Positions 1 to 64,000 are shown, counted from the stretch's first letter. The stretch: DNA of 64,000 nucleotides from an uncultured virus (IMG/VR IMGVR_UViG_3300030103_005758) (IMGVR_UViG_3300030103_005758); one strand, 5' to 3'. The notes: generated by a model not told the origin, from the sequence alone. Program-made: numbers and translations.

Positions 1-879
1 AAATTAAATAATGCCGGTACACAAAGATCCAGTACTAAACTTTTTATAGATAATGTAGATGATAGTGGTTCAAGTATAGTATCATTTTTAAATACTATTG
101 ATGCTGCTACTTCCACCATTAAAGGACATGTAAGAATATCTAATAAAATAGATCCATCACAATATCTATTATTTCAAATTTCAGATTTAGCCCCGGATAC
201 GGATAATTTTTATTTTAAAGTAGATATAAATAATGTAGGATTTTCTGCTGATACACCTTTTACTAATAATGAAGATATAATAGTTGCTTTTCTAGTAACT
301 GGTGATAAAGGTGATACAGGTGCAGCCGGTACATCAGGTACTTCCGGTACTGCAGGTACATCAGGTTCTTCTGGAACTGCAGGTACATCAGGTACATCAG
401 CCCTACCTCTAACTACAGGTTCATTTACTGGTTCATTTACTGGAAGTGTAGATGCTGTAAATGATTTTACATTTAGTGGAGAAGTACTTAATGTTTTAGG
501 TAATGTTTTTGTACAGGGTGAATTAGATGCAGCCACTAAAAATTTTAGAATAAACCATCCCCAAAAACCGGGTTATTGGTTAATGCACTCTTCATTAGAA
601 GGTCCCGAAAGAGGGATATATTATAGAGGTAAATTAAAAACATCAAATATTATACATCTACCTGATTATTGGGAAGATTTAACGGATGATATTGATATTA
701 CAGTACAATTAACCCCTATAGGTAATGCTTGTCAACATTTTGTTGTAAATGTAAATAAAAAAGAAATAGAAGTTGGATGTGATTGTGGTAAACCTCATTG
801 TTTTTTTATTGTTCATGCCCAAAGATATGATCAAGGTAAATTTGAAGTATTAAAACCTAAAATAGGTAAATCTATATAA
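1..879 (+). CDS. Tail fibre-like structural protein, 5'-truncated by the window edge
   Basis: Frame 1 is open from base 1 (KLNNAGTQRSSTKLF...GTSGTSGTAGTSGSS...TKNFRINHP...LMHSSLEGPERGIYYRG). The track ORF 583..879 is only its C-terminus. It has SGT repeats and a C-terminal 'KxFxIxHP..L.H..LEGPE' chaperone-like domain typical of fibres. Confidence 0.75.
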   Translation, partial: KLNNAGTQRSSTKLFIDNVDDSGSSIVSFLNTIDAATSTIKGHVRISNKIDPSQYLLFQISDLAPDTDNFYFKVDINNVGFSADTPFTNNEDIIVAFLVTGDKGDTGAAGTSGTSGTAGTSGSSGTAGTSGTSALPLTTGSFTGSFTGSVDAVNDFTFSGEVLNVLGNVFVQGELDAATKNFRINHPQKPGYWLMHSSLEGPERGIYYRGKLKTSNIIHLPDYWEDLTDDIDITVQLTPIGNACQHFVVNVNKKEIEVGCDCGKPHCFFIVHAQRYDQGKFEVLKPKIGKSI

Positions 880-898
880 TATTTATATAAAAAACACT

Positions 899-2050
899 AT
901 GGCACAAAACCCTATTATATACCCAGGTTCGTCCTCTTTTATACCAGGACAAACTCCATTTGGTTTTTATGATTATGATACTAATTTTCAAACTGATGCA
1001 GATAAGGTAGCATCATTTTGTGCTTCACGTCTAGGATTTCCCACAGTTGATGTAGAAATGGGTAGTGGTTCATTTTATGCTTGTTTTGAAGAAGCAGTTA
1101 CTACATATGGAAATGAAGTTTATTTATACCAAATAAGAAACAATTTTTTAAATTTAGAAGCAACTAGTACTGGTTCCGCTCATAATCAAGATGTAATTAA
1201 TCCTAATTTAGGGAACATCATTAGAATAGCCGAAAATTATGGCTCTGAAGCGGGATCCGGCGGTACAACAACTTGGTATTCGGGTTCTATACCACTAACA
1301 TCTTCAGTGCAGGAATACGACTTAAATGCATGGAAAGATACTCAAGATATTACGGGATCTATTGAAGTAAAACAAGTTTTTTACCAAAATACCCCAGCCA
1401 TAGTAAGATATTTTGACCCATATGCAGGTACTGGATATGGATCACAACAACTTTTAGATGTATTTGGTTTTGGAAATTATTCTCCAGCTATTAATTTTTT
1501 ATTAATGCCTATATATTATGATGTATCAGTAATACAAGCCATAGAATTAAATGATACAATTAGAAAATCTGCATTTACATTTGAATTAGTAAATAACAAA
1601 TTAAGAATATTTCCAATTCCTAATCAGGAGGGACAATTATTTATTCAATATATTAAAGTGGATGAAAGAAATTCACCTACTGGGTCTGCTTTTGCAGCAC
1701 AAAATTTAGTTACAGATATATCTAATGTCCCATATGAAAACCCTACTTATCAATATATTAATGCTCCTGGTCGTTATTGGATTTTTGAATACACTTTAGC
1801 ACTAGCAAAAGAATTATTAGGATATGTAAGAGGAAAATATCAACAGGTACCCATACCTGGAGCTGAAGTTTCATTAAATCAAGGTGATTTAATTTCTGCC
1901 GCCACTACGGAAAAAGCTTCATTAATTGAAAAACTAAGAAATGATTTAGATGAAAATTCTAGGAAACTACAATTACAAAGAAAAGCGGAGGAAGCGGATG
2001 CTATGGGCAAAACTTTAGATCAAGTTCCTTTACCAATTTATATAGCATAA
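899..2050 (+). CDS. Neck protein (T4 gp13-like)
   Basis: 'RLGFPTVDVEM', 'WIFEYTLALAKELLGYVRGKY..VPIPGAEVSLN'; first of the neck/tail-completion trio. Confidence 0.75.
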   Translation: MAQNPIIYPGSSSFIPGQTPFGFYDYDTNFQTDADKVASFCASRLGFPTVDVEMGSGSFYACFEEAVTTYGNEVYLYQIRNNFLNLEATSTGSAHNQDVINPNLGNIIRIAENYGSEAGSGGTTTWYSGSIPLTSSVQEYDLNAWKDTQDITGSIEVKQVFYQNTPAIVRYFDPYAGTGYGSQQLLDVFGFGNYSPAINFLLMPIYYDVSVIQAIELNDTIRKSAFTFELVNNKLRIFPIPNQEGQLFIQYIKVDERNSPTGSAFAAQNLVTDISNVPYENPTYQYINAPGRYWIFEYTLALAKELLGYVRGKYQQVPIPGAEVSLNQGDLISAATTEKASLIEKLRNDLDENSRKLQLQRKAEEADAMGKTLDQVPLPIYIA

Positions 2051-2051
2051 T

Positions 2052-2543
2052 ATGGCATTATATGGAAGAAATAAGGATGCTTTACTTATACAAGGATTAA
2101 ATAGGGAACTCCTTCACAACATTATAGAACAACAAGTAGGATATTACAAACCCGTATTAGAGGATACTCCTGCTAACATATATGGTGAAGCCCAAAATAA
2201 AACTTGGTTAGGTCCTGTTTTACTTAAATGTTTATTAGATAGAGGAGAACAAGAAGTAGTAAATGATGATTTTGGAGTAGATAGAAATAGACCTTTATCA
2301 GTAAGATTTATAAGAAAAGATTTAGTAGAAGCAAACATAGTACCTGAAATAGGAGATGCTATTTTATGGAATGAAGATTATTATGAAGTAGATAATTTAG
2401 TAGAAAATCAATTATTAGTAGGAAAAGATCCTTTATATCCTTATAGTGATACAGTAGATGATTTTGGTGCTAGTTTATCTATAATAGTAACATGCCATTA
2501 CACAAGACCAGAGAGATTAGGAATTAAAGAACAACGTATATAA
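2052..2543 (+). CDS. Head completion/neck protein (gp14-like)
   Basis: 'NIYGEA..K', 'PEIGDAI.WN..YYEV'; synteny. Confidence 0.65.
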   Translation: MALYGRNKDALLIQGLNRELLHNIIEQQVGYYKPVLEDTPANIYGEAQNKTWLGPVLLKCLLDRGEQEVVNDDFGVDRNRPLSVRFIRKDLVEANIVPEIGDAILWNEDYYEVDNLVENQLLVGKDPLYPYSDTVDDFGASLSIIVTCHYTRPERLGIKEQRI

Positions 2544-3418
2544 TGGAATTCAAACCTAGACCATATACAAAAAGAGAGTTTTTGTCTAAATTACAAAAAC
2601 CCTATGTTAATCCTGATACTAAGGAAGAAATACTACCTAAACAGGCACCTCCATCACTTCCCTTAAAACCAGGGCAACCTGAAATTAATAGAGCCTTAGA
2701 AGTATCTTTAAAAGATGATGATAAAAACAAAACTATATCTATTGGATTAAAAGATATAGATAGTGCCATATTATATTATTTAGAAAATGTTATAAAACCT
2801 CAAGTAACTCAAAACGATAGAAGACTATCAGTTCCTATAATATATGGTTCTCCTGAAAGATGGAAATCTATGCAAGCGGATGGTTTTTATAGAGATAAAA
2901 ATGGTAAAACAATGGTACCTCTTGTAATGTTTAAAAGAGATAGCTTTGTAAAAAATAATACTATAGGTAATAAATTAGATGGTAATAAAGTAAATAATTT
3001 AAAATATTTTGAAACGGGATATTCTAAAAGAAATGTTTATGATAATTTTAATGTTTTACAAAATCAAAAACTTCAAAAAGAATATATTTTAGGTATAATC
3101 CCCGATTATATAGATGTAACTTATAGTATGTCTATTTTTACTGATTATGTTGAACAAGCCAATGAAATTACAGAAGCAATAGAGTTTGCGGCTCGTTCTT
3201 ATTGGGGTGATCCAGAAAAATTTATGTTCAGGGCTAATATAGAAACTTTTAATACACCTGTATTATTAGAGAATGGTAGTGATAGAGCAAATAGAACAAC
3301 AATGAATGTTTTAGTTAATGGGTATATTATACCTAGTGGTATAAATGCCGCAATGGCTGGGCCTAGTCCTAAATCATATAATGTTACTAAAACTGTATTT
3401 AAAGAAACAATAATTTAA
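2543..3418 (+). CDS. Tail sheath stabiliser/terminator (gp15-like)
   Basis: 'VPIIYGSPERW', 'PDYIDVTY...EQANEITE'; synteny. Confidence 0.7.
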   Translation: MEFKPRPYTKREFLSKLQKPYVNPDTKEEILPKQAPPSLPLKPGQPEINRALEVSLKDDDKNKTISIGLKDIDSAILYYLENVIKPQVTQNDRRLSVPIIYGSPERWKSMQADGFYRDKNGKTMVPLVMFKRDSFVKNNTIGNKLDGNKVNNLKYFETGYSKRNVYDNFNVLQNQKLQKEYILGIIPDYIDVTYSMSIFTDYVEQANEITEAIEFAARSYWGDPEKFMFRANIETFNTPVLLENGSDRANRTTMNVLVNGYIIPSGINAAMAGPSPKSYNVTKTVFKETII

Positions 3419-3434
3419 TATATATTTATTATAT

Positions 3435-5450
3435 ATGGCAACAATAAGTACTTCAGGAATAGCAAGTGGTAGTGTAATAGAACCATCACATATTTTAAGA
3501 CCAATAGAAGCATTAAATGGTGAAACAGGACCATTTGATGTAACAATATCGGGTTCATTAAACGCATCAGGTAGTTTTAGAATAGCTACTTCTAGTATTA
3601 TACAAGTTTCAAACCATGCTGTAGTATTAGCTTATGATACCGCTTCGGGAGATGTTAGACATACTAGTCATACATCAGGTACTTCAGGTACATCCGGGAC
3701 TAATGGTACATCGGGAGCTGATGGAGCAGCAGGTACATCAGGTACTTCAGGTAATAGTGGTACAAGTGGTTCATCAGGTAGTTCAGGTACATCAGGTACT
3801 AATGGTACATCTGGAACATCAGGTTCTTCTGGATCTTCCGGATCAAGTGGAAGTCTTTATAAATCTACTTCCTCAAGTGGCATAGCAATAGCAACTGGAG
3901 GTATTAGTGTAAATATAGGTGCAAGTTTAGCTTATGTAGCCGGTAATTTTATTACTTTTGTCTCAACAGCAAATTCAGCTAATAATGTAACGGGTACAAT
4001 TACAGCTTATAATTCTGGAAATGGGGCAATAAGTGTTACTATAACAAAAACTAATGGTAGTGGTACTTTTAGTAGTTGGAATGTAGATTTAGCAGGTCAA
4101 CCAGGTGCGGATGGTTCAAATGGAGTAAGCGGTACCTCAGGCACCTCAGGTACATCAGGTACAAATGGTTCATCAGGTAGTTCTGGTTCATCTGGTACTT
4201 CAGGTGCGGATGGCTCTTCTGGTAGTTCAGGTAGTTCAGGTAGTTCAGGTACTTCGGGTGAATTTGCACCTACAGGTTCTTCAGAAATATCTGGTTCAAT
4301 AATCATAACAGGTAGTTCAACACTAGCTTTTAGAGTATCAGGTAGTAGTGCCTTTACAGGAAGTTTATTTGTAAGTGGGGCTGTATCCTCAAGTGTAGGA
4401 TTTAGCGGTTCATTCCAAGGTGATGGTTCCAGTTTATCTGCAGTATCAGCAATTTCATCTTCTACAGCAGTATTATCACAAACAGCTTCAGTTGCTATTA
4501 GGGCTAATGGTTTAGCTTCTACGGTTACGGCAAGTTATGCAGATAAAGCAGATGAGGCAGTAACATCAAATGTAATTCCGGTAACAGTAGTTAATGATGG
4601 AGGAAATAAATACGCATTTAATGGAGTAACTGCTCCAAAATTATCACTTAATAAAGGAGAATTATATAGATTTGATCTATCAGATTCAACTAATGGTGGT
4701 CATCCCCTTAGGTTTAGATTACCAGATGATACCTCATACTCACCAGGAGTAACAGCAGTAGGTACACCTGGAAATGCAGGAGCATATGTTGATTTTGATG
4801 TTAATTTTTCAACATCATCCTCTTTAAAATATTATTGTACATCCCATGGTAATGGAATGGGTAATTTAGCTACAGTTACAGATTTACATAATTTAATAGC
4901 TACAGGATCTTATACTGGTTCATTCTCTGGTTCATTAATCGGTCCAGTAACTGCTTCTTCATTATCAACAGATCAGTACTTATACCACACAGGTGATGGA
5001 GACACCTTCGTAAATTTTACTCCTAATCAGATAAGGTTAAATGCCGGTGGTATTAATTTTTTAGATTTAGAAAAAGATGCTTCTACTCCTTATCCTCTTA
5101 CAGTTAATAATGGAGGAAATAGAATTAACTTTAGAATTAATGATAGGAATAGTGATCTTTTATTAAAAACTGATTCCGAAGCATTAAAAGTTAATTTATA
5201 TCATGCTGGTAGTCAAAAATTAGAGACAATAACTAGTGGTATTAATATAACGGGTTCTAATTCTTCTGTAAGTGGATCAATTGAAATCTCAGGTTCAGCC
5301 TTTATAAGTTCATCACATGTACTAACATTAGCACCATCTCATCCATTACCCACAAGTGGAATAGGATCTGGTTCATTAGCTGTAACAGGTTCTAATTTAG
5401 CATTTTATGATGGTAATCAATGGAAAAAAGTAACTATCGGAGCTTTCTAG
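3435..5450 (+). CDS. Tail fibre/spike protein with SGT repeats and a cupredoxin-like module
   Basis: G-X-Y (SGT/SGS) tracts, many TGS/SGS repeats, GHPLRF...YYCTSHGNGMG module. Confidence 0.7.
   Translation: MATISTSGIASGSVIEPSHILRPIEALNGETGPFDVTISGSLNASGSFRIATSSIIQVSNHAVVLAYDTASGDVRHTSHTSGTSGTSGTNGTSGADGAAGTSGTSGNSGTSGSSGSSGTSGTNGTSGTSGSSGSSGSSGSLYKSTSSSGIAIATGGISVNIGASLAYVAGNFITFVSTANSANNVTGTITAYNSGNGAISVTITKTNGSGTFSSWNVDLAGQPGADGSNGVSGTSGTSGTSGTNGSSGSSGSSGTSGADGSSGSSGSSGSSGTSGEFAPTGSSEISGSIIITGSSTLAFRVSGSSAFTGSLFVSGAVSSSVGFSGSFQGDGSSLSAVSAISSSTAVLSQTASVAIRANGLASTVTASYADKADEAVTSNVIPVTVVNDGGNKYAFNGVTAPKLSLNKGELYRFDLSDSTNGGHPLRFRLPDDTSYSPGVTAVGTPGNAGAYVDFDVNFSTSSSLKYYCTSHGNGMGNLATVTDLHNLIATGSYTGSFSGSLIGPVTASSLSTDQYLYHTGDGDTFVNFTPNQIRLNAGGINFLDLEKDASTPYPLTVNNGGNRINFRINDRNSDLLLKTDSEALKVNLYHAGSQKLETITSGINITGSNSSVSGSIEISGSAFISSSHVLTLAPSHPLPTSGIGSGSLAVTGSNLAFYDGNQWKKVTIGAF
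3670..3855 (+). repeat. 9-nt-period coding repeat (Ser-Gly-Thr/Ser)
   Basis: tcaggtac/tcaggtag units. Further tracts at ~325-400, 4125-4260, 8070-8235 and 8495-8535. Confidence 0.9.
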
Positions 5451-5481
5451 GATTAAATTAAAAAGGTTATTATATTATAGT

Positions 5482-7791
5482 ATGAATATCCAAGCTCATA
5501 CGAGTTTTATAGGTACAACTGGTTATGCTAACCATGCACAATCTTTTTTTACAGAATTAGATAAATTAACACCTGTTAAAGTTAGAAATTTTACTGTAGG
5601 AAAATCTTGGAGTGGTATTAGTAATACTCCTCATAATAAAGAACCTTACATAACACCGCAAATGAAAAAAATGCTTCATTTGCAAACTTTATGGGATGGT
5701 CATCATGAAAGATATGATAGTCCTATATATCACCATAAAAATGATTATATATCTGATATAGATATAATATTAGAAGAACATGATCATCATTATTTTTATG
5801 ATGCTTATGATGGATATAGAATAGGTTATAATGTTTGGGAATCCACAAGATATTCAGAACAATTTTTTCAACAATTACTTACTTTAGATGAATTATGGGT
5901 ACCTACTAAATGGCAAAAACAAATTTCTATTGAACAGGGATATCCAGCTAATAAAATATTTGTAATACCTGAAGGGGTTGATGGTAGAACATTTAAACCT
6001 ACTTCTAGACCACAGAAAAAAAGTAAATTTACTTTTATAATAGTAGGGAGATGGGATTATAGAAAAGGAATTAAAGAAAGTATAGAAGGTTTTTTAAAAG
6101 CATTTCCTAATAATGATGAAGTAGAATTATTATTAAATGTTGAAAATCCTTATCCTGTAGATGGTATGAATTCTACGGAGGAAAGATTAAAATATCATAA
6201 TTTAGAGGATCCTAGAATTAAAATTTTAAAATTTTTAGATAGAAAACAATATATTAAGTTATTACAAAATACAAATGTATTAATATCATGTGCTAGATCA
6301 GAGGGATGGAATTTACCTTTAATTGAAGCATTGGCTTGTGGAACTCCTTCAATTTATACTAAATGTTCTGGTCAATTAGAATTTACTGAAAATAAGGGAT
6401 TAGGGGTAGATATTTTAGGTGAAGAACCTGCTACTAATAATGAAAATTTATCATATGAACATAATATACCTGGTAATTTTTATACTCCTGATACAAAAGA
6501 TTTAGTTAAAAAAATAAAGGATTCATATAATAATTATAATCTTTGGAAAAAATGGCATTTAGAACGTTCTAAAATTATAAGAGATAAATTTTCTTGGAAA
6601 AATCAAGCTAAAAAAGCATATGATAGATTATTACAAATAGAATTAAAACCTAAAAATACAAAACCCAGATTAGAAGTTAATTTTGTAGATGGGCCTTATG
6701 CATGTTTAAGAAATGCTAAACAACCCTATAATGTAGAATTTGTAAATCAGGATACAGGTAAAATAGAATATGATACTGAATTAAAAAATGATCATTGGGG
6801 AAAAACATACCATAGATATTTTATTAATTGGGAAATAAGGGTTAAAGATAATTTTGGAAATATTATTATTTCTCATAAGTATGATGCCACGGGTAAAAGA
6901 GTATTAATAGAATTAGGATCTAAATCTTTAGGAGATACTTTAGCATGGTTTCCTTATGTTCAAGAATTTAAAAATAAACATAATTGTAATGTCATAGTTT
7001 CTACTTTTTGGAATAAATTTTTTGAAAAAAAATATCCTGATTTAGAATTTGTAACACCAGGTTCTACTATTCCCAATTTATATGCAATGTATGAAGTGGG
7101 TTGGTTTTATAAAGATGAAACAGATAAATTAGATGGATTTAAACAACCCTTTGATCCTAAATCTTATACTTTACAACAAACGGCTACTAATATTTTAGGT
7201 TTAGATTATAAGGAAATTATTCCTAAAATGGATTATAAAATCAAAAAACGCCCTATAAAAGAAAAATATGTTTGTATATCACCCCATGCATCCGCTGGTG
7301 CCAAATATTGGCAACACCCTAAAGGATGGCAAGATGTTATAGATTATTTAAATAATAAGGGTTATCAAGTAGTACAAATATCAAAAGAAAAACATAATGA
7401 TAGTTGGGAAAATAGAAAATTACCATTAGGAAAACCTTTTAAAAATATAATTGATAAAACAGGAAAAATTCCAATGGATGATATTATTAATATAATTCAT
7501 CATTCAGAATTATATATAGGTGTTTCAAGTGGGCTAGCTTGGTTATCTTGGGCTTTAAAAAAACAAGTAGTGATGGTATCCGGGTTTAGTTCAGATTGGA
7601 CAGAATTTACTACAAATATAGAACGAATTATTAATAAAGATGTATGTAATTCATGTTTCAATAATTTTAAATTGGATGCATCTGATTGGGATTGGTGCCC
7701 AGTCCATAAAGACACTCCACGTCAATTCGAATGTACTAAAAAAATATTACCCAAAACTGTAATAGAAGGCATAACTCGTAGTCTTGTTTAA
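5482..7791 (+). CDS. Fusion of a GT4-type glycosyltransferase and an Aah/TibC-like protein O-glycosyl(heptosyl)transferase
   Basis: N-half 'VGRWDYRKG', 'ARSEGWNLPLIEALACGTP' (GT-B EX7E). C-half 'SLGDTLAWFPY', 'IGVSSGLAWLSW', 'CNSC...WCPVHKDTPRQFECTK' (TibC-type Cys iron finger). Confidence 0.8.
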   Translation: MNIQAHTSFIGTTGYANHAQSFFTELDKLTPVKVRNFTVGKSWSGISNTPHNKEPYITPQMKKMLHLQTLWDGHHERYDSPIYHHKNDYISDIDIILEEHDHHYFYDAYDGYRIGYNVWESTRYSEQFFQQLLTLDELWVPTKWQKQISIEQGYPANKIFVIPEGVDGRTFKPTSRPQKKSKFTFIIVGRWDYRKGIKESIEGFLKAFPNNDEVELLLNVENPYPVDGMNSTEERLKYHNLEDPRIKILKFLDRKQYIKLLQNTNVLISCARSEGWNLPLIEALACGTPSIYTKCSGQLEFTENKGLGVDILGEEPATNNENLSYEHNIPGNFYTPDTKDLVKKIKDSYNNYNLWKKWHLERSKIIRDKFSWKNQAKKAYDRLLQIELKPKNTKPRLEVNFVDGPYACLRNAKQPYNVEFVNQDTGKIEYDTELKNDHWGKTYHRYFINWEIRVKDNFGNIIISHKYDATGKRVLIELGSKSLGDTLAWFPYVQEFKNKHNCNVIVSTFWNKFFEKKYPDLEFVTPGSTIPNLYAMYEVGWFYKDETDKLDGFKQPFDPKSYTLQQTATNILGLDYKEIIPKMDYKIKKRPIKEKYVCISPHASAGAKYWQHPKGWQDVIDYLNNKGYQVVQISKEKHNDSWENRKLPLGKPFKNIIDKTGKIPMDDIINIIHHSELYIGVSSGLAWLSWALKKQVVMVSGFSSDWTEFTTNIERIINKDVCNSCFNNFKLDASDWDWCPVHKDTPRQFECTKKILPKTVIEGITRSLV

Positions 7792-7833
7792 TATTTATTA
7801 GGGATAACCCTAGGTAAACCCAAATAAAGTTAA

Positions 7834-9831
7834 ATGGCTACAATAAGTACCTCAGGCATTGCAAGTGGAAGTATAATCCGCGCCGAACATGTTTTAAGAG
7901 TAATAGAATCCCTTTCAGGTGATGACGCTAATGATATATTAATTTCAGGTTCAGTTGGTATAACTGGAAGTTTTACTATCACTAGTGGTAGTATAGCTAA
8001 AACAGATGCCGCTCCTATACTACTAGCATATAACACTAGTAGTGGTGCTGTAACTTTTTCTGATAGATCATCAACTTCTGGTACATCAGGTACCTCGGGA
8101 TCATCAGGTTCATCTGGTACATCTGGATCATCTGGTACTTCAGGTACATCAGGTTCTTCAGGTAGTTCAGGATCATCAGGTACCTCAGGTTCTTCAGGTA
8201 CTTCAGGTACAAATGGTACATCAGGAACTTCAGGACAAGATGGTAATCTTTATAAATCAACCTCCTCAACTAACTTAACTATAGGTACAGGTAGTAAGAC
8301 CTTTACTACAGGAACCGGTCTAGCTTTTGTAGTAGGAATGCATGCTATTATTATAGATGCTTCTAATGCTGATAATTATATGACTGGTAATGTCACAGCA
8401 TATAATTCCGCTAGTGGAGTTATAACAGTTAATGTGGTTGTAATTGGAGGATCAGGAACTAAAAGTAGCTGGAACGTAAACTTAACAGGTGAATATGGTA
8501 CTAATGGTACTTCAGGTACATCTGGTACTTCAGGACAATTTCCACCAACTGGTTCTACAGAAATATCCGGTTCTTTAAATATTACTGGTAGTAATGCTCC
8601 TGCTTTTAGAATTAGTGGTAGTAGTACTTTTACAGGTTCAGTTAATGTTAGTGGTAGTGTTTCTGCTTCTAATGTTTATTCTATTGATGATGCTTATTTA
8701 GGAACTGGAACTGGTAATGATGAGGTAAAATTAGTTCATGCTGGAGATACTGATACTTATTTACTATTTGATACAAACCATGTAAATTTAGTTGCAGGTG
8801 ATAAGTCAGTCATTAAATATGATCAGACACTATCAGATAAAAAAATAATGATTAACAACACCAATGCTGACCTTGACACGCAAATAATGGCGGACAATGG
8901 TAATGTAATTATTCATGTTGATGCTGGAGATAATAGAGTAGGAATAAATAAAACAACCCCAAATAACGCTTTAGACGTAAAAGGAGGTACAAGTATAACA
9001 GGTTCAACTACAATTACAGGATCATTACACGTAAGTAGTAGTAATATTTTTATCCCCGCATTTAGAGTTACTGGTAGTACAACATTAACAGGTAGTTTAT
9101 TTGTTAGTGGTGGAATGAAAGTTTCTGGAAGTAACGTTCATAGTGGAAGTACAATACAACAAGGTAGTATAAGACTAAAAGGTAGCGCCCATATTTCAGG
9201 ATCCGAGGCTATATCGGGCTCATTATTAATAACAGGTAGTAATGCCCCAGCATTAAGAATTAGTGGTAGTACAGCATTAACAGGTAGTTTACTACAAAGT
9301 GGTAGTACACAAATTACAGGTTCTACTCTCTTATCAGGTTCATTACTTTTAACAGGTAGTTCTACCTTAGCATTAAGGATAACTGGTAGTACAGCATTAA
9401 CGGGAAGTTTATTACAAAGTGGTAGTACTGTAACTACAGGTAGTGTAGAAATTTCTGGTAGTTTAGGAGTAGGAACAGCTGCATCAGGTGTTATAGGTGC
9501 AATTTTAGCTGCAAACGATGTTGTAGCATTTGCTTCTTCAGATGAAAGATTAAAGGAAAATATAACATTAATAGAAAATCCATTAGATAAAATTATTAAA
9601 ATATCTGGATATGAATATGATTGGGTCCCAATGGAAGGAGTACATGTACATTCAGGACACGATATAGGAGTAATAGCACAAGAAGTAGAAAAAGTATTTC
9701 CAGAAATTGTAGCAGACAGAGATAATGGATATAAAGCAGTAAAATATGAAAAATTAGTATCCGTGTTAATAGAAGGTATAAAGGAATTAAAACAAGAAGT
9801 AGATTTACTTAAGAAAAAAATAAATGGCTAA
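7834..9831 (+). CDS. Tail fibre with C-terminal intramolecular chaperone (peptidase S74-like)
   Basis: N-terminus paralogous to 3435; SGT repeats; 'SSDERLKENI...GVIAQEVEKVFPE...AVKYEKL'. Confidence 0.8.
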   Translation: MATISTSGIASGSIIRAEHVLRVIESLSGDDANDILISGSVGITGSFTITSGSIAKTDAAPILLAYNTSSGAVTFSDRSSTSGTSGTSGSSGSSGTSGSSGTSGTSGSSGSSGSSGTSGSSGTSGTNGTSGTSGQDGNLYKSTSSTNLTIGTGSKTFTTGTGLAFVVGMHAIIIDASNADNYMTGNVTAYNSASGVITVNVVVIGGSGTKSSWNVNLTGEYGTNGTSGTSGTSGQFPPTGSTEISGSLNITGSNAPAFRISGSSTFTGSVNVSGSVSASNVYSIDDAYLGTGTGNDEVKLVHAGDTDTYLLFDTNHVNLVAGDKSVIKYDQTLSDKKIMINNTNADLDTQIMADNGNVIIHVDAGDNRVGINKTTPNNALDVKGGTSITGSTTITGSLHVSSSNIFIPAFRVTGSTTLTGSLFVSGGMKVSGSNVHSGSTIQQGSIRLKGSAHISGSEAISGSLLITGSNAPALRISGSTALTGSLLQSGSTQITGSTLLSGSLLLTGSSTLALRITGSTALTGSLLQSGSTVTTGSVEISGSLGVGTAASGVIGAILAANDVVAFASSDERLKENITLIENPLDKIIKISGYEYDWVPMEGVHVHSGHDIGVIAQEVEKVFPEIVADRDNGYKAVKYEKLVSVLIEGIKELKQEVDLLKKKING

Positions 9832-10201
9832 AAATGTAAGAATCGTTCCTGCATCAGGGTCAATATTCTTCACTGGTGATGGATTTGATGTTACTGGTTC
9901 TATTAAATTACAAACTGTAGGTAGTACTGAAAATGTACAATTTATAGATGGTACTTCAAATGAATCAATAATTTTAATTCATAAAGCATCTAGGAGAGTT
10001 GGAATAGGTTTAGTATCCGCTTCTGCTAAATTAGAAGTATCTTCCTCTAATACTGAAGATGCTTTAAAAGTTGGAACCCCAGATGGTGATTTAAAAGTAA
10101 ATAATAAAGGAATTTTACAATTATCGGAATACCAAGGAAATGCTACCGCTGTTGAGGGTGGTATTTTATATAGTGGAAGTAATCTATTCATCGGAGATTA
10201 A
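9824..10201 (+). CDS. Small fibre-associated structural protein
   Basis: Within fibre cluster; 'RVGIG..S.SAKLEV' fibre-type motif. Confidence 0.55.
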   Translation: MAKNVRIVPASGSIFFTGDGFDVTGSIKLQTVGSTENVQFIDGTSNESIILIHKASRRVGIGLVSASAKLEVSSSNTEDALKVGTPDGDLKVNNKGILQLSEYQGNATAVEGGILYSGSNLFIGD

Positions 10202-10230
10202 TATTTATTATAGAATAAAAAATCACATAA

Positions 10231-11193
10231 ATGCCAAGTTGGAAAAAAGTCATAGTCTCCGGATCCCATGCAGAACTAAGTTCAGTTACAGGTTCATTTA
10301 CAGGTTCATTTAAAGGAGTAGTTGTAGGTACTATTGCCTCTTCTTCTACTGCATTATTAGCTGGAACAGCTTCTGTTGCTACTAGAGCAAATTCTTTAGC
10401 TCCAACTGCAACTGCTTCATTCGCAGACAGTGCTACAACAGCTTCTCATGCATTAAATGTACCTAATACTGCATCACATGCACTAACTACAGTATCAGCT
10501 TCAATAGCCGATGAAGCTTCAACATTAAGTTCAACTGCAACGGCTTCATTTGCTGATATATCCACATTAGCTAGAGCAGGTTCAGGATCATTTAGTGGTT
10601 CATTTCAAGGTGATGGTTCAAATTTATCAGGAATTGCTACTACTTTAACTGTAGATGGTGATTCAGGAGCACAAGATGTAGATTTACAAACTGATGATTT
10701 ACAAATATTAGGTACTGCAAATGAAATAGTAACTGCCGTTACAAAAGCTGGTAACGACGTAAGAGCAACTATTAGTTTACCTGATGATGTTACTATTGGA
10801 CAAGATTTAACAGTTACTAGAGATGCTACTATTACTAGGAATTTAACTGTTCAAGGTACAGCTTCTTTTCAACATACAACTGATTTAGATGTTGCAGATA
10901 GATTCATTAGATTAGCATCAGGATCAAATGCTGCAGGGGATGGTGGTATAGCTGTTATTCAATCTGGATCCAAAAACTCCGAAGCATTAGCTTATGATTC
11001 AGCCGTAACTAGATGGGGTTTTACTGGTTCTTTTGATCCATCTCAAAATACTATAGTTCCAGAAGCATTTGTTGCAGCGGTAATAGAAGGTGGGAGTGGA
11101 GATAATGATCCTACTGATACAATTGCTAAATATGCTAAAAAAGGAAATATATTTGTAGCAGATAACGGAGAAATATATGTTTATTCTTCATAA
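10231..11193 (+). CDS. Fibre-associated structural protein (MPSWKK family)
   Basis: TGSF/ASxA repeats; N-terminus paralogous to 11532. Confidence 0.6.
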   Translation: MPSWKKVIVSGSHAELSSVTGSFTGSFKGVVVGTIASSSTALLAGTASVATRANSLAPTATASFADSATTASHALNVPNTASHALTTVSASIADEASTLSSTATASFADISTLARAGSGSFSGSFQGDGSNLSGIATTLTVDGDSGAQDVDLQTDDLQILGTANEIVTAVTKAGNDVRATISLPDDVTIGQDLTVTRDATITRNLTVQGTASFQHTTDLDVADRFIRLASGSNAAGDGGIAVIQSGSKNSEALAYDSAVTRWGFTGSFDPSQNTIVPEAFVAAVIEGGSGDNDPTDTIAKYAKKGNIFVADNGEIYVYSS

Positions 11194-11208
11194 TAAATTT
11201 TAATAGTT

Positions 11209-11427
11209 TTGGGTTTTATTGCAAGCAAAATAGAAGTAAAAGAGGGAAAAAGTAAGGTAATTGATAATGCAGAATTACCTCAAGATTTGCTTTTAGATAA
11301 GGCAGAATTACAAGTTCTTTTAAAAATGATTAAAAATTCTTCATTTGAAGGAAAAGATATTGAACTGGTTTTTAAAATGACCTGGAAATTACAAGAAGCT
11401 TATTTATCTCTACAAGAGAATGAATAA
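11209..11427 (+). CDS. Hypothetical small helical protein (possible fibre chaperone), TTG start
   Basis: Fills gap in fibre cluster on coding strand. Confidence 0.55.
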   Translation: MGFIASKIEVKEGKSKVIDNAELPQDLLLDKAELQVLLKMIKNSSFEGKDIELVFKMTWKLQEAYLSLQENE

Positions 11428-11472
11428 ATATATTTTACTTCTCCTCCATAAATTTAAAATATTTATACTTGA

Positions 11473-11525
11473 TATTATCGGCCCTTAAGGGAAGTGGGCA
11501 GGCAATCCTGTAACCAACCATAATA
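11473..11525 (+). ncRNA. Candidate structured cis-regulatory RNA (three-way junction) in a 5' UTR
   Basis: GC-rich island: TATTAT(C)GG/CCATAATA, CCC-TTAA-GGG, TGG/CCA, GCAGG-CAAT-CCTGT. Confidence 0.5.
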
Positions 11526-11531
11526 AATTAT

Positions 11532-12158
11532 ATGCCTAGTTGGAAAAAACTTATTACTAGTGGCTCTAATGCTACTCTATCCTCACTATCAGTTGATAAC
11601 CAAATAACGGGTTCATCTTATACAGGTTCTTTTACTGGTTCTTATCAAGGTGATGGTTCGGATTTAACAGGTATAAATCCTTTCCCATTTACTGGATCCG
11701 CTTCAGTCCTAGGAGATTTAAGATTAGACTCTCCATCAAATGATTACGTAGATGATGCTTATGTAAATGATTATTTAGTTGGTGGAACTGCTTTAATAGT
11801 TGAGGATAATGCTATATTTAGTGGTTCTGTAACTGTATTAAATTTATCAGGTTCAGTTTCAGGTTCATTCCAAGGACAAGTAAATACAGAATTATTAAGA
11901 ATTAGTTCTCCAAATGATTATGTTGCTGATTATGTTGAAGATTATATAGCGGGTATAGCATTAATTACAACAGGGTCAGCTATCATAGAAGGTGGGGCAG
12001 ATATAATAGGACCTTTAAATCATTCACAAGGAGCAGTTGTATTAACTAGAGTATCTGAAAGTCTTAACTTTACAAATGATACAGATGCAGCTACTGGTGG
12101 AGTTCCTTTAGGAGGATTATACAGAAATGGAAACGATATTAAAATTAGAATAACTTAA
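11532..12158 (+). CDS. Fibre-associated structural protein (MPSWKK family)
   Basis: 'GSYQGDGS.LTGI..FPFTGSA', C-terminal 'AATGGVPLGGLYRNG..IKIR'. Confidence 0.6.
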   Translation: MPSWKKLITSGSNATLSSLSVDNQITGSSYTGSFTGSYQGDGSDLTGINPFPFTGSASVLGDLRLDSPSNDYVDDAYVNDYLVGGTALIVEDNAIFSGSVTVLNLSGSVSGSFQGQVNTELLRISSPNDYVADYVEDYIAGIALITTGSAIIEGGADIIGPLNHSQGAVVLTRVSESLNFTNDTDAATGGVPLGGLYRNGNDIKIRIT

Positions 12159-12186
12159 CAATATTTATAACATATATTAATTAACT

Positions 12187-14505
12187 ATGGCAATTACTTT
12201 AAGAACAGGTTTAGGTAGAAAGCTTACCATCGCAGAGATGGATGAAAACTTTACTTTTTTAAGTAGCTCCTATGTAGTAAACAGTGTGACGGCTTCAATG
12301 ACGGCTGGTTCAGCTTCAGTTGCTACAAGAGCTAATGGTTTAGCTCCAACGGTAACAGCTTCATTTGCTGATACAACTACATCGGCTTCTATATCTACCA
12401 CTGCTCAAACATCATCCGTTGCTACAAGAGCTAATACTTTAGCTCCAACTGCAACAGCTACATCTGCATCAACAGCAGTATTAGCCCAAACTGCTTCCGT
12501 TGCTACTAGGGCAAATGGTTTAGCTCCTACAGTTACAGCAACATCAGCCTCTACTGCTATTGCAGCTCAAACAGCCTCAGTGGCTACAAGAGCAAATGGC
12601 TTAGCACCAACAGTTACAGCAACTTCTGCTTCAACTGCTATTGCAGCTCAAACAGCCTCAGTCGCTACAAGAGCAAATGCTTTAGCCCCTACAGTAACTG
12701 CCACTTCAGCTTCCGTAGCTGCAAGAGCAACTACTTTAAGTGCACAAGCTACAGCTTCATTTGCAGACGTAGCAGGCACGGTACATGATGGTAACATAAC
12801 TGCTACAAAAATTGCAGCAGATGCCGTTATTACAACTAAAATATTAAATAGTAATGTAACAAATGCTAAATTAGCAAATGATAGTGTTACTATAGGTTCA
12901 ACAGAAGTAGATTTAGGAGCTACAGCAGCTTCATTAACAGGGTTGACAAGCATTTCTGCTCAAACTGGTAGTTTTGTATTACAAGTATTTGAATCCGCTT
13001 CTACTATAATAACATCTGGATCAAACATTCTTGGTGATAAAGCAACTGATATTCAACAAATTACAGGTAGTTTACTACAAACAGGTAGTATGACTGTTAT
13101 AGGTAATATATCAGCTAGTGTAGGAGGATTTAGTGGTTCATTCCAAGGAGATGGTACATTATTAACAGGTGTAATAGCTTCAGGTTCGATTCAATCAGCC
13201 TCTGTTGCTGCAAGAGCAACTACTTTAAGCCCAGCGGCTACGGCTGCATCATCATCAACGGCAATATTAGCCCAAACAGCTTCTGTTGCTACAAGAGCAA
13301 ATGCTTTAGCCCCTACAGTAACTGCCACTTCAGCCTCTGTTGCTGCAAGAGCAACTACTTTAAGTGCTGCGGCAACAGCAAGTTTTGCAGATAAAGCAAA
13401 CGTCGCTGTAACATCAAATGTAATTCCTGTAACAGTAGTTAATGATGGAGGAAACAAATATGCATTTAATGGAGTAACTGCTCCAAAAATATCACTTAAT
13501 AGAGGAGAATTATACAGATTTGATCTATCAGATTCAAGTAATAATGGTCACCCACTTAGATTTAGATTACTTAATGATACCTCATACACACCAGGAGTAA
13601 ATGCAGTAGGTACACCAGGTCAAGCAGGTGCATATGTGGATTTTGATGTTAATTTTTCAACATCAGCATCTTTAAAATATTACTGTACATCCCATGGAAA
13701 TGGAATGGGTAATACAGCTCAAGTACCAGATTTTCTTAATAATAGTGGTTCATTTAGTGGTTCTTATCAAGGTGATGGTTCTAATATAACTGCAGTATCA
13801 GCAATTTCATCATCTACAGCAGTATTAGCTCAAACAGCCTCTGTTGCTACTAGAGCTAATGGTTTAGCACCAACAGTTACAGCATCATTTGCAGATTTAG
13901 CAAGTAATGTACGTAACCTTTCCATTTCAGGATCTGGAGCTATATCAGGTTCATTATTAGTAACAGGAAGTTCTGCTCTAGCAATAAGAGTTAGTGGTAG
14001 TACAGCTTTAACAGGTAGTATTTTCCAAACAGGATCATTTAACGTCTCGGGTAGTAGTATGTTATCTGGATCTGTAAGTATTACTGGTAGCACAAATATA
14101 ATTGGTGCCGTAAGTTCAAGTGATACAGGTAGGTTTAAGAGTTTAGGTATTAATGTTGCCCCTTCAGGTGTAGCCGGAGCTATATTAGCTACTAATGATG
14201 TTGTTGCATTTGCCTCTTCAGATGAAAGATTAAAGGAAAATCTAGAACCAATTGGAAGTGCAGTTGAAAAAGTAGAACAAATAACAGGATATACTTATAA
14301 TTGGATTCCTATGGAAGATATTCACGTATATGGTGATATGAAAGATATAGGTGTAATAGCACAAGAAGTAGAAAAAGTATTACCTGAAATAGTATCAGAT
14401 AGAGAAAATGGATATAAAGCAATTAAATATGATAAATTGACAGCTGTATTAATCCAAGCAGTAAAAGAATTATCTGATAGAGTTAAAACTTTAGAAAATA
14501 AATAA
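12187..14505 (+). CDS. Long tail fibre with Ala/Thr repeats, cupredoxin-like module and S74-like chaperone
   Basis: 'LT..EMDENF' fibre N-terminus; 27-aa repeats; 'SSDERLKENL...GVIAQEVE'. Confidence 0.8.
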   Translation: MAITLRTGLGRKLTIAEMDENFTFLSSSYVVNSVTASMTAGSASVATRANGLAPTVTASFADTTTSASISTTAQTSSVATRANTLAPTATATSASTAVLAQTASVATRANGLAPTVTATSASTAIAAQTASVATRANGLAPTVTATSASTAIAAQTASVATRANALAPTVTATSASVAARATTLSAQATASFADVAGTVHDGNITATKIAADAVITTKILNSNVTNAKLANDSVTIGSTEVDLGATAASLTGLTSISAQTGSFVLQVFESASTIITSGSNILGDKATDIQQITGSLLQTGSMTVIGNISASVGGFSGSFQGDGTLLTGVIASGSIQSASVAARATTLSPAATAASSSTAILAQTASVATRANALAPTVTATSASVAARATTLSAAATASFADKANVAVTSNVIPVTVVNDGGNKYAFNGVTAPKISLNRGELYRFDLSDSSNNGHPLRFRLLNDTSYTPGVNAVGTPGQAGAYVDFDVNFSTSASLKYYCTSHGNGMGNTAQVPDFLNNSGSFSGSYQGDGSNITAVSAISSSTAVLAQTASVATRANGLAPTVTASFADLASNVRNLSISGSGAISGSLLVTGSSALAIRVSGSTALTGSIFQTGSFNVSGSSMLSGSVSITGSTNIIGAVSSSDTGRFKSLGINVAPSGVAGAILATNDVVAFASSDERLKENLEPIGSAVEKVEQITGYTYNWIPMEDIHVYGDMKDIGVIAQEVEKVLPEIVSDRENGYKAIKYDKLTAVLIQAVKELSDRVKTLENK
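12310..12745 (+). repeat. Tandem ~81-nt (27-aa) coding repeat SASTAxxAQTASVATRANxLAPTVTAT
   Basis: actgctattgcagctcaaacagcctcag recurs at 12553 and 12634; further copies at ~13250-13370 and ~13810-13900. Confidence 0.85.
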
Positions 14506-14526
14506 TATAGTTATTTAATTTTAGTT

Positions 14527-14560
14527 AAAAAAGGAGAACATTTGTTCTCTTTTTTGTTTT
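14527..14560 (+). terminator. Intrinsic terminator after fibre cluster
   Basis: aaaaaaggagaac-attt-gttctctttttt followed by T-rich tail. Confidence 0.7.
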
Positions 14561-14599
14561 CATATACAAATTAAATATTTATATATAAATAAAAACGTT

Positions 14600-14854
14600 A
14601 TGGCAATTAAAGAAACAAAGGTAACAAACGAGGAGTTAAAGGAATTAGAAGATTTCCAACAAAACATTAATGTTATAACCTATCAATTAGGACAATTAAC
14701 ATTAAAAAAATTAAATATTAATGAAGAAGAAGAAGTTTTAAAAACAAGATATAAACAACTTCTTTTAGAAGAAAAAGAAATAGGAGATAAATTAAAAGAA
14801 AAATATGGTGATGCATCAATTGATTTAAAAACAGGTGCAATAACCAATAATTGA
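14600..14854 (+). CDS. Small coiled-coil protein
   Basis: Heptad-rich; ends 'LKEKYG..SIDLKTG.I'. Confidence 0.65.
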   Translation: MAIKETKVTNEELKELEDFQQNINVITYQLGQLTLKKLNINEEEEVLKTRYKQLLLEEKEIGDKLKEKYGDASIDLKTGAITNN

Positions 14855-14909
14855 TAATATTTTTAAAACTCTCTTATATATTTATTATTGATAAAAATAA
14901 ATTATTACA

Positions 14910-16646
14910 ATGGCTGAAACATTATTATCCCCAGGAGTTTTAACACGTGAAAACGATCAATCACTTGTTACACAAGGACCCGTAGTAGCAGGACTAGCAA
15001 TTTTAGGTCCTACAGTAAAAGGTCCAGTAAATGTCCCAACAGTAGTTACTTCATATAGTGATTATAAAAATAAATTTGGTGGATCATTTACAAGTGCAAG
15101 TATAAAATTTGAATATTTAACTAACATTTCAATTAATAACTACTTCCAACAAGGAGGACAAACTGCAGTTGTTACTAGAATTGTATCGGCTTCATATGCG
15201 CCCTCAAGTGCAGAAGTAAGAGCAATTATGCATGCTGATTCTGCATCATTTACATTAGAAACCTTATCAGAAGGTGCTATAATGAATAACTCAGGTAGTG
15301 TATCTACAAGTGGTTCATTAGTAAGTGGTTCATCAGAGAATTTAAGATATGAAATTGCAAATGTTGATTCAGGGAGTGGTACATTTAACTTATTAATTAG
15401 AAGAGGGGATGATACTACAAGTAGAAAAACAATATTAGAATCTTTTACAGATTTATCATTAGATCCTAATTCACCAAATTATATAGAACAAGTAATTGGT
15501 AACCAAAGACAAAATTTTGATACTGATGCTGATGGAAATAGATTTATACAAACTACAGGATCTTACACTAATAACAGCCGTTTCGTAAGAGTATCTTCAG
15601 TAGGTCAACCGACATTAGACTATTTGGATAGTGATGGTAACTTTAAAGCAGCACTTACTTCATCATTACCTCAAATAGGTAGTGGTTCAAATCAAGGAGC
15701 ATTTACAGGAGGAGCAGGTAGCGTATTTGGAAGAGGTGCTAATGGAAATACAAGATTAAAAATGTATGATGAAATAGACGTTTCTTCTATTCAAGGATTA
15801 GAAGCAGCTTACTATACAGCATCATTAAACTTATTACAAAATACAGATGAGTATGATTTTGAAATACTAACTATACCAGGTGTAACAATTCAAAATGGAA
15901 ACGTTGCTGTAAATTCGGCAATTGATTGTGTTACACAAAGAGGTGATGCTATAGCAATAGTTGATACTAGAGATTATGGTGCAACATTAAACCAAGCAAT
16001 AACTTCAGCAACAACAATTGATTCAAGCTTTGGTGCTACTTATTGGCCTCATGTTCAAGTGAAAGGAGTAGAAACTGGTAAAAACGTTTTTGTACCAGCT
16101 TCAACAGTAATGCCAGGAGTATATGCTACTAATGATAGATTAGGTGCTGAATGGTTTGCTCCAGCAGGATTTAATAGAGGTGGTGTAGGTGGTGTAATTA
16201 CCACTGAAAGAAAATTATCTCCAGCGGATAGAGATAAATTATACTTAGCAAAAGTTAATCCAATAGCTCAATTCCCAGGAAATGGAACAGTAGTATTTGG
16301 TCAGAAAACATTACAAAATGCAGCTACTGCTTTAGATAGAGTAAATGTTAGAAGACTATTAATAGAACTAAAAAGAGTAATTGGTGATATAGGAAATGGA
16401 TTATTATTTGAGCAAAATACTGCTGCAACTAGAAATAGATTCCTAAACCAAGTAAACCCATTTTTAGAAGGAATACAACAAAGACAAGGATTATTTGCTT
16501 ATAGAGTAGTAATGGATGATACAAATAATACAGCTGATGTAATTGATAGAAATCAAATGGTAGGACAAATATTTATCCAACCAACTAAAACAGCTGAATT
16601 TATAATACTAGACTTTAATGTAACACCAACGGGAGTTGAATTCTAA
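14910..16646 (+). CDS. Contractile tail sheath protein (gp18-like)
   Basis: 'LSPGVLTRE', 'WFAPAGFNRG', 'GQKTLQ...ALDRVNVRRLLI', 'PTKTAEFIILDF'. Confidence 0.95.
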   Translation: MAETLLSPGVLTRENDQSLVTQGPVVAGLAILGPTVKGPVNVPTVVTSYSDYKNKFGGSFTSASIKFEYLTNISINNYFQQGGQTAVVTRIVSASYAPSSAEVRAIMHADSASFTLETLSEGAIMNNSGSVSTSGSLVSGSSENLRYEIANVDSGSGTFNLLIRRGDDTTSRKTILESFTDLSLDPNSPNYIEQVIGNQRQNFDTDADGNRFIQTTGSYTNNSRFVRVSSVGQPTLDYLDSDGNFKAALTSSLPQIGSGSNQGAFTGGAGSVFGRGANGNTRLKMYDEIDVSSIQGLEAAYYTASLNLLQNTDEYDFEILTIPGVTIQNGNVAVNSAIDCVTQRGDAIAIVDTRDYGATLNQAITSATTIDSSFGATYWPHVQVKGVETGKNVFVPASTVMPGVYATNDRLGAEWFAPAGFNRGGVGGVITTERKLSPADRDKLYLAKVNPIAQFPGNGTVVFGQKTLQNAATALDRVNVRRLLIELKRVIGDIGNGLLFEQNTAATRNRFLNQVNPFLEGIQQRQGLFAYRVVMDDTNNTADVIDRNQMVGQIFIQPTKTAEFIILDFNVTPTGVEF

Positions 16647-16662
16647 AAAATAAAAAAGGCAA

Positions 16663-16670
16663 TATTTATA
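16663..16670 (+). promoter_or_regulatory. Putative late promoter TATTTAT(A), representative copy
   Basis: Same motif upstream of starts at 880, 3423, 7792, 10202, 11460, 12162, 14576, 14879, 17233, 18281, 20408, 32984, 43230 and 61921. Confidence 0.65.
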
Positions 16671-16684
16671 ATAAACAATAGAAA

Positions 16685-17170
16685 ATGGCAGTATTAGACC
16701 CTAACGAAATAATGTATACCGCTTTTGAACCAAAAGTTCAAAATAGATTTATACTATATGTAGACGGTATCCCAGCATATTTAATTAAAAATGTAACTGC
16801 ACCTGGATTTGAAGCAGGTGAAATCATTCTTGACCACATGAATGTGTATAGAAAAGTGAAAGGAAAAGTTAGATGGAATGATATGACTTTAGGTCTATAT
16901 GATCCTGTAACTCCATCAGGAGCTCAAGCTATAATGGAATGGGCTAGATTAGCACATGAAAGTGTAACTGGTAGAGATGGATATTCTGATTTCTATAAGA
17001 AAAATTTAACATTAGATATATTAGGTCCAGTAGGAGATGTAGTAAGCGAATGGGTTATCAAAGGAGCTTACTGTAAAACTGCTACATTTGGTGAATATGA
17101 TTGGTCAGCTGACGCAGCAATCAATTTAGATATCACTATTGCAATGGATTATTGTATATTAAACTTTTAA
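16685..17170 (+). CDS. Tail tube protein (gp19-like)
   Basis: Follows sheath; 'FEPKVQNRF', 'YKKNLTL..LGPVGDVVSEW'. Confidence 0.9.
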   Translation: MAVLDPNEIMYTAFEPKVQNRFILYVDGIPAYLIKNVTAPGFEAGEIILDHMNVYRKVKGKVRWNDMTLGLYDPVTPSGAQAIMEWARLAHESVTGRDGYSDFYKKNLTLDILGPVGDVVSEWVIKGAYCKTATFGEYDWSADAAINLDITIAMDYCILNF

Positions 17171-17195
17171 TTACCCAACCCTCCATACCTTTGAG

Positions 17196-17228
17196 AATGG
17201 TGCCTATTTTGGCACCATTTTTGTTTTT
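17196..17228 (+). terminator. Intrinsic terminator after tail tube
   Basis: aatggtgcc-tatttt-ggcaccatt followed by T tract. Confidence 0.8.
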
Positions 17229-17267
17229 TATATATTTATATCCGTAAAAAAATAAGTTATTAAAAGT

Positions 17268-18023
17268 ATGGAAGAAAACGTTACAAAATCAAAATTAAAA
17301 TTCCCAACAGAAACAGTTGAATTACCATCTAAGGGATTAATATATCCTAAGGATAATCCATTATCATCAGGTAAATTGGAAATGAAATATATGACTGCTA
17401 AAGAAGAAGATATTTTAACTAATACTAATTATATTCAAAAAGGTACTGTATTAGATAAATTACTAGAATCTTTAATAGTATCTAAAATAAACTATAATGA
17501 TTTAATTACTGGAGATAAAAATGCATTATTAATAGCAGCTAGAGTATTAGGTTATGGTAAAGATTATGAATTTTCCTATGCAGGTCAAACATTATCAGTT
17601 GATTTAACTACCTTAGAAGATAAAAATTTAAATACTAAAGATTTAATAGAGGAAGGTATAAATGAATTTGAGTTTAGTTTACCAAGTTCTAAAACTACAG
17701 TTACCTTTAAATTATTAACTCATGGTGATGAAAGATCAATAGATAGAGAACTTCAAGGTTTAAAGAAAATTAGAAAAGATATAGTTCCTGAAGCAACTAC
17801 AAGATTAAAATACATGATCACTTCAGTAGATGGTGATAGGGAAAAGAAAACAATTAGAGAATTTGTAGATAATTATTTATTAGCTATAGATGCTAGATCA
17901 TTACGTGAAGAAATCCGTAGAGTTTCACCTGATGTTGAACTTAAATACTATGGAGATGATGTAGAGGAGGCCATCACTATTCCAGTAGATCTTACCTTTT
18001 TTTGGCCTGACGCCCGAATATAG
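17268..18023 (+). CDS. Baseplate hub/tail assembly chaperone (gp26-like)
   Basis: 'VELPSKG..Y', 'MTAKEEDILT', C-terminal 'FFWPD'; lies between tube and tape measure. Confidence 0.75.
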   Translation: MEENVTKSKLKFPTETVELPSKGLIYPKDNPLSSGKLEMKYMTAKEEDILTNTNYIQKGTVLDKLLESLIVSKINYNDLITGDKNALLIAARVLGYGKDYEFSYAGQTLSVDLTTLEDKNLNTKDLIEEGINEFEFSLPSSKTTVTFKLLTHGDERSIDRELQGLKKIRKDIVPEATTRLKYMITSVDGDREKKTIREFVDNYLLAIDARSLREEIRRVSPDVELKYYGDDVEEAITIPVDLTFFWPDARI

Positions 18024-18270
18024 AAAAAATTTATTTTCTCAAATACATGAGATAATATTTCATGGGAATGGTGGTTATGATTGGCACACTGTTTATACTA
18101 TGCCTGTTTGGCTCCGTAATTTTACTTACAAAAAATTAGAAGAACATTATAAAAAAATACAGGATAAAGAAAATAAACAAGCAAATACCCTTAAAAACAA
18201 ATCAGAAATACATAGACCCAATATAAATCCATCTAACGTATATAATAGTTCAATGCCTACTAAAAAGTAG
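17998..18270 (+). CDS. gp51-like tail assembly ORF, probably expressed by a frameshift from 17268
   Basis: +1 frame is open 17989-18270 (FFGLTPEYRKNLFSQIHEIIFHGNGGYDWHTVYTMPVWLRNF...). No ATG until 18100; T7 run at 17997-18003. Confidence 0.65.
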   Translation, partial: FFGLTPEYRKNLFSQIHEIIFHGNGGYDWHTVYTMPVWLRNFTYKKLEEHYKKIQDKENKQANTLKNKSEIHRPNINPSNVYNSSMPTKK

Positions 18271-18280
18271 GCATTTTTTA
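18252..18280 (+). terminator. Intrinsic terminator
   Basis: aatgcctac-taaaaa-gtaggcatt-tttt, overlapping the stop of the +1 ORF. Confidence 0.75.
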
Positions 18281-18302
18281 TATTTATATACACAACTATA
18301 AT

Positions 18303-20405
18303 ATGGCTAGAAAAAAATCCAATCCAAACCAATTAGATCTTTTTAAGGATTCAGTTGAAAGTTTAGGACAAGAATTTGATAGAGTATCCGAAAGTATTGC
18401 CGATGCTATTTTTAATAAAATTAAAAAAGCAATTGATGCAACTGATGATAGCTCTAAACAATTTTTACAAAGGTTTAAAAGAAACGTTAAAGCTATAGCA
18501 GATAGTAGTGGGGCTTTACTAGATATAGAACAAAAATTAGAAGCTGGATCAGCTAGAACAAATGATTTCCAAAGAGCTGAACTAAAACTTTTAAAACAGA
18601 AATCTGTAATTAAGCAAGCTTTAAAAAAAGCACAGTCTGAACAAATTAACCTTTCAGAAACTTTAGTAAAAGCAGCCAATGAGGAATTAGCAGTTTTAAA
18701 TGCAGAAAAAGATTCACTAGGTGATTTAAAAACTATATTTGAAGAAACAAATAAGGAATCAACTTTCTTTTCTACTTTATTATCAGGAGCGGGTAAAGCC
18801 TTAAATAATTTAGGTATAGATAATCCTTTTTCTACAATTAAGGATAATATGTCCTCTATTAATCAAGAATTAGTTTTTCTTGAATATCAATTAGATACTA
18901 ATAAGGAACTTTCTGAAGAAGATGTTGAGTTATATAACCAACGAATTCAAGCTTTAAAAGGACAAAGAGGTTTATTTAATCAATTTGTAATTGCTTTACA
19001 ATCATCTCTTACCCCTGCTAATGTATTACAAGGACTGATCACGGGTACAGTAGCTTCAATGGGAGCTATAAACGCAGAACAAGTTAAATTTCAAAGGCTT
19101 ACTGGAGAAGGTGTAAAAAATTTATCATCTATTAGATTAGAAGCATCTACTCTTGTTGATGTACTAGTGCAAGCTACCTCAGCTGCTGAACAATTTGGAT
19201 TTAATATTCAAGATACTATAAGTGCCCAAAATATAGCAGCAGCTTCAGACTTAGTTGAAGGATTGGGACTATCAGCTGAAGAAGCAAATAAATTATTACT
19301 TCTTACTGAGGCACAAGGTCTCAATTTGATGGATGTTGCAAGTGCTGCTAATGATGTATTAGATCCTTCTATTTCAACAAAGGCTGTATTTCAGGACATA
19401 GTAGCCAGTTCAGCTCAAACAAAAGTTTTATTTGCCTTTAATGCTGAGGCAATGGCTAAAACTGCTAGTGATGCAAGATTACTAGGGTTAAATTTATCTA
19501 ATATTGAAAAAATATCTAAAAGTATTTTAGATATTGAATCTAGTATTGCAGCAGAATTTGAAGCAGAAGTATTAACAGGCCAGCAATTAGAGTTAAGTAG
19601 AGCAAGAATGTTTGCTTTACAAGGAGATCTTCAAGGTGTAACTGAAGAATTAGCTAAAAATCAAAAATTATTTAATGATTTTAGTGGTATGAATGTTCTC
19701 CAACAAGAATCTATTGCTAATGCATTAGGACTAGGTGTTGATGAATTATCAGAATCCATATTATTACAAAAAGAATTAAGTAAGCTATCAGAAACAGAAA
19801 GAAAAAGAAAAAGAATTGATGAAAAAATAGCATTAACTGCAAGAGAAAATATAACAAAATCTATTCAAAGTATAACTCAACAAATAGCTATATTAATAGA
19901 ACCTCTTGTAAGAGGATTTGAAGGAGCTCTTAAATTTACTAATTTATTAATTGATGGGGTTAAAGAATTAAAAATCCCTTTAATAGCTCTTGGAACTTAT
20001 TATGGTATTGTAGCTCTTAGAGCCCAGGCAGCTGCTATTAGTACTATGATTACAACATTTAGTTTAGCTAAATTTAACCCTTTATTTATTGGTCTTGGTA
20101 TAGCGGGTGCTTTAGCAGCAGCCGGGGCTGTAAGACAAGCTAATCAAAGAGGAGTAGTTCCATTAGCTGAAGGTGGTGTAGTAACCTCTCCAACTTTTGC
20201 ATTAATTGGAGAAGCGGGACCTGAGGCAGTTATACCATTAGATAGAGGTGGAAGAAATTCTATGTTATCATCTGCTGATATTAATGCTATCGCAAAAGCA
20301 GTAAGAGAAGGAGCATCACAAGCGCAAATTAACTTAGATGGTGGTAGGGTATCAAATAGATTACAACCATCATTAGCAGTTAATACAAGGAAATACTCAA
20401 TATAA
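18303..20405 (+). CDS. Tape measure protein
   Basis: Long helical Ala/Leu-rich protein with a hydrophobic segment and 'LAEGGVV..PT.ALIGEAGPEAVIPL'. Confidence 0.8.
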   Translation: MARKKSNPNQLDLFKDSVESLGQEFDRVSESIADAIFNKIKKAIDATDDSSKQFLQRFKRNVKAIADSSGALLDIEQKLEAGSARTNDFQRAELKLLKQKSVIKQALKKAQSEQINLSETLVKAANEELAVLNAEKDSLGDLKTIFEETNKESTFFSTLLSGAGKALNNLGIDNPFSTIKDNMSSINQELVFLEYQLDTNKELSEEDVELYNQRIQALKGQRGLFNQFVIALQSSLTPANVLQGLITGTVASMGAINAEQVKFQRLTGEGVKNLSSIRLEASTLVDVLVQATSAAEQFGFNIQDTISAQNIAAASDLVEGLGLSAEEANKLLLLTEAQGLNLMDVASAANDVLDPSISTKAVFQDIVASSAQTKVLFAFNAEAMAKTASDARLLGLNLSNIEKISKSILDIESSIAAEFEAEVLTGQQLELSRARMFALQGDLQGVTEELAKNQKLFNDFSGMNVLQQESIANALGLGVDELSESILLQKELSKLSETERKRKRIDEKIALTARENITKSIQSITQQIAILIEPLVRGFEGALKFTNLLIDGVKELKIPLIALGTYYGIVALRAQAAAISTMITTFSLAKFNPLFIGLGIAGALAAAGAVRQANQRGVVPLAEGGVVTSPTFALIGEAGPEAVIPLDRGGRNSMLSSADINAIAKAVREGASQAQINLDGGRVSNRLQPSLAVNTRKYSI

Positions 20406-20434
20406 AATATTTATAACAAACAAAAATTAATATT

Positions 20435-20860
20435 ATGGCAATTTTAAATGATTACAATAACCCTAAAAGTGGTCTAGGATCACTAATTAGATTTAAACAG
20501 GGACAAGTAACCCCTGCTGGAAATACTTATATAGCTTATGGTAGAAATGATGAAACTGCCCTATATAGTTCAGCTTTACATAACGAGTATTCTACAATTG
20601 GGAATCCTAATGTAGATCTTACTAGTACCCTTTATAATTCATCACAGAAAAAACCATCCCAAAATTTAGATTTATCACCTAATCCTATTGGAGATGCTAA
20701 AAGTGGATTTCAACAAAAATATCTCCCTAATCAGGAAAAAACTTATGAAGAACAAGTAAGAGAAGCGGATAATGTAGGTAGAGCGGGTACAGTAAGTAGA
20801 ACTTCTGCGGGCAATAGAAATAGTGGAGATGGAAAAAATGTAGGTGGTAATAGACAATAA
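20435..20860 (+). CDS. Hypothetical virion protein
   Basis: TATTTATA motif upstream; in tail module. Confidence 0.55.
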   Translation: MAILNDYNNPKSGLGSLIRFKQGQVTPAGNTYIAYGRNDETALYSSALHNEYSTIGNPNVDLTSTLYNSSQKKPSQNLDLSPNPIGDAKSGFQQKYLPNQEKTYEEQVREADNVGRAGTVSRTSAGNRNSGDGKNVGGNRQ

Positions 20861-20874
20861 ACCAAAAATAAATA

Positions 20875-22725
20875 ATGTCTATAAGACAACTATATAATAA
20901 CCCTGACAATTTTGTATTTAATTCTAAGGATAGCAAATATAGTAAAGATATTAGAGGTGGTGGTTTTACAGGACAACCTTTTGTAAAAAGGTCAGCCCCT
21001 GAAACTATAAACCAATTAAATTCTTTAACTACAGAGGCTCTTAGTTTAGATTTTCCTATTCGTGGTGGTTCATACGAGGAACTTGCTGCTAGGGAAGATT
21101 TTGCTAGGATTGATAGATTCTTATTATCTTACCCCGAGGGTAAAGCCTTTTTAGACAAACAAAAAGGATTAATGTTCTCTAACCCTAAAATGGAAACAGG
21201 CCAGTCAGGTGGGTTTGCTAATACTAGGGCGTATAGTGATGGAAGGAATTTAATGACACAGATTGCTGAGGGAGGAACCGGTTTTCATCATCCAAACGCA
21301 GGATCAACTGTCAATGATTTAGAGTTTACACAAAACAAATATGAATATACTGTTGCCCATAAACCTACAAAGTTAAATAGATTAGTTAGCTTAACTACTT
21401 TTAAAATTAATAATACAGCGGTTGGTGATAGTAATTTTGATACTGCTATAGCAAGGGAGCTAGGAATTAATACATTTAATGAGGGCGAATTGTTCTTCTA
21501 CCCAGGTGGACCTAGTTCTGTTTATGGATTAGGACAAACAATAATTAAAAGAGCTACAGATAGTTTAGGTGCCCCCATTAATACACAAAATGCTCCAACA
21601 TTTATAGGGCCTAATTTTACAAAAGATGTAAAAGGAAACATTATTCAAGCTAGACCTATAACAGAAATCAATTTCTCTAATTTATTAGGATTATCACCCA
21701 CATTTAACATCACTGATAAGGATAACGCTATAGAAAATGGAGATATAGGTACTTTAGCTCAACAAGATTCGGGTGATTATATTAGAGCAAATAGAAACCC
21801 AAACGGAGATGTTGTATTATTTAATAATTTTATGGGTTATGATAGAATTAGGGAAAGACAACAATTATTACCTGGAACTTTAGGAATTACTGATTTTAGA
21901 AATGATGTAATTAATTCAAGTGGTGTGGCTAAAAGTGATTATACTAGTAATAATATTACTACTAGAGTTGGTGTAGGTGACCCTGGAGCTAGACCTGCTA
22001 ACCTAAGAACAAAAATAAATGACCCATTTATCCCAGGTCAGGATTTTATTAATACTACTGATATTCAAACTAGAGATGATGCGGATGGTATTGGTGGTTT
22101 TCCTAAAGATTTAGTTAAATTTGCTTTTGAAACTATAAACAATGATAAAACTGATACTACTACAGCAACATTTTTTAGAGCATTTTTAACAGGATATAGT
22201 GACAGTCATAATGCTGAATGGTCTCCAAGTCGTTATACAGGTAGAGGAGAAAATTTTTACACATACCAAGGATTTGATAGAACAGTTAATTTCAATTTTA
22301 AAGTAGCTGCACAATCAAAACAAGAAATGAAATTTATATATAAAAAATTAAACTATCTATTATCAACTTTACATCCAGATTATAATACGGCTGGATTTAT
22401 GAGGGGTAATATTACTAAATTAACTATAGGAGATTTATTTGTTAGAACACCCGGTATATTAGAATCGTTACAATTAAGTGTTGATGATCAATACGCTTGG
22501 GAAATAGCAATGGGTGATGAAAGTAAAGATATGTTAGAAACACCACAAATAATGGATGTAGGTGTTCAATTTAAACCAATACTTAATGTTTTACCAAGAA
22601 CAGGTATAAGTTCACCTATATTAATAACAGATCCAAATAACAAATATCTTAATAATAGAGATAATTCAGGAACTTTAGTAGGATCAATAGGAGCAATAGG
22701 AAGAGCTTTTGCAACATTTAATTAA
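20875..22725 (+). CDS. Baseplate/tube-initiator-like protein
   Basis: C-terminal 'FRAFL...SDS..AEW...Y.GRGE.FYTY.GFDR.V.F.F' tube-fold signature. Confidence 0.6.
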   Translation: MSIRQLYNNPDNFVFNSKDSKYSKDIRGGGFTGQPFVKRSAPETINQLNSLTTEALSLDFPIRGGSYEELAAREDFARIDRFLLSYPEGKAFLDKQKGLMFSNPKMETGQSGGFANTRAYSDGRNLMTQIAEGGTGFHHPNAGSTVNDLEFTQNKYEYTVAHKPTKLNRLVSLTTFKINNTAVGDSNFDTAIARELGINTFNEGELFFYPGGPSSVYGLGQTIIKRATDSLGAPINTQNAPTFIGPNFTKDVKGNIIQARPITEINFSNLLGLSPTFNITDKDNAIENGDIGTLAQQDSGDYIRANRNPNGDVVLFNNFMGYDRIRERQQLLPGTLGITDFRNDVINSSGVAKSDYTSNNITTRVGVGDPGARPANLRTKINDPFIPGQDFINTTDIQTRDDADGIGGFPKDLVKFAFETINNDKTDTTTATFFRAFLTGYSDSHNAEWSPSRYTGRGENFYTYQGFDRTVNFNFKVAAQSKQEMKFIYKKLNYLLSTLHPDYNTAGFMRGNITKLTIGDLFVRTPGILESLQLSVDDQYAWEIAMGDESKDMLETPQIMDVGVQFKPILNVLPRTGISSPILITDPNNKYLNNRDNSGTLVGSIGAIGRAFATFN

Positions 22726-22726
22726 T

Positions 22727-23026
22727 ATGGCAAGAAGGTACGAAAATATAGGAACATATACTACAGATGATGGTAAAGTAATTTTTTTACCAACTAAATA
22801 TCCTTCCGTTGAAACTTCAAATGATGATTTTTATATTATAACTCAAGCTACGGATAGATTAGACTTAATAGCTTCTGATTTTTATGGTGATTCTACATTA
22901 TGGTGGGTAATTGCTATGGCAAATGATTTACCCGGTGATTCATTATTTACAACACCTGGCTTTCAATTGAGAATACCTGGTAATTTAGATAATGCTATTC
23001 AAGAGTTTAACACTTTAAATTCTTAA
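22727..23026 (+). CDS. LysM-like baseplate wedge protein (gp53/gpX-like)
   Basis: 'DRLDLIASDFYGDSTLWWVIAMAN...G.QLRIP'; ATG at 22727 preferred. Confidence 0.8.
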   Translation: MARRYENIGTYTTDDGKVIFLPTKYPSVETSNDDFYIITQATDRLDLIASDFYGDSTLWWVIAMANDLPGDSLFTTPGFQLRIPGNLDNAIQEFNTLNS

Positions 23027-23032
23027 AATGTT

Positions 23033-25441
23033 ATGGCAAATTTTAAAAATATAATAGGTTCGGGTTTTCCAGAATACGTAAATAACCAATTAAAAAAAAG
23101 ATCTGAAATATTAAATACTGCTAATCGTAGTAATAATATTCTTCAATATTTAACTAATCGTAATGTTTGGTTTAGGTTAAGTTCTAGTGTTGATGTAGGA
23201 GGTTCTAAGGAACTAGCTAGAAATAACGTTTTACAGGGAGGAACTTTAAATAAAAATGGGACTATAAAAAAAGGATTTAATGAAACCTATAAAAAAGGTA
23301 CTGATGATGATTTAGGTTTTAAACCTATGCCTGGTATTACTAATATATCAATAGGTACAGGAGGTAAGTGGCAAACATTAATGCAGGCAGATATAGAGTT
23401 TGTTTGTTATGATTTAGAACAATTAGATATAATGACTAAACTTTATATGAGTTTAGGATATACTGTATTTTTAGAATGGGGCCATTCAAATTATTTTACA
23501 ACTAATAATAGTGTTGAAAAATTTGAAGTAAATGCTTCTGCTATCTCTAATTTTTTTAATTTAAATAATAAAGATGAATTATTAAAACGAGCAACCAAAG
23601 AAAGAGATAATAAAGATGGAAATTATGAATGTATGTTAGGTACAGTTAATAATTTTGATTGGACGGCTAATAATGACGGTTCTTATAATTGCAAAATACA
23701 AGTAATGGGTGCGGGTGGTTTAGTTGAATCTTTAAAAATTAATACTTCTAGTGGTGTTAATTTTAATAATTTAATAGATGATGAAGATACTAACGCAGAT
23801 TTTGCTTCAGATTTAGAAAATATACTTACTACACTCAAAAAATTCTTTGAAGATAATTCAGGAATAGTACAAAAATCAACAACTTCATTTCAAGCTGGTA
23901 CAGGAACAGTAACTGTTGATACAGTTGAAGGATTGTTTAAAGAAATTCCACTTAGTCAAGAAGGAACCATAATTGAAAATAATAGAGAAAGAATAATTAC
24001 TTATAGTGCTCTTTTAAATCAAATATATGAATTTACTTCTTATCCTGGTCCACAATTTGGTAGAAGTATAGGTAGAACATCATCATCACTTGGAAATAAT
24101 AATATTAATAAAGGAAATGCCCACCAAGTACTTTCGGGAATAGGTACTGCTTCTTCTATTAAACCAAGCTTATACCATGGTTATATTTCTAATACAGTAA
24201 TAGATAATGATAAAACTTATTTTCAAACTTATATTACATTAGGACATTTATTTACATTAATTCAACATATAGGTATATTTACAGAAAATAGTGGAAATGT
24301 AGCAAAACCTGTAGTATATTTAGATTATAACCCTGATAATACTATAATAAAAGTAAATAAACTACAAGGAAGTATAGATCCTTCTAAATGTTTAATTCCT
24401 TTCAATCAAAAATTCGATGATTTTTTTAATCCAATTAAAGAAAATTTCCCATCAAAATTTAACCAAAGTTATTCTTTAAAAAAAGGTGTAATACCTAGCT
24501 TTGAAGGTAAATTATTTAATGTTTTAGTAAATTTAGATTTTATTATTGATTCTTTAAAAGGATTATCACAAGGTAGTGATGATAAAGAAGTAAATTTACT
24601 AGATTTTATAACTAAAATTTTAGATGGAATTAATGTTTCTTTAGGAAAAATAAATTCTTTTAGACCCTTTTATGATAAAGATAGTAATTGTTTAAGAATT
24701 ATTGATGAACATGTTTTACCTGATTCTAAAGAAAATAAAATAATAACAATACCAAATCTGGGTACTAAATCTATAGTTTATGATTATAGTTTTAACACTA
24801 AAATTACTCCTAAATTTGCAAGCCAACTAATAATTGGAGCACAAGCTAGTGGAAAAGATGTAAAAGAATTTTCAAGTGAGGTATTATCATATCAATACTT
24901 AAATATAGGTACAAAAGATAGATTTGCAACAATAAAAAAACCTAGCATAAATCCAAAAATTGATCTTCCTGTTGAAAAAAGTGCATTAAAACCTTTCTTT
25001 AGATTATTTCAACTTCTTACAAGGATTTATAGTTTTGATAATGTAAGAAAAAGTAGTATAGATAGTCTAACTACTTTATTTAATGATATTTTAAATAGAA
25101 ATACAAAAATCCCAAAATATAACCCATATGATAATTTTGGTACTAGGACTAAACGTTTATTACTAGGAATAACCCCTAGCCCGTTACTAAAAAATGAAAA
25201 TGATGAAGCAACAGAAGATAAATTTGTAACTCCTACTTTAATATTACCTATAGAATATAGCATTAAAATAGACGGAATATCCGGTATTTTACCTTATAAT
25301 TTATTTAGAATACCAGATAATAGATTACCTAAAAAATATAGGGGCAAAATTGATTTTGCAGTTTTTTCAATAAATCATGAAATAGAAAGTAATAAATGGT
25401 ATACTATACTAAGAGGAATAGCAGTACCTAGAAATAAATAA
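23033..25441 (+). CDS. Baseplate hub protein
   Basis: 'PMPGIT', 'GYTVFLEWGHS', 'GISGI', 'INHEI...W.T'; follows LysM gene. Confidence 0.6.
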   Translation: MANFKNIIGSGFPEYVNNQLKKRSEILNTANRSNNILQYLTNRNVWFRLSSSVDVGGSKELARNNVLQGGTLNKNGTIKKGFNETYKKGTDDDLGFKPMPGITNISIGTGGKWQTLMQADIEFVCYDLEQLDIMTKLYMSLGYTVFLEWGHSNYFTTNNSVEKFEVNASAISNFFNLNNKDELLKRATKERDNKDGNYECMLGTVNNFDWTANNDGSYNCKIQVMGAGGLVESLKINTSSGVNFNNLIDDEDTNADFASDLENILTTLKKFFEDNSGIVQKSTTSFQAGTGTVTVDTVEGLFKEIPLSQEGTIIENNRERIITYSALLNQIYEFTSYPGPQFGRSIGRTSSSLGNNNINKGNAHQVLSGIGTASSIKPSLYHGYISNTVIDNDKTYFQTYITLGHLFTLIQHIGIFTENSGNVAKPVVYLDYNPDNTIIKVNKLQGSIDPSKCLIPFNQKFDDFFNPIKENFPSKFNQSYSLKKGVIPSFEGKLFNVLVNLDFIIDSLKGLSQGSDDKEVNLLDFITKILDGINVSLGKINSFRPFYDKDSNCLRIIDEHVLPDSKENKIITIPNLGTKSIVYDYSFNTKITPKFASQLIIGAQASGKDVKEFSSEVLSYQYLNIGTKDRFATIKKPSINPKIDLPVEKSALKPFFRLFQLLTRIYSFDNVRKSSIDSLTTLFNDILNRNTKIPKYNPYDNFGTRTKRLLLGITPSPLLKNENDEATEDKFVTPTLILPIEYSIKIDGISGILPYNLFRIPDNRLPKKYRGKIDFAVFSINHEIESNKWYTILRGIAVPRNK

Positions 25442-26340
25442 TGGCTTATATACCTAAATCTCTTACTAATAATAATTTATTCACTAATGGTGGGGAATTT
25501 ATCGACTCTACTGGTAAACCATATAGTGGATTTTATCATTCACTATTTAATGGTCAAGTTTATAGTGGAAAAACACCACTAGATCCAACAAGACAACTTT
25601 TAAGTGTACCCCCTAAGGATGAATCTCCAAATCAAGTCCTAAATACATCTACTAATTTAGAATATTCTAATTTACGTCCTCAAAACCAAGAGTTATTTGA
25701 ATATGGTAAAAATCCAACTTCTTTTATTCCACAACCTAAGGGTAAAGATTATCAAAGAGGACAAATTGAAAGATATTTTGCTAAAAAAAGAAATGAATCA
25801 CCATCTCGTATATTAGAAATAAATCAATCAACCTATAATGATATAATTACACAGAGTGGAGAGTATAATTATGCTTTATGGCAGGTAGTAAAAATATTTT
25901 GGAAAATATCTGGCCCCCTTAATGATACAAGGAATCCAAATGGAGTAGTTACTGCAGGAATTGTGGATACTAATGAAAGATTAGTTAACTTTACTAATAA
26001 AGAATTTAGAGGTATAAAAGAATATTTATCTAATTTAATTCAATTTGCAGTTAGACCAAATTTAGAATTAATTTCTAACCAATATACTAGTGGAAATCAA
26101 TTAACAGTTAGAAAAGATAATAGTAATTACATAGGTAATTACCACATAATGGCAGATGGAACAATAATGGATAAGGAAACACATGGAAAATCCAAAGGTA
26201 CAATTCTTCTACCAGCTAATGTGGTTGTTCAAAAACAAATTAATACATTGATAAATGAAGCATTAGGAAATCTTGGTGCAACACCAAACCAATCTTTAGA
26301 TACATTTAATATATCTAATTTAAGTTATGGTGCTACGTAA
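25441..26340 (+). CDS. Hypothetical virion/baseplate protein
   Basis: 'T.GGEF...Y.G.YH' repeated, 'DY.RG.I.RYFAK'; end of structural module. Confidence 0.55.
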   Translation: MAYIPKSLTNNNLFTNGGEFIDSTGKPYSGFYHSLFNGQVYSGKTPLDPTRQLLSVPPKDESPNQVLNTSTNLEYSNLRPQNQELFEYGKNPTSFIPQPKGKDYQRGQIERYFAKKRNESPSRILEINQSTYNDIITQSGEYNYALWQVVKIFWKISGPLNDTRNPNGVVTAGIVDTNERLVNFTNKEFRGIKEYLSNLIQFAVRPNLELISNQYTSGNQLTVRKDNSNYIGNYHIMADGTIMDKETHGKSKGTILLPANVVVQKQINTLINEALGNLGATPNQSLDTFNISNLSYGAT

Positions 26341-26358
26341 AGTTATGAATAAAAGGTT

Positions 26359-27657
26359 ATGTATTATATTGTTGAGACAGAGGAACAATTAAATAGATTA
26401 TATTGTTCGGGTGATGAGTGTTATATAAAAATCATTCCTATGAATGATGAATATCACTCTGCTTTAACTTCACCATGTTTAATATATTTTAAAACTTTTA
26501 AAGGTAAAGGATATGTATTTCCAATTAATCATTCTGAAGCATTTAGATTAGATTTTAATAAAGTAATAGAATGGATAGAAAGTAAATATGAAAAAATTTA
26601 TATTACAAATAAAAAAGAATGTTTATATTTCTTTGATTCACCTAAATTAATAGACATACCTTATGACAACAACAACTTGGATTATACTCCTATTAGGTCC
26701 CGTACTTATGATAAGTATGGACATTTACCGTTCTGTACTTCCTTGGTACCAATCTCAAAAATTTACGAGCAAGAAGAAAAAAACTTCGAAGAAATTAGAG
26801 AAAAAATCCCAACAAAAGTAAATAAATTTTATAATGATACTTTTCCAAAAGTATTTAAATTAATAGAAGAACAAGGGTTAAGAATTCACCCGGATTATTT
26901 TGATAAACACTTTAAATATCATGAAAAAGAATGGTTTATTCATGGAGAAACAGTGTATACTAAATATAACTTATACAACCTTACTACTCGTCCAACTAAC
27001 TCCTTTAACGGTGTTAACTTCGCTGCTTTAAATAAAAATGATGGTTCAAGAACTGCATTTATCCCTAAAAATGATATGTTTTTTGAATTTGACTATGATG
27101 CTTACCATGTTAGAATATTAGCTAATTTAATAGGATTTAAACTGGATAAAAAATCAGTACATAATCAGTTAGGTAAAATGTATTTTAATAAAGAAGAACT
27201 AACTGATAAAGAATATGCTAAATCTAAAGAATTAACCTTTAAACAATTATATGGGGGTGTATTTAAAGAATATAAAGAAATACCATTCTTTAAAGCAATG
27301 AATGAATATGTTGAAAAATTATGGGAATTATTTAATGCTACAGACAAATTAGAGTTAGTAGGAGGAAAAATACTAACTAAAGAACAAATACAAAACCCAA
27401 CACCTAATAAAATATTGAATTACATGATACAATCAGCAGAAACACATAATAATGTTATTTCTGTAAGAAAAGTAATAGATTATTTGGATAATAAACAAAG
27501 TAAAGTTATATTATACACCTATGATTCATTCTTAGTTGATTATTCTTTAGTAGATGGTAAAGAGGTTTTAAAAGAAATTAAAAAATTATTAGAAAATAAC
27601 AAATACGTTGTAAAAGTTGCATATGGTAATAATTACAATTCTCTAAAATATATATAA
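26359..27657 (+). CDS. Short family-A DNA polymerase
   Basis: 'TTRPTNSF..VNF', motif A 'EFDYDAYHVR', motif B 'KELTFKQLYG', 'NYMIQS', motif C 'YTYDSF'. Confidence 0.8.
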   Translation: MYYIVETEEQLNRLYCSGDECYIKIIPMNDEYHSALTSPCLIYFKTFKGKGYVFPINHSEAFRLDFNKVIEWIESKYEKIYITNKKECLYFFDSPKLIDIPYDNNNLDYTPIRSRTYDKYGHLPFCTSLVPISKIYEQEEKNFEEIREKIPTKVNKFYNDTFPKVFKLIEEQGLRIHPDYFDKHFKYHEKEWFIHGETVYTKYNLYNLTTRPTNSFNGVNFAALNKNDGSRTAFIPKNDMFFEFDYDAYHVRILANLIGFKLDKKSVHNQLGKMYFNKEELTDKEYAKSKELTFKQLYGGVFKEYKEIPFFKAMNEYVEKLWELFNATDKLELVGGKILTKEQIQNPTPNKILNYMIQSAETHNNVISVRKVIDYLDNKQSKVILYTYDSFLVDYSLVDGKEVLKEIKKLLENNKYVVKVAYGNNYNSLKYI

Positions 27658-27665
27658 TATTTATC

Positions 27666-28082
27666 ATGGATTACGAAATTAATTTTGAAGATTTGGCAAA
27701 TAAACTATTTTGCACATTTACCACGGAGGAAAGCCTAGGATCAACTGTAGATACTATAAAAGACCAATATCAAATACTTTTTAATAAAATATTTGTATTA
27801 TATGTAGAATCTACAAAAGAATATGTTTGTACATATAATGTTGATTCATTTAATATGTCTAGTAAAATACTAGATAATACAATTCTTTTACATAGAAAAA
27901 AAGAATCCAATACTTTATATACTATTAATGCACTTAATGATTTAATTCGTTCTTTAAATAGTGGTGAATTAGATACTAATTATAGAGTAAATTGGCAAGA
28001 CTACAGAAATTGCATCTTATTAACCACGGGTGGTGAGTTAAAAAAATTAGATACAAAAATACATGAGATCCTTACATTTTAG
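27666..28082 (+). CDS. Hypothetical protein
   Basis: Intact ORF upstream of SSB. Confidence 0.7.
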   Translation: MDYEINFEDLANKLFCTFTTEESLGSTVDTIKDQYQILFNKIFVLYVESTKEYVCTYNVDSFNMSSKILDNTILLHRKKESNTLYTINALNDLIRSLNSGELDTNYRVNWQDYRNCILLTTGGELKKLDTKIHEILTF

Positions 28083-28144
28083 TTTGGATATCATAAATTA
28101 AGTTATTACATTATCAACCGTTTCAAATTAAAAAAAGTTATATT

Positions 28145-28924
28145 ATGGATTTAAAATTAATCTCAAGCAAGTTAGAACAATTACAGACCAAACCTGGTCA
28201 AAACAACAATCAGAAATTTGACAGAAGTCAATATTTTTGGAAAGCACCTATGGGTAAATCACAAGTTAGATTTGTCCCTTATAAGGAAAATAAAGAAAAC
28301 CCATTTACTGAAGTTTTCTTTCATTATGGAATAGGAAGTAGAACAATGATCTCACCAATTAATTATGGTGATAAAGATCCTATTGTAGAATTTTCTAAAG
28401 AATTAAGAAAAACATCTGAACCTGAAAATTGGAGGTTAGCTAAGAAATTAGAACCAAAAATGAGGGTATTTGCTCCTGTAATAGTTAGAGGGGAAGAAAA
28501 TAAAGGTGTTAGATTTTGGGAATTTGGAAAACAAGTATACCAAGAATTACTAAGTTATGCAGCAGACGAAGATTACGGTGATTTTACTGATGTAGTCTCT
28601 GGTTTAGATATGACAGTAGAAGTAGTTCAAGGTAATCCTTACCCACAAACTTCACTTAGAGTAAAACCAAAACAATCAGTTTTATCTGATGATAATGCTG
28701 AAGTTGAAAAATGGTTATCTGATCAACCTGAATTATTAAAATATTATAAAAGGGTTTCTTATGATGATATGAAAACAGCACTTCAGGATTGGTTAAACCC
28801 AGAAGATACTACTACAGATACTCCAACTACAACAACTACAGAAGGAGATACTGGTTATACTTTGAATGTTAAACAAAAAGAATCGTTCAACGAGGACGAA
28901 TTCGACGATTTATTTAAAGATTAA
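28145..28924 (+). CDS. Single-stranded DNA-binding protein (gp32-like)
   Basis: 'FWK...G...VRF.P', 'GVRFWEFGKQVY', acidic tail 'DEFDDLFKD'. Confidence 0.85.
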   Translation: MDLKLISSKLEQLQTKPGQNNNQKFDRSQYFWKAPMGKSQVRFVPYKENKENPFTEVFFHYGIGSRTMISPINYGDKDPIVEFSKELRKTSEPENWRLAKKLEPKMRVFAPVIVRGEENKGVRFWEFGKQVYQELLSYAADEDYGDFTDVVSGLDMTVEVVQGNPYPQTSLRVKPKQSVLSDDNAEVEKWLSDQPELLKYYKRVSYDDMKTALQDWLNPEDTTTDTPTTTTTEGDTGYTLNVKQKESFNEDEFDDLFKD

Positions 28925-28928
28925 TTAA

Positions 28929-30014
28929 ATGGCAAGAAAAAAAGTAAGCCTTGGGGGCGATATCTCCAAGTCTGTTAAGGGAACGTTCTCCCTTGATAAA
29001 TTTAAAGCAGCAAAAGGTTTAGGATCATCTAATAATACCTTTAAAGAACAATCATGGATACCTTTATCTCCAGCGTGGCAAGAAATGGTATCATTACCTG
29101 GTGTTCCTGCAGGTCATATTACTTTATTACGTGGACACTCTGATACTGGTAAAACTACCGCTTTATTAGAGGTAGCTGTTAATGCTCAAAAAATGGGAAT
29201 ATTACCTGTTTTTATAGTAACTGAGATGAAATGGTCTTGGGAACATGCTATGATGATGGGTCTAGAAGTAGATCTTGAAAAAGATGAAGATGGTAATACA
29301 ATAGGAGTTGATGGTAATTTTATTTTTGCTGATAGAGGGCAATTACCAACAGTAGAAGCTGTAGCAGGTTTTATGGCTGATTTAATGAATGAACAGAAAA
29401 AAGGTAATTTACCTATGGATATGGTATTCTTATGGGATTCTATTGGGTCTGTTCCATGTCAAATGTCAGTTGAAAAAGCTAAAAATAATAATGAATGGAA
29501 TGCTGGAGCAATGTCTACTCAATTTGGTAATTTTATAAACCAAGAAATCTTATTATCAAGAAAAGAATCTAGTCCTTACACTAATACATTAGTTGCTATT
29601 AATAAGATTTGGGTTGAAAAACCAATAGGTCCTATGCAACCACCAACTATGAAAAATAAGGGTGGTAACACAATGTTCTTTGATTCAACATTAATAGTAA
29701 CATTTGGTAATATCTCTAATTCAGGTAATTTAAAAGTTAATGCAGTTAAAGATGGTAAAAAGGTAGAATGGGCTAAAAAGGTTAAAACCGCTGTTGAAAA
29801 AAACCATATTAATGGTGTTACAACTACGGGTAAAATCATAGTTACACCTCATGGCTTTATATCTGATACTAAAAAAGATATAGACAATTATAAAAAAGCT
29901 CACCAATCAGAATGGGGTGCTATATTAGGTGAAGGTCCAATTGAAATAGTTTTAGAAGGATCTGAAGATGAAGATTTTGCTAATGTAGAAGCGATGGATG
30001 AAAGAACTCTATAA
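28929..30014 (+). CDS. uvsX: RecA/UvsX-like recombinase
   Basis: Walker A 'GHSDTGKT', Walker B 'FLWDSIG', 'KGG..M.F', 'VEKNH'. Confidence 0.85.
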   Translation: MARKKVSLGGDISKSVKGTFSLDKFKAAKGLGSSNNTFKEQSWIPLSPAWQEMVSLPGVPAGHITLLRGHSDTGKTTALLEVAVNAQKMGILPVFIVTEMKWSWEHAMMMGLEVDLEKDEDGNTIGVDGNFIFADRGQLPTVEAVAGFMADLMNEQKKGNLPMDMVFLWDSIGSVPCQMSVEKAKNNNEWNAGAMSTQFGNFINQEILLSRKESSPYTNTLVAINKIWVEKPIGPMQPPTMKNKGGNTMFFDSTLIVTFGNISNSGNLKVNAVKDGKKVEWAKKVKTAVEKNHINGVTTTGKIIVTPHGFISDTKKDIDNYKKAHQSEWGAILGEGPIEIVLEGSEDEDFANVEAMDERTL

Positions 30015-31026
30015 AGATATACTCAACAACTTGCATGAGGAGTCCAATTTAGAGCCCCTACACTTAAACAGTAGGGTGCTCTTAATTGATTCTATGAACA
30101 CGTTTTTGCGTTCATTTGCTATGATTCCCGCTATTAATCCACAAGGAAATCATGTTGGTGGTTTAGTTGGTTTTTTAAAATCATTAGGATATGTTATTAA
30201 ACTAATTAGACCAACTAGAGTTATCTTAGTTTTTGATGGTCAAGGTAATATTACAAATCGTAGAAATACCTATTCTGAATATAAAGCAAATCGTCAAATA
30301 AAAAGAATTACAAATTTTAAAGTTTTCTCAACATTAGCAGAAGAATCTGATTCAATTGCAACACAAATGTTAAGATTATTAGATTATTTAAAATCATTGC
30401 CCGTTAATATATCAATAATTGATAAAATAGAGGCAGATGATACTATAGCTTACCTATCACAAAAATTAAAAGATGATATTATTATCTATTCTGCTGATCA
30501 GGATTTTTTACAATTAGTAGATGATAGAATAACTGTATATTCACCTATTAAAAAGAAATTTTATAAACCAAATGATGTTTATGAGCAATATGGTATGCAT
30601 CCCTATAATTTTATTACAATGAAATGTTTAATGGGTGATAAATCTGATAATTTACCAGGTGTTAAGGGATTAGGTCCTAAAAAATTAATGAAATATTTTC
30701 CTGAAATAGCAGGTGAAAAAAGATTTACTTTACAAGAGGCATATCAAAAAGCAACTGATAAAGTAGAAGAACATGGAATATATGGTAATGTTCATTTATT
30801 TAAAAGTCAATTAGAAATTAATTATGAACTAATGTCTTTAAAAAATATTGAATTATTAGATAAAGATCAAAAAGAACTAGATGAATTAATAGATTCTCCT
30901 CCTTATGATTTTAATAAAAAAAGATTTTTAGAGATGTATGAAAAAGATTTATTAGGTAGAGGAATTCCTAATACAGAATTTTGGTTAGCAGAAGTTTTTT
31001 CGTATCTTCAAAAATATAAAAAATGA
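29998..31026 (+). CDS. 5'-3' exonuclease / flap endonuclease (T4 RNase H-like)
   Basis: 'LLIDSMN', 'VFDG', 'EYKANR', 'EADD', 'DQDFLQL', 'GDKSDNLPGVKGLGPK'. Confidence 0.9.
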   Translation: MKELYKDILNNLHEESNLEPLHLNSRVLLIDSMNTFLRSFAMIPAINPQGNHVGGLVGFLKSLGYVIKLIRPTRVILVFDGQGNITNRRNTYSEYKANRQIKRITNFKVFSTLAEESDSIATQMLRLLDYLKSLPVNISIIDKIEADDTIAYLSQKLKDDIIIYSADQDFLQLVDDRITVYSPIKKKFYKPNDVYEQYGMHPYNFITMKCLMGDKSDNLPGVKGLGPKKLMKYFPEIAGEKRFTLQEAYQKATDKVEEHGIYGNVHLFKSQLEINYELMSLKNIELLDKDQKELDELIDSPPYDFNKKRFLEMYEKDLLGRGIPNTEFWLAEVFSYLQKYKK

Positions 31027-31595
31027 ATATAAAAAATATTTTTCCTACTGGTATTATTACCCATCAGGTATCACCTCAAATAGCAGATTATGTAGAGGAT
31101 TTAGTAGTACCTAGGTTAAAGCATTTAGATTTTAATAATGAAAATTATTCTGATTTTTTTAATAAAGAAGAAATATTAAATATTAACGAAGTCCCTTTAC
31201 TAAAGAAAGAAATTGAAAAGTGTATAAATTTTTTCGAAAAAACTTATTCAATTCCAAATAAAACTAAAATAAATTCATATTGGGTTCAAGATTATAAATT
31301 TAATAATTTTCATGGTATTCATAATCATGGTAGGAATGAAATATCTATAGTATATTGGATAAGAGCCAATGAAGATGCCGGTATGTTTTGTCTGAGTAAC
31401 CCTTCTCCATTTACTAATCTTTGGTATTCACCATATGCATTTTATGATAATTCAAATAACCCTTATATTAAAGATAAATATGTTATCCAACCAACTAAAG
31501 GTTCTCTTATAGCATTTCCAAGTTTTTTAAATCATGAGGTCCTCCCAGGGGGAAAAAATTGTATAAGAACTACTTTAGCTTTAAATTCTCTATAA
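31023..31595 (+). CDS. 2OG-Fe(II) oxygenase (TIGR02466-like)
   Basis: 'HGIHNH', 'FPSFLNHEV', 'RTTLALN'. Confidence 0.8.
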   Translation: MNIKNIFPTGIITHQVSPQIADYVEDLVVPRLKHLDFNNENYSDFFNKEEILNINEVPLLKKEIEKCINFFEKTYSIPNKTKINSYWVQDYKFNNFHGIHNHGRNEISIVYWIRANEDAGMFCLSNPSPFTNLWYSPYAFYDNSNNPYIKDKYVIQPTKGSLIAFPSFLNHEVLPGGKNCIRTTLALNSL

Positions 31596-32974
31596 TGACA
31601 CTAAAAAGTTTATCTCAATATGGTCCCCATTTTCAAGTAAAAGTATTACATTCTTTACTTAAAAATAAGAAATTTACTCTTAATATTAGAGATGTTATTA
31701 TGCCTTCTTATTTTGAAAATGAAGCACATAAATGGATTGTTAGAGAAGCATTACAATATTTTGATAAATTTCATGCTAATCCAACTTTAGATTTTTTAAA
31801 AATTGAAGTTAAAAAGTTAGATAATGAAGTATTAAAAATTGCTATTGTAGAGCAATTAAAAGAAATATATAAATTAACCAATGATGATCAGGAATATGTT
31901 GAAGGTGAGTTTTCTAGTTTTTGTAAAAACCAATCATTAAAAGATGCATTACTTAAATCAGTAGATTTACTTGCTGGTGGAATGTTTGATGATATTAGAT
32001 TTACAATTGATAATGCATTAAAAGCAGGACAAGACAAAGATATAGGACATGAGTATCTAAAAGATATGGAAGCCCGTTACAAAGAAGAAGATCGTCAAGT
32101 AATACCAACTCCTTGGGCTGTTATAAATGAAAGATTAATGGGTGGTTTAGGTGGAGGAGATTTTGGTTTAATATTTGGTTCCCCAGGTGGTGGTAAATCT
32201 TGGAGTTTAGTTGCTTTAGGGGCACATGCTATAAAATTAGGATTAAATGTTATACATTACACTCTAGAATTATCAGAAGGATATGTTGGAAAAAGATATG
32301 ATGCACACTTTGTTAACCAACCAGTAAATACTATCCATTTACATAAAGAAAAAATAGATGAATATGTTAAAGGTTTAAAAGGAACTTTAACAATTAAAGA
32401 ATATTCACCAGGACAAGCGTCTATGTCTACAATAGAAGCACACATCTCAAAAGTCACAGATTTAGGTTATGCTCCTGATTTAGTAATTATTGATTATGTA
32501 GATTTATTAAAAAGTACTAGTGGATCTAAAGATGAAAAAGAAAAATTAGATAACACTTATATATCTACTAAAGCACTAGCCAGAACTTTAAATATTCCTA
32601 TTTGGTCTGTATCACAAGTTAATAGAGCAGGTGCAAGAGATGAAACCATTGAAGGGGATAAGGCGGCAGGATCATATAATAAAATGATGATTACTGATTT
32701 TTGTATGTCTTTATCAAGATTACCTCAAGATAAGGTTAATGGTACTGGTAGATTTTTTATAATGAAAAATAGATATGGATTTGATGGTGTAACTTATCAT
32801 GCTGACATAGATGCATCAACAGGCCACATAAAAATGGATGAAGAACCAAGAATTTTTACTGAAAATGAGCCGGTTTCAACATCTAACAATTTTAACGAAC
32901 CAACGAAGAATGATAAATTTGTATTAAATCAACTTTTTCAAGATTCTTCTTTAATTAATGATAAGGATTCATAG
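31595..32974 (+). CDS. Replicative DnaB-like helicase (gp41-like)
   Basis: 'GSPGGGKS', 'LELS', 'IIDYVDL', 'SQVNR', 'KNRYG'; ATG at 31595 overlaps the upstream TAA. Confidence 0.9.
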   Translation: MTLKSLSQYGPHFQVKVLHSLLKNKKFTLNIRDVIMPSYFENEAHKWIVREALQYFDKFHANPTLDFLKIEVKKLDNEVLKIAIVEQLKEIYKLTNDDQEYVEGEFSSFCKNQSLKDALLKSVDLLAGGMFDDIRFTIDNALKAGQDKDIGHEYLKDMEARYKEEDRQVIPTPWAVINERLMGGLGGGDFGLIFGSPGGGKSWSLVALGAHAIKLGLNVIHYTLELSEGYVGKRYDAHFVNQPVNTIHLHKEKIDEYVKGLKGTLTIKEYSPGQASMSTIEAHISKVTDLGYAPDLVIIDYVDLLKSTSGSKDEKEKLDNTYISTKALARTLNIPIWSVSQVNRAGARDETIEGDKAAGSYNKMMITDFCMSLSRLPQDKVNGTGRFFIMKNRYGFDGVTYHADIDASTGHIKMDEEPRIFTENEPVSTSNNFNEPTKNDKFVLNQLFQDSSLINDKDS

Positions 32975-33018
32975 TATATATTGTATTTATGACCCCAAAA
33001 TTTTAAAAAATAATTTAT

Positions 33019-33999
33019 ATGAGAGACATAACCCAAGAAAGAATAGTATACAAACCATTTGAATATCCAGAAGCACATGATTATTGGATGAAACAACAAC
33101 AAGCACATTGGTTACACACTGAAGTACCTATGATGTCAGATGTTAATGATTGGAAACAAAATTTAAATGAAAATGAAAAAAATATAATTGGTACTATTTT
33201 AAAGGGGTTTGCCCAAACAGAAACAGTAGTAAATGATTATTGGACTAACTTAGTAACATCTTGGTTTAGAAAACCGGAAATTATCAAAATGGGTGTTACA
33301 TTTGGTGCATTTGAAACTATTCATGCTGAGGCATATTCGTTATTAAATGAAGAATTAGGATTAGATGATTTTAGTGAATTTTTAGAGGATGAAACTACAA
33401 TGGCTAAAATTGAAACATTAATGGAGGTTAGAGATTCTCATGATGGTACTCCCGATTGGAGTGCTAGAGCAAAATCATTAGCTGTTTTTTCTGCTTTTAC
33501 AGAAGGGGTTAACTTATTTTCATCATTTGCTATTTTATTATCTTTTAAATTAAGAAATTTACTAAAAGGTGTAGGACAAATAGTAGAGTGGAGTATTAGA
33601 GATGAATCATTACATTCAAACGCAGGATGTTGGTTATTTAGACAATTAATGGAAGAAAAACCAGAATTAAATACTCCTGAATTAAGAGAATCTATTAAAG
33701 AAGCAGCTTTATTATCTTTAAAGCTAGAGTTAGATTTTATAGATAAAGTTTATGAAATGGGAGATTTGGAAGGTTGTTCTAAATATGATTTAGTTTCATT
33801 TATTAAACATAGAGTTAATACTAAAATGGGTGATTTAGGATTAGAGCCCGTAGTTAATGGTATAGATAAGGAAGCAGTACAAAGAATGAAATGGTTTGAT
33901 TCTTTATCTGCTGGAAAACAACATACAGATTTCTTTGCAAATCGAGTTACAAATTATTCAAAAGGAGCCCAAAAGTGGGACGCAAACGACTTATTTTAA
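33019..33999 (+). CDS. nrdB: Ribonucleotide reductase class I beta subunit
   Basis: 'ETIHAEAY', 'EGVNLFSSF', 'RDESLH', 'HTDFF..RVTNY'. Confidence 0.95.
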   Translation: MRDITQERIVYKPFEYPEAHDYWMKQQQAHWLHTEVPMMSDVNDWKQNLNENEKNIIGTILKGFAQTETVVNDYWTNLVTSWFRKPEIIKMGVTFGAFETIHAEAYSLLNEELGLDDFSEFLEDETTMAKIETLMEVRDSHDGTPDWSARAKSLAVFSAFTEGVNLFSSFAILLSFKLRNLLKGVGQIVEWSIRDESLHSNAGCWLFRQLMEEKPELNTPELRESIKEAALLSLKLELDFIDKVYEMGDLEGCSKYDLVSFIKHRVNTKMGDLGLEPVVNGIDKEAVQRMKWFDSLSAGKQHTDFFANRVTNYSKGAQKWDANDLF

Positions 34000-34000
34000 A

Positions 34001-35713
34001 ATGGACGGAAATATTAGTGTAGATACTTCAAATTGGGAAGTAGGAAAAGATTACCCTACTTGGATGGATGAAATTTCTTTGGCAACTGTGTCTAAAGGTT
34101 ATTTAATCCCTGGAGAAACCCCAAAAACAGCATATAAAAGAGTTGCAAGAGCTGCGGCTATGAGATTAAGAAAACCTGAATTAGAAAATAAGTTCTATAA
34201 ACTAATGTGGAATGGATGGTTAGGTCTTGCCTCACCAGTATTTTCTAATATGGGAACAGATAGAGGTTTACCAATTTCATGTTTTGGTGTTGATACACCT
34301 GATTCAATTAGAGGAATTGGGTTAACAAATGCAGAAGTTATGAAATTAACTTCACAAGGTGGGGGTGTAGGAATTTCCGTTTCTAGAATTAGATCTAGAG
34401 GAACATCTATCACAGGTAATGGCAAATCAGAAGGAGTAGTTCCTTGGTGTAAAATCTATGATTCTACTATTATTGCTACTAATCAAGGCAATGTTAGAAG
34501 AGGTGCTGCATCAGTAAATTTAGATATTAACCATCCTGATATTGAAGAATACTTACAAATTAGAAGACCAAAAGGTGATCCAAATAGACAATGTTTAAAT
34601 CTTCACCAATGTGTTGTTGTAGATGATGTGTTTATGAGAAAATTAGAATCAAGGGATCAAGAGGCAATGGCGTTATGGGCAGAGATTTTAAAATCAAGAA
34701 TGGAAACTGGTGAACCTTATATAATGTATAAGGATAATGTAAATAAAAATAACCCTATTGCTTATATGATGAATAATTTAGATGTAAGTATGACAAATAT
34801 CTGTACTGAAATCACCTTATTTACTGATGAAGAACATTCATTTATTTGTTGTTTATCTTCTTTAAATTTAGCTAAATATGATGAATGGAAAGATACAGAT
34901 ACTGTAGAAGTTGCTACTTGGTTCTTAGATGGTGTAATGCAAGAATTTATAGATAAATCAAATGGTAAAGATTCATTAAAAAGAACTCATGCCCATGCTA
35001 AAAAAGGTAGAGCATTAGGATTAGGGGTAATGGGATGGCATACTTATTTACAACAAAAAGAATTACCATTTAATTCAATTGCTTCAACTGCTCATACACA
35101 CAATATTTTTTCAGATATTAAAAATAAAGCTGAAAGAGCATCAAGAGACTTAGCACAAGAATATGGAGAACCACTTTGGTGTAAGGGTACTGGTATGAGA
35201 AATACGCATTTACTTGCGATAGCTCCTACTGTATCGAATAGTGTAATTACTGGTGGTATTTCCGCTGGTATTGAGCCGTTACCTGCTAATATTTACACAT
35301 TTAATGGCGCTAAAGGTACATTTATTCGTAAAAATAAAGTATTAGAAATTTTACTAGAATCTAAAAAAGAAAATAAAAATAAATGGTGGGATCAAATGCT
35401 AGCTGATGGGGGATCTGTTCAAAATTTACCTGATACTGTTTTATCTCCTGATGAAAAAGAATTATTCTTAACATTTCCAGAAATTAATCAATTAGAATTA
35501 GTTAGACAGGCTGCTATTAGACAAAGATATTTAGATCAAACTCAATCATTAAATTTAAGTTTTGATCCTAATGATTCTCCTAAATGGATAAATCAATGTC
35601 ATATTGAGGCTTGGAAATTAGGAATTAAAACCCTTTATTATCTAAGAACAGATTCAGTAATTAAAGGTGATTTAGGATCACGTATGGCTGATTGTGTTTC
35701 TTGTGAAGGATAA
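34001..35713 (+). CDS. nrdA: Ribonucleotide reductase class I alpha subunit
   Basis: 'PISCF', 'TNICTEI', 'CCLSSLNL', 'IAPTVS', 'KTLYY', C-terminal 'CVSCEG'; start taken at 34001. Confidence 0.95.
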   Translation: MDGNISVDTSNWEVGKDYPTWMDEISLATVSKGYLIPGETPKTAYKRVARAAAMRLRKPELENKFYKLMWNGWLGLASPVFSNMGTDRGLPISCFGVDTPDSIRGIGLTNAEVMKLTSQGGGVGISVSRIRSRGTSITGNGKSEGVVPWCKIYDSTIIATNQGNVRRGAASVNLDINHPDIEEYLQIRRPKGDPNRQCLNLHQCVVVDDVFMRKLESRDQEAMALWAEILKSRMETGEPYIMYKDNVNKNNPIAYMMNNLDVSMTNICTEITLFTDEEHSFICCLSSLNLAKYDEWKDTDTVEVATWFLDGVMQEFIDKSNGKDSLKRTHAHAKKGRALGLGVMGWHTYLQQKELPFNSIASTAHTHNIFSDIKNKAERASRDLAQEYGEPLWCKGTGMRNTHLLAIAPTVSNSVITGGISAGIEPLPANIYTFNGAKGTFIRKNKVLEILLESKKENKNKWWDQMLADGGSVQNLPDTVLSPDEKELFLTFPEINQLELVRQAAIRQRYLDQTQSLNLSFDPNDSPKWINQCHIEAWKLGIKTLYYLRTDSVIKGDLGSRMADCVSCEG

Positions 35714-35729
35714 ATTAATTATTTAAAAA

Positions 35730-36533
35730 ATGGATATTAGAAAAAAAGATGCTGAAATAAAAAATGAATTAAAAGATTTAGATAAGTCTATAACAAATTA
35801 TTTACATACATCAAAAATTAAAAGAAAACAAAAATTTGAAAAAAAATGGTTTCGTTTAATTAAAAAATATTTTTTACCTAATTTAAATAAAACTTTTACA
35901 TTAGAACAAAGAAATCTAAAAATAATAATTAAAAATACCCAACAAAATATAATAGACATTTCATTAGAAACTAAAAGAGAAATTAAAAATGAAAAAAGTT
36001 TTTTTACTAATATCTTAAGTACAAATTGTACTCATGGGAAAGAAAGTTTAGTATATAAAAGCTTTTCTTTATTAGGTAAAATTTCTGAATTGTTGTTAAA
36101 AAATCAAAATATATTTTTAAAAGAATTAAATATAATTTATAACCAAATTGAAGAAGAATATATAAATAAAGTCCAACCTAAGTATAAAAAACAAGTTAAA
36201 GTATGGATGGAAAAATATGAAAAATATATAGAATGGCATTATTCTCTTTTTTTAAAAGAATTACAAGAAAATAATTTGTTAGAATTTGATGAACCTGAAG
36301 ATTTTTCCCACAGGGGTTTTAGTATTGATAAAAAATGTATAAATTCTATTAGTTTTTCTAATGTTAACCTTAAAAAAGATTATGGTGAAGTTAAATTACA
36401 TACTATAGATAATAAGGTTTATCATTTAAAATATGATGATTTTAAACTCTCTATGTTAAATGTTTTTATAACAGAAGGTAAAATACTTCGTTTTAAAAAA
36501 TTTAAAGATCTTGATAAGTTTTGGTATAAATAA
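35730..36533 (+). CDS. Hypothetical protein (very AT/Lys-rich)
   Basis: Long ORF only. Confidence 0.55.
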   Translation: MDIRKKDAEIKNELKDLDKSITNYLHTSKIKRKQKFEKKWFRLIKKYFLPNLNKTFTLEQRNLKIIIKNTQQNIIDISLETKREIKNEKSFFTNILSTNCTHGKESLVYKSFSLLGKISELLLKNQNIFLKELNIIYNQIEEEYINKVQPKYKKQVKVWMEKYEKYIEWHYSLFLKELQENNLLEFDEPEDFSHRGFSIDKKCINSISFSNVNLKKDYGEVKLHTIDNKVYHLKYDDFKLSMLNVFITEGKILRFKKFKDLDKFWYK

Positions 36534-36534
36534 A

Positions 36535-36570
36535 TTTGATTACCTGAAAAATTTTTCGTACATTTACGGC
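36535..36570 (+). promoter_or_regulatory. Early/host-type promoter
   Basis: TTTG, then TTCGTACATTTACG starting 20 nt later; same motif at 37343 and 62441. Confidence 0.65.
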
Positions 36571-36588
36571 CAATTTAAAATATAAAAT

Positions 36589-36993
36589 ATGGAAAAGGTT
36601 ATAGTAGAATATGATAATGATGTTGTTTCAACTTACGATATCGTTACTTTTAGATCATATAAAAAAGGTAAAAAAGAAGTATTATTTAATCACGTAGATG
36701 ATTTAATTAATCACCCCTCTGTGAGATCTCATAAATTTGTAAATCCCACAAAAAAGAGAAGTGTAGGAGAAGGTACTACTTCAACTTACATACCAAAAAA
36801 TAAAAAAGAAAATATTTCAATGCCTATAGAAATAGCTGATGAAATAGTCATGTTTGCTAAGGGTGATGGAGCTGGTTTTACTAAAGAAATAGTAGACAAA
36901 TGGAATCAATATCTTGACTTTAATTTACATACTAAATTTGAAAGGTATGGTTTTACTGGTTCTTCAAGATTAAATACTATTTTTAAAATATAA
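36589..36993 (+). CDS. Hypothetical protein
   Basis: ORF directly after promoter motif. Confidence 0.65.
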   Translation: MEKVIVEYDNDVVSTYDIVTFRSYKKGKKEVLFNHVDDLINHPSVRSHKFVNPTKKRSVGEGTTSTYIPKNKKENISMPIEIADEIVMFAKGDGAGFTKEIVDKWNQYLDFNLHTKFERYGFTGSSRLNTIFKI

Positions 36994-37341
36994 ATGGATC
37001 CAAAATTAATATTTTTAGGTTTTTTATACTTTATAATTGGTCAAGTAATTATTTGGTTCCAATCACATTTACAATTTTTTAATAATTGGTCTAAAGATAA
37101 TCCTTTTATAATATCAATAGCTGGTATATTAGTATCATATGTTTCAATTTTAGCTACAAAACACTTAGCAGATGCCTTTGATGGTTTGGTTTGGCCTTCA
37201 AGACTTATAGGATTTGGAATAGGAATAGTTATATTTTCAGGTTTAACTTGGTGGTTATTAGGTGAAAAACTAGATATGAAATCAGCTATATGTGTTGTAC
37301 TAGCATTTTGTATACTTCTAATTCAACTTTACTGGAAATAA
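36994..37341 (+). CDS. Small 4-TM membrane protein (SMR/DMT-like)
   Basis: Four hydrophobic segments, 'WWLLGE'. Confidence 0.6.
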   Translation: MDPKLIFLGFLYFIIGQVIIWFQSHLQFFNNWSKDNPFIISIAGILVSYVSILATKHLADAFDGLVWPSRLIGFGIGIVIFSGLTWWLLGEKLDMKSAICVVLAFCILLIQLYWK

Positions 37342-37342
37342 A

Positions 37343-37378
37343 TTTGGCTACCTGAAATAGGGTTCGTATATTTACGTG
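37343..37378 (+). promoter_or_regulatory. Early/host-type promoter
   Basis: TTTGGCTACCTGAAA...TTCGTATATTTACG. Confidence 0.65.
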
Positions 37379-37402
37379 TTCAATTAAAAAGTTAAAGGTT
37401 AT

Positions 37403-37540
37403 ATGGATACATTAGTTTATATATTTGCAGGCATTGGAGTACTAGCTACTATAATAGCCTTATATTATTTCATAAAAGATCAGTATGCGATCTGGGAGAT
37501 GAATACTTACGAGAGATTAAAAAAGAAATTTGATTGGTAA
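37403..37540 (+). CDS. Small single-TM protein (45 aa, not in ORF track)
   Basis: MDTLVYIFAGIGVLATIIALYYFIKDQY...FDW*; TAATG-coupled to next gene. Confidence 0.55.
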   Translation: MDTLVYIFAGIGVLATIIALYYFIKDQYAIWEMNTYERLKKKFDW

Positions 37541-37722
37541 TGAGTACTCATCCTATTGTTCAGGAATTTATAGAATTTAAGAATAGACAACTATTAAAAT
37601 TAGTTAATAGGGAGATTAAATTTAAAGATTTTATTCATCTTGTAGATGAAACTAAACAAGAAGCTATTAAAGAAAGTGGCTTATCTAAAAAAGAATTTTC
37701 AAAACAAGTAATAAATGGCTAA
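37540..37722 (+). CDS. Hypothetical protein
   Basis: MSTHPIVQEF...; coupled start. Confidence 0.55.
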   Translation: MSTHPIVQEFIEFKNRQLLKLVNREIKFKDFIHLVDETKQEAIKESGLSKKEFSKQVING

Positions 37723-37855
37723 ATCACCAAAATGGATATTATATAATGGCAAAAAGAAAAAATGTTTTGGCATTCACACTAATGATAATTATATTGTAAA
37801 AATGAACGGAACATTAGTTCAAATACCTAAAGAAAAAGTTGAAATATATGGCTAG
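37715..37855 (+). CDS. Hypothetical protein (46 aa, not in ORF track)
   Basis: MAKSPKWILYNGKKKKCFGIH...VEIYG*; overlaps both neighbours. Confidence 0.5.
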   Translation: MAKSPKWILYNGKKKKCFGIHTNDNYIVKMNGTLVQIPKEKVEIYG

Positions 37856-38078
37856 AGGAAGAACTTCAGAGTACGCTAAATTACCAATTAGTATTGTATT
37901 TGCTACTTCAAAAAGATCAAATGCAAAAATTAAAATTAAAACTATTAAAAATAGAAATATTGATCAATTACTTGACTGTAATTTTAATATTCCTGGTATT
38001 CCTAAAATAGCAGTTATATTAGAGGTTGGAGTAGGTAAAGCTTTTCACGACATTTATAAGAAGAAATATGGTCTATAA
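37848..38078 (+). CDS. Hypothetical basic protein
   Basis: MARGRTSEY... Confidence 0.55.
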   Translation: MARGRTSEYAKLPISIVFATSKRSNAKIKIKTIKNRNIDQLLDCNFNIPGIPKIAVILEVGVGKAFHDIYKKKYGL

Positions 38079-38598
38079 ACCTGCATTTACTAGAGAAGAA
38101 TTAAAAGAAAAATTCTCACATTTACAAAAACTAAATTATAATCAATTTAGATGGTGGAGAATGTATGATGTAAAAAAGAAACCATTAGCGGCATATTGTT
38201 CATTACGTGATCGTATAGCAAATGGTGATTATGATTTTTCCCATTATTGGTATCAGGCAGCGTGGGTAGAACATGATATAAATGACTTAGCAATTGAATG
38301 TAAAGATGATGCTGGATTATTCTCAGAAAAGGTTCAAGTGCTGAGTGCGCGCCGTAAACGTTTATATGAGGATTATGAAAAAGATGAAAAATGGAAGTTA
38401 GATGATTTAGTTAAAGAATTTTCTCGTAATTTTTATATAACAAAAGATGAAGCTATGTTGGAGATGGAAGAATTTGGTGGTACATTACTTGAGTTACATG
38501 ATTATATTTCAACACATTCAAAATATAAATTAAAAGCAAATAAATCCCCCAGGGTAACATTTAAAAAAAGAGGTAGACCTAAAAAAATAGTAGCATGA
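38068..38598 (+). CDS. Hypothetical protein
   Basis: Intact ORF; AT-hook-like 'KKRGRPKK' tail. Confidence 0.65.
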   Translation: MVYKPAFTREELKEKFSHLQKLNYNQFRWWRMYDVKKKPLAAYCSLRDRIANGDYDFSHYWYQAAWVEHDINDLAIECKDDAGLFSEKVQVLSARRKRLYEDYEKDEKWKLDDLVKEFSRNFYITKDEAMLEMEEFGGTLLELHDYISTHSKYKLKANKSPRVTFKKRGRPKKIVA

Positions 38599-38759
38599 AA
38601 ATAAATAAACACCCCGATCCAAAAAAACATTTAATAGCATCACTTATAAAATCAGTAGTTAGACTACTTGGATATTTTGCTCTTTGGTATGATATTAGTA
38701 TAGCAGCTACTTTACTAATTTTATCTGAAATGATAGGTATAGGTGAAGAACTAGTTTAA
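38595..38759 (+). CDS. Small membrane protein (54 aa, not in ORF track)
   Basis: MKINKHPDPKKHLIASLIKSVVRLLG...SEMIGIGEELV*; ATGA overlap. Confidence 0.6.
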   Translation: MKINKHPDPKKHLIASLIKSVVRLLGYFALWYDISIAATLLILSEMIGIGEELV

Positions 38760-39323
38760 ATGAATAAGATCATACATCCTTTTCAATTTCCTATATATAG
38801 TAAAAAATTATCAAGTTCTAATTTTTTAAAAATAAAAAATGATGTAGATATATTTCTTCAAAATAATACTTTAACAACACCTATTAATTGGGATTGCAAT
38901 ACTTTAAGTAGTATAAATATCCCCCCAGATAAAAATATTAATAGCCCTACTTTAATAAATGAAATTCATAAATCATCATTAGAGTATTATAAAACATGGG
39001 AATTTGAAAATAATTTTAATTTAACCCTTTATCATATGTGGGTTAATATAGCCTCCCCAGGAGATTATCAAGAAGTTCATCACCATATTCCTTCACTATT
39101 TAGTGGTGTTTTATATATAGATTGTTCTGAAAAAAGTGGAAATATTTCTTTTAGAAATCCTTTAAAATCTGAATTTGGTTTAATGGGAATTGAAAAAAAT
39201 ATTACAATTACCCCTGAAATGGGATTATTAATTTTATTTCCTTCTTGGTTAGAACATTCTGTATTTGAAAATAAATCAAATAAAAATAGAATATCAGTTA
39301 GTTTTAATATAAATAAAAAATGA
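38760..39323 (+). CDS. 2OG-Fe(II) oxygenase (TIGR02466-like)
   Basis: 'WVN', 'HHH...FSGVLY', 'FPSWLEHSV', 'RISVSFN'. Confidence 0.85.
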   Translation: MNKIIHPFQFPIYSKKLSSSNFLKIKNDVDIFLQNNTLTTPINWDCNTLSSINIPPDKNINSPTLINEIHKSSLEYYKTWEFENNFNLTLYHMWVNIASPGDYQEVHHHIPSLFSGVLYIDCSEKSGNISFRNPLKSEFGLMGIEKNITITPEMGLLILFPSWLEHSVFENKSNKNRISVSFNINKK

Positions 39324-39565
39324 AAAAAATACTTTATTTTACAGCAGCATGGTGTGGTCCATGCCAAGCATTAGGTCCTATAATGGATTCATTACAAGGA
39401 CAAATCAACTTTGATAAAATCGATGTTGATTCAAACACTGAACTATCAGCTCAATATGGAGTTAGAGGAGTTCCTTCATTAATTCTTTTAGAAAATGAAA
39501 AAGAAATTAATAGATTAGTAGGTGTACAATCAAAAGAGAATATACTTAAATTTTATAATGGGTAA
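39320..39565 (+). CDS. trxA: Thioredoxin
   Basis: WCGPC, 'VRGVP'. Confidence 0.95.
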   Translation: MKKILYFTAAWCGPCQALGPIMDSLQGQINFDKIDVDSNTELSAQYGVRGVPSLILLENEKEINRLVGVQSKENILKFYNG

Positions 39566-40226
39566 TTTAGATAAAATTTTTAAAAGTATTTATGTTGAAA
39601 AAAAATGGGGTTATAAAGATAATGATGTTTTTTACTCTGGTATGGGGTCACATTATAAAGATCTAGTAAACCCATATATAAATTCTATTAAAAATTTTAC
39701 TGAAAATTTTAAAGAAAAACTTAACGTAATTGATATAGGTTGTGGTGATTTTAATGTAGGTAAACAACTATTACCTTATTTTAATAATTATACTGCTGTA
39801 GACGTTGTAGATTCTTTAATTAAATATAATAAAAATAAATTTAAAAACTTAAATGTTAATTTTCAAACCCTAAATATAACTAATCAAACTATTCCCTTTA
39901 CTGATGTAATTATATTAAAACAAGTTTTGCAACATCTATCAAATCAAGATATTTTTAATATTCTAAAAAATATATATTTAAAAAGCAAATACATAATTCT
40001 TACAGAAAGTATACCTTATGATTCTTTTACTCCAAATTTAGACATTAAATCTGGAGTTAAAACAAGAGTTGCAGAAAATAATAGTGGAGTAGATATACTT
40101 TCTTTACCATTTAATTTCCCTATTCAAGAAAAATTTATTACATTAACATTAGAAGAAATGATTGAATCAGGAGAGGATAAATTAAAATATTTAACACAAA
40201 CAATAATATATAAGCAATATGAGTAA
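39558..40226 (+). CDS. Class I SAM-dependent methyltransferase
   Basis: 'SGMGS', 'IDIGCGDF', 'VLQHL'. Confidence 0.8.
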   Translation: MGNLDKIFKSIYVEKKWGYKDNDVFYSGMGSHYKDLVNPYINSIKNFTENFKEKLNVIDIGCGDFNVGKQLLPYFNNYTAVDVVDSLIKYNKNKFKNLNVNFQTLNITNQTIPFTDVIILKQVLQHLSNQDIFNILKNIYLKSKYIILTESIPYDSFTPNLDIKSGVKTRVAENNSGVDILSLPFNFPIQEKFITLTLEEMIESGEDKLKYLTQTIIYKQYE

Positions 40227-40683
40227 ATTTATATCAACAAAAATTTTTGATGGTTTTAGTTGTGTCTTTAGACAATGGAAAGCTGAAACTACACACTGTA
40301 GATATCTTCATGGTTATGGGGTATCATTTAAATTATGGTTCGAAGGTGAACTAGATGAAAGAAATTGGGTATGGGATTTCGGAGGAATGAAAAGAGCAAA
40401 AGGTCAAATAGATGGAATGTCTCCTAAAGCATGGATGGATAATATGTTTGATCATACCTTCTTAGTAGCAGAAGATGATCCCTTTAAGGAATCATTTATA
40501 AGAATGGATGAAGCAGGAGTAGCTCAAGTCAGAATAGTACCAGCTACTGGGGCGGAGAAGTTTGCCGAATTTATTTTTAATAAATTAAACCCATTTATCC
40601 AGGAAGAAACAGATGGTAGAGTAAAAGTAATAAAAGTAGAATTTAGAGAGCACGGAAAAAATAGTGCAATATATGAAGATTAG
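40219..40683 (+). CDS. queD: 6-carboxytetrahydropterin synthase
   Basis: 'HCRYLHGY', 'DFGG', 'FDHTFL', 'AEKFA', 'E..KNSA'. Confidence 0.85.
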   Translation: MSKFISTKIFDGFSCVFRQWKAETTHCRYLHGYGVSFKLWFEGELDERNWVWDFGGMKRAKGQIDGMSPKAWMDNMFDHTFLVAEDDPFKESFIRMDEAGVAQVRIVPATGAEKFAEFIFNKLNPFIQEETDGRVKVIKVEFREHGKNSAIYED

Positions 40684-41437
40684 TCACGAGGTACCTAAGG
40701 TTTTATTAAATAATAGTCGAGAATGGAATGATTATGATTATTGTTTACCTCATCTTTTAGATGAAGATGAACAATATAAAAATTTTTTCTATGAATCTAA
40801 AAAACAAGGTCGTTATATCATTATGGATAATTCACTTCATGAATTAGGTAAAGCATATAATCACGAAAGATTATTACACTGGATAACAGAATTACAACCA
40901 AATGAATTTATAGTACCTGATGTTTGGATGAAACAAGCCCAAACTTGTGCTCAGGCAAAATATTGGTTACAATTTAAATATCCTAAAAATACTAAAATAG
41001 TAGCTGTAGTACAAGGTGAAGATAAAGTTAAAGCACATTTATGTGCTAGTTTAATTAGAGATTTAGGATATAATAAACTTTGTATATCTTATGGTGCGGG
41101 TTGGTATGGTGATAATCCTTTAAATAAAGCCCTAGGTAGAATAAATTTTGTTAAAGAGTTGTTAGAAGATAAAAGATATAAAGATACTAAATTTCATTTA
41201 TTAGGTTGTGCTGTACCTCAAGAGTTTGGTTGGTATAGAAATGAATCTCAAATAGAATCAATTGATACCTCAAACCCAATAATGGCAGCTTTAGAAGGAA
41301 TTTCGTACACAAAAAGTGGTTTAATAGAAAAACCAAAAGCAAATATGAATACTCATTTTGATATTAATCCTGAAGAAATAGATTATAATAAAATACTAAA
41401 AAACGTAAAAAGATTTAGAACAATAAATGGTTTATAA
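40673..41437 (+). CDS. TGT-fold / DpdA-like 7-deazaguanine transglycosylase (putative)
   Basis: 'IMDNS..E', 'VPDV', 'VVQG', 'FHLLG', 'SIDTS' match the TGT/DpdA motif order; lies between queD and queC. Confidence 0.6.
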   Translation: MKISHEVPKVLLNNSREWNDYDYCLPHLLDEDEQYKNFFYESKKQGRYIIMDNSLHELGKAYNHERLLHWITELQPNEFIVPDVWMKQAQTCAQAKYWLQFKYPKNTKIVAVVQGEDKVKAHLCASLIRDLGYNKLCISYGAGWYGDNPLNKALGRINFVKELLEDKRYKDTKFHLLGCAVPQEFGWYRNESQIESIDTSNPIMAALEGISYTKSGLIEKPKANMNTHFDINPEEIDYNKILKNVKRFRTINGL

Positions 41438-41625
41438 TGGCAGAAATAATTAGACATATTAGTGGAATGTGTGGTGAACATTTTCACCCAAACATTTGGC
41501 ACCTTTTATTAGGTGGGGTTGGAATAACAACTATTTTATCGTATATTAGTTTATACTTAAAATGTAAATTTAAAGCGTTTGCCTATACGCTTAATAATAC
41601 CTGGCAAAAATTTAAATTAAAATAG
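41437..41625 (+). CDS. Small membrane protein with HxxGxCGExH motif
   Basis: Coupled ORF; one TM segment. Confidence 0.5.
   Translation: MAEIIRHISGMCGEHFHPNIWHLLLGGVGITTILSYISLYLKCKFKAFAYTLNNTWQKFKLK
41573..41607 (+). promoter_or_regulatory. Candidate H-type pseudoknot upstream of queC
   Basis: AAGCGT/ACGCTT stem; loop TTGCC is complementary to GGCAA at 41603. Confidence 0.4.
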
Positions 41626-41627
41626 AA

Positions 41628-42422
41628 ATGGCAAAAAATGTCGTAGTATCCTTATCTGGAGGGATGGATTCCTCAACTTTATTACTTAGATGTTTATCTG
41701 AGTATGATAACGTAACTGCTTTATCTTTTGATTATGGTCAAAAACATAGAGTAGAATTAGAAAGGGCTCAATCATTAATTAACTATGTTAATGAAAATGG
41801 GCAAAATGTAAATTACCAAGTTATTAAATTAGATGGTTTAGTTAATTTATTAGAATCAAATTTAGTAGATGGGGGTGATGATGTACCTGAAGGACATTAT
41901 GAAGAAGAAAATATGGTTGCAACTGTAGTACCTAATAGAAATAAAATATTTGCTTCTATTACCCAAGCAGTAGCATTATCTATAGCAAATAAAACAGAAG
42001 AATCTTGTGATATTGCTTTAGGTATTCATGCTGGCGACCACGCAATTTATCCTGATTGTAGACAAGAATTTAGAGATGCTGATGATGCAGCATTTAGAGT
42101 TGGTAATTGGAACTCAGAAACTGTGGGTTACTTTACACCGTATTTAGAAACAGATAAATTTGGAATACTACAAGATGGACAAATCCTTGTTAAGAACCTT
42201 GGAATTGATTTTAATGAAGTATATAGACGTACTAATACTTCTTATAAACCTTTCCCTAGCGGTAATAGCGATTATAAATCAGCGAGTTCAGTGGAAAGGA
42301 TTGAAGCATTCATTAAATTGGGTGTCAGTGACCCTGTACAATATGAGGACGAAACTGGGCCGGTAGATTATGAAGTTGCGAGAAAACATGTTGAAAAGTT
42401 ATTAGCAGAATATTCGGAATAA
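41628..42422 (+). CDS. queC: 7-cyano-7-deazaguanine synthase
   Basis: 'SGGMDS', 'FDYGQKH..EL', 'VPNRN', 'YPDCR.EF'. Confidence 0.92.
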   Translation: MAKNVVVSLSGGMDSSTLLLRCLSEYDNVTALSFDYGQKHRVELERAQSLINYVNENGQNVNYQVIKLDGLVNLLESNLVDGGDDVPEGHYEEENMVATVVPNRNKIFASITQAVALSIANKTEESCDIALGIHAGDHAIYPDCRQEFRDADDAAFRVGNWNSETVGYFTPYLETDKFGILQDGQILVKNLGIDFNEVYRRTNTSYKPFPSGNSDYKSASSVERIEAFIKLGVSDPVQYEDETGPVDYEVARKHVEKLLAEYSE

Positions 42423-42458
42423 TAATATTTATGGGTTATAAAATTAGAAAGTAAAAAA

Positions 42459-42602
42459 ATGCCAAAAATAAGTAAAGAAACAGGTAACCCACAAGTTAAT
42501 ACAGCTCGTGATAGTTTTAATAATAATGTACAAAAATTAAGTTTATTAGGGAAAACTAAAAAGGTGCAATGGGGTGATATGAGAAGATATCGCACCATTT
42601 AA
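42459..42602 (+). CDS. Small basic protein (47 aa, not in ORF track)
   Basis: MPKISKETGNPQVNTARDSFNNNVQK...RRYRTI*; TATTTAT motif upstream. Confidence 0.5.
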   Translation: MPKISKETGNPQVNTARDSFNNNVQKLSLLGKTKKVQWGDMRRYRTI

Positions 42603-42606
42603 AAAT

Positions 42607-42679
42607 TGCGGGGTGGAGCAGAAGGTAGCTCGCTGGGCTCATAACCCAGAGGTCAGAGGTTCGAATCCTCTCCCCGCCA
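42607..42679 (+). tRNA. tRNA-fMet (CAT), initiator type, CCA not encoded
   Basis: Cloverleaf with GCGGGG/CCCCGC acceptor, 1:72 mismatch, GGG/CCC anticodon stem, CTCATAA loop, GGTTCGAATCC. Confidence 0.95.
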
Positions 42680-42686
42680 CTATTTT

Positions 42687-43205
42687 ATGGAAACAATAAA
42701 TTTATTTCCCCAAATTTTAAAATCATTTAAGTATTCTAATAATACTAATTTTCTTTTAGAAGAAATAAATAAAATTAAAGCTTTATATCCAAATAAAGCT
42801 CCTTCTTTATTTAAAGATGCAATTTATACTTCTCCAAATTTTCTTTTTCAAAGTTATAAAAATTTTAAATTTTTAGAAAATGATATAAAATCATTAGTTT
42901 TAAAAAATTATAATAAAAATTGTAAAATTACTGATTCTTGGATTAATATATATTATAAACATGGGTATAATGATTTCCATAACCATTTTAAAAATGATCT
43001 AGCAGGGGTATTATATTTAAAGGTTCCAAAATCTCATCCTGGGATTAATTTTCATAATAAACATAACCCTATTCAAATATTTAATTATAAACCTCCCTCT
43101 AATACAATAATCTTCTTTGATGGTGATCAATATCACAGTTCTTTTCCTAACCCTGAAAATACTGAAAAAATAATTATAGCGTTTAATATATCTTTTAAAG
43201 ATTAA
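42687..43205 (+). CDS. 2OG-Fe(II) oxygenase (TIGR02466-like)
   Basis: 'SWIN', 'HNH...LAGVLYL', 'YHSS', 'IIAFN'. Confidence 0.75.
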   Translation: METINLFPQILKSFKYSNNTNFLLEEINKIKALYPNKAPSLFKDAIYTSPNFLFQSYKNFKFLENDIKSLVLKNYNKNCKITDSWINIYYKHGYNDFHNHFKNDLAGVLYLKVPKSHPGINFHNKHNPIQIFNYKPPSNTIIFFDGDQYHSSFPNPENTEKIIIAFNISFKD

Positions 43206-43257
43206 TATATTTAAACAAAAAGTTTACAATATTTATAGATATAAATTTATATATTAG

Positions 43258-45093
43258 ATGGCTACATTAACCAATAGGACTATAAGATCGACTTACGATC
43301 AACTTTTACAACTAGAAGATAATTTAATTCAAGACGGTTTTGGAACTCATTCTTTAAGTGGTTCCTATAATCTTACTGGAAGTCAATTTATATCTGGTAA
43401 TCTTCATATTAATGGTACAGCTTCTATTGATTATTTAGTTTCTTCTTATGAATCATCATCTATTATTTTTAGTTCAGGTTCAACAAAATTCGGAGATGAC
43501 ACTTCAGATACCCATGAATTTACGGGAAGTGTTCTAATAAGTGGTTCCGCTTTTAGTACAAATTGGAGTGGATCCTTTACTGGTTCATTTATTGGTTTAG
43601 CAGATTCTTCATCTAATGCGACAAGAGCAGTTACTGCTTCACAAGCTGATAGAGCTACAACATCTTCCCTTGCTAATAAGGCCTCTAATCTACAAATAGT
43701 TGGAGAAGATTCAAGTGCAGCCACTCATTATGTTCTTTTTGGCCCTAACTCATCAGGAGAATCTGATGTTAATGCAGATGGTAATTTAAATTATGTACCC
43801 AATACTGAAACTTTAACAGTTACTAAAGTAATAGGTAATTTAGAAGGAACAGCATCAAATGCTGATACAGCATCTGTATTATTAGGTTCTGTAATTTCGG
43901 CTTCTCATTGTGAGACCGCTTCACTAGCAATTTCAACATCAGTAGTTAATGTTACTTCAACTTCATTTGCAAACAGTGGTGATGGTCCATTTACTGGTTC
44001 ATTTTCATCCAGTTTACCTTCATTATTATCCGGTTCATTTACAGGTTCCTTTACTGGCTCATTAGTTGGTAATACATCAGTTAGTAACATACTACAAACT
44101 GGTACTACTCAAACAACGGGATCTAATACTATTTCTGGGTCATTAACAATAACAGGAAGTTCAACTTTAGCAGTAAGAATAACTGGTAGTACAGCTTTAA
44201 CAGGAAGTCTATTACAAAGTGGCAGTATTGTATCAACTGGAAGTTTATTACAAAAAGGTAGTACACAAATTTCAGGTTCTACTCTTTTATCAGGTTCATT
44301 ACTTTTAACAGGTAGTAGTACCCTGGCATTAAGAGTTAGCGGTAGTACAGCTTTAACGGGTAGCTTACTACATAGTGGTAGTACAGCCCTAACGGGGAGT
44401 TTATTACAAAGTGGTAGTATTGCATTAACTGGAAGTTTATTACAGATTGGTACTACACAAACTACTGGATCTAATATTATATCTGGATCATTATTAATAA
44501 CAGGTAGTTCTGCAATAGGACTTAGAATGTCTGGAAGTACGGCATTAACGGGTAGTGTTTTCCAAACAGGATCACTTAATGTAACTGGTAGTACTAATTT
44601 ATCTGGATCTTTAGTAATAGTAGGAAATATTAATACGGGACAGGGTGTTACAGAAGTATATTTACAAAACCAAAATTTAAGAACAGCTGATTCAGTACAA
44701 TTTAATGGACTAGGAGTTGGAACAGCACCATCAGGAGTAGCAGGAGCTATTTTAGCTACTAATGATGTTGTAGCATTTGCTTCTTCAGATGAAAGATTAA
44801 AGGAAAATCTAGAACCAATTGGAAGTGCTACAGAAAAAATAGGACAATTAACTGGTTATACATTTGATTGGATTCCAATGGAAGGAATTCATGTACATTC
44901 AGGACATGATGTTGGAATTATTGCTCAAGAAGTAGAAAAGGTACTTCCTGAAGTTGTAGAAACAAGAAAAAATGGTTATAAAGCTGTTAAATATGAAAAA
45001 CTTACAGCATTACTTATACAAGCCCTTAACGAACAACAAAAAGAAATTGATAACCTTAAAAGTAAGGTTGGATCGTTAGAAAATCGTTTGTAA
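43258..45093 (+). CDS. Tail fibre with S74-like chaperone, outside the structural module
   Basis: TGS repeats, 'SGSTKFGD..D.HEFTGS', 'SSDERLKENL...GIIAQEVE'. Confidence 0.8.
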   Translation: MATLTNRTIRSTYDQLLQLEDNLIQDGFGTHSLSGSYNLTGSQFISGNLHINGTASIDYLVSSYESSSIIFSSGSTKFGDDTSDTHEFTGSVLISGSAFSTNWSGSFTGSFIGLADSSSNATRAVTASQADRATTSSLANKASNLQIVGEDSSAATHYVLFGPNSSGESDVNADGNLNYVPNTETLTVTKVIGNLEGTASNADTASVLLGSVISASHCETASLAISTSVVNVTSTSFANSGDGPFTGSFSSSLPSLLSGSFTGSFTGSLVGNTSVSNILQTGTTQTTGSNTISGSLTITGSSTLAVRITGSTALTGSLLQSGSIVSTGSLLQKGSTQISGSTLLSGSLLLTGSSTLALRVSGSTALTGSLLHSGSTALTGSLLQSGSIALTGSLLQIGTTQTTGSNIISGSLLITGSSAIGLRMSGSTALTGSVFQTGSLNVTGSTNLSGSLVIVGNINTGQGVTEVYLQNQNLRTADSVQFNGLGVGTAPSGVAGAILATNDVVAFASSDERLKENLEPIGSATEKIGQLTGYTFDWIPMEGIHVHSGHDVGIIAQEVEKVLPEVVETRKNGYKAVKYEKLTALLIQALNEQQKEIDNLKSKVGSLENRL

Positions 45094-45103
45094 ATTACCT
45101 TTA

Positions 45104-46213
45104 ATGAGTTATAATATTTTAGGAATTAACAGCAGTCATAATGGCTCAGTTTGTGTTTTATGTGATGGGGAAATTGATTTTTTTGTAGAAGAAGAAAGAT
45201 TTTCTAGAAATAAACATGAAGATACACCTGTAGAAATTTTAAAATATGTTGCTTCTAAATATAAAATTGATGAAATTGCTATTGGTGGTTTAGAAATTCT
45301 TTTTGAAGCAAATGCTTCAAAAATTTATCAAAATTATTTAAAACTTTTATTCAAAAATACTCCACTTACTAATTTATTAGGATCCCATCATCTTTGCCAT
45401 GCTTTTTCTAGCTTTAGCAGTTCAGGTTTTAATAAAGCTTTATGTGTAGTTATAGATGGGTCTGGAAGTTTATTATATAGAAAAGAGGATGAAAAATTAA
45501 TAGGAGTAGAAACTGAAAGTATTTTTACTTTTAAATATCCTACAAATATAAGCACTATATATAAATCTTATAAAACTTTTAATCCTAATGATGATAAAAG
45601 TACAGATAGTAAATTAATGAATTTTAATATTACTTTAGGAAAATTATATGAAAGTATTACTACTAAATTATTTGGACATTGGGTGTATGCCGGTAAGACT
45701 ATGGGTTTATCTTCTTATGGAAAATATGACAAAAATATTCCTTCATTAATAATAAACCAAAGAGCTAATCCTAAATTTTTAGCAGGAAAAACTACAACTA
45801 ATATTAAAATGGATCTTAATGATGTTGAAGGTACCATAAATACAAAGTATGATTATTTATTTAAAGAAGAATTAAAGTCTAATATATGTTATCATTTACA
45901 AAATGAGATACAAGAAGTTGTAGGAGATATAATAGAAAAATATGTAAAAAAAACAGGATTAAAAAAAGTTTGTGGCTCCGGAGGTTATTTTTTAAACTGT
46001 GTATCAAACTATTATTTAAAAAAAAGATTTCCTGATATAGATTTTTATTTTGACCCAATATCAAATGATGCAGGTATAGCATTAGGTGCTGCTAAATTAT
46101 TGTGGCATATGAGAAAAAATGATACAACCATAAGACCTCAAAAAACATTATATAATGGGCCAAAATATACTAATAAAGAAATTTATAAAAAAATTCAAGA
46201 ATATTTGGATTAG
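45104..46213 (+). CDS. NodU/CmcH carbamoyltransferase, N-terminal (Kae1-like) domain only
   Basis: 'ILGIN.SHNGS', 'EEERFSR.K', 'HHLCHA', 'DGSG', 'GKTMGLSSYG', 'GGYFLNCV', 'DAG'. Confidence 0.85.
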   Translation: MSYNILGINSSHNGSVCVLCDGEIDFFVEEERFSRNKHEDTPVEILKYVASKYKIDEIAIGGLEILFEANASKIYQNYLKLLFKNTPLTNLLGSHHLCHAFSSFSSSGFNKALCVVIDGSGSLLYRKEDEKLIGVETESIFTFKYPTNISTIYKSYKTFNPNDDKSTDSKLMNFNITLGKLYESITTKLFGHWVYAGKTMGLSSYGKYDKNIPSLIINQRANPKFLAGKTTTNIKMDLNDVEGTINTKYDYLFKEELKSNICYHLQNEIQEVVGDIIEKYVKKTGLKKVCGSGGYFLNCVSNYYLKKRFPDIDFYFDPISNDAGIALGAAKLLWHMRKNDTTIRPQKTLYNGPKYTNKEIYKKIQEYLD

Positions 46214-46251
46214 TTATATAGTTATATTATATTGGGACTAATATTAGTCCA

Positions 46252-46282
46252 AGTGACAGTAAAACCACTATAAAAAATTAAC
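46252..46282 (+). ncRNA. Candidate preQ1-I-like riboswitch aptamer upstream of queE
   Basis: AGTG-ACAGTAAAAC-CACT-ATAAAAAA-TTAAC immediately before the ATG. Confidence 0.45.
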
Positions 46283-46284
46283 AT

Positions 46285-47058
46285 ATGCTTAAAAGAATAG
46301 ACGATTATTCTAAACGTCTCCCAGTATTAGAATTATACACAGCAGTACAATCGGAGGGATCCAGACAAGGATATCCTACTATTGTAGTTAGAACAACAGG
46401 CTGTACACACAGATGTTATTTTGGAGAAGGTGGATGGTGTGATAGCTGGTATACATCAATACATCCTGAAAAAGGAAAATATAATTTTCAAGATATTATT
46501 GATATGTACGATAAACATCCCCATATAAAGGAGATGATGTTAACAGGAGGATCACCAACAATGCATCCTGCTTTAGTAAATGAATTAACACACCTAGCAA
46601 ATGAAAGAAATATTTTCATTACCATCGAAACTGAGGGATCTCATTTCCTTCCCACTGACTTTCCTATTGGTCTCCTTAGTATTAGCCCTAAATTCAGTAA
46701 TTCAGTTCCTACTCTCGGTGCTACAACTCCTCAAGGACATACTGTGGAGCAGAAGATGATTGATAGACATAACAAGTATAGATTAAATAAAGAAGCTATA
46801 AAAAAGTCTATTGAATATCATAATGATTACCATATTAAACCCGTATTAGATAAAGATTTAACTATGGTAGGTGAAGTAGAAGAATTCATTAAAGAACTAG
46901 ACATTCCAGATCATAAAATTTGGGCAATGCCAGCAGGTGATGATAGGGAATCATTATTTGAAAGTTATGGTCCTGTAATGAACTTTGTAAGGGATAGAGG
47001 TTGGAGATATACCGGTAGATCCCATATAATGGCCTTTGATACAGAAAGAGAGGTTTAA
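46285..47058 (+). CDS. queE: 7-carboxy-7-deazaguanine synthase (radical SAM)
   Basis: 'ELYTAVQSEG', 'RTTGCTHRC...WCDS', 'TGGSP', 'IETEG', 'SISPK'. Confidence 0.9.
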   Translation: MLKRIDDYSKRLPVLELYTAVQSEGSRQGYPTIVVRTTGCTHRCYFGEGGWCDSWYTSIHPEKGKYNFQDIIDMYDKHPHIKEMMLTGGSPTMHPALVNELTHLANERNIFITIETEGSHFLPTDFPIGLLSISPKFSNSVPTLGATTPQGHTVEQKMIDRHNKYRLNKEAIKKSIEYHNDYHIKPVLDKDLTMVGEVEEFIKELDIPDHKIWAMPAGDDRESLFESYGPVMNFVRDRGWRYTGRSHIMAFDTEREV

Positions 47059-47193
47059 ATGGATAAGGAAGAAGCACTCCAAATTTTAGAAGAAATAAAA
47101 GAAAATGTAAATGTCTGCTGTGCCGTTACTATGGAACCAGAAGATGTATTAGAATTAATAGATAAATTAGAAAGTTATATAAATGAACAATAG
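47059..47193 (+). CDS. Small acidic protein (44 aa, not in ORF track)
   Basis: MDKEEALQILEEIKENVNVCCAVTMEP...NEQ*; bridges queE and folE. Confidence 0.55.
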   Translation: MDKEEALQILEEIKENVNVCCAVTMEPEDVLELIDKLESYINEQ

Positions 47194-47875
47194 AAAACAA
47201 CAACACACAGATTTAGAATCTGTACCAGTAGGTTACGCAAATGGTGTAGCACCTGGATTTCCTTTAACAGATAAGGAAAAACAAAAAATGATAGATCGTG
47301 CTGCAAAAGCATATGGTAAATTCTTAACTGAATTAAAATGTGATTGGGAAAATGATCCTAATTCGGCTGATACACCAAGACGTGTAGCTAAAGCCTATGT
47401 AAATGATTTATGGGAAGGTAGATATACTGCTATGAGTGAAGTAACATCTTTCCCAAGTGATGGTTATGATGGTATAGTAATAGAAAGAAATATACCAATT
47501 ACATCAATGTGTTCTCACCACCACCAAACTATAAAAGGTTTAGTACATATAGGTTATATCGCAGATGAAGATGGTAGAGTAGTTGGATTATCTAAATTAA
47601 ATAGGATAGTAGAATTATTTGGTAGAAGAGGAGCAATACAAGAACAATTAACATCAGCGATTCACAATGCTGTAAACACTATTTGTACGAATAATAAAGG
47701 TGTTATTGTTACAGTAGTAGCTACACATAATTGTGTTAGTTGTAGAGGAGTAAAACATCATGGAGCTTCAATGGTTACAACAAAAGCATCTGGTGTATTT
47801 ATGCAAAATGAAAACTTAGCTAGAAAGGAGTTTTTTGATTCAATTAAAGTTAATAATGGAAATCATCCTGTATAA
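47183..47875 (+). CDS. folE: GTP cyclohydrolase I
   Basis: 'TPRRVAK', 'SMCSHH', 'GLSKL.R', 'QEQLT', 'HNC..CRGV'. Confidence 0.95.
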   Translation: MNNRKQQHTDLESVPVGYANGVAPGFPLTDKEKQKMIDRAAKAYGKFLTELKCDWENDPNSADTPRRVAKAYVNDLWEGRYTAMSEVTSFPSDGYDGIVIERNIPITSMCSHHHQTIKGLVHIGYIADEDGRVVGLSKLNRIVELFGRRGAIQEQLTSAIHNAVNTICTNNKGVIVTVVATHNCVSCRGVKHHGASMVTTKASGVFMQNENLARKEFFDSIKVNNGNHPV

Positions 47876-48312
47876 TGGTAATAGAATTAAATGATAAAGC
47901 ATTCCTATCATGGGATGACATAGAAAAACAAGTTGATAAACTTGTAGAACAAATAAATAAAATGGATAAAAAACCATTTTACATTTATGGTGTGCCTCGT
48001 GGAGGAGCCATTCCAGCTGTATGGTTATCTCATAAAACTGGTATAAAATATCAACAAATTAATTCATCCCAAATATCAAAATCAGCAGATTTATCTCATG
48101 TATTGATAGTAGATGATATTTGTGATTCAGGAGAAACAATACAAAAACTTAAAGAAGATTTCCCTAAGTGTTTAACTGCAACTTTATATCATAAAGAATC
48201 AGCAATTGATAAACCAGATATTTATGGAGAAATATCCACGTATAATTGGTTATATTTTCCTTGGGAAAACCAACAATCCTCAGAAGTAAGAGATAACACA
48301 TATGGGTTATAA
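47875..48312 (+). CDS. Purine-type phosphoribosyltransferase
   Basis: 'SWDDI', 'GVPRGG.IPA', PRPP loop 'LIVDDICDSGET', 'W.YFPWE'. Confidence 0.85.
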   Translation: MVIELNDKAFLSWDDIEKQVDKLVEQINKMDKKPFYIYGVPRGGAIPAVWLSHKTGIKYQQINSSQISKSADLSHVLIVDDICDSGETIQKLKEDFPKCLTATLYHKESAIDKPDIYGEISTYNWLYFPWENQQSSEVRDNTYGL

Positions 48313-49366
48313 TATTCTAGGAGTTACTCCTGGTCATAATGGTTCTATAGCTTTAGTTTCAAACGGAAAATTAGTTTTTTATTTAGAAGAAGAAAGATTA
48401 TCTAAGGTAAAAAAAGATGCTAATCCATTAAAGACACTTTATTTTTCATTACAAAAATATAAGATAGATGAAGTAGTATTATGTGGTGCCGGACGTCAAT
48501 CACCAAACTTAGTCCGTAAAGGAGAGGATTTATATTATTCTATATCTAGAAAATTTTATCCTAAAGTAAAATTCACTAGTTATGAAGATCATCATCATCT
48601 AACACATGCAGCTTCTTCATTTTATACTTCTGGTTTTCAAAAATCTTTAGGAGTAGTAATTGATGCCCAAGGATCCAATTTTAATTATAAAGGAGAAAAA
48701 ATATTTGAAAATGATTCTTTATTTTATTGTGAATATCCTAATAATATTAATCCAATCCATAAAATATATCTTTCTGATTCTATTAGTCATTCAACTAAAC
48801 AAGAAAAAATTACACCCTTTTTTTCAACAGCAAAGGTTTATGAAGCAGTAAGTGAATATTTAAATTTTCATGAAGAAGAGGGTAAAACTATGGGTTTATC
48901 TTCTTATGGTAAGTCTAATTCTTTTATTTTAGATTTTTTAAAGGATGGAATAATAAACCCTAAATATTATACACATGAAAAAACTTATGGTTCTATATAC
49001 CCAAAAATGAAGTTCCCTAAAAATATCCCTCCTAAAGATATAGCATGGGAAATTCAAAATAAATCCCAACAAATAGTAGGTGATTATATAGAAAAAGGAA
49101 TTAAAGAAACAGGATTAAAACAAGTTTGTTGCGCTGGAGGTTATTTTTTAAACTGTGTATCAAACTATTATTTAAAAAAAAGATTTCCTGATATAGATTT
49201 CTATTTTGATCCAATATCCCATGATGGTGGAACCTCAATTGGAGCAGCTTTATATAGATGGTACAACCACTCTCAGGATAAGAGTATAAGACCTAGAAAA
49301 AATTTGTATAATGGTTTTAAATATTCTAAAAAAGAATTAAAAAAAATAATTAAAAAATATTTATAA
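48302..49366 (+). CDS. NodU/CmcH carbamoyltransferase, N-terminal domain only
   Basis: 'GHNGS', 'EEERLSK.K', 'HHLTHA', 'GKTMGLSSYG', 'GGYFLNCV', 'DGG'. Confidence 0.85.
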   Translation: MGYNILGVTPGHNGSIALVSNGKLVFYLEEERLSKVKKDANPLKTLYFSLQKYKIDEVVLCGAGRQSPNLVRKGEDLYYSISRKFYPKVKFTSYEDHHHLTHAASSFYTSGFQKSLGVVIDAQGSNFNYKGEKIFENDSLFYCEYPNNINPIHKIYLSDSISHSTKQEKITPFFSTAKVYEAVSEYLNFHEEEGKTMGLSSYGKSNSFILDFLKDGIINPKYYTHEKTYGSIYPKMKFPKNIPPKDIAWEIQNKSQQIVGDYIEKGIKETGLKQVCCAGGYFLNCVSNYYLKKRFPDIDFYFDPISHDGGTSIGAALYRWYNHSQDKSIRPRKNLYNGFKYSKKELKKIIKKYL

Positions 49367-49368
49367 TT

Positions 49369-49755
49369 ATGAAAGACTTTAATTCAAAAGATAAATCTAA
49401 AGGGTTAGGAGATACAATAGCAAAAATTACTAATGCTACTGGTTTAGATAAAATAGCCGATGCTGTAGCTAAAGCAGCAGGCGCCGAAGATTGTGGTTGT
49501 AATAAAAGGAGAAAAACATTAAATGAACTTTTTCCTTACACTAAAAAAACAGAAATTAAAAAACCACATATTAATACTAAACCTTTAGATAAAATTACTG
49601 GAAAATATGAGGTTATTCAAAAAATTCATTGTACCTTACCAGAATTAGGAAGGATAACTTTTAATAAAGGTTCTGTTTTATTAATAGATAAAAAACACCC
49701 TTTATATAAAGATATTTCTTTTTACTATAAAAAAAATATTATTAAAAAAATATAA
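49369..49755 (+). CDS. Hypothetical protein with GLGDTI...CGC..R motif
   Basis: Intact ORF. Confidence 0.65.
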   Translation: MKDFNSKDKSKGLGDTIAKITNATGLDKIADAVAKAAGAEDCGCNKRRKTLNELFPYTKKTEIKKPHINTKPLDKITGKYEVIQKIHCTLPELGRITFNKGSVLLIDKKHPLYKDISFYYKKNIIKKI

Positions 49756-51495
49756 ATGGCATATAATATTCTAGGAATTAATCCTGGCCATAATGGTTCT
49801 GCCGCCGTAATTTCAGATGGTAAGTTAGTTTATTATTTAGAAGAAGAAAGATTAACAAAAGAAAAAAGAGATGGAAATCCTTTTAAAACTATAATCGATA
49901 TTTGTTCTAAGTTTTCTATTAACGAACTAATAATAGGGGGAACAAACACCCCAGCTGAAAGGTCAACTTTATCTTATACTAAAGAAAATCCCTATTTTTC
50001 TCTTGTAAGAAAATTAAATTTAGGAATAGAAGACTATACAAATTTATCCAGCAGCCACCATTTATTGCATGCTTTTAGTAGCTTACATAATTCCCCATTT
50101 CAATCTGCTGCTGTTATAGTAGTAGATGGATGTGGGTCTTGGCTACACTATAATGATATTGCTCCTTTTTCTTCACTTGCAATAGAAGAAGGTAAAAATA
50201 ATAATGTTCATGAAGCTGAAAGTATATATGAGATAAATACAAATAAATTTCCAATTGAAGAGGGGATAGAAAAACATTATGTTAATTATATTAGTAATAA
50301 TATTAATGTTGAAACTAAATTTATTAATAGAAATCCTGGAATAGTTAAAGTATATGAAGGTATAACCGATTATTTAGGTTTTCATCCTTTAGATGCAGGA
50401 AAAGTAATGGGTTTATCTTCTTATGGTAAGTCAAATCCAAACATTCCTCCTTTATTTGTAAATCATAAAGGTAATTTAGATATATTTAAACCATCATACC
50501 CAGCAAAATGTGAATTATTAACTAACAACACCCCAGTACTACATGGTAATCAAAAAACCAAAGACTTTCATCATGATAAATCAAAACTTAATATGGTTTA
50601 TGCTGATTTAGCTTATGAAGTACAAACCCAAACAGAAAAAGAAATACATCACTTAATTGAAAAAGCTATAAATTTAACAGGTAATAATAATATTTGTATT
50701 ACTGGAGGGTATGGGTTAAATTGTGTAGCTAATTATAACATGAAAAAAAAATTCCCTAAGATAAACTTTTTTCATGATCCTGTATCTTTTGATGGGGGAA
50801 TATCAATAGGTGCAGCATACTTAGGATGGTTAATAAAAAAAGAGAAAAACGATAAATCAAAATCATTTTCACTTTATTTAGGCCCTAAATATTCTTTAAA
50901 AAAATATAAAAAACAAATTAAAAATTATTCAAAAATGTTTAACACTTATAAAGTAAATTATAAAGATGTAGCTAAAATAATTTCAGAAAGAAATATAGTT
51001 ACAATATTCCAAGGCAGATCAGAGGCTGGTCCTCGTGCTTTAGGAAATAGGTCCATTTTATACGATCCAACAGACCCTAATGGTAAGGATTTTGTAAATA
51101 AAGTTAAAAAAAGAGAATGGTTTAGACCATTTGCTGGTACTGTTTTATTAGAAAAAGCTAATGAATATTTTGATATGGCTGGTTTAAAAGAATCTCCGTT
51201 TATGATGTATGCAATGGATGTTTGGCCTGATAAACAAGATAAAATTCCTTGTATTACCCACGTAGATGGTACTTGTAGAATCCAAACATTAACCGAAGAA
51301 CAAAATCCACATTATTATAAATTAATTCAAGAATTTGAAAAAATAACAGGTGTACCTATTTTATTTAATACTTCATTTAATTTAGCAGGTGATCCACTTG
51401 TAGAGACAATTGAAGATGCATTAGAAACAATGCTTAAAAGTGAAATGAAATATATGTATGTTCCTGAATTAGAAATGCTTTTAGAGAAAAAATAA
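49756..51495 (+). CDS. Full-length NodU/CmcH carbamoyltransferase
   Basis: N domain as above plus C domain 'GRSEAGPRALGNRS', 'KKREWFRPFA', 'THVDGTCR.QT', 'NTSFN'. Confidence 0.93.
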   Translation: MAYNILGINPGHNGSAAVISDGKLVYYLEEERLTKEKRDGNPFKTIIDICSKFSINELIIGGTNTPAERSTLSYTKENPYFSLVRKLNLGIEDYTNLSSSHHLLHAFSSLHNSPFQSAAVIVVDGCGSWLHYNDIAPFSSLAIEEGKNNNVHEAESIYEINTNKFPIEEGIEKHYVNYISNNINVETKFINRNPGIVKVYEGITDYLGFHPLDAGKVMGLSSYGKSNPNIPPLFVNHKGNLDIFKPSYPAKCELLTNNTPVLHGNQKTKDFHHDKSKLNMVYADLAYEVQTQTEKEIHHLIEKAINLTGNNNICITGGYGLNCVANYNMKKKFPKINFFHDPVSFDGGISIGAAYLGWLIKKEKNDKSKSFSLYLGPKYSLKKYKKQIKNYSKMFNTYKVNYKDVAKIISERNIVTIFQGRSEAGPRALGNRSILYDPTDPNGKDFVNKVKKREWFRPFAGTVLLEKANEYFDMAGLKESPFMMYAMDVWPDKQDKIPCITHVDGTCRIQTLTEEQNPHYYKLIQEFEKITGVPILFNTSFNLAGDPLVETIEDALETMLKSEMKYMYVPELEMLLEKK

Positions 51496-51499
51496 AATT

Positions 51500-52696
51500 A
51501 TGAAAATATTAGGATTTAATCCTTCTCATCATAGCTCTACTTGTATAGTAAATAATGGTGAAATAGAATACTTCATCCAAGAAGAAAGAATAAATAAAAT
51601 GAAATATGTTTCTTTCCCAATGGAATCTTTTATAGAACTCCTAAAAAACAGAACCCCAGATGTAGTATGTTTCGCTGGTGCTAGTATATCTTTTCCACTT
51701 TGTGGCCAATCAGATGACAACCTTTGGCATGTAATAACTGATATTTACTTAAAAGAAAATTATGAATTTTTTGATTTTTCTTTTAGTTATGATCAAAAGA
51801 ATAAACCTAATGATGGAGGATTCCATCATATTGCACATGCTTCTAGTGCTTTTTATAATTCGGGTTTTAAAGAAGCTTTATGTTTAGTAGCAGATGGATT
51901 AGGATCTATTATTTTAAATAGTGGTACTGAAACTGAAACTCTTTTTAAATTTTCATATCCATCTTTTTTTGAAATACTACATAAAAAACTATATATGGAC
52001 AACTTTCCTAAACATGTATCAGAATCTCTCCCAGATAATATGACAATAACAACAAAAGTAAACCTAAGTAGAGTTTATGAAACTGTAACAATGTGGTTAG
52101 GGTTTAGTAGGAATGATGCTGGTAAAACTATGGGTTTATCTTCTTATGGAAAATATAATAAAAATATTCCTAATTTTTTAGATAAAGAAGGAGATGGAGA
52201 CCCCAATGTAATTATTGTTGACCGTGATAGAAAAGGAGAATATGAAATTGAAAAAGGATATCAGTGTACTTTTATAGATAAAGAAAAGAATCCTTATTTA
52301 AAAAACCAAGATGCAACAAAATGGCACCATAATAAATCAAATATAACAGACTTAGAAAAAGACGTAGCTTGGAAAGTTCAAGATGAAACACAAAAAAGAA
52401 TAGGTGATATAATAGAAAAAGGAATTAAAGAAACAGGATTAAAACAAGTTTGTTGTAGTGGGGGTTATTTTTTAAATTGTGTTGCAAACTATTATCTTGT
52501 AAAAAGATTTCCTGATATAGATTTTTATTTTGACCCAATAGCTAATGATGCTGGTACAGCTATGGGAATAGCTCAATTAGTTTATCATCACAAAACTAGA
52601 GATACTACTATAAGACCTTTAAAATCTTTATATTTAGGTCCAAAATATCCAAAAGAAGAACTATTAAAAGAAATTAAAAAATATGTGGATAACTAA
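51500..52696 (+). CDS. NodU/CmcH carbamoyltransferase, N-terminal domain only
   Basis: 'QEERINK.K', 'HHIAHA', 'DGLG', 'GKTMGLSSYG', 'GGYFLNCV', 'DAG'. Confidence 0.85.
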   Translation: MKILGFNPSHHSSTCIVNNGEIEYFIQEERINKMKYVSFPMESFIELLKNRTPDVVCFAGASISFPLCGQSDDNLWHVITDIYLKENYEFFDFSFSYDQKNKPNDGGFHHIAHASSAFYNSGFKEALCLVADGLGSIILNSGTETETLFKFSYPSFFEILHKKLYMDNFPKHVSESLPDNMTITTKVNLSRVYETVTMWLGFSRNDAGKTMGLSSYGKYNKNIPNFLDKEGDGDPNVIIVDRDRKGEYEIEKGYQCTFIDKEKNPYLKNQDATKWHHNKSNITDLEKDVAWKVQDETQKRIGDIIEKGIKETGLKQVCCSGGYFLNCVANYYLVKRFPDIDFYFDPIANDAGTAMGIAQLVYHHKTRDTTIRPLKSLYLGPKYPKEELLKEIKKYVDN

Positions 52697-52719
52697 TTTA
52701 AAAATATTATATTATCAAT

Positions 52720-53223
52720 ATGAAAAAATCAAACGTACCTTTTGTAAATGAAGTAGAAGATTTTAATAATTTAATGTCTAAACCAAATAATTATACACCT
52801 ACTATTCCTGAAAAAAAAGAATGGCAATTTGTATATGACTTTGTTTTAGAAGAATTAGAAGAATATAAAGAAGCATGTGAAAAGGGAGACATTGTAGAAA
52901 TATTAGATGCTTTATGTGATATAGCTTATGTATCTTTAGGAAATGGTACTATGCTTCATGGCCTAAAAGATAAAATATGGCCAGCTTATCAGGAAGTTCA
53001 GGCATCAAATATGTCAAAGGCATGTAAAACTGTAAACGAAGCTATTGAAACTACTCTTAAAAGATCTGAGGAACAAGGGGAACCTTGTCATTGGGAACAA
53101 GTAGGCGATATGTATATTGTGTATAGAACACGTGATCGTAAAGTAATGAAATCACTTACTTACTTTAGACCCGATCTAAAACAATTCTTTACCGATGAAG
53201 AAATTACTAACAGTACTAAGTAA
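52720..53223 (+). CDS. MazG-like nucleotide pyrophosphohydrolase
   Basis: 'EELEEY...EILDALCDIAYV', 'EV..SNMSK', 'KVMK'. Confidence 0.85.
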   Translation: MKKSNVPFVNEVEDFNNLMSKPNNYTPTIPEKKEWQFVYDFVLEELEEYKEACEKGDIVEILDALCDIAYVSLGNGTMLHGLKDKIWPAYQEVQASNMSKACKTVNEAIETTLKRSEEQGEPCHWEQVGDMYIVYRTRDRKVMKSLTYFRPDLKQFFTDEEITNSTK

Positions 53224-54505
53224 AGGAACCCTCCCCTTTATTATTGCATTCTCTGCCCTGTCAGTTAGTGCTTCAGCCGCTTTCTATTCAGTTAGCGGTT
53301 TAAGTAAACTATTTGCTGGGGCTTCATTTGAAGTAATTATTATGGCTGGTTCATTAGAAGTAGCTAAATTAGTTACTGCCTCATTATTATATCAATATTG
53401 GGACAAGATAAATAAAATTCTTAGAACCTATTTAATTATAGCAACTATTATACTTGTATTAGTAACTAGTATGGGTATTTATGGTTTTTTAAGTGCTGCT
53501 TATCAGGAGACATACCAAAAATTATCTATTAATGAAAATAGAATAGAATTTTTAGACCAAAAAAGAGAATTTTACCAACAAGATGTAACTAGATATGATG
53601 ATGAGTTAGCAAGAATATCTGGAAATATCTCAACTCTATCTAATGCTAGAGCAACCTCAATCCAAGTTAGAGATACTACTTCATCTACAGGGGTTAGAAA
53701 TACTATTTCAACTGCCGAGCTAAGATTAGCTCAAAGTAGAATAGAAGTTGAAGAAAAAAATAGAAATGATGTTCAAGCTAGAAGAGAAATAGCAGCTGAT
53801 AGTTTGCAAAAATATCAACTTGAAATATTAGACCTAGAAAATGATACCGAAATAACAGGTGAGTTAGGTCCATTACAATATCTATCAGGTTTAACTGGTA
53901 CCCCAATGGATAAAATAATTAACTGGTTATTATTAGTAATTATTTTTGTATTTGACCCATTAGCTATATCTTTAGTAGTTGCTGCTAACTTTGCGTTTGC
54001 TCAGGCTTTTCCTAAAAAAGAAGAAGATTTAATTTTAGATTTACCTGATTTTGATCCTTTTCCTAGTGATTCGGAAGCAGAACTTTATCCCGAAGAAGAA
54101 GAAGAAAAAAAAGTAAATATAAATGATTGGGATATAGAAGAAGCAGAAAAAAGAATGGATATTATAGGTCAAAATGGTAATGAAGGATTACATTATGATG
54201 ATACGGAAATAAAAGAATATATTGCAACTGCAGAAGATAAAATTATGGCTGCTACTAAATCTATTATTGAAAAACAAAAAATAGAAGATAATAAATTAAA
54301 AGATAAATTGGATGCTGCTAATAAAGAAATAAATGAATTAGATAGATCTAGTTTAAAAATAATTGATTCTATAAAACATATTAATGATTATTTAAAAATT
54401 CATGCACCTTATTATGATAATCAAGGAATAGCTCTTGATAATATAAAACTTGGCTTTGCCGAAGAGGATGATTATATTGACGATGATAATAGTAAAATAT
54501 ATTAA
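53195..54505 (+). CDS. Membrane-anchored coiled-coil protein
   Basis: N-terminal TMs 'AAFYSV.GL', 'LE..KLV', 'SMGIYGFLS'; coiled coil; 'IFVFDPLA'. Confidence 0.7.
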   Translation: MKKLLTVLSKGTLPFIIAFSALSVSASAAFYSVSGLSKLFAGASFEVIIMAGSLEVAKLVTASLLYQYWDKINKILRTYLIIATIILVLVTSMGIYGFLSAAYQETYQKLSINENRIEFLDQKREFYQQDVTRYDDELARISGNISTLSNARATSIQVRDTTSSTGVRNTISTAELRLAQSRIEVEEKNRNDVQARREIAADSLQKYQLEILDLENDTEITGELGPLQYLSGLTGTPMDKIINWLLLVIIFVFDPLAISLVVAANFAFAQAFPKKEEDLILDLPDFDPFPSDSEAELYPEEEEEKKVNINDWDIEEAEKRMDIIGQNGNEGLHYDDTEIKEYIATAEDKIMAATKSIIEKQKIEDNKLKDKLDAANKEINELDRSSLKIIDSIKHINDYLKIHAPYYDNQGIALDNIKLGFAEEDDYIDDDNSKIY

Positions 54506-54507
54506 AA

Positions 54508-55098
54508 ATGATTGGTTTTCCTGAGTTTCAATTTACAAAACCTACATATATTCATCAAGAAGAAAATTTTTTTACTGGTGAAGAAGTAGATAAAATATTA
54601 AATGATTTAAAAGATGTATCTTATGAAAGGGGTGCAACAGGTGATTTTAATTCAAATAAAGATTCTTTATCACTTCAGATACGAAAAAGTAATATAAAGT
54701 GGATTCCACATGAAGAAAAATTTCATTGGTTATATGATAAACTATCAGCCCAAATTCATTTAATAAATTCTTTTACTTGGAAATTTAATCTTAATAATAG
54801 TTTTGAACACATTCAATACACTGAATATGATTCAAAAGAAAAAGGACAATATAATTGGCATGTAGATGTAGGAGAAGGAATGTCTTGTTTTAGAAAAATT
54901 TCAATTTCAATTCAACTTTCAAATGCTAGTGAATATGATGGGGGAGAATTTAGAATTTTTAACCAAAAAGGTCCAAGTCCTAAATCTAGAGGAACTGCAA
55001 TTATTTTTCCTTCTTTTATTCCCCATAAAGTTACACCCGTAACTAGAGGAAATAGGAAATCTTTAGTATTGTGGGTTGGTGGTAGTCCTTATAAATAA
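54508..55098 (+). CDS. 2OG-Fe(II) oxygenase (PKHD/prolyl hydroxylase-like)
   Basis: 'WHVD', 'RKISISIQL', 'Y.GGE', 'FPSF.PH.V.PVTRG.RKSLV.W'. Confidence 0.9.
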   Translation: MIGFPEFQFTKPTYIHQEENFFTGEEVDKILNDLKDVSYERGATGDFNSNKDSLSLQIRKSNIKWIPHEEKFHWLYDKLSAQIHLINSFTWKFNLNNSFEHIQYTEYDSKEKGQYNWHVDVGEGMSCFRKISISIQLSNASEYDGGEFRIFNQKGPSPKSRGTAIIFPSFIPHKVTPVTRGNRKSLVLWVGGSPYK

Positions 55099-55101
55099 TT
55101 T

Positions 55102-56838
55102 ATGTATAAAAAAATATACGAGCAAGGTAGAGGAGAAAATAAACATTTAATACATCTTTGGACAGACGAGGGTTACGAAAAGATTGAATGGAACAACTAT
55201 GCTTATAAAGAATGTTCGCCTAATGATGCAGAATTTAAAGGTTTGAAAGGTGAACCACTTCGTAAAACACACACTTGGGATAGAAAAACCCCTAAACTCC
55301 ACTTTAGTGATATCTCAGCTCACCAAAAATTCCTTATAGAAAAATATGGTATTGACGATGAACCTTCTACTTCACATAAGGAGGTTTTTTTTGATATCGA
55401 GTGTGAGATGGGAGGAGCATTGACAGAAGAATATATTTCTAATGCACCTAAGCCAATTACTTCTATTGCTTGGTATGATAAACAAGCAGATTGGTGGTCA
55501 ATCGTTATTTTAGATAAAAAAGGTCAATTAAAACATACTAAAACTAAAAATAAAGAAATTATACCTTTACCACATGAGGCAGATCTATTAGATACATTTT
55601 TAAATAAAATGGAAGAAATTCAACCAGATATGTTAATTGGGTATAATAGTGACTATTTTGATATTCCTTATTTATACTATAGAATGTGTAATGTGTTGGG
55701 AGAAACAGATGCAAAAAGATTATCCCCTATAGGAATAGTTAAATACAAAAAGAATAATCAATATTGGTATAAAAAAGACCAATTTGTAGATATAGCAGGT
55801 GTTGAATCTCTTGATTATATGAGATTACATAAAAAATATAGTTGGGAGGATGAACCAAGTTGGAAGTTAGATTCTATTGGAGAAAAATATGCTGGTATAA
55901 ATAAAATTGAATATGATGGTTCTTTAGATAGATTATTTGAAGAGGATATACATAAATTTATTCAATATAACTTTGTTGATGTTGAAATATTAGTTGAATT
56001 AGATAAAAAATTACAATATATAGCTTTAACAAAAAATTTAGCCCATAAAGGTAAAGTAAAATATAGTGAAGTGTATGCTTCATCTAAAATCCATGATGGT
56101 GCTATCTCAGCTTACCTATTATCTCAGGGAATAATACCCCCAGGACGCCCTAAGGGGGAAAGTAAATTAAATTATGCTGGTGGTTACTTATTTTGCCCTA
56201 AAGCAGGGTTATACAAATATATGTTTGATGAAGATTTAACATCACTATATCCTTCTATTATAATGACTTTAAATATAGGTAGAGAAACTATTACAGATAC
56301 ATTACCCGAAAAATTAGAAGATTTTGGTCCTTATGGTGGTAAATCTGATCGAAATAACTATCTAGGTTTAGGTGATTTAAAAGAAATGGATCCAGATGAT
56401 GAAATTAGAGTTATGGATCCTAATGAAAATATTCAAAACACAACTGTAGGTAAAGTAATTGAAGTAATAGAAAAGAATAATTTTTCAATAGCGGCAAATG
56501 GAACCTTTTTTAGAACTGATAAACAATCAGTATTATCTACTATTTTAAATAAATGGTTTGATGAAAGGGTCATTTATAAAAATAGAATGAAGCACTGTTA
56601 CCAAAAGGGTGATAATGAAGGTGGTGCTAAAAATCATTTACTACAATATACAATGAAAATTTTACTGAATTCTTTATATGGAGCTACTGCCTTACCATCA
56701 TTTAGATATGGTTTACCAAAATCTATACTAAGTGAAGCAATTACATTATCAGGGTGGAGAATCATACAAGAATCTGCATTAGTTGCTAATACACATATGA
56801 ATAAAGTTTTAAGGAATGAAATAAAGTTAGCATTATAA
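55102..56838 (+). CDS. Family-B DNA polymerase, N-terminal part (3'-5' exonuclease, motifs A and B)
   Basis: 'FFDIE', 'GYNSDYFDIPY', 'YNFVDV', 'DLTSLYPSII', 'KILLNSLYG'; no DTDS motif. Confidence 0.9.
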   Translation: MYKKIYEQGRGENKHLIHLWTDEGYEKIEWNNYAYKECSPNDAEFKGLKGEPLRKTHTWDRKTPKLHFSDISAHQKFLIEKYGIDDEPSTSHKEVFFDIECEMGGALTEEYISNAPKPITSIAWYDKQADWWSIVILDKKGQLKHTKTKNKEIIPLPHEADLLDTFLNKMEEIQPDMLIGYNSDYFDIPYLYYRMCNVLGETDAKRLSPIGIVKYKKNNQYWYKKDQFVDIAGVESLDYMRLHKKYSWEDEPSWKLDSIGEKYAGINKIEYDGSLDRLFEEDIHKFIQYNFVDVEILVELDKKLQYIALTKNLAHKGKVKYSEVYASSKIHDGAISAYLLSQGIIPPGRPKGESKLNYAGGYLFCPKAGLYKYMFDEDLTSLYPSIIMTLNIGRETITDTLPEKLEDFGPYGGKSDRNNYLGLGDLKEMDPDDEIRVMDPNENIQNTTVGKVIEVIEKNNFSIAANGTFFRTDKQSVLSTILNKWFDERVIYKNRMKHCYQKGDNEGGAKNHLLQYTMKILLNSLYGATALPSFRYGLPKSILSEAITLSGWRIIQESALVANTHMNKVLRNEIKLAL

Positions 56839-56866
56839 TATTTACAATCACAATAATTTTAAAAAT

Positions 56867-58396
56867 ATGAATATATCAATTATAGGAGGAGGTACAGCAG
56901 GTTGGTTATCTGCTCTTCATCTAAATAAAATAAATCCAACAGCTGATATTTCTTTAATTGAATCTAAAGATATAGGAATAGTAGGAGTTGGTGAAGGAGC
57001 AGTTCCTCTTTTTGGGGATATGTTATTAGATCTTAATATAGACATTATTGATTTTGTTAATAGTGTTGACGGTACTTTTAAATTAGGGATTTCTTTTGAA
57101 GGTTGGAAAAATTTAGATCATAAATTTTTATATGGGTTTCCTAATTTTAATAGTAATGATGTAGCTAATTTTGAAAAAACTAAATTTGGTTCACAGAAAT
57201 ATGATATATATCCTATTTTTGCAAATATGATAGCTAATTCTCAAGATTGTAATATAATGCAAAATTCAATTTTAAGTTACTTAAATAAAGTTCCTTTTAC
57301 TTTTGATGAAGAATCTAAAAATGGTATCACCCAAGATGGAATTTCTCACGTATCTTTCCATTTTGATGCCTACAAAGCAGCTCAGTATTTTAGAAAAATT
57401 TCAGAATCTAGAGGTATAAAAAGAATTGAAGGAAAAGTTATTGATTTTAAATCTTCTAAAGACCAAAATATAAAAAGTATTATTACTGAAGATAAAAAAG
57501 AACATAAATGTGATTTTGTTTTTGATTGTACAGGGTTTGCTAAATTAATTATAGGTAAGCACTTTAAATCAAAATGGACTAGCTATAAAAGCCACTTAAC
57601 TACTAATGAAGTTATAAGTTTTAGATTAAAGTATAAAGAAAATGAAGAAGTATTTCCTTATACTAAGTCGATTACAATGAAAAATGGTTGGATGTGGCAG
57701 ATTCCATTACAAAGTAGAATTGGGGCTGGGTATGTTTATGATAATAGATACATTACTGAATCTCAAGCTAAAGAAGAAGTTGAAGAATTTTTAGGTGAAG
57801 AGATAGAAATATTAAAAAAAATTAATTTTGAACCTGGAATTTTTGAAGAGGGATGGATTAAAAATTGTGTATCAATAGGTCTTTCTAGTGCCTTTGTAGA
57901 ACCTTTAGAATCTACTTCTATAATGTTTACTATTTTGCAATTAAGATTTTTTAAAAGTAAAGATTTATTAGAACCAAATGAATTACTTCAAAAAAGATAT
58001 AATAAATATCAAACAAAATCATTTAAATCAATAATTGATTTAATTCAATTACATTATTTGTGTGATAGAAATGATACTAAATTTTGGAAAGATAGAAAAA
58101 AATTACCTATAACAACTCCTTTACAAAAACGTTTAAATGATTTTAAAAAATATCCTCTATCAGATTCAACATTTTTTGATGGTGTATGGGGGGCTTTAGG
58201 GTTTTTTGTAGTAGGATATGAAAGTAGTGTTAAAAATTTTCCTAAAAAACTCTACCAATTTTATAATAAAAAGCATAATTTTGATGGATTATTAAAAAAT
58301 TGGATTAAAGATTATAAACAATATTTTGATAATAAACTACCTAAATACTTTAAACATAAAGATTTATTAGATTATTTTAAAACAATAAAACCATGA
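56867..58396 (+). CDS. Flavin-dependent (tryptophan-type) halogenase
   Basis: 'GGGTAGW', 'GVGE', 'TFKLGI', 'FHFDA', 'DCTGF', 'GWMWQIPL', 'FVEPLEST'. Confidence 0.9.
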   Translation: MNISIIGGGTAGWLSALHLNKINPTADISLIESKDIGIVGVGEGAVPLFGDMLLDLNIDIIDFVNSVDGTFKLGISFEGWKNLDHKFLYGFPNFNSNDVANFEKTKFGSQKYDIYPIFANMIANSQDCNIMQNSILSYLNKVPFTFDEESKNGITQDGISHVSFHFDAYKAAQYFRKISESRGIKRIEGKVIDFKSSKDQNIKSIITEDKKEHKCDFVFDCTGFAKLIIGKHFKSKWTSYKSHLTTNEVISFRLKYKENEEVFPYTKSITMKNGWMWQIPLQSRIGAGYVYDNRYITESQAKEEVEEFLGEEIEILKKINFEPGIFEEGWIKNCVSIGLSSAFVEPLESTSIMFTILQLRFFKSKDLLEPNELLQKRYNKYQTKSFKSIIDLIQLHYLCDRNDTKFWKDRKKLPITTPLQKRLNDFKKYPLSDSTFFDGVWGALGFFVVGYESSVKNFPKKLYQFYNKKHNFDGLLKNWIKDYKQYFDNKLPKYFKHKDLLDYFKTIKP

Positions 58397-58740
58397 AATA
58401 CGAAGCAGAAAGTAGACCTTGGGGAATGTATGAAGTTTTATTAGATTCAGATGAATGTAAAGTAAAAAGAATTACAGTTGCTCCAGATTCAAAACTATCA
58501 TATCAATATCACCATAAAAGACAAGAACAATGGACGGTAATTAAAGGAAATTTAACTATCATTTTAGATGATGAAAAAGTTTTTAGATCACCTGGAGAAT
58601 CAATAAAAATTCCATTAGGAGCTAGACATAGAGCTTGGAATGAAACAGATGAATTAGTACAATTTATAGAAGTTCAAACCGGAACCTATTTTGGTGAGGA
58701 TGATATAGTAAGAATAGAAGACGATTATAATAGAAAATAA
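58393..58740 (+). CDS. Cupin, phosphomannose isomerase type II C-terminal-like
   Basis: 'RPWG', 'VKRITV.P', 'SYQYHHKRQEQW', 'EVQTG.YFGEDDIVRIEDDY'. Confidence 0.85.
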   Translation: MKYEAESRPWGMYEVLLDSDECKVKRITVAPDSKLSYQYHHKRQEQWTVIKGNLTIILDDEKVFRSPGESIKIPLGARHRAWNETDELVQFIEVQTGTYFGEDDIVRIEDDYNRK

Positions 58741-58742
58741 AT

Positions 58743-59006
58743 ATGGCATTAAAAAAACAATCAATAAGACAAGGAGTTTATGTTTTAATAGATGGAGTTA
58801 ACGCTTCTAAAGAAGAACTTATTACATTAAGCGAAACATGGACCGAAAAAAAAGAAGTATTTTTTAGAAAAATGCTTCAACAAGGAGGTAATTTTAGAAT
58901 GGATGGAAAAGATTTTATAGTTAAAATTAGAGAAAATCTTCAACTTAGATCAGATGGAACTAAAGATGGGGGAGTAGTTACAATCCCAGGAGGAAGAAGT
59001 TTTTAA
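58743..59006 (+). CDS. Hypothetical protein
   Basis: Intact ORF coupled (TAATG) to the polB C-part. Confidence 0.65.
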   Translation: MALKKQSIRQGVYVLIDGVNASKEELITLSETWTEKKEVFFRKMLQQGGNFRMDGKDFIVKIRENLQLRSDGTKDGGVVTIPGGRSF

Positions 59007-59929
59007 TGAAACACTTAGAGAACACCCCTTGGTATATTTGTAATGAAAATGATGAGAATCTATGTGCTTATGTAGATACTGATTCAAATTATTTTAATGC
59101 AGAACCATTACTTAATCATTTGTATCCTAACTTTGAAGAATTATCTGATGAAGAAAAAGATTTAAAATTAGAACAAATTGCTTTAAAATACCAGGATATC
59201 ATTACTGATCATTATAATTTATTAGCTAAAGAATGTTTTAATGTTGATAAACATAGATTAGAAATGAAAACCGAGTGTGTTATTCGTTCAGCTTATTTTA
59301 GAGCCAATAGACGTTATGCCCAATGGATTACAAAACAAGAAGGTATAACTAAAGAAACATTAGATGTTAAGGGTTTAGAATATAAAAAATCTAATTTTCC
59401 AAAATTATTTGGTACATTTTTTAAAAATATATTAGAAGATGTTTTAAAGGGTACTGAGCAGGATGAAATTGATACCCGTATTTTAAATTTTAAGAAAAAG
59501 ATATTAACAGAAATACCTATTGAACAATTAGGTAATCCAACAGGTGTAAAAACATTAAATAAATACACCGAACGTAAACCAGTTGGGGGAGAGGCATTTA
59601 CTGTTATAAAAAAAGGTGCACCCGCTGCTGTTAGAGCAACAATTAAGTATAATGATTTACTTAGATATTGGAAATTAGATAGTAAACATTCACCAATTGT
59701 TCAAGGTGATAAAGTTAAATGGATCTATTTAAAGAAAAATCCATACAATATTGAGGCATTAGCTTATCTTGATTTTGATATGCCTGATAAAATTAAAGAA
59801 TTTTTAGATAAATTCGCAGACAAAGAAAAAGTTTTTGATACTATATTATTAAATAAATTAGAAGGATTTTATGATGATTTAGGTTGGAGCTTAAATACAA
59901 ACCCTTATGTAAACCAATTTTTTATATGA
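59006..59929 (+). CDS. Family-B DNA polymerase, C-terminal part (motif C, thumb)
   Basis: 'YVDTDS', 'RRYA', 'DVKGLE.KKS'. Confidence 0.9.
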   Translation: MKHLENTPWYICNENDENLCAYVDTDSNYFNAEPLLNHLYPNFEELSDEEKDLKLEQIALKYQDIITDHYNLLAKECFNVDKHRLEMKTECVIRSAYFRANRRYAQWITKQEGITKETLDVKGLEYKKSNFPKLFGTFFKNILEDVLKGTEQDEIDTRILNFKKKILTEIPIEQLGNPTGVKTLNKYTERKPVGGEAFTVIKKGAPAAVRATIKYNDLLRYWKLDSKHSPIVQGDKVKWIYLKKNPYNIEALAYLDFDMPDKIKEFLDKFADKEKVFDTILLNKLEGFYDDLGWSLNTNPYVNQFFI

Positions 59930-60648
59930 TTTATATTTTTGATATAGATGGGACACTAACCCCCAGTAGAAACAAAATGGATAAAAATTTCCATGATTTT
60001 TTTATGGACTTTGTTAAGATCCATAGAGTATGGCTAATCTCAGGTAGTGACCATACTAAAACAATAGAACAAATAGGTGTTGACTTATGGACAAATGTAG
60101 AAAAAGCTTATCAATGTTCTGGTAATCAACTTTTTCAAAGAGGTTCTTTAATTAGAACTAGTGATTGGGAATTACCTATAGCAACTAAATGGTGTTTAGA
60201 AAAATTCTTAGAACAGTCTAAATACCCACATAGATATGGAAACCATATCGAAACTAGACCAGGTATGGTTAATTTCTCCATTGTGGGAAGACAATGTACT
60301 CAAGAACAAAGAGAAGAATACTTTAAATGGGATAATGAACATAAAGAAAGAGTTGAATTTACTAAAGAATTAAAAGAAAGATATCTTGGTTTAGATGCTG
60401 TAGTAGGTGGTGAAATTAGTATTGACATTTATCCAAGAGGTAAAGATAAAGGACAAATCGTAGAAGAATTAGATGATAATTTTATGTTTTTTGGAGATAA
60501 ATTATCACTAGGTGGCAATGATTATCCTATTAAACATGCTTCACAACTTAAACAACTAGAAGGAAATGAATTTTTCCATGTTAGAGGTTGGAAAGACACA
60601 AGAAATATATTAACTTCCATAATACAAACAAACGCAGGAGTAGTATGA
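59926..60648 (+). CDS. HAD-IIB phosphomannomutase (PMM-type)
   Basis: 'FDIDGTLT.SR', 'IE.R.GM.NFS..GR', 'GGEISIDI', 'FFGDK...GGND'. Confidence 0.85.
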   Translation: MIYIFDIDGTLTPSRNKMDKNFHDFFMDFVKIHRVWLISGSDHTKTIEQIGVDLWTNVEKAYQCSGNQLFQRGSLIRTSDWELPIATKWCLEKFLEQSKYPHRYGNHIETRPGMVNFSIVGRQCTQEQREEYFKWDNEHKERVEFTKELKERYLGLDAVVGGEISIDIYPRGKDKGQIVEELDDNFMFFGDKLSLGGNDYPIKHASQLKQLEGNEFFHVRGWKDTRNILTSIIQTNAGVV

Positions 60649-61364
60649 AAAAAAGTCATATAGTAAGTAATATACAAAAATATTTTTTAGGTGGTTTATC
60701 TAAAGGAGTTATTTGGAAAATACAAAATAACCAAGCAGTTATTGAATTTACTACAGAAACAAAAGATACTGTAGGAAAATTATTTTTTAATATAGATCTA
60801 GATGAGTGTGAAATTGGTATAAATAATACTGATGCTTTATTACGTTTACTAAGTATAACAGATGAAGAGTTACAATTAGAATTAGATACCAAAGAAACAG
60901 GATTACCTACTAAATTAAGAATTCAAGATAAAAAATATGATTTAGATTATAATTTAAGTGATCCTAAGATTATTGAAAAAGTACCTAATGTACAAGAAAT
61001 AGATTATGATTTTACTTTTAAACTAAATGATGAATTTATTAGTAGCTTTTTAAAAGCACACAATGCATTAGAAAAAACAAATGAATTCACTTTAAATACA
61101 GCTACTACTCCACAAGGGGAAAATGTTGTAGAACTAGTAATAGGAGAGAGAGAAAGACACGCTAATAAGATTAAATTCACTGAACCTGCTGAATTTGAAA
61201 CAGCAAGTGATTTATTACCATTTTCAGCAATTGTAATTAGAGAAATACTTTCAGCTAATAAGGGTAGTGAAGGTTCGGCATCTGTAAGTAATAAAGGATT
61301 ATTAAAAATTTCATTTAATACAGATGAAAGTTTAGTAGAATATTTTGTTGTAAGACAGCAATGA
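60645..61364 (+). CDS. Probable DNA sliding clamp (gp45-like)
   Basis: Size, two-lobed beta-rich pattern ending 'VSNKGLLKISF...VEYFV'; near polB. Confidence 0.6.
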   Translation: MKKSHIVSNIQKYFLGGLSKGVIWKIQNNQAVIEFTTETKDTVGKLFFNIDLDECEIGINNTDALLRLLSITDEELQLELDTKETGLPTKLRIQDKKYDLDYNLSDPKIIEKVPNVQEIDYDFTFKLNDEFISSFLKAHNALEKTNEFTLNTATTPQGENVVELVIGERERHANKIKFTEPAEFETASDLLPFSAIVIREILSANKGSEGSASVSNKGLLKISFNTDESLVEYFVVRQQ

Positions 61365-61918
61365 TAGAAAAACGTATAAAAGTTTATGATAATTTATTTT
61401 CTAGTCAATTAGAAGATATTATTGAAAAATTATGTTTAACTCAACTTCCTTATTATTATACCCCTAATATTGCTACTGAACAACACACTATATTATCTCC
61501 TGGTTTTTCCCATTTTTTTATTAATTCCTTATCAAAACCCCATTCTGAAAAATATACTCCCTTTTTTAATAATATATTATATACTTTATCAAATAAATTA
61601 TCTATTGTAGTAGAACAAATAATAGCAGGTAGAGTATTCATGCATTTACCTTCTCCTAATCCCGGAGCTGATACTATTCATACAGATTTAGACACTCCTC
61701 ATTGGGTAGCACTTTATTATATCAATGATAGTGATGGTGATACTATATTTTTTGATAATAATGAAAATGAAATTAAAAGGGTATCTCCTAAAAAAGGTAG
61801 AATTGCTTTTTTTGATGGCTCCATCCCACATTGTAGTTCTAGACCTTCTAAAAGTACACGAGTTATAGTTAATTTTGATTTTAATGGTACATTTTTTGGA
61901 GAGGAAAAAAAGAATTAG
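61361..61918 (+). CDS. 2OG-Fe(II) oxygenase
   Basis: 'HTD', 'LYYINDSDGDT.FF', 'FDG...H.S', 'R.IVN'. Confidence 0.8.
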   Translation: MIEKRIKVYDNLFSSQLEDIIEKLCLTQLPYYYTPNIATEQHTILSPGFSHFFINSLSKPHSEKYTPFFNNILYTLSNKLSIVVEQIIAGRVFMHLPSPNPGADTIHTDLDTPHWVALYYINDSDGDTIFFDNNENEIKRVSPKKGRIAFFDGSIPHCSSRPSKSTRVIVNFDFNGTFFGEEKKN

Positions 61919-61942
61919 TATATTTATGATAAATAACTGAGA

Positions 61943-62440
61943 CTCTAGGGCGAGCAGTTATAGTTTTATGTTTAACCGAGTAGCTAAGGCACTCACAAAT
62001 TTAATGATATGAATACATTTATTTATGAACGTACACCGTTCGACATTTTAATTAGAAATTTTTTCCAAGACGCAAGCACATATTCTCCGCTTGCAGAAAC
62101 CAAAGTTCCACATCCAGTAGATATTTACACTTCAGATAAAGGATTATCCTTTGATATCGCTTGTACGGGAATTAGTAAAAAAGATATTGAATTAAACATT
62201 CAAGACAATCTTTTAAAAATCAATTATAATAAACCAGAAGAAGATAAAGATGATAAAGACTATATCCATAGGGGTATTGCTAAAAGATCATTTAATCTAG
62301 GATGGAAAATTGATAATAAATTTGATTTATCTAAAGCTACAGCTAGCTATAATGATGGGTTATTATCAATTATTATACCATTCTCAAAGGGATCAGAATT
62401 AAAAACTCTGCAAATTAAGTAAAAAAAGTTCGCCCTAGAG
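61943..62440. repeat. Inverted repeat pair flanking hsp20
   Basis: CTCTAGGGCGA (61943-61953) and TCGCCCTAGAG (62430-62440). Confidence 0.8.
62009..62422 (+). CDS. Small heat-shock protein Hsp20
   Basis: 'PVDIY', 'YIHRGIAKRSF', 'A.YNDGLL.I'. Confidence 0.92.
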   Translation: MNTFIYERTPFDILIRNFFQDASTYSPLAETKVPHPVDIYTSDKGLSFDIACTGISKKDIELNIQDNLLKINYNKPEEDKDDKDYIHRGIAKRSFNLGWKIDNKFDLSKATASYNDGLLSIIIPFSKGSELKTLQIK

Positions 62441-62476
62441 CTTGGTTTTTACGTGTATTTTTCGTATATTTACGGC
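62441..62476 (+). promoter_or_regulatory. Early/host-type promoter
   Basis: CTTGG, then TTCGTATATTTACGGC starting 20 nt later. Confidence 0.6.
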
Positions 62477-62500
62477 AATAATCAGTTATAAAACACACAT

Positions 62501-62782
62501 ATGGCAAATCCAAATTTTAAAGGTAGACCTGTTGGATCAGGTAAAAATACATTTATAGAAGACCCATTATTAGGGGATTTTAAAATAGTAATTGATGAAT
62601 ACAGTTATAATGTATTTGATATTACTAAAAATAAAACTATAGGTTTTTATTCAACATTAGAACAATCAGTTTTAGCAATTGCTAGTAAACAAATGTTAGA
62701 AGATAGAACTTATAGTTTAACAGAATTCGCTAAAGAATTTAAAGAAACACATTTAAAACTTAAAGAAGCAATTTTAAAATAA
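62501..62782 (+). CDS. Hypothetical protein
   Basis: Intact ORF coupled to groES. Confidence 0.65.
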   Translation: MANPNFKGRPVGSGKNTFIEDPLLGDFKIVIDEYSYNVFDITKNKTIGFYSTLEQSVLAIASKQMLEDRTYSLTEFAKEFKETHLKLKEAILK

Positions 62783-63072
62783 TGAGTAAATTAAGACCAG
62801 TTAATGGAAACGTTATCCTTAGACCTATAGAGGAAGAGGAGCAAATGGCGGGAAATATTATTATTCCTGACATGGGTAAAGAAAGACCCGAAATGGGAGA
62901 AATTATAGCAATTTCAAATGTTTATAATTTTAATAAAGGTGAATATGCACCTTCAACATTAGAAGTTGGAATGAAAGTCTTAATCCCAAAAATGGGTGCA
63001 CAGGCTATAACCATTGAAGGAGAAGAATATTATATAACAGCACAAAATTCAGTGCTATCAATCGTAGAATAA
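62782..63072 (+). CDS. groES: Co-chaperonin GroES
   Basis: 'LRPVNGNVIL', 'GNIIIPD..KERP..GEIIA', 'VGMKV'. Confidence 0.9.
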   Translation: MSKLRPVNGNVILRPIEEEEQMAGNIIIPDMGKERPEMGEIIAISNVYNFNKGEYAPSTLEVGMKVLIPKMGAQAITIEGEEYYITAQNSVLSIVE

Positions 63073-64000
63073 TGACAGAAACAAGTTTCGGAACAGATTT
63101 AAAAAATAAGCTTTTAGAGGGAGTTCAAAAGTTAAATAATAGTGTAGCGTCAACATTAGGACCTGCAGGTAGAACAGTATTAATTAAAGAAGATACTGGT
63201 GAAATTAAAGTAACTAAAGATGGTGTTACTGTAGCTAAAGCATTTAAGGAATTAGAAGATCAAACTGAATCTATAGGTGCAGAATTAGCTAAAAAAGTCT
63301 CTACTAAATGTGCTAATGAGGTAGGAGATGGTACAACAACTTCAACAGTATTAGCTACTGCTATTTTAGAAGAGGGAATTAGACAAATTAATGATGGTTC
63401 TAATCCTGTTAATATTAAAAAAGGTATAGATGAAGCTGTCACAACAGTAGTAAATAGACTAAAAGAAATGTCCACTGAAATTACTGAAGATACCCAAATT
63501 AAAGAAGTAGCAACTATATCAGGTAATAATGATGTTGAAATAGGTAATTTAATTTCTACTGCTTTAGATAAAGTTGGTAGAGATGGAATTGTTACTATTG
63601 AAGAATCTAAAACAGGTGAAACTTCATTAGAGATAGTTGAAGGTATGCAATTTGATAGAGGTTTTAAATCTCCTTATTTTGTCACGGATAATAATACAAT
63701 GCAAGCTGTATTAGATGATCCTTATGTATTAATTTTTGATGGAAGAATTACACAAGCATCAGAATTAATTAATGTATTAAATAAAGCAAGTGGTGAATCT
63801 AAACCTATTTTAATTGTAGCCGAAGATATTGATGGTGAGGCATTAGCAACATTAATTGTTAATAAAATGAGAGGTACTGTTAAAGCAGTAGCTGTTAAAG
63901 CACCAGAATTTGGAGACAGAAGAACTATGGCTTTAGAAGATTTAGCTACAGTTACAGGTGGACAAGTTTTATCTAAAAATAAAGGACATAAACTTGATAA
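63072..64000 (+). CDS. groEL: Chaperonin GroEL, 3'-truncated by the window edge (not in ORF track)
   Basis: 'STLGPAGRTV', 'TKDGVTVAK', 'GDGTTT', 'EGMQFDRG', 'AVKAPEFGDRR'. Confidence 0.95.
   Translation, partial: MTETSFGTDLKNKLLEGVQKLNNSVASTLGPAGRTVLIKEDTGEIKVTKDGVTVAKAFKELEDQTESIGAELAKKVSTKCANEVGDGTTTSTVLATAILEEGIRQINDGSNPVNIKKGIDEAVTTVVNRLKEMSTEITEDTQIKEVATISGNNDVEIGNLISTALDKVGRDGIVTIEESKTGETSLEIVEGMQFDRGFKSPYFVTDNNTMQAVLDDPYVLIFDGRITQASELINVLNKASGESKPILIVAEDIDGEALATLIVNKMRGTVKAVAVKAPEFGDRRTMALEDLATVTGGQVLSKNKGHKLD

Follow-up and report, generated by a model that had tools for sequence, protein, structure and literature searches.

How can a virus use four carbamoyltransferase paralogs when only one of them carries the domain expected to activate the carbamoyl group? 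This question is raised by a 64,000-nucleotide stretch of DNA from an uncultured virus (IMG/VR IMGVR_UViG_3300030103_005758), referred to below as the window, in which the four genes (CT1 to CT4) lie within positions 45104-52696. In carbamoyltransferases of class III (the NodU/CmcH/TobZ type), carbamoyl phosphate and ATP are converted to carbamoyl-AMP in a YrdC-like domain, and the carbamoyl group is then transferred in a Kae1-like domain; the characterized holoenzymes all carry both domains, according to the part of PMC9633730 used here. We consider it probable that this uncultured marine myovirus encodes a two-component variant of the class with a shared activator. The locus holds one full-length enzyme and three transfer halves, and relatives encode a separate activator; it is therefore probable that several transferases share one activating module.

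All four ORFs are on the + strand and match Carbam_trans_N (PF02543, E 1e-21 to 2e-24). CT3 (49756..51495) encodes a full-length TobZ-type enzyme of 579 aa with both PF02543 and Carbam_trans_C (PF16861), composed of a Kae1-like N domain (residues 1 to ~372), a linker (~373-393) and a YrdC-like C domain (394-579). CT1 (45104..46213, 369 aa, PF02543 E 1.6e-24), CT2 (48302..49366, 354 aa, E 1.1e-22) and CT4 (51500..52696, 398 aa, E 1.4e-21) are N-only paralogs, consisting of the Kae1-like part. Among the four proteins, PF16861 is confined to CT3 (residues 406-571, E 9.5e-62); as CT1, CT2 and CT4 are without it, they are half-members rather than canonical class III enzymes. The PHROG profile phrog_1601 (E 1e-59 to 2.5e-154 over the four) is covered within positions 1-340 of 528 in the short proteins (2-340 for CT1) and at 2-523 in CT3.

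In alignment A1, the C-termini of the short proteins (..KYL, ..YLD and ..YVDN) fall within one or two columns, and this shared end point aligns with CT3 residues 389-393, that is, with the inter-domain linker. The next genes follow closely (72 nt from CT1 to queE, 3 nt from CT2 to a 128-aa ORF, and 24 nt from CT4 to a MazG-like gene), which leaves no space for a lost C domain, and a C-domain HMM search of the 64-kb window found no second C-domain ORF besides that of CT3. A sequence-only reading of the locus had described four NodU/CmcH paralogs amid queE, folE and a phosphoribosyltransferase (PRTase) gene, three of them ending at one linker point; the Pfam and PHROG matches bear out the first part and the alignment the second.

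Three short copies might simply be remnants heading for loss, produced when recombination broke a fragile linker. Exchange between homologous linker/tail sequences could have truncated the genes repeatedly at one point, the CT paralogs have a common 300-nt direct-repeat family (61-76% identity), and some N-only genes have no C domain nearby. Selection argues against such decay. Relative to the ortholog locus L084 (89-92% protein identity; gene order N-only, 128 aa, full-length, N-only, as in the window), dN/dS is 0.25 for CT2 and 0.44 for CT4, compared with 0.28 for the N part of CT3 and 0.16-0.58 for neighbour genes, while the C part of CT3 has dN 0 and dS 0.16. By this sequence-based measure, CT2 and CT4 are under purifying selection comparable to that on their neighbours and are not decaying copies; neutral evolution of the N-only genes, which the earlier reading had named as grounds for giving up its idea, was not seen. 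CT1, CT2 and CT4 contain no frameshifts or internal stops, hundreds of homologs at 40-60% identity have a fixed length and invariant catalytic residues, and the N-only clades lie deep in the tree. The remnant reading is close to refuted, and we give it hardly any weight.

Of the 120 best matches to CT2, 111 are N-only homologs of 330-390 aa, and judged from such matches the N-only proteins are a large marine family. Because the form recurs as a family and L084 has the same gene order, the N-only pattern at this locus is, on sequence grounds, far beyond chance. In the tree, the CT1 clade (7 rows, 98*) and the CT4 clade (11 rows, 99*) are both N-only. Members of the CT1 clade lie just upstream of queE and are preceded by a tail-fibre gene where the locus extends far enough, and CT1 itself is directly downstream of such a gene. 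The N-only state has at least three origins on the tree, and in L152 the N-only gene is the sister of its own adjacent full-length gene.

The catalytic motifs HHxxH, DGxGS, GKxMGLSSYGK, GGYxLNC and DxG are invariant across CT1-CT4 (A1), in agreement with the earlier observation that all four keep the metal and catalytic motifs; the segments between the motifs vary among the four Kae1-like modules. Putative metal ligands were mapped via HMMER alignments to TobZ and GdmN together with the published GdmN ligand list (H133, H137, D156 and D333; PMC9633730), and are H98, H102, D121 and D308 in CT2 and H101, H105, D124 and D346 in CT3. These predicted ligands of an Fe/Zn site (the two His of HHxxH and two Asp) and the adenylate-binding motifs are invariant in 42 divergent N-only sequences.

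From where, then, might the short proteins obtain an activated donor? Of the 27 metagenome loci that bear N-only genes, 10 contain a full-length CT, and each of these 10 has an N-only gene whose start lies -4 to +5 nt from the full-length stop; CT4 starts 5 nt past the CT3 stop. Within the CT4 clade, 10 of 11 genes start right after a CT gene, which is full-length in 9 of the 11. Syntenic relatives also encode stand-alone C-domain proteins of 186-189 aa, which start at the junction Met (equivalent to CT3 Met394) and share 86-92% identity with the CT3 C domain; among the best 120 short matches to the C domain, 60 are 180-200 aa long, and 55 of these 60 begin with M. In L156, a 51-kb record with no full-length CT, two N-only genes are accompanied by a C-only gene (186 aa) that lies between the 128-aa ORF and the MazG gene. 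The complete genome L198/G004 (CheckV 100%) contains exactly one C-only gene, then one N-domain gene, with no full-length CT in its 166,268 bp. In L158, N-only and C-only genes abut, and in L166, L167, L182 and L185 the N and C ORFs overlap or are at most 117 nt apart. The search for stand-alone C domains that the earlier reading had proposed was thus rewarded in relatives (L156, L198/G004 and L158), where they lie next to N-only genes, and separate adenylate-forming and transfer polypeptides occur in one genome in L156, G004 and L158. This feature is only partly present in the window, where the C domain remains part of a chain with one of the N domains.

An alternative is that the N-only proteins act independently of any phage YrdC-like domain, by making their own adenylate from ATP and carbamoyl phosphate at the ASKHA site, by using a host adenylate (carbamoyl-AMP, or threonylcarbamoyl-AMP from TsaC), or by catalyzing a different acyl or phosphoryl transfer. 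It draws on six loci with N-only genes (L086, L088, L090, L098, L100 and L108) in which a C domain is absent from the PRTase-to-MazG slot, each locus covering the whole slot or most of it and L098 spanning 21 kb. L098 and L101 each have one N-only gene (L098_14550 and L101_2811) that, in the tree, resembles a full-length gene whose C domain was lost recently; neither has a partner close by, and the branch lengths of both are ordinary despite the apparent loss. HypF1, a Kae1-only protein, likewise exists without a known donor source in the portion of PMC9100943 used here. Autonomy is hard to reconcile with the N-only gene abutting the full-length gene in every locus that has one, with the C-only genes of syntenic relatives, including the single C-only and single N-domain gene of the complete genome, and with the conservation of a putative docking tail described below. 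In addition, the portions of PMC9633730, PMC9100943 and PMC3814370 used here do not report a Kae1-like domain that itself makes carbamoyl-AMP. We regard autonomous action as unlikely, though it keeps an appreciable chance.

The candidate shared carbamoyl-AMP synthase is the C-domain module of CT3 (50935..51495, + strand), which begins at Met394, a possible internal translation start. Of 154 complete full-length CTs, 11 have the junction Met, among them 8 of the 9 next to which an N-only gene abuts, an association among phylogenetically non-independent genes. The 20 nt 5' of the Met394 codon have an AT content of 95%; among 55 true starts 24% reach this value, and among 206 internal ATGs 1% do. 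In the 11 junction-Met enzymes, the median C-domain identity is 0.89 against N-domain identities of 0.40-0.55, whereas other full-length pairs at equal N-domain divergence have C-domain identities of 0.57-0.62, a contrast that is again phylogenetically non-independent. From these comparisons, the C domain of the CT3 lineage appears far more conserved than the N domains and looks like a hub; recombination could be an alternative source of both the association and the hyperconservation.

Modelling of an N-only protein with the C domain, a check suggested by the sequence-only reading, spoke for the pairing in its scores: the modelled complex of CT2 and the CT3 C domain has an ipSAE of 0.93 versus 0.08 for the best of three controls, a pass that may be recall of solved enzymes, as a like intramolecular interface has already been solved in TobZ and GdmN. 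The ipSAE mark was reached by 116 of 157 solved complexes and by 2 of 215 mismatched pairs, and the model runs have at least 98% of contacts in common, with a partner pLDDT of at least 93. Residues of the modelled interface show higher conservation across the N-only family (0.84 vs 0.56), a difference confounded by the position of these residues in the wall of the catalytic chamber. The N-only C-terminal tail (20-24 residues), which is fixed in length and does not contain the family catalytic motifs, is also conserved (0.79 vs 0.59).

The predicted binding to the C domain would also suit N-only proteins that are non-catalytic partners of the full-length enzyme, whether they confer specificity, act as a scaffold, regulate the enzyme or compete for the C domain. 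Their tight adjacency to full-length genes fits such a role, as does the report that HypF1 interfered with E. coli HypF function (PMC9100943). Yet invariant ligands and adenylate-binding motifs in 42 N-only sequences are unexpected for a mere scaffold, and L156 and L198 lack a full-length enzyme on which a regulatory subunit could act. This explanation seems to us improbable.

The shared-activator arrangement, which we continue to prefer, would work as follows. The single-copy YrdC-like domain (CT3 394-579) would, by the chemistry of its family, make carbamoyl-AMP from carbamoyl phosphate and ATP, and four Kae1-like modules (the CT3 N domain, CT1, CT2 and CT4) would each pass the carbamoyl group to their own acceptor. 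For the N-only proteins, carbamoyl-AMP would come in trans, most likely through docking on the C-domain module via the surface used inside the full-length enzyme, a surface that would include their conserved tail; release of the intermediate, in the manner of TC-AMP in t6A synthesis, is the alternative route. Since the CT3 C domain is covalently bound to its own N domain, access for the other three proteins needs an extra assumption, be it initiation within the gene, exchange of domains or diffusion of the intermediate; internal initiation at Met394 could yield a free C domain. The earlier proposal that one C domain serves several Kae1-like proteins in trans has gained comparative and modelling support, and is weakened by the six C-less loci and by the tethering of the CT3 C domain. 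A bolder version, in which we have little confidence, is that the YrdC-like domain is an exchangeable activator subunit: CT3 would be a dual-product gene, giving the full-length enzyme and, through initiation at Met394, a free 186-aa carbamoyl-AMP synthase that docks on CT1, CT2 and CT4 in turn, and carbamoyl groups would reach several different nucleotide or DNA-base acceptors. If this were true, pyrimidine or 7-deazapurine derivatives with added hydroxyl or amino groups, formed via the neighbouring que, PRTase, 2OG-oxygenase and MazG genes, could be among the acceptors, and the outcome would be a combinatorially hypermodified phage genome.

The neighbouring genes bear on what is carbamoylated. 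Between CT1 and CT2 lie queE (46285-47058), folE (47183-47875) and a xanthine/guanine-type (purine-type) PRTase gene (47875-48312), all on the + strand with Pfam, PHROG and NCBIfam matches, and their order is retained in L088, L089, L090, L098, L104, L156 and L198. Directly after CT4 is a MazG-like (PRA-PH) nucleotide pyrophosphohydrolase gene (52720..53223, + strand; PF01503 E 2.3e-10); its counterparts come after the last CT gene in 10 related metagenome loci, and after the C-only gene in L156. An upstream module (39522..42422, + strand; Pfam and phrog_19058 matches) comprises a methyltransferase gene, queD, a 257-aa ORF and queC, so that all four preQ0 pathway genes (folE, queD, queE and queC) are in the window. 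The 257-aa ORF (40664-41437) matches DpdA (NF041059) only weakly (E 0.0017; 17 bits against a cut-off of 200) and has no sequence match in the PDB; L098 has the same order, with queD, a 261-aa ORF and queC. A ThyA-like gene lies 2.3 kb upstream of queD in L098, and no match to the thymidylate-synthase-like family PF00303 was found among the 65 window ORFs scanned. Many 2OG oxygenases are also seen in the window module. Taken as a whole, the module (folE, queCDE, the weak DpdA-like ORF, PRTase, MazG-like gene and 2OG oxygenases) gives a weak indication of modified nucleotides or DNA bases as acceptors, and sugars may be alternative acceptors by analogy with the gene sets around cyanophage homologs. 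The sequence-only reading had suggested combinatorial carbamoylation of DNA bases or virion glycans, and the gene context leans, weakly, towards nucleotide or DNA chemistry. The 128-aa conserved protein (49369..49755, + strand) travels with the CT cassette and occupies the slot in 10 related loci, where its C42, C44, H87, C88 and H110 are invariant; Pfam and NCBIfam profile searches gave no family match. It is also found in 17 further IMG/VR loci without a CT in up to 10 kb of flank, and its membership in the CT system is doubtful.

Among known systems, CT3 has sequence matches in the PDB to the 7xb6 carbamoyltransferase, GdmN, NovN and TobZ (residues ~190-570, E 3e-55 to 2e-45), class III enzymes with which it has in common the two domain families, the metal ligands and the motifs. 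These enzymes are single two-domain chains, whereas in the window three of the four CTs have no adenylating domain, and in relatives this domain is a protein of its own (186-189 aa). The phage TobZ-type enzyme reported with MetaGPA (eLife 2021) is a 5-hydroxymethylcytosine carbamoyltransferase that acts on DNA and 5hmdCTP, and contigs with modified cytosine carry CT domains together with PRA-PH (PMC8670742), a gene pairing also seen in the window. It differs in being full-length (63 kDa) and paired with a thymidylate-synthase-like hydroxymethylase, in contrast to the 7-deazaguanine genes here; the part of PMC8670742 used does not mention N-only or C-only forms, with 0 occurrences of 'truncated', 'YrdC' and 'Kae1'. 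The nearest cultured system with a mixed architecture is the cyanophage Sf-FS3 of Synechococcus (PV340856.1), which encodes a full-length CT (99761-101557) and an N-only protein annotated 'carbamoyltransferase domain-containing protein' (103266-104423, 385 aa) located 1.7 kb further downstream. The latter is only ~31% identical to CT2 and ends earlier (..LYLGPE), the full-length CT has no junction Met, and the context is a heptose/sugar-nucleotide gene set, not 7-deazaguanine genes.

HypF1 of Cupriavidus necator resembles the N-only CTs in being reduced to the Kae1-like transfer domain and coexisting with a full-length paralog, and it 'likely requires carbamoyl adenylate' (PMC9100943). Unlike them, it belongs to class II, has a protein cysteine (of HypE) as acceptor and is single-copy, and neither a multi-paralog family nor a stand-alone YrdC-type partner has been described for it. 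In t6A synthesis, TsaC/Sua5 and TsaD/Kae1 are separate proteins that pass on the labile adenylate 'probably during a transient interaction' (PMC3814370). That system differs in its threonylcarbamoyl-AMP donor, its tRNA A37 acceptor and its accessory subunits, and the phage CTs belong to the NodU/TobZ branch, not to TsaC/TsaD; as in the phage relatives with C-only genes, however, a YrdC-type adenylate former and a Kae1-type transferase are on separate polypeptides, and by this analogy the phage system most likely works like the TsaC/TsaD pair.

Four carbamoyltransferase genes, all on the + strand, occupy part of the low-GC (~30%) genome of an uncultured marine myovirus, whose window also encodes a tail sheath, baseplate, gp32-like and UvsX-like proteins, ribonucleotide reductase, GroES/GroEL and a split family-B DNA polymerase (PolB). 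The virus has no close isolated or cultured relative, since megablast of 45000-53000 against isolated phages gave no match and the best PolB match in any isolate is only 34% identical. CT1 (45104-46213, 369 aa), CT2 (48302-49366, 354 aa) and CT4 (51500-52696, 398 aa) consist of the Kae1-like Carbam_trans_N domain (PF02543) alone and are called N-only here. CT3 (49756-51495, 579 aa) is the only one of the four to carry the YrdC-like Carbam_trans_C domain (PF16861) as well (residues 406-571, E 9.5e-62), and it matches the solved TobZ-type enzymes 7xb6, GdmN, NovN and TobZ at E 3e-55 to 2e-45. In a four-way alignment, CT1, CT2 and CT4 end no more than 1-2 columns apart, where CT3 has residues 389-393 of its inter-domain linker, and HHxxH, DGxGS, GKxMGLSSYGK, GGYxLNC and DxG are invariant in all four proteins. 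Pfam thus confirms the sequence-only reading of four paralogs, one full-length and three N-only, and the alignment bears out in all particulars its shared end point at the linker and its retained metal and catalytic motifs.

The genes between the carbamoyltransferases are queE, folE, a xanthine/guanine-type phosphoribosyltransferase (PRTase) and a 128-aa ORF without an assigned family. Upstream lie a methyltransferase, queD, a 257-aa ORF with a weak DpdA match, queC, a 2OG oxygenase and a tail-fibre gene; downstream follow a MazG-like pyrophosphohydrolase, a 436-aa ORF, a further 2OG oxygenase and PolB. The 436-aa protein has no sequence match in the PDB and no NCBIfam family, and the Atlas returns only viral hypotheticals for it. 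A 300-nt repeat family also recurs in the 3' catalytic block of all four carbamoyltransferase genes (45899-46198, 49055-49354, 50623-50922 and 52379-52678), with 75-76% identity between N-only genes and 61% to CT3. In addition, CT1 (45687-45742) and CT4 (52116-52171) match at 93% over a 56-nt patch, although their proteins overall are only ~40% identical. Repeats and patch are compatible with gene conversion and with recombination at the homologous linker/tail.

The short form is widespread and intact. A search with CT2 among proteins of 194-620 aa returned 986 matches at E <= 1e-10; of the best 120, 111 are 330-390 aa long with PF02543 only, and the other 9 are 560-572 aa long with both domains. 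Across 42 N-only sequences with 42-95% identity to CT2, H98, H102, D121 and D308 of CT2 are invariant, as are the GKxMGL and GGxxLN motifs; the four residues were placed as metal ligands through alignments to TobZ and GdmN and the ligand list in the available text of the GdmN paper (PMC9633730). A 7.6-kb metagenome contig, L084, repeats the window's order of N-only gene, 128-aa gene, full-length gene and N-only gene at 89-92% protein identity. Against this contig, dN/dS (Nei-Gojobori) is 0.25 for CT2 and 0.44 for CT4; the N part of CT3 gives 0.28 and the five neighbouring genes 0.16-0.58. Neutral evolution of the short genes, which the sequence-only reading had named as the finding that would speak against it, was therefore not observed, and judging by these comparisons the genes are alive, not decaying.

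The decisive comparative result, at the level of sequence, is that the C domain is also found alone. When proteins of fewer than 318 aa were searched with CT3 395-579, 6206 matched at E <= 1e-10, many of which may be contig-end fragments. The best 120 include 60 proteins of 180-200 aa, of which 55 have Met as first residue and 40 begin between -3 and +1 residues from the point where the C-domain model starts. Identity to the CT3 C domain is 82-92% in fourteen clusters. The 51-kb IMG/VR record L156 has the order N-only, 2OG oxygenase, N-only, queE, 2OG oxygenase, folE, PRTase, 128-aa homolog, C-only, MazG-like gene, 457-aa ORF, 2OG oxygenase and PolB; its C-only protein has 186 aa (PF16861, E 8.9e-64), and the whole record holds two N-domain matches, one C-domain match and no full-length gene. 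In G004, the complete record of locus L198 (166,268 bp, CheckV 100% complete), the same module is present, with the 128-aa homolog followed by a C-only gene (189 aa) and one N-domain gene; the last two carry the sole carbamoyltransferase domains of that genome. Since C precedes N there, a simple nonsense split of a full-length gene cannot explain the arrangement. N-only and C-only genes abut in L158, a different T4-like phage, and N and C ORFs overlap or lie 55-117 nt apart in L166, L167, L182 and L185. The halves are exactly complementary, because N-only proteins end opposite NYSK of CT3 (389-393) and C-only proteins start at CT3 Met394 (MF..YK..). Scans of IMG/VR with CT2 or the N-only alignment gave, among the matches listed, only full-length single-copy genes (83 of 83 loci, 0 N-only); later scans found both N-only and C-only genes there. 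Together, these searches show that marine phages hold a large, previously undescribed population of half-enzymes of both kinds.

N-only genes are also found beside full-length ones. ORFs were classed with an N-domain HMM, built from the N-only alignment with CT2, and a C-domain HMM, built from CT3 plus 9 full-length matches. At least one N-only gene occurs in 27 of 72 metagenome loci, and 10 of the 27 (L084, L091, L099, L104, L105, L107, L110, L111, L152 and L154) also have a full-length gene; in all 10, an N-only gene starts -4 to +5 nt from the full-length stop. A quick IQ-TREE tree was made from 114 N domains (77 full-length, 37 N-only), with incomplete N domains dropped and, among the IMG/VR loci L001-L083, only numbers divisible by 4 kept. 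On this tree the N-only state is clustered: it requires 4 changes, compared with ~31 in shuffles, and well-supported branches force at least 3 of the 4. CT4 falls in an 11-row N-only clade (support 99), 10 of whose members directly follow a carbamoyltransferase gene, 9 of them a full-length one. The 7-row N-only clade of CT1 (support 98) sits just upstream of queE, and a tail-fibre gene precedes it wherever the locus extends that far; CT2 belongs to another 7-row clade (SH-aLRT 94). The N-only form arose independently in L152, whose N-only gene groups as sister with the adjoining full-length gene (support 100), and in L098_14550, which is nested in a full-length clade (support 100).

A Met at the junction, in the position of CT3 Met394, is present in 11 of 154 complete full-length carbamoyltransferases from the loci gathered: in 8 of 9 genes with an abutting N-only gene, against 3 of 145 others (Fisher's exact 2e-10, which is not an independent-events probability, the rows being related). 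Compared with one another, these 11 have C domains 0.84-1.00 identical (median 0.89) and N domains 0.40-0.90 identical (median 0.50). For the 1453 other full-length pairs whose N identity is 0.45-0.55, median C identity is 0.62 (5-95% range 0.50-0.68), and the C part of CT3 compared with L084 has dN 0 at dS 0.16. A shared-subunit system would be expected to combine one constant activator with many divergent transfer modules in this way; the same pattern would result if the C module were exchanged by recombination.

Modelling of the complex, which had been proposed in the sequence-only reading, gave a score of 0.93 for the single pair modelled, CT2 with the CT3 C domain, each with its own alignment, against 0.08 for the best of three controls. 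In a calibration that is rough, since custom alignments were used, 116 of 157 solved complexes and 2 of 215 mismatched pairs reach the mark. Runs share at least 98% of contacts, with a partner pLDDT of at least 93. The favourable score may nevertheless be memory, because the same interface has been solved inside TobZ and GdmN; the model supports CT2/C-domain binding without showing it, and speaks of likeness rather than binding. The modelled interface on CT2 comprises residues 27-37, 194-202, 282-310 and the entire C-terminal tail (333-354). In the N-only family it is more conserved than the rest (0.84 vs 0.56, Mann-Whitney p 2e-11), a comparison confounded by the many interface residues that line the catalytic chamber. 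The tail has none of the family's catalytic motifs; it scores 0.79 in conservation and the remainder of the protein 0.59, and all 42 N-only sequences keep it at a fixed length of 20-24 residues.

On this comparative evidence, we lean towards a two-component system with activation in trans, in which the C domain would serve the N-only transferases. The sequence-only reading had one adenylation domain feeding several transferases in trans; this is partly supported, by strong comparative evidence. A C domain tethered in CT3 could reach three other proteins in three ways: the adenylate could be released, domains could be exchanged between chains, or a free C domain could arise from an internal start at Met394. 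For the first, the available text of PMC3814370 offers a model, with TC-AMP passed from Sua5 to Kae1. For the third, the 20 nt upstream of the Met394 ATG are 95% AT, a level met by 1% of the 206 internal in-frame ATGs of the window's genes and by 24% of its 55 annotated starts. This AT-rich stretch could equally be a relic of fusion between an N-only and a C-only gene. On the internal start codon, the shared-activator reading yields a sharp, testable prediction.

The alternative that N-only enzymes act autonomously or are fed by the host, independent of a phage C domain, appears to us rather improbable. It is nonetheless a live rival, because six loci (L086, L088, L090, L098, L100 and L108) cover all or most of the slot from PRTase to MazG with N-only genes and no C domain, and because L098_14550 and L101_2811 appear to be full-length genes minus the C domain, without a partner nearby. 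In L098, no C domain occurs across 21 kb. A precedent is the Kae1-only HypF1 of C. necator, whose donor source is likewise unknown and which, in the available part of its paper, 'likely requires carbamoyl adenylate' (PMC9100943).

As to what a shared activator would modify, gene context is evidence for nucleotide or DNA acceptors, as the cassette lies within a conserved folE / queD / queE / queC / PRTase / MazG-like module beside PolB. The MazG-like gene directly follows the last carbamoyltransferase gene in the window and 10 related metagenome loci, and follows the C-only gene in L156. The available text of the MetaGPA study (PMC8670742) has a full-length phage enzyme carbamoylating 5hmC in DNA and 5hmdCTP, with domains that co-occur with PRA-PH. 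Against such acceptors, a scan of 65 window ORFs gave no thymidylate-synthase-like hydroxymethylase. The cultured cyanophage Sf-FS3, with full-length and N-only genes among heptose-nucleotide genes, points to sugars, as do the glycosyltransferases, phosphomannomutase and cupin sugar isomerase of the window. A fusion of N domain and MazG, considered as a Rosetta-stone link to nucleotide chemistry, was set aside: in the single case (L198 7046-8686, 546 aa), the one N-domain gene is in frame with the MazG-like gene, ~30 unrelated residues replace the tail, and the whole looks like frameshift read-through. The two families meet on one protein in 0 of the best 120 homologs.

Five or more 2OG-Fe(II) oxygenase genes (31023-31595, 38760-39323, 42687-43205, 54508-55098 and 61361-61918) are scattered over the replication/modification region, with even more in relatives; their products might make hydroxyl acceptors for carbamoylation. 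The PRTase gene (47875-48312) is conserved in the module, immediately downstream of folE. PRTase, preQ0 genes and MazG-like enzyme together suggest that conversion of a 7-deazapurine base to its nucleotide is possible, a combination that resembles the toyocamycin route. Among the papers listed by a literature search, none, judged by title and abstract, links carbamoyltransferases to 7-deazaguanine in phages. The 257-aa ORF between queD and queC (40664-41437; phrog_19058, a family of unknown function) has weak matches only (DpdA NF041059, E 0.0017; DUF6610, E 0.0028) and might be a 7-deazaguanine DNA transglycosylase of highly divergent sequence. L098 also has an ORF, of 261 aa, between queD and queC.

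The 128-aa protein (49369-49755) was considered as a missing partner, acylphosphatase-like or a carrier, and is not counted as a member of the system. It has no Pfam or NCBIfam family; its AF2 model (mean pLDDT 62) is confident only at 70-128, and a fold search found only small beta-domain look-alikes (best VIA-align Z 4.8). Homologs occur in L084, L086, L088, L090, L091, L098, L100, L104, L108, L156 and L198, and in 17 IMG/VR loci with no carbamoyltransferase in the flanks of up to 10 kb covered. The N-terminal motif GLGDTIAKIT...CGC is widespread in IMG/VR phage proteins, with a relative encoded at 537 of 600 pattern matches. The family invariants C42, C44, H87, C88 and H110 form a possible Zn site.

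PolB is split into ORFs at 55102-56838 (exonuclease and start of the polymerase domain) and 59006-59929 (phrog_262 positions 565-851). The 2.1 kb between them holds a tryptophan halogenase (56867-58396), a cupin/mannose-6-P-isomerase-like gene and an 87-aa ORF. Other genes also separate the halves in L198, and the first half is followed by other genes in L098 and L156. At the other end of the window (1-14505) lie several large tail-fibre-like proteins with collagen triple-helix repeats and S74 chaperone domains, and the 769-aa double glycosyltransferase among them (5482-7791) hints at glycosylated fibres.

The usual picture of TobZ-type carbamoyltransferases is a single chain in which both domains are obligatory, and the phage half-enzymes depart from this, with one conserved activator and several divergent transferases. 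Neither N-only or C-only carbamoyltransferases of phages nor a shared activator turned up in searches of literature available without subscription. If the hand-over in trans is true, the arrangement would be a natural plug-and-play carbamoylation scaffold, of interest for natural-product and nucleic-acid enzymology, and would probably open the way to new modifications of phage DNA or glycans affecting restriction and defence evasion. Part of this reading is open to testing in the cultured phage Sf-FS3. P-SSM2 has two full-length genes, and the 370-aa gene upstream of one is not a carbamoyltransferase by the N-only profile. Among known systems, all characterized class III holoenzymes carry both domains, according to the available text of PMC9633730. 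By sequence, CT3 is a member of the NodU/CmcH/TobZ class III family and CT1, CT2 and CT4 are half-members, lacking the two-domain architecture that defines the class. In architecture, the proposed phage system would work like the TsaC/TsaD pair of t6A synthesis, and it resembles HypF1.
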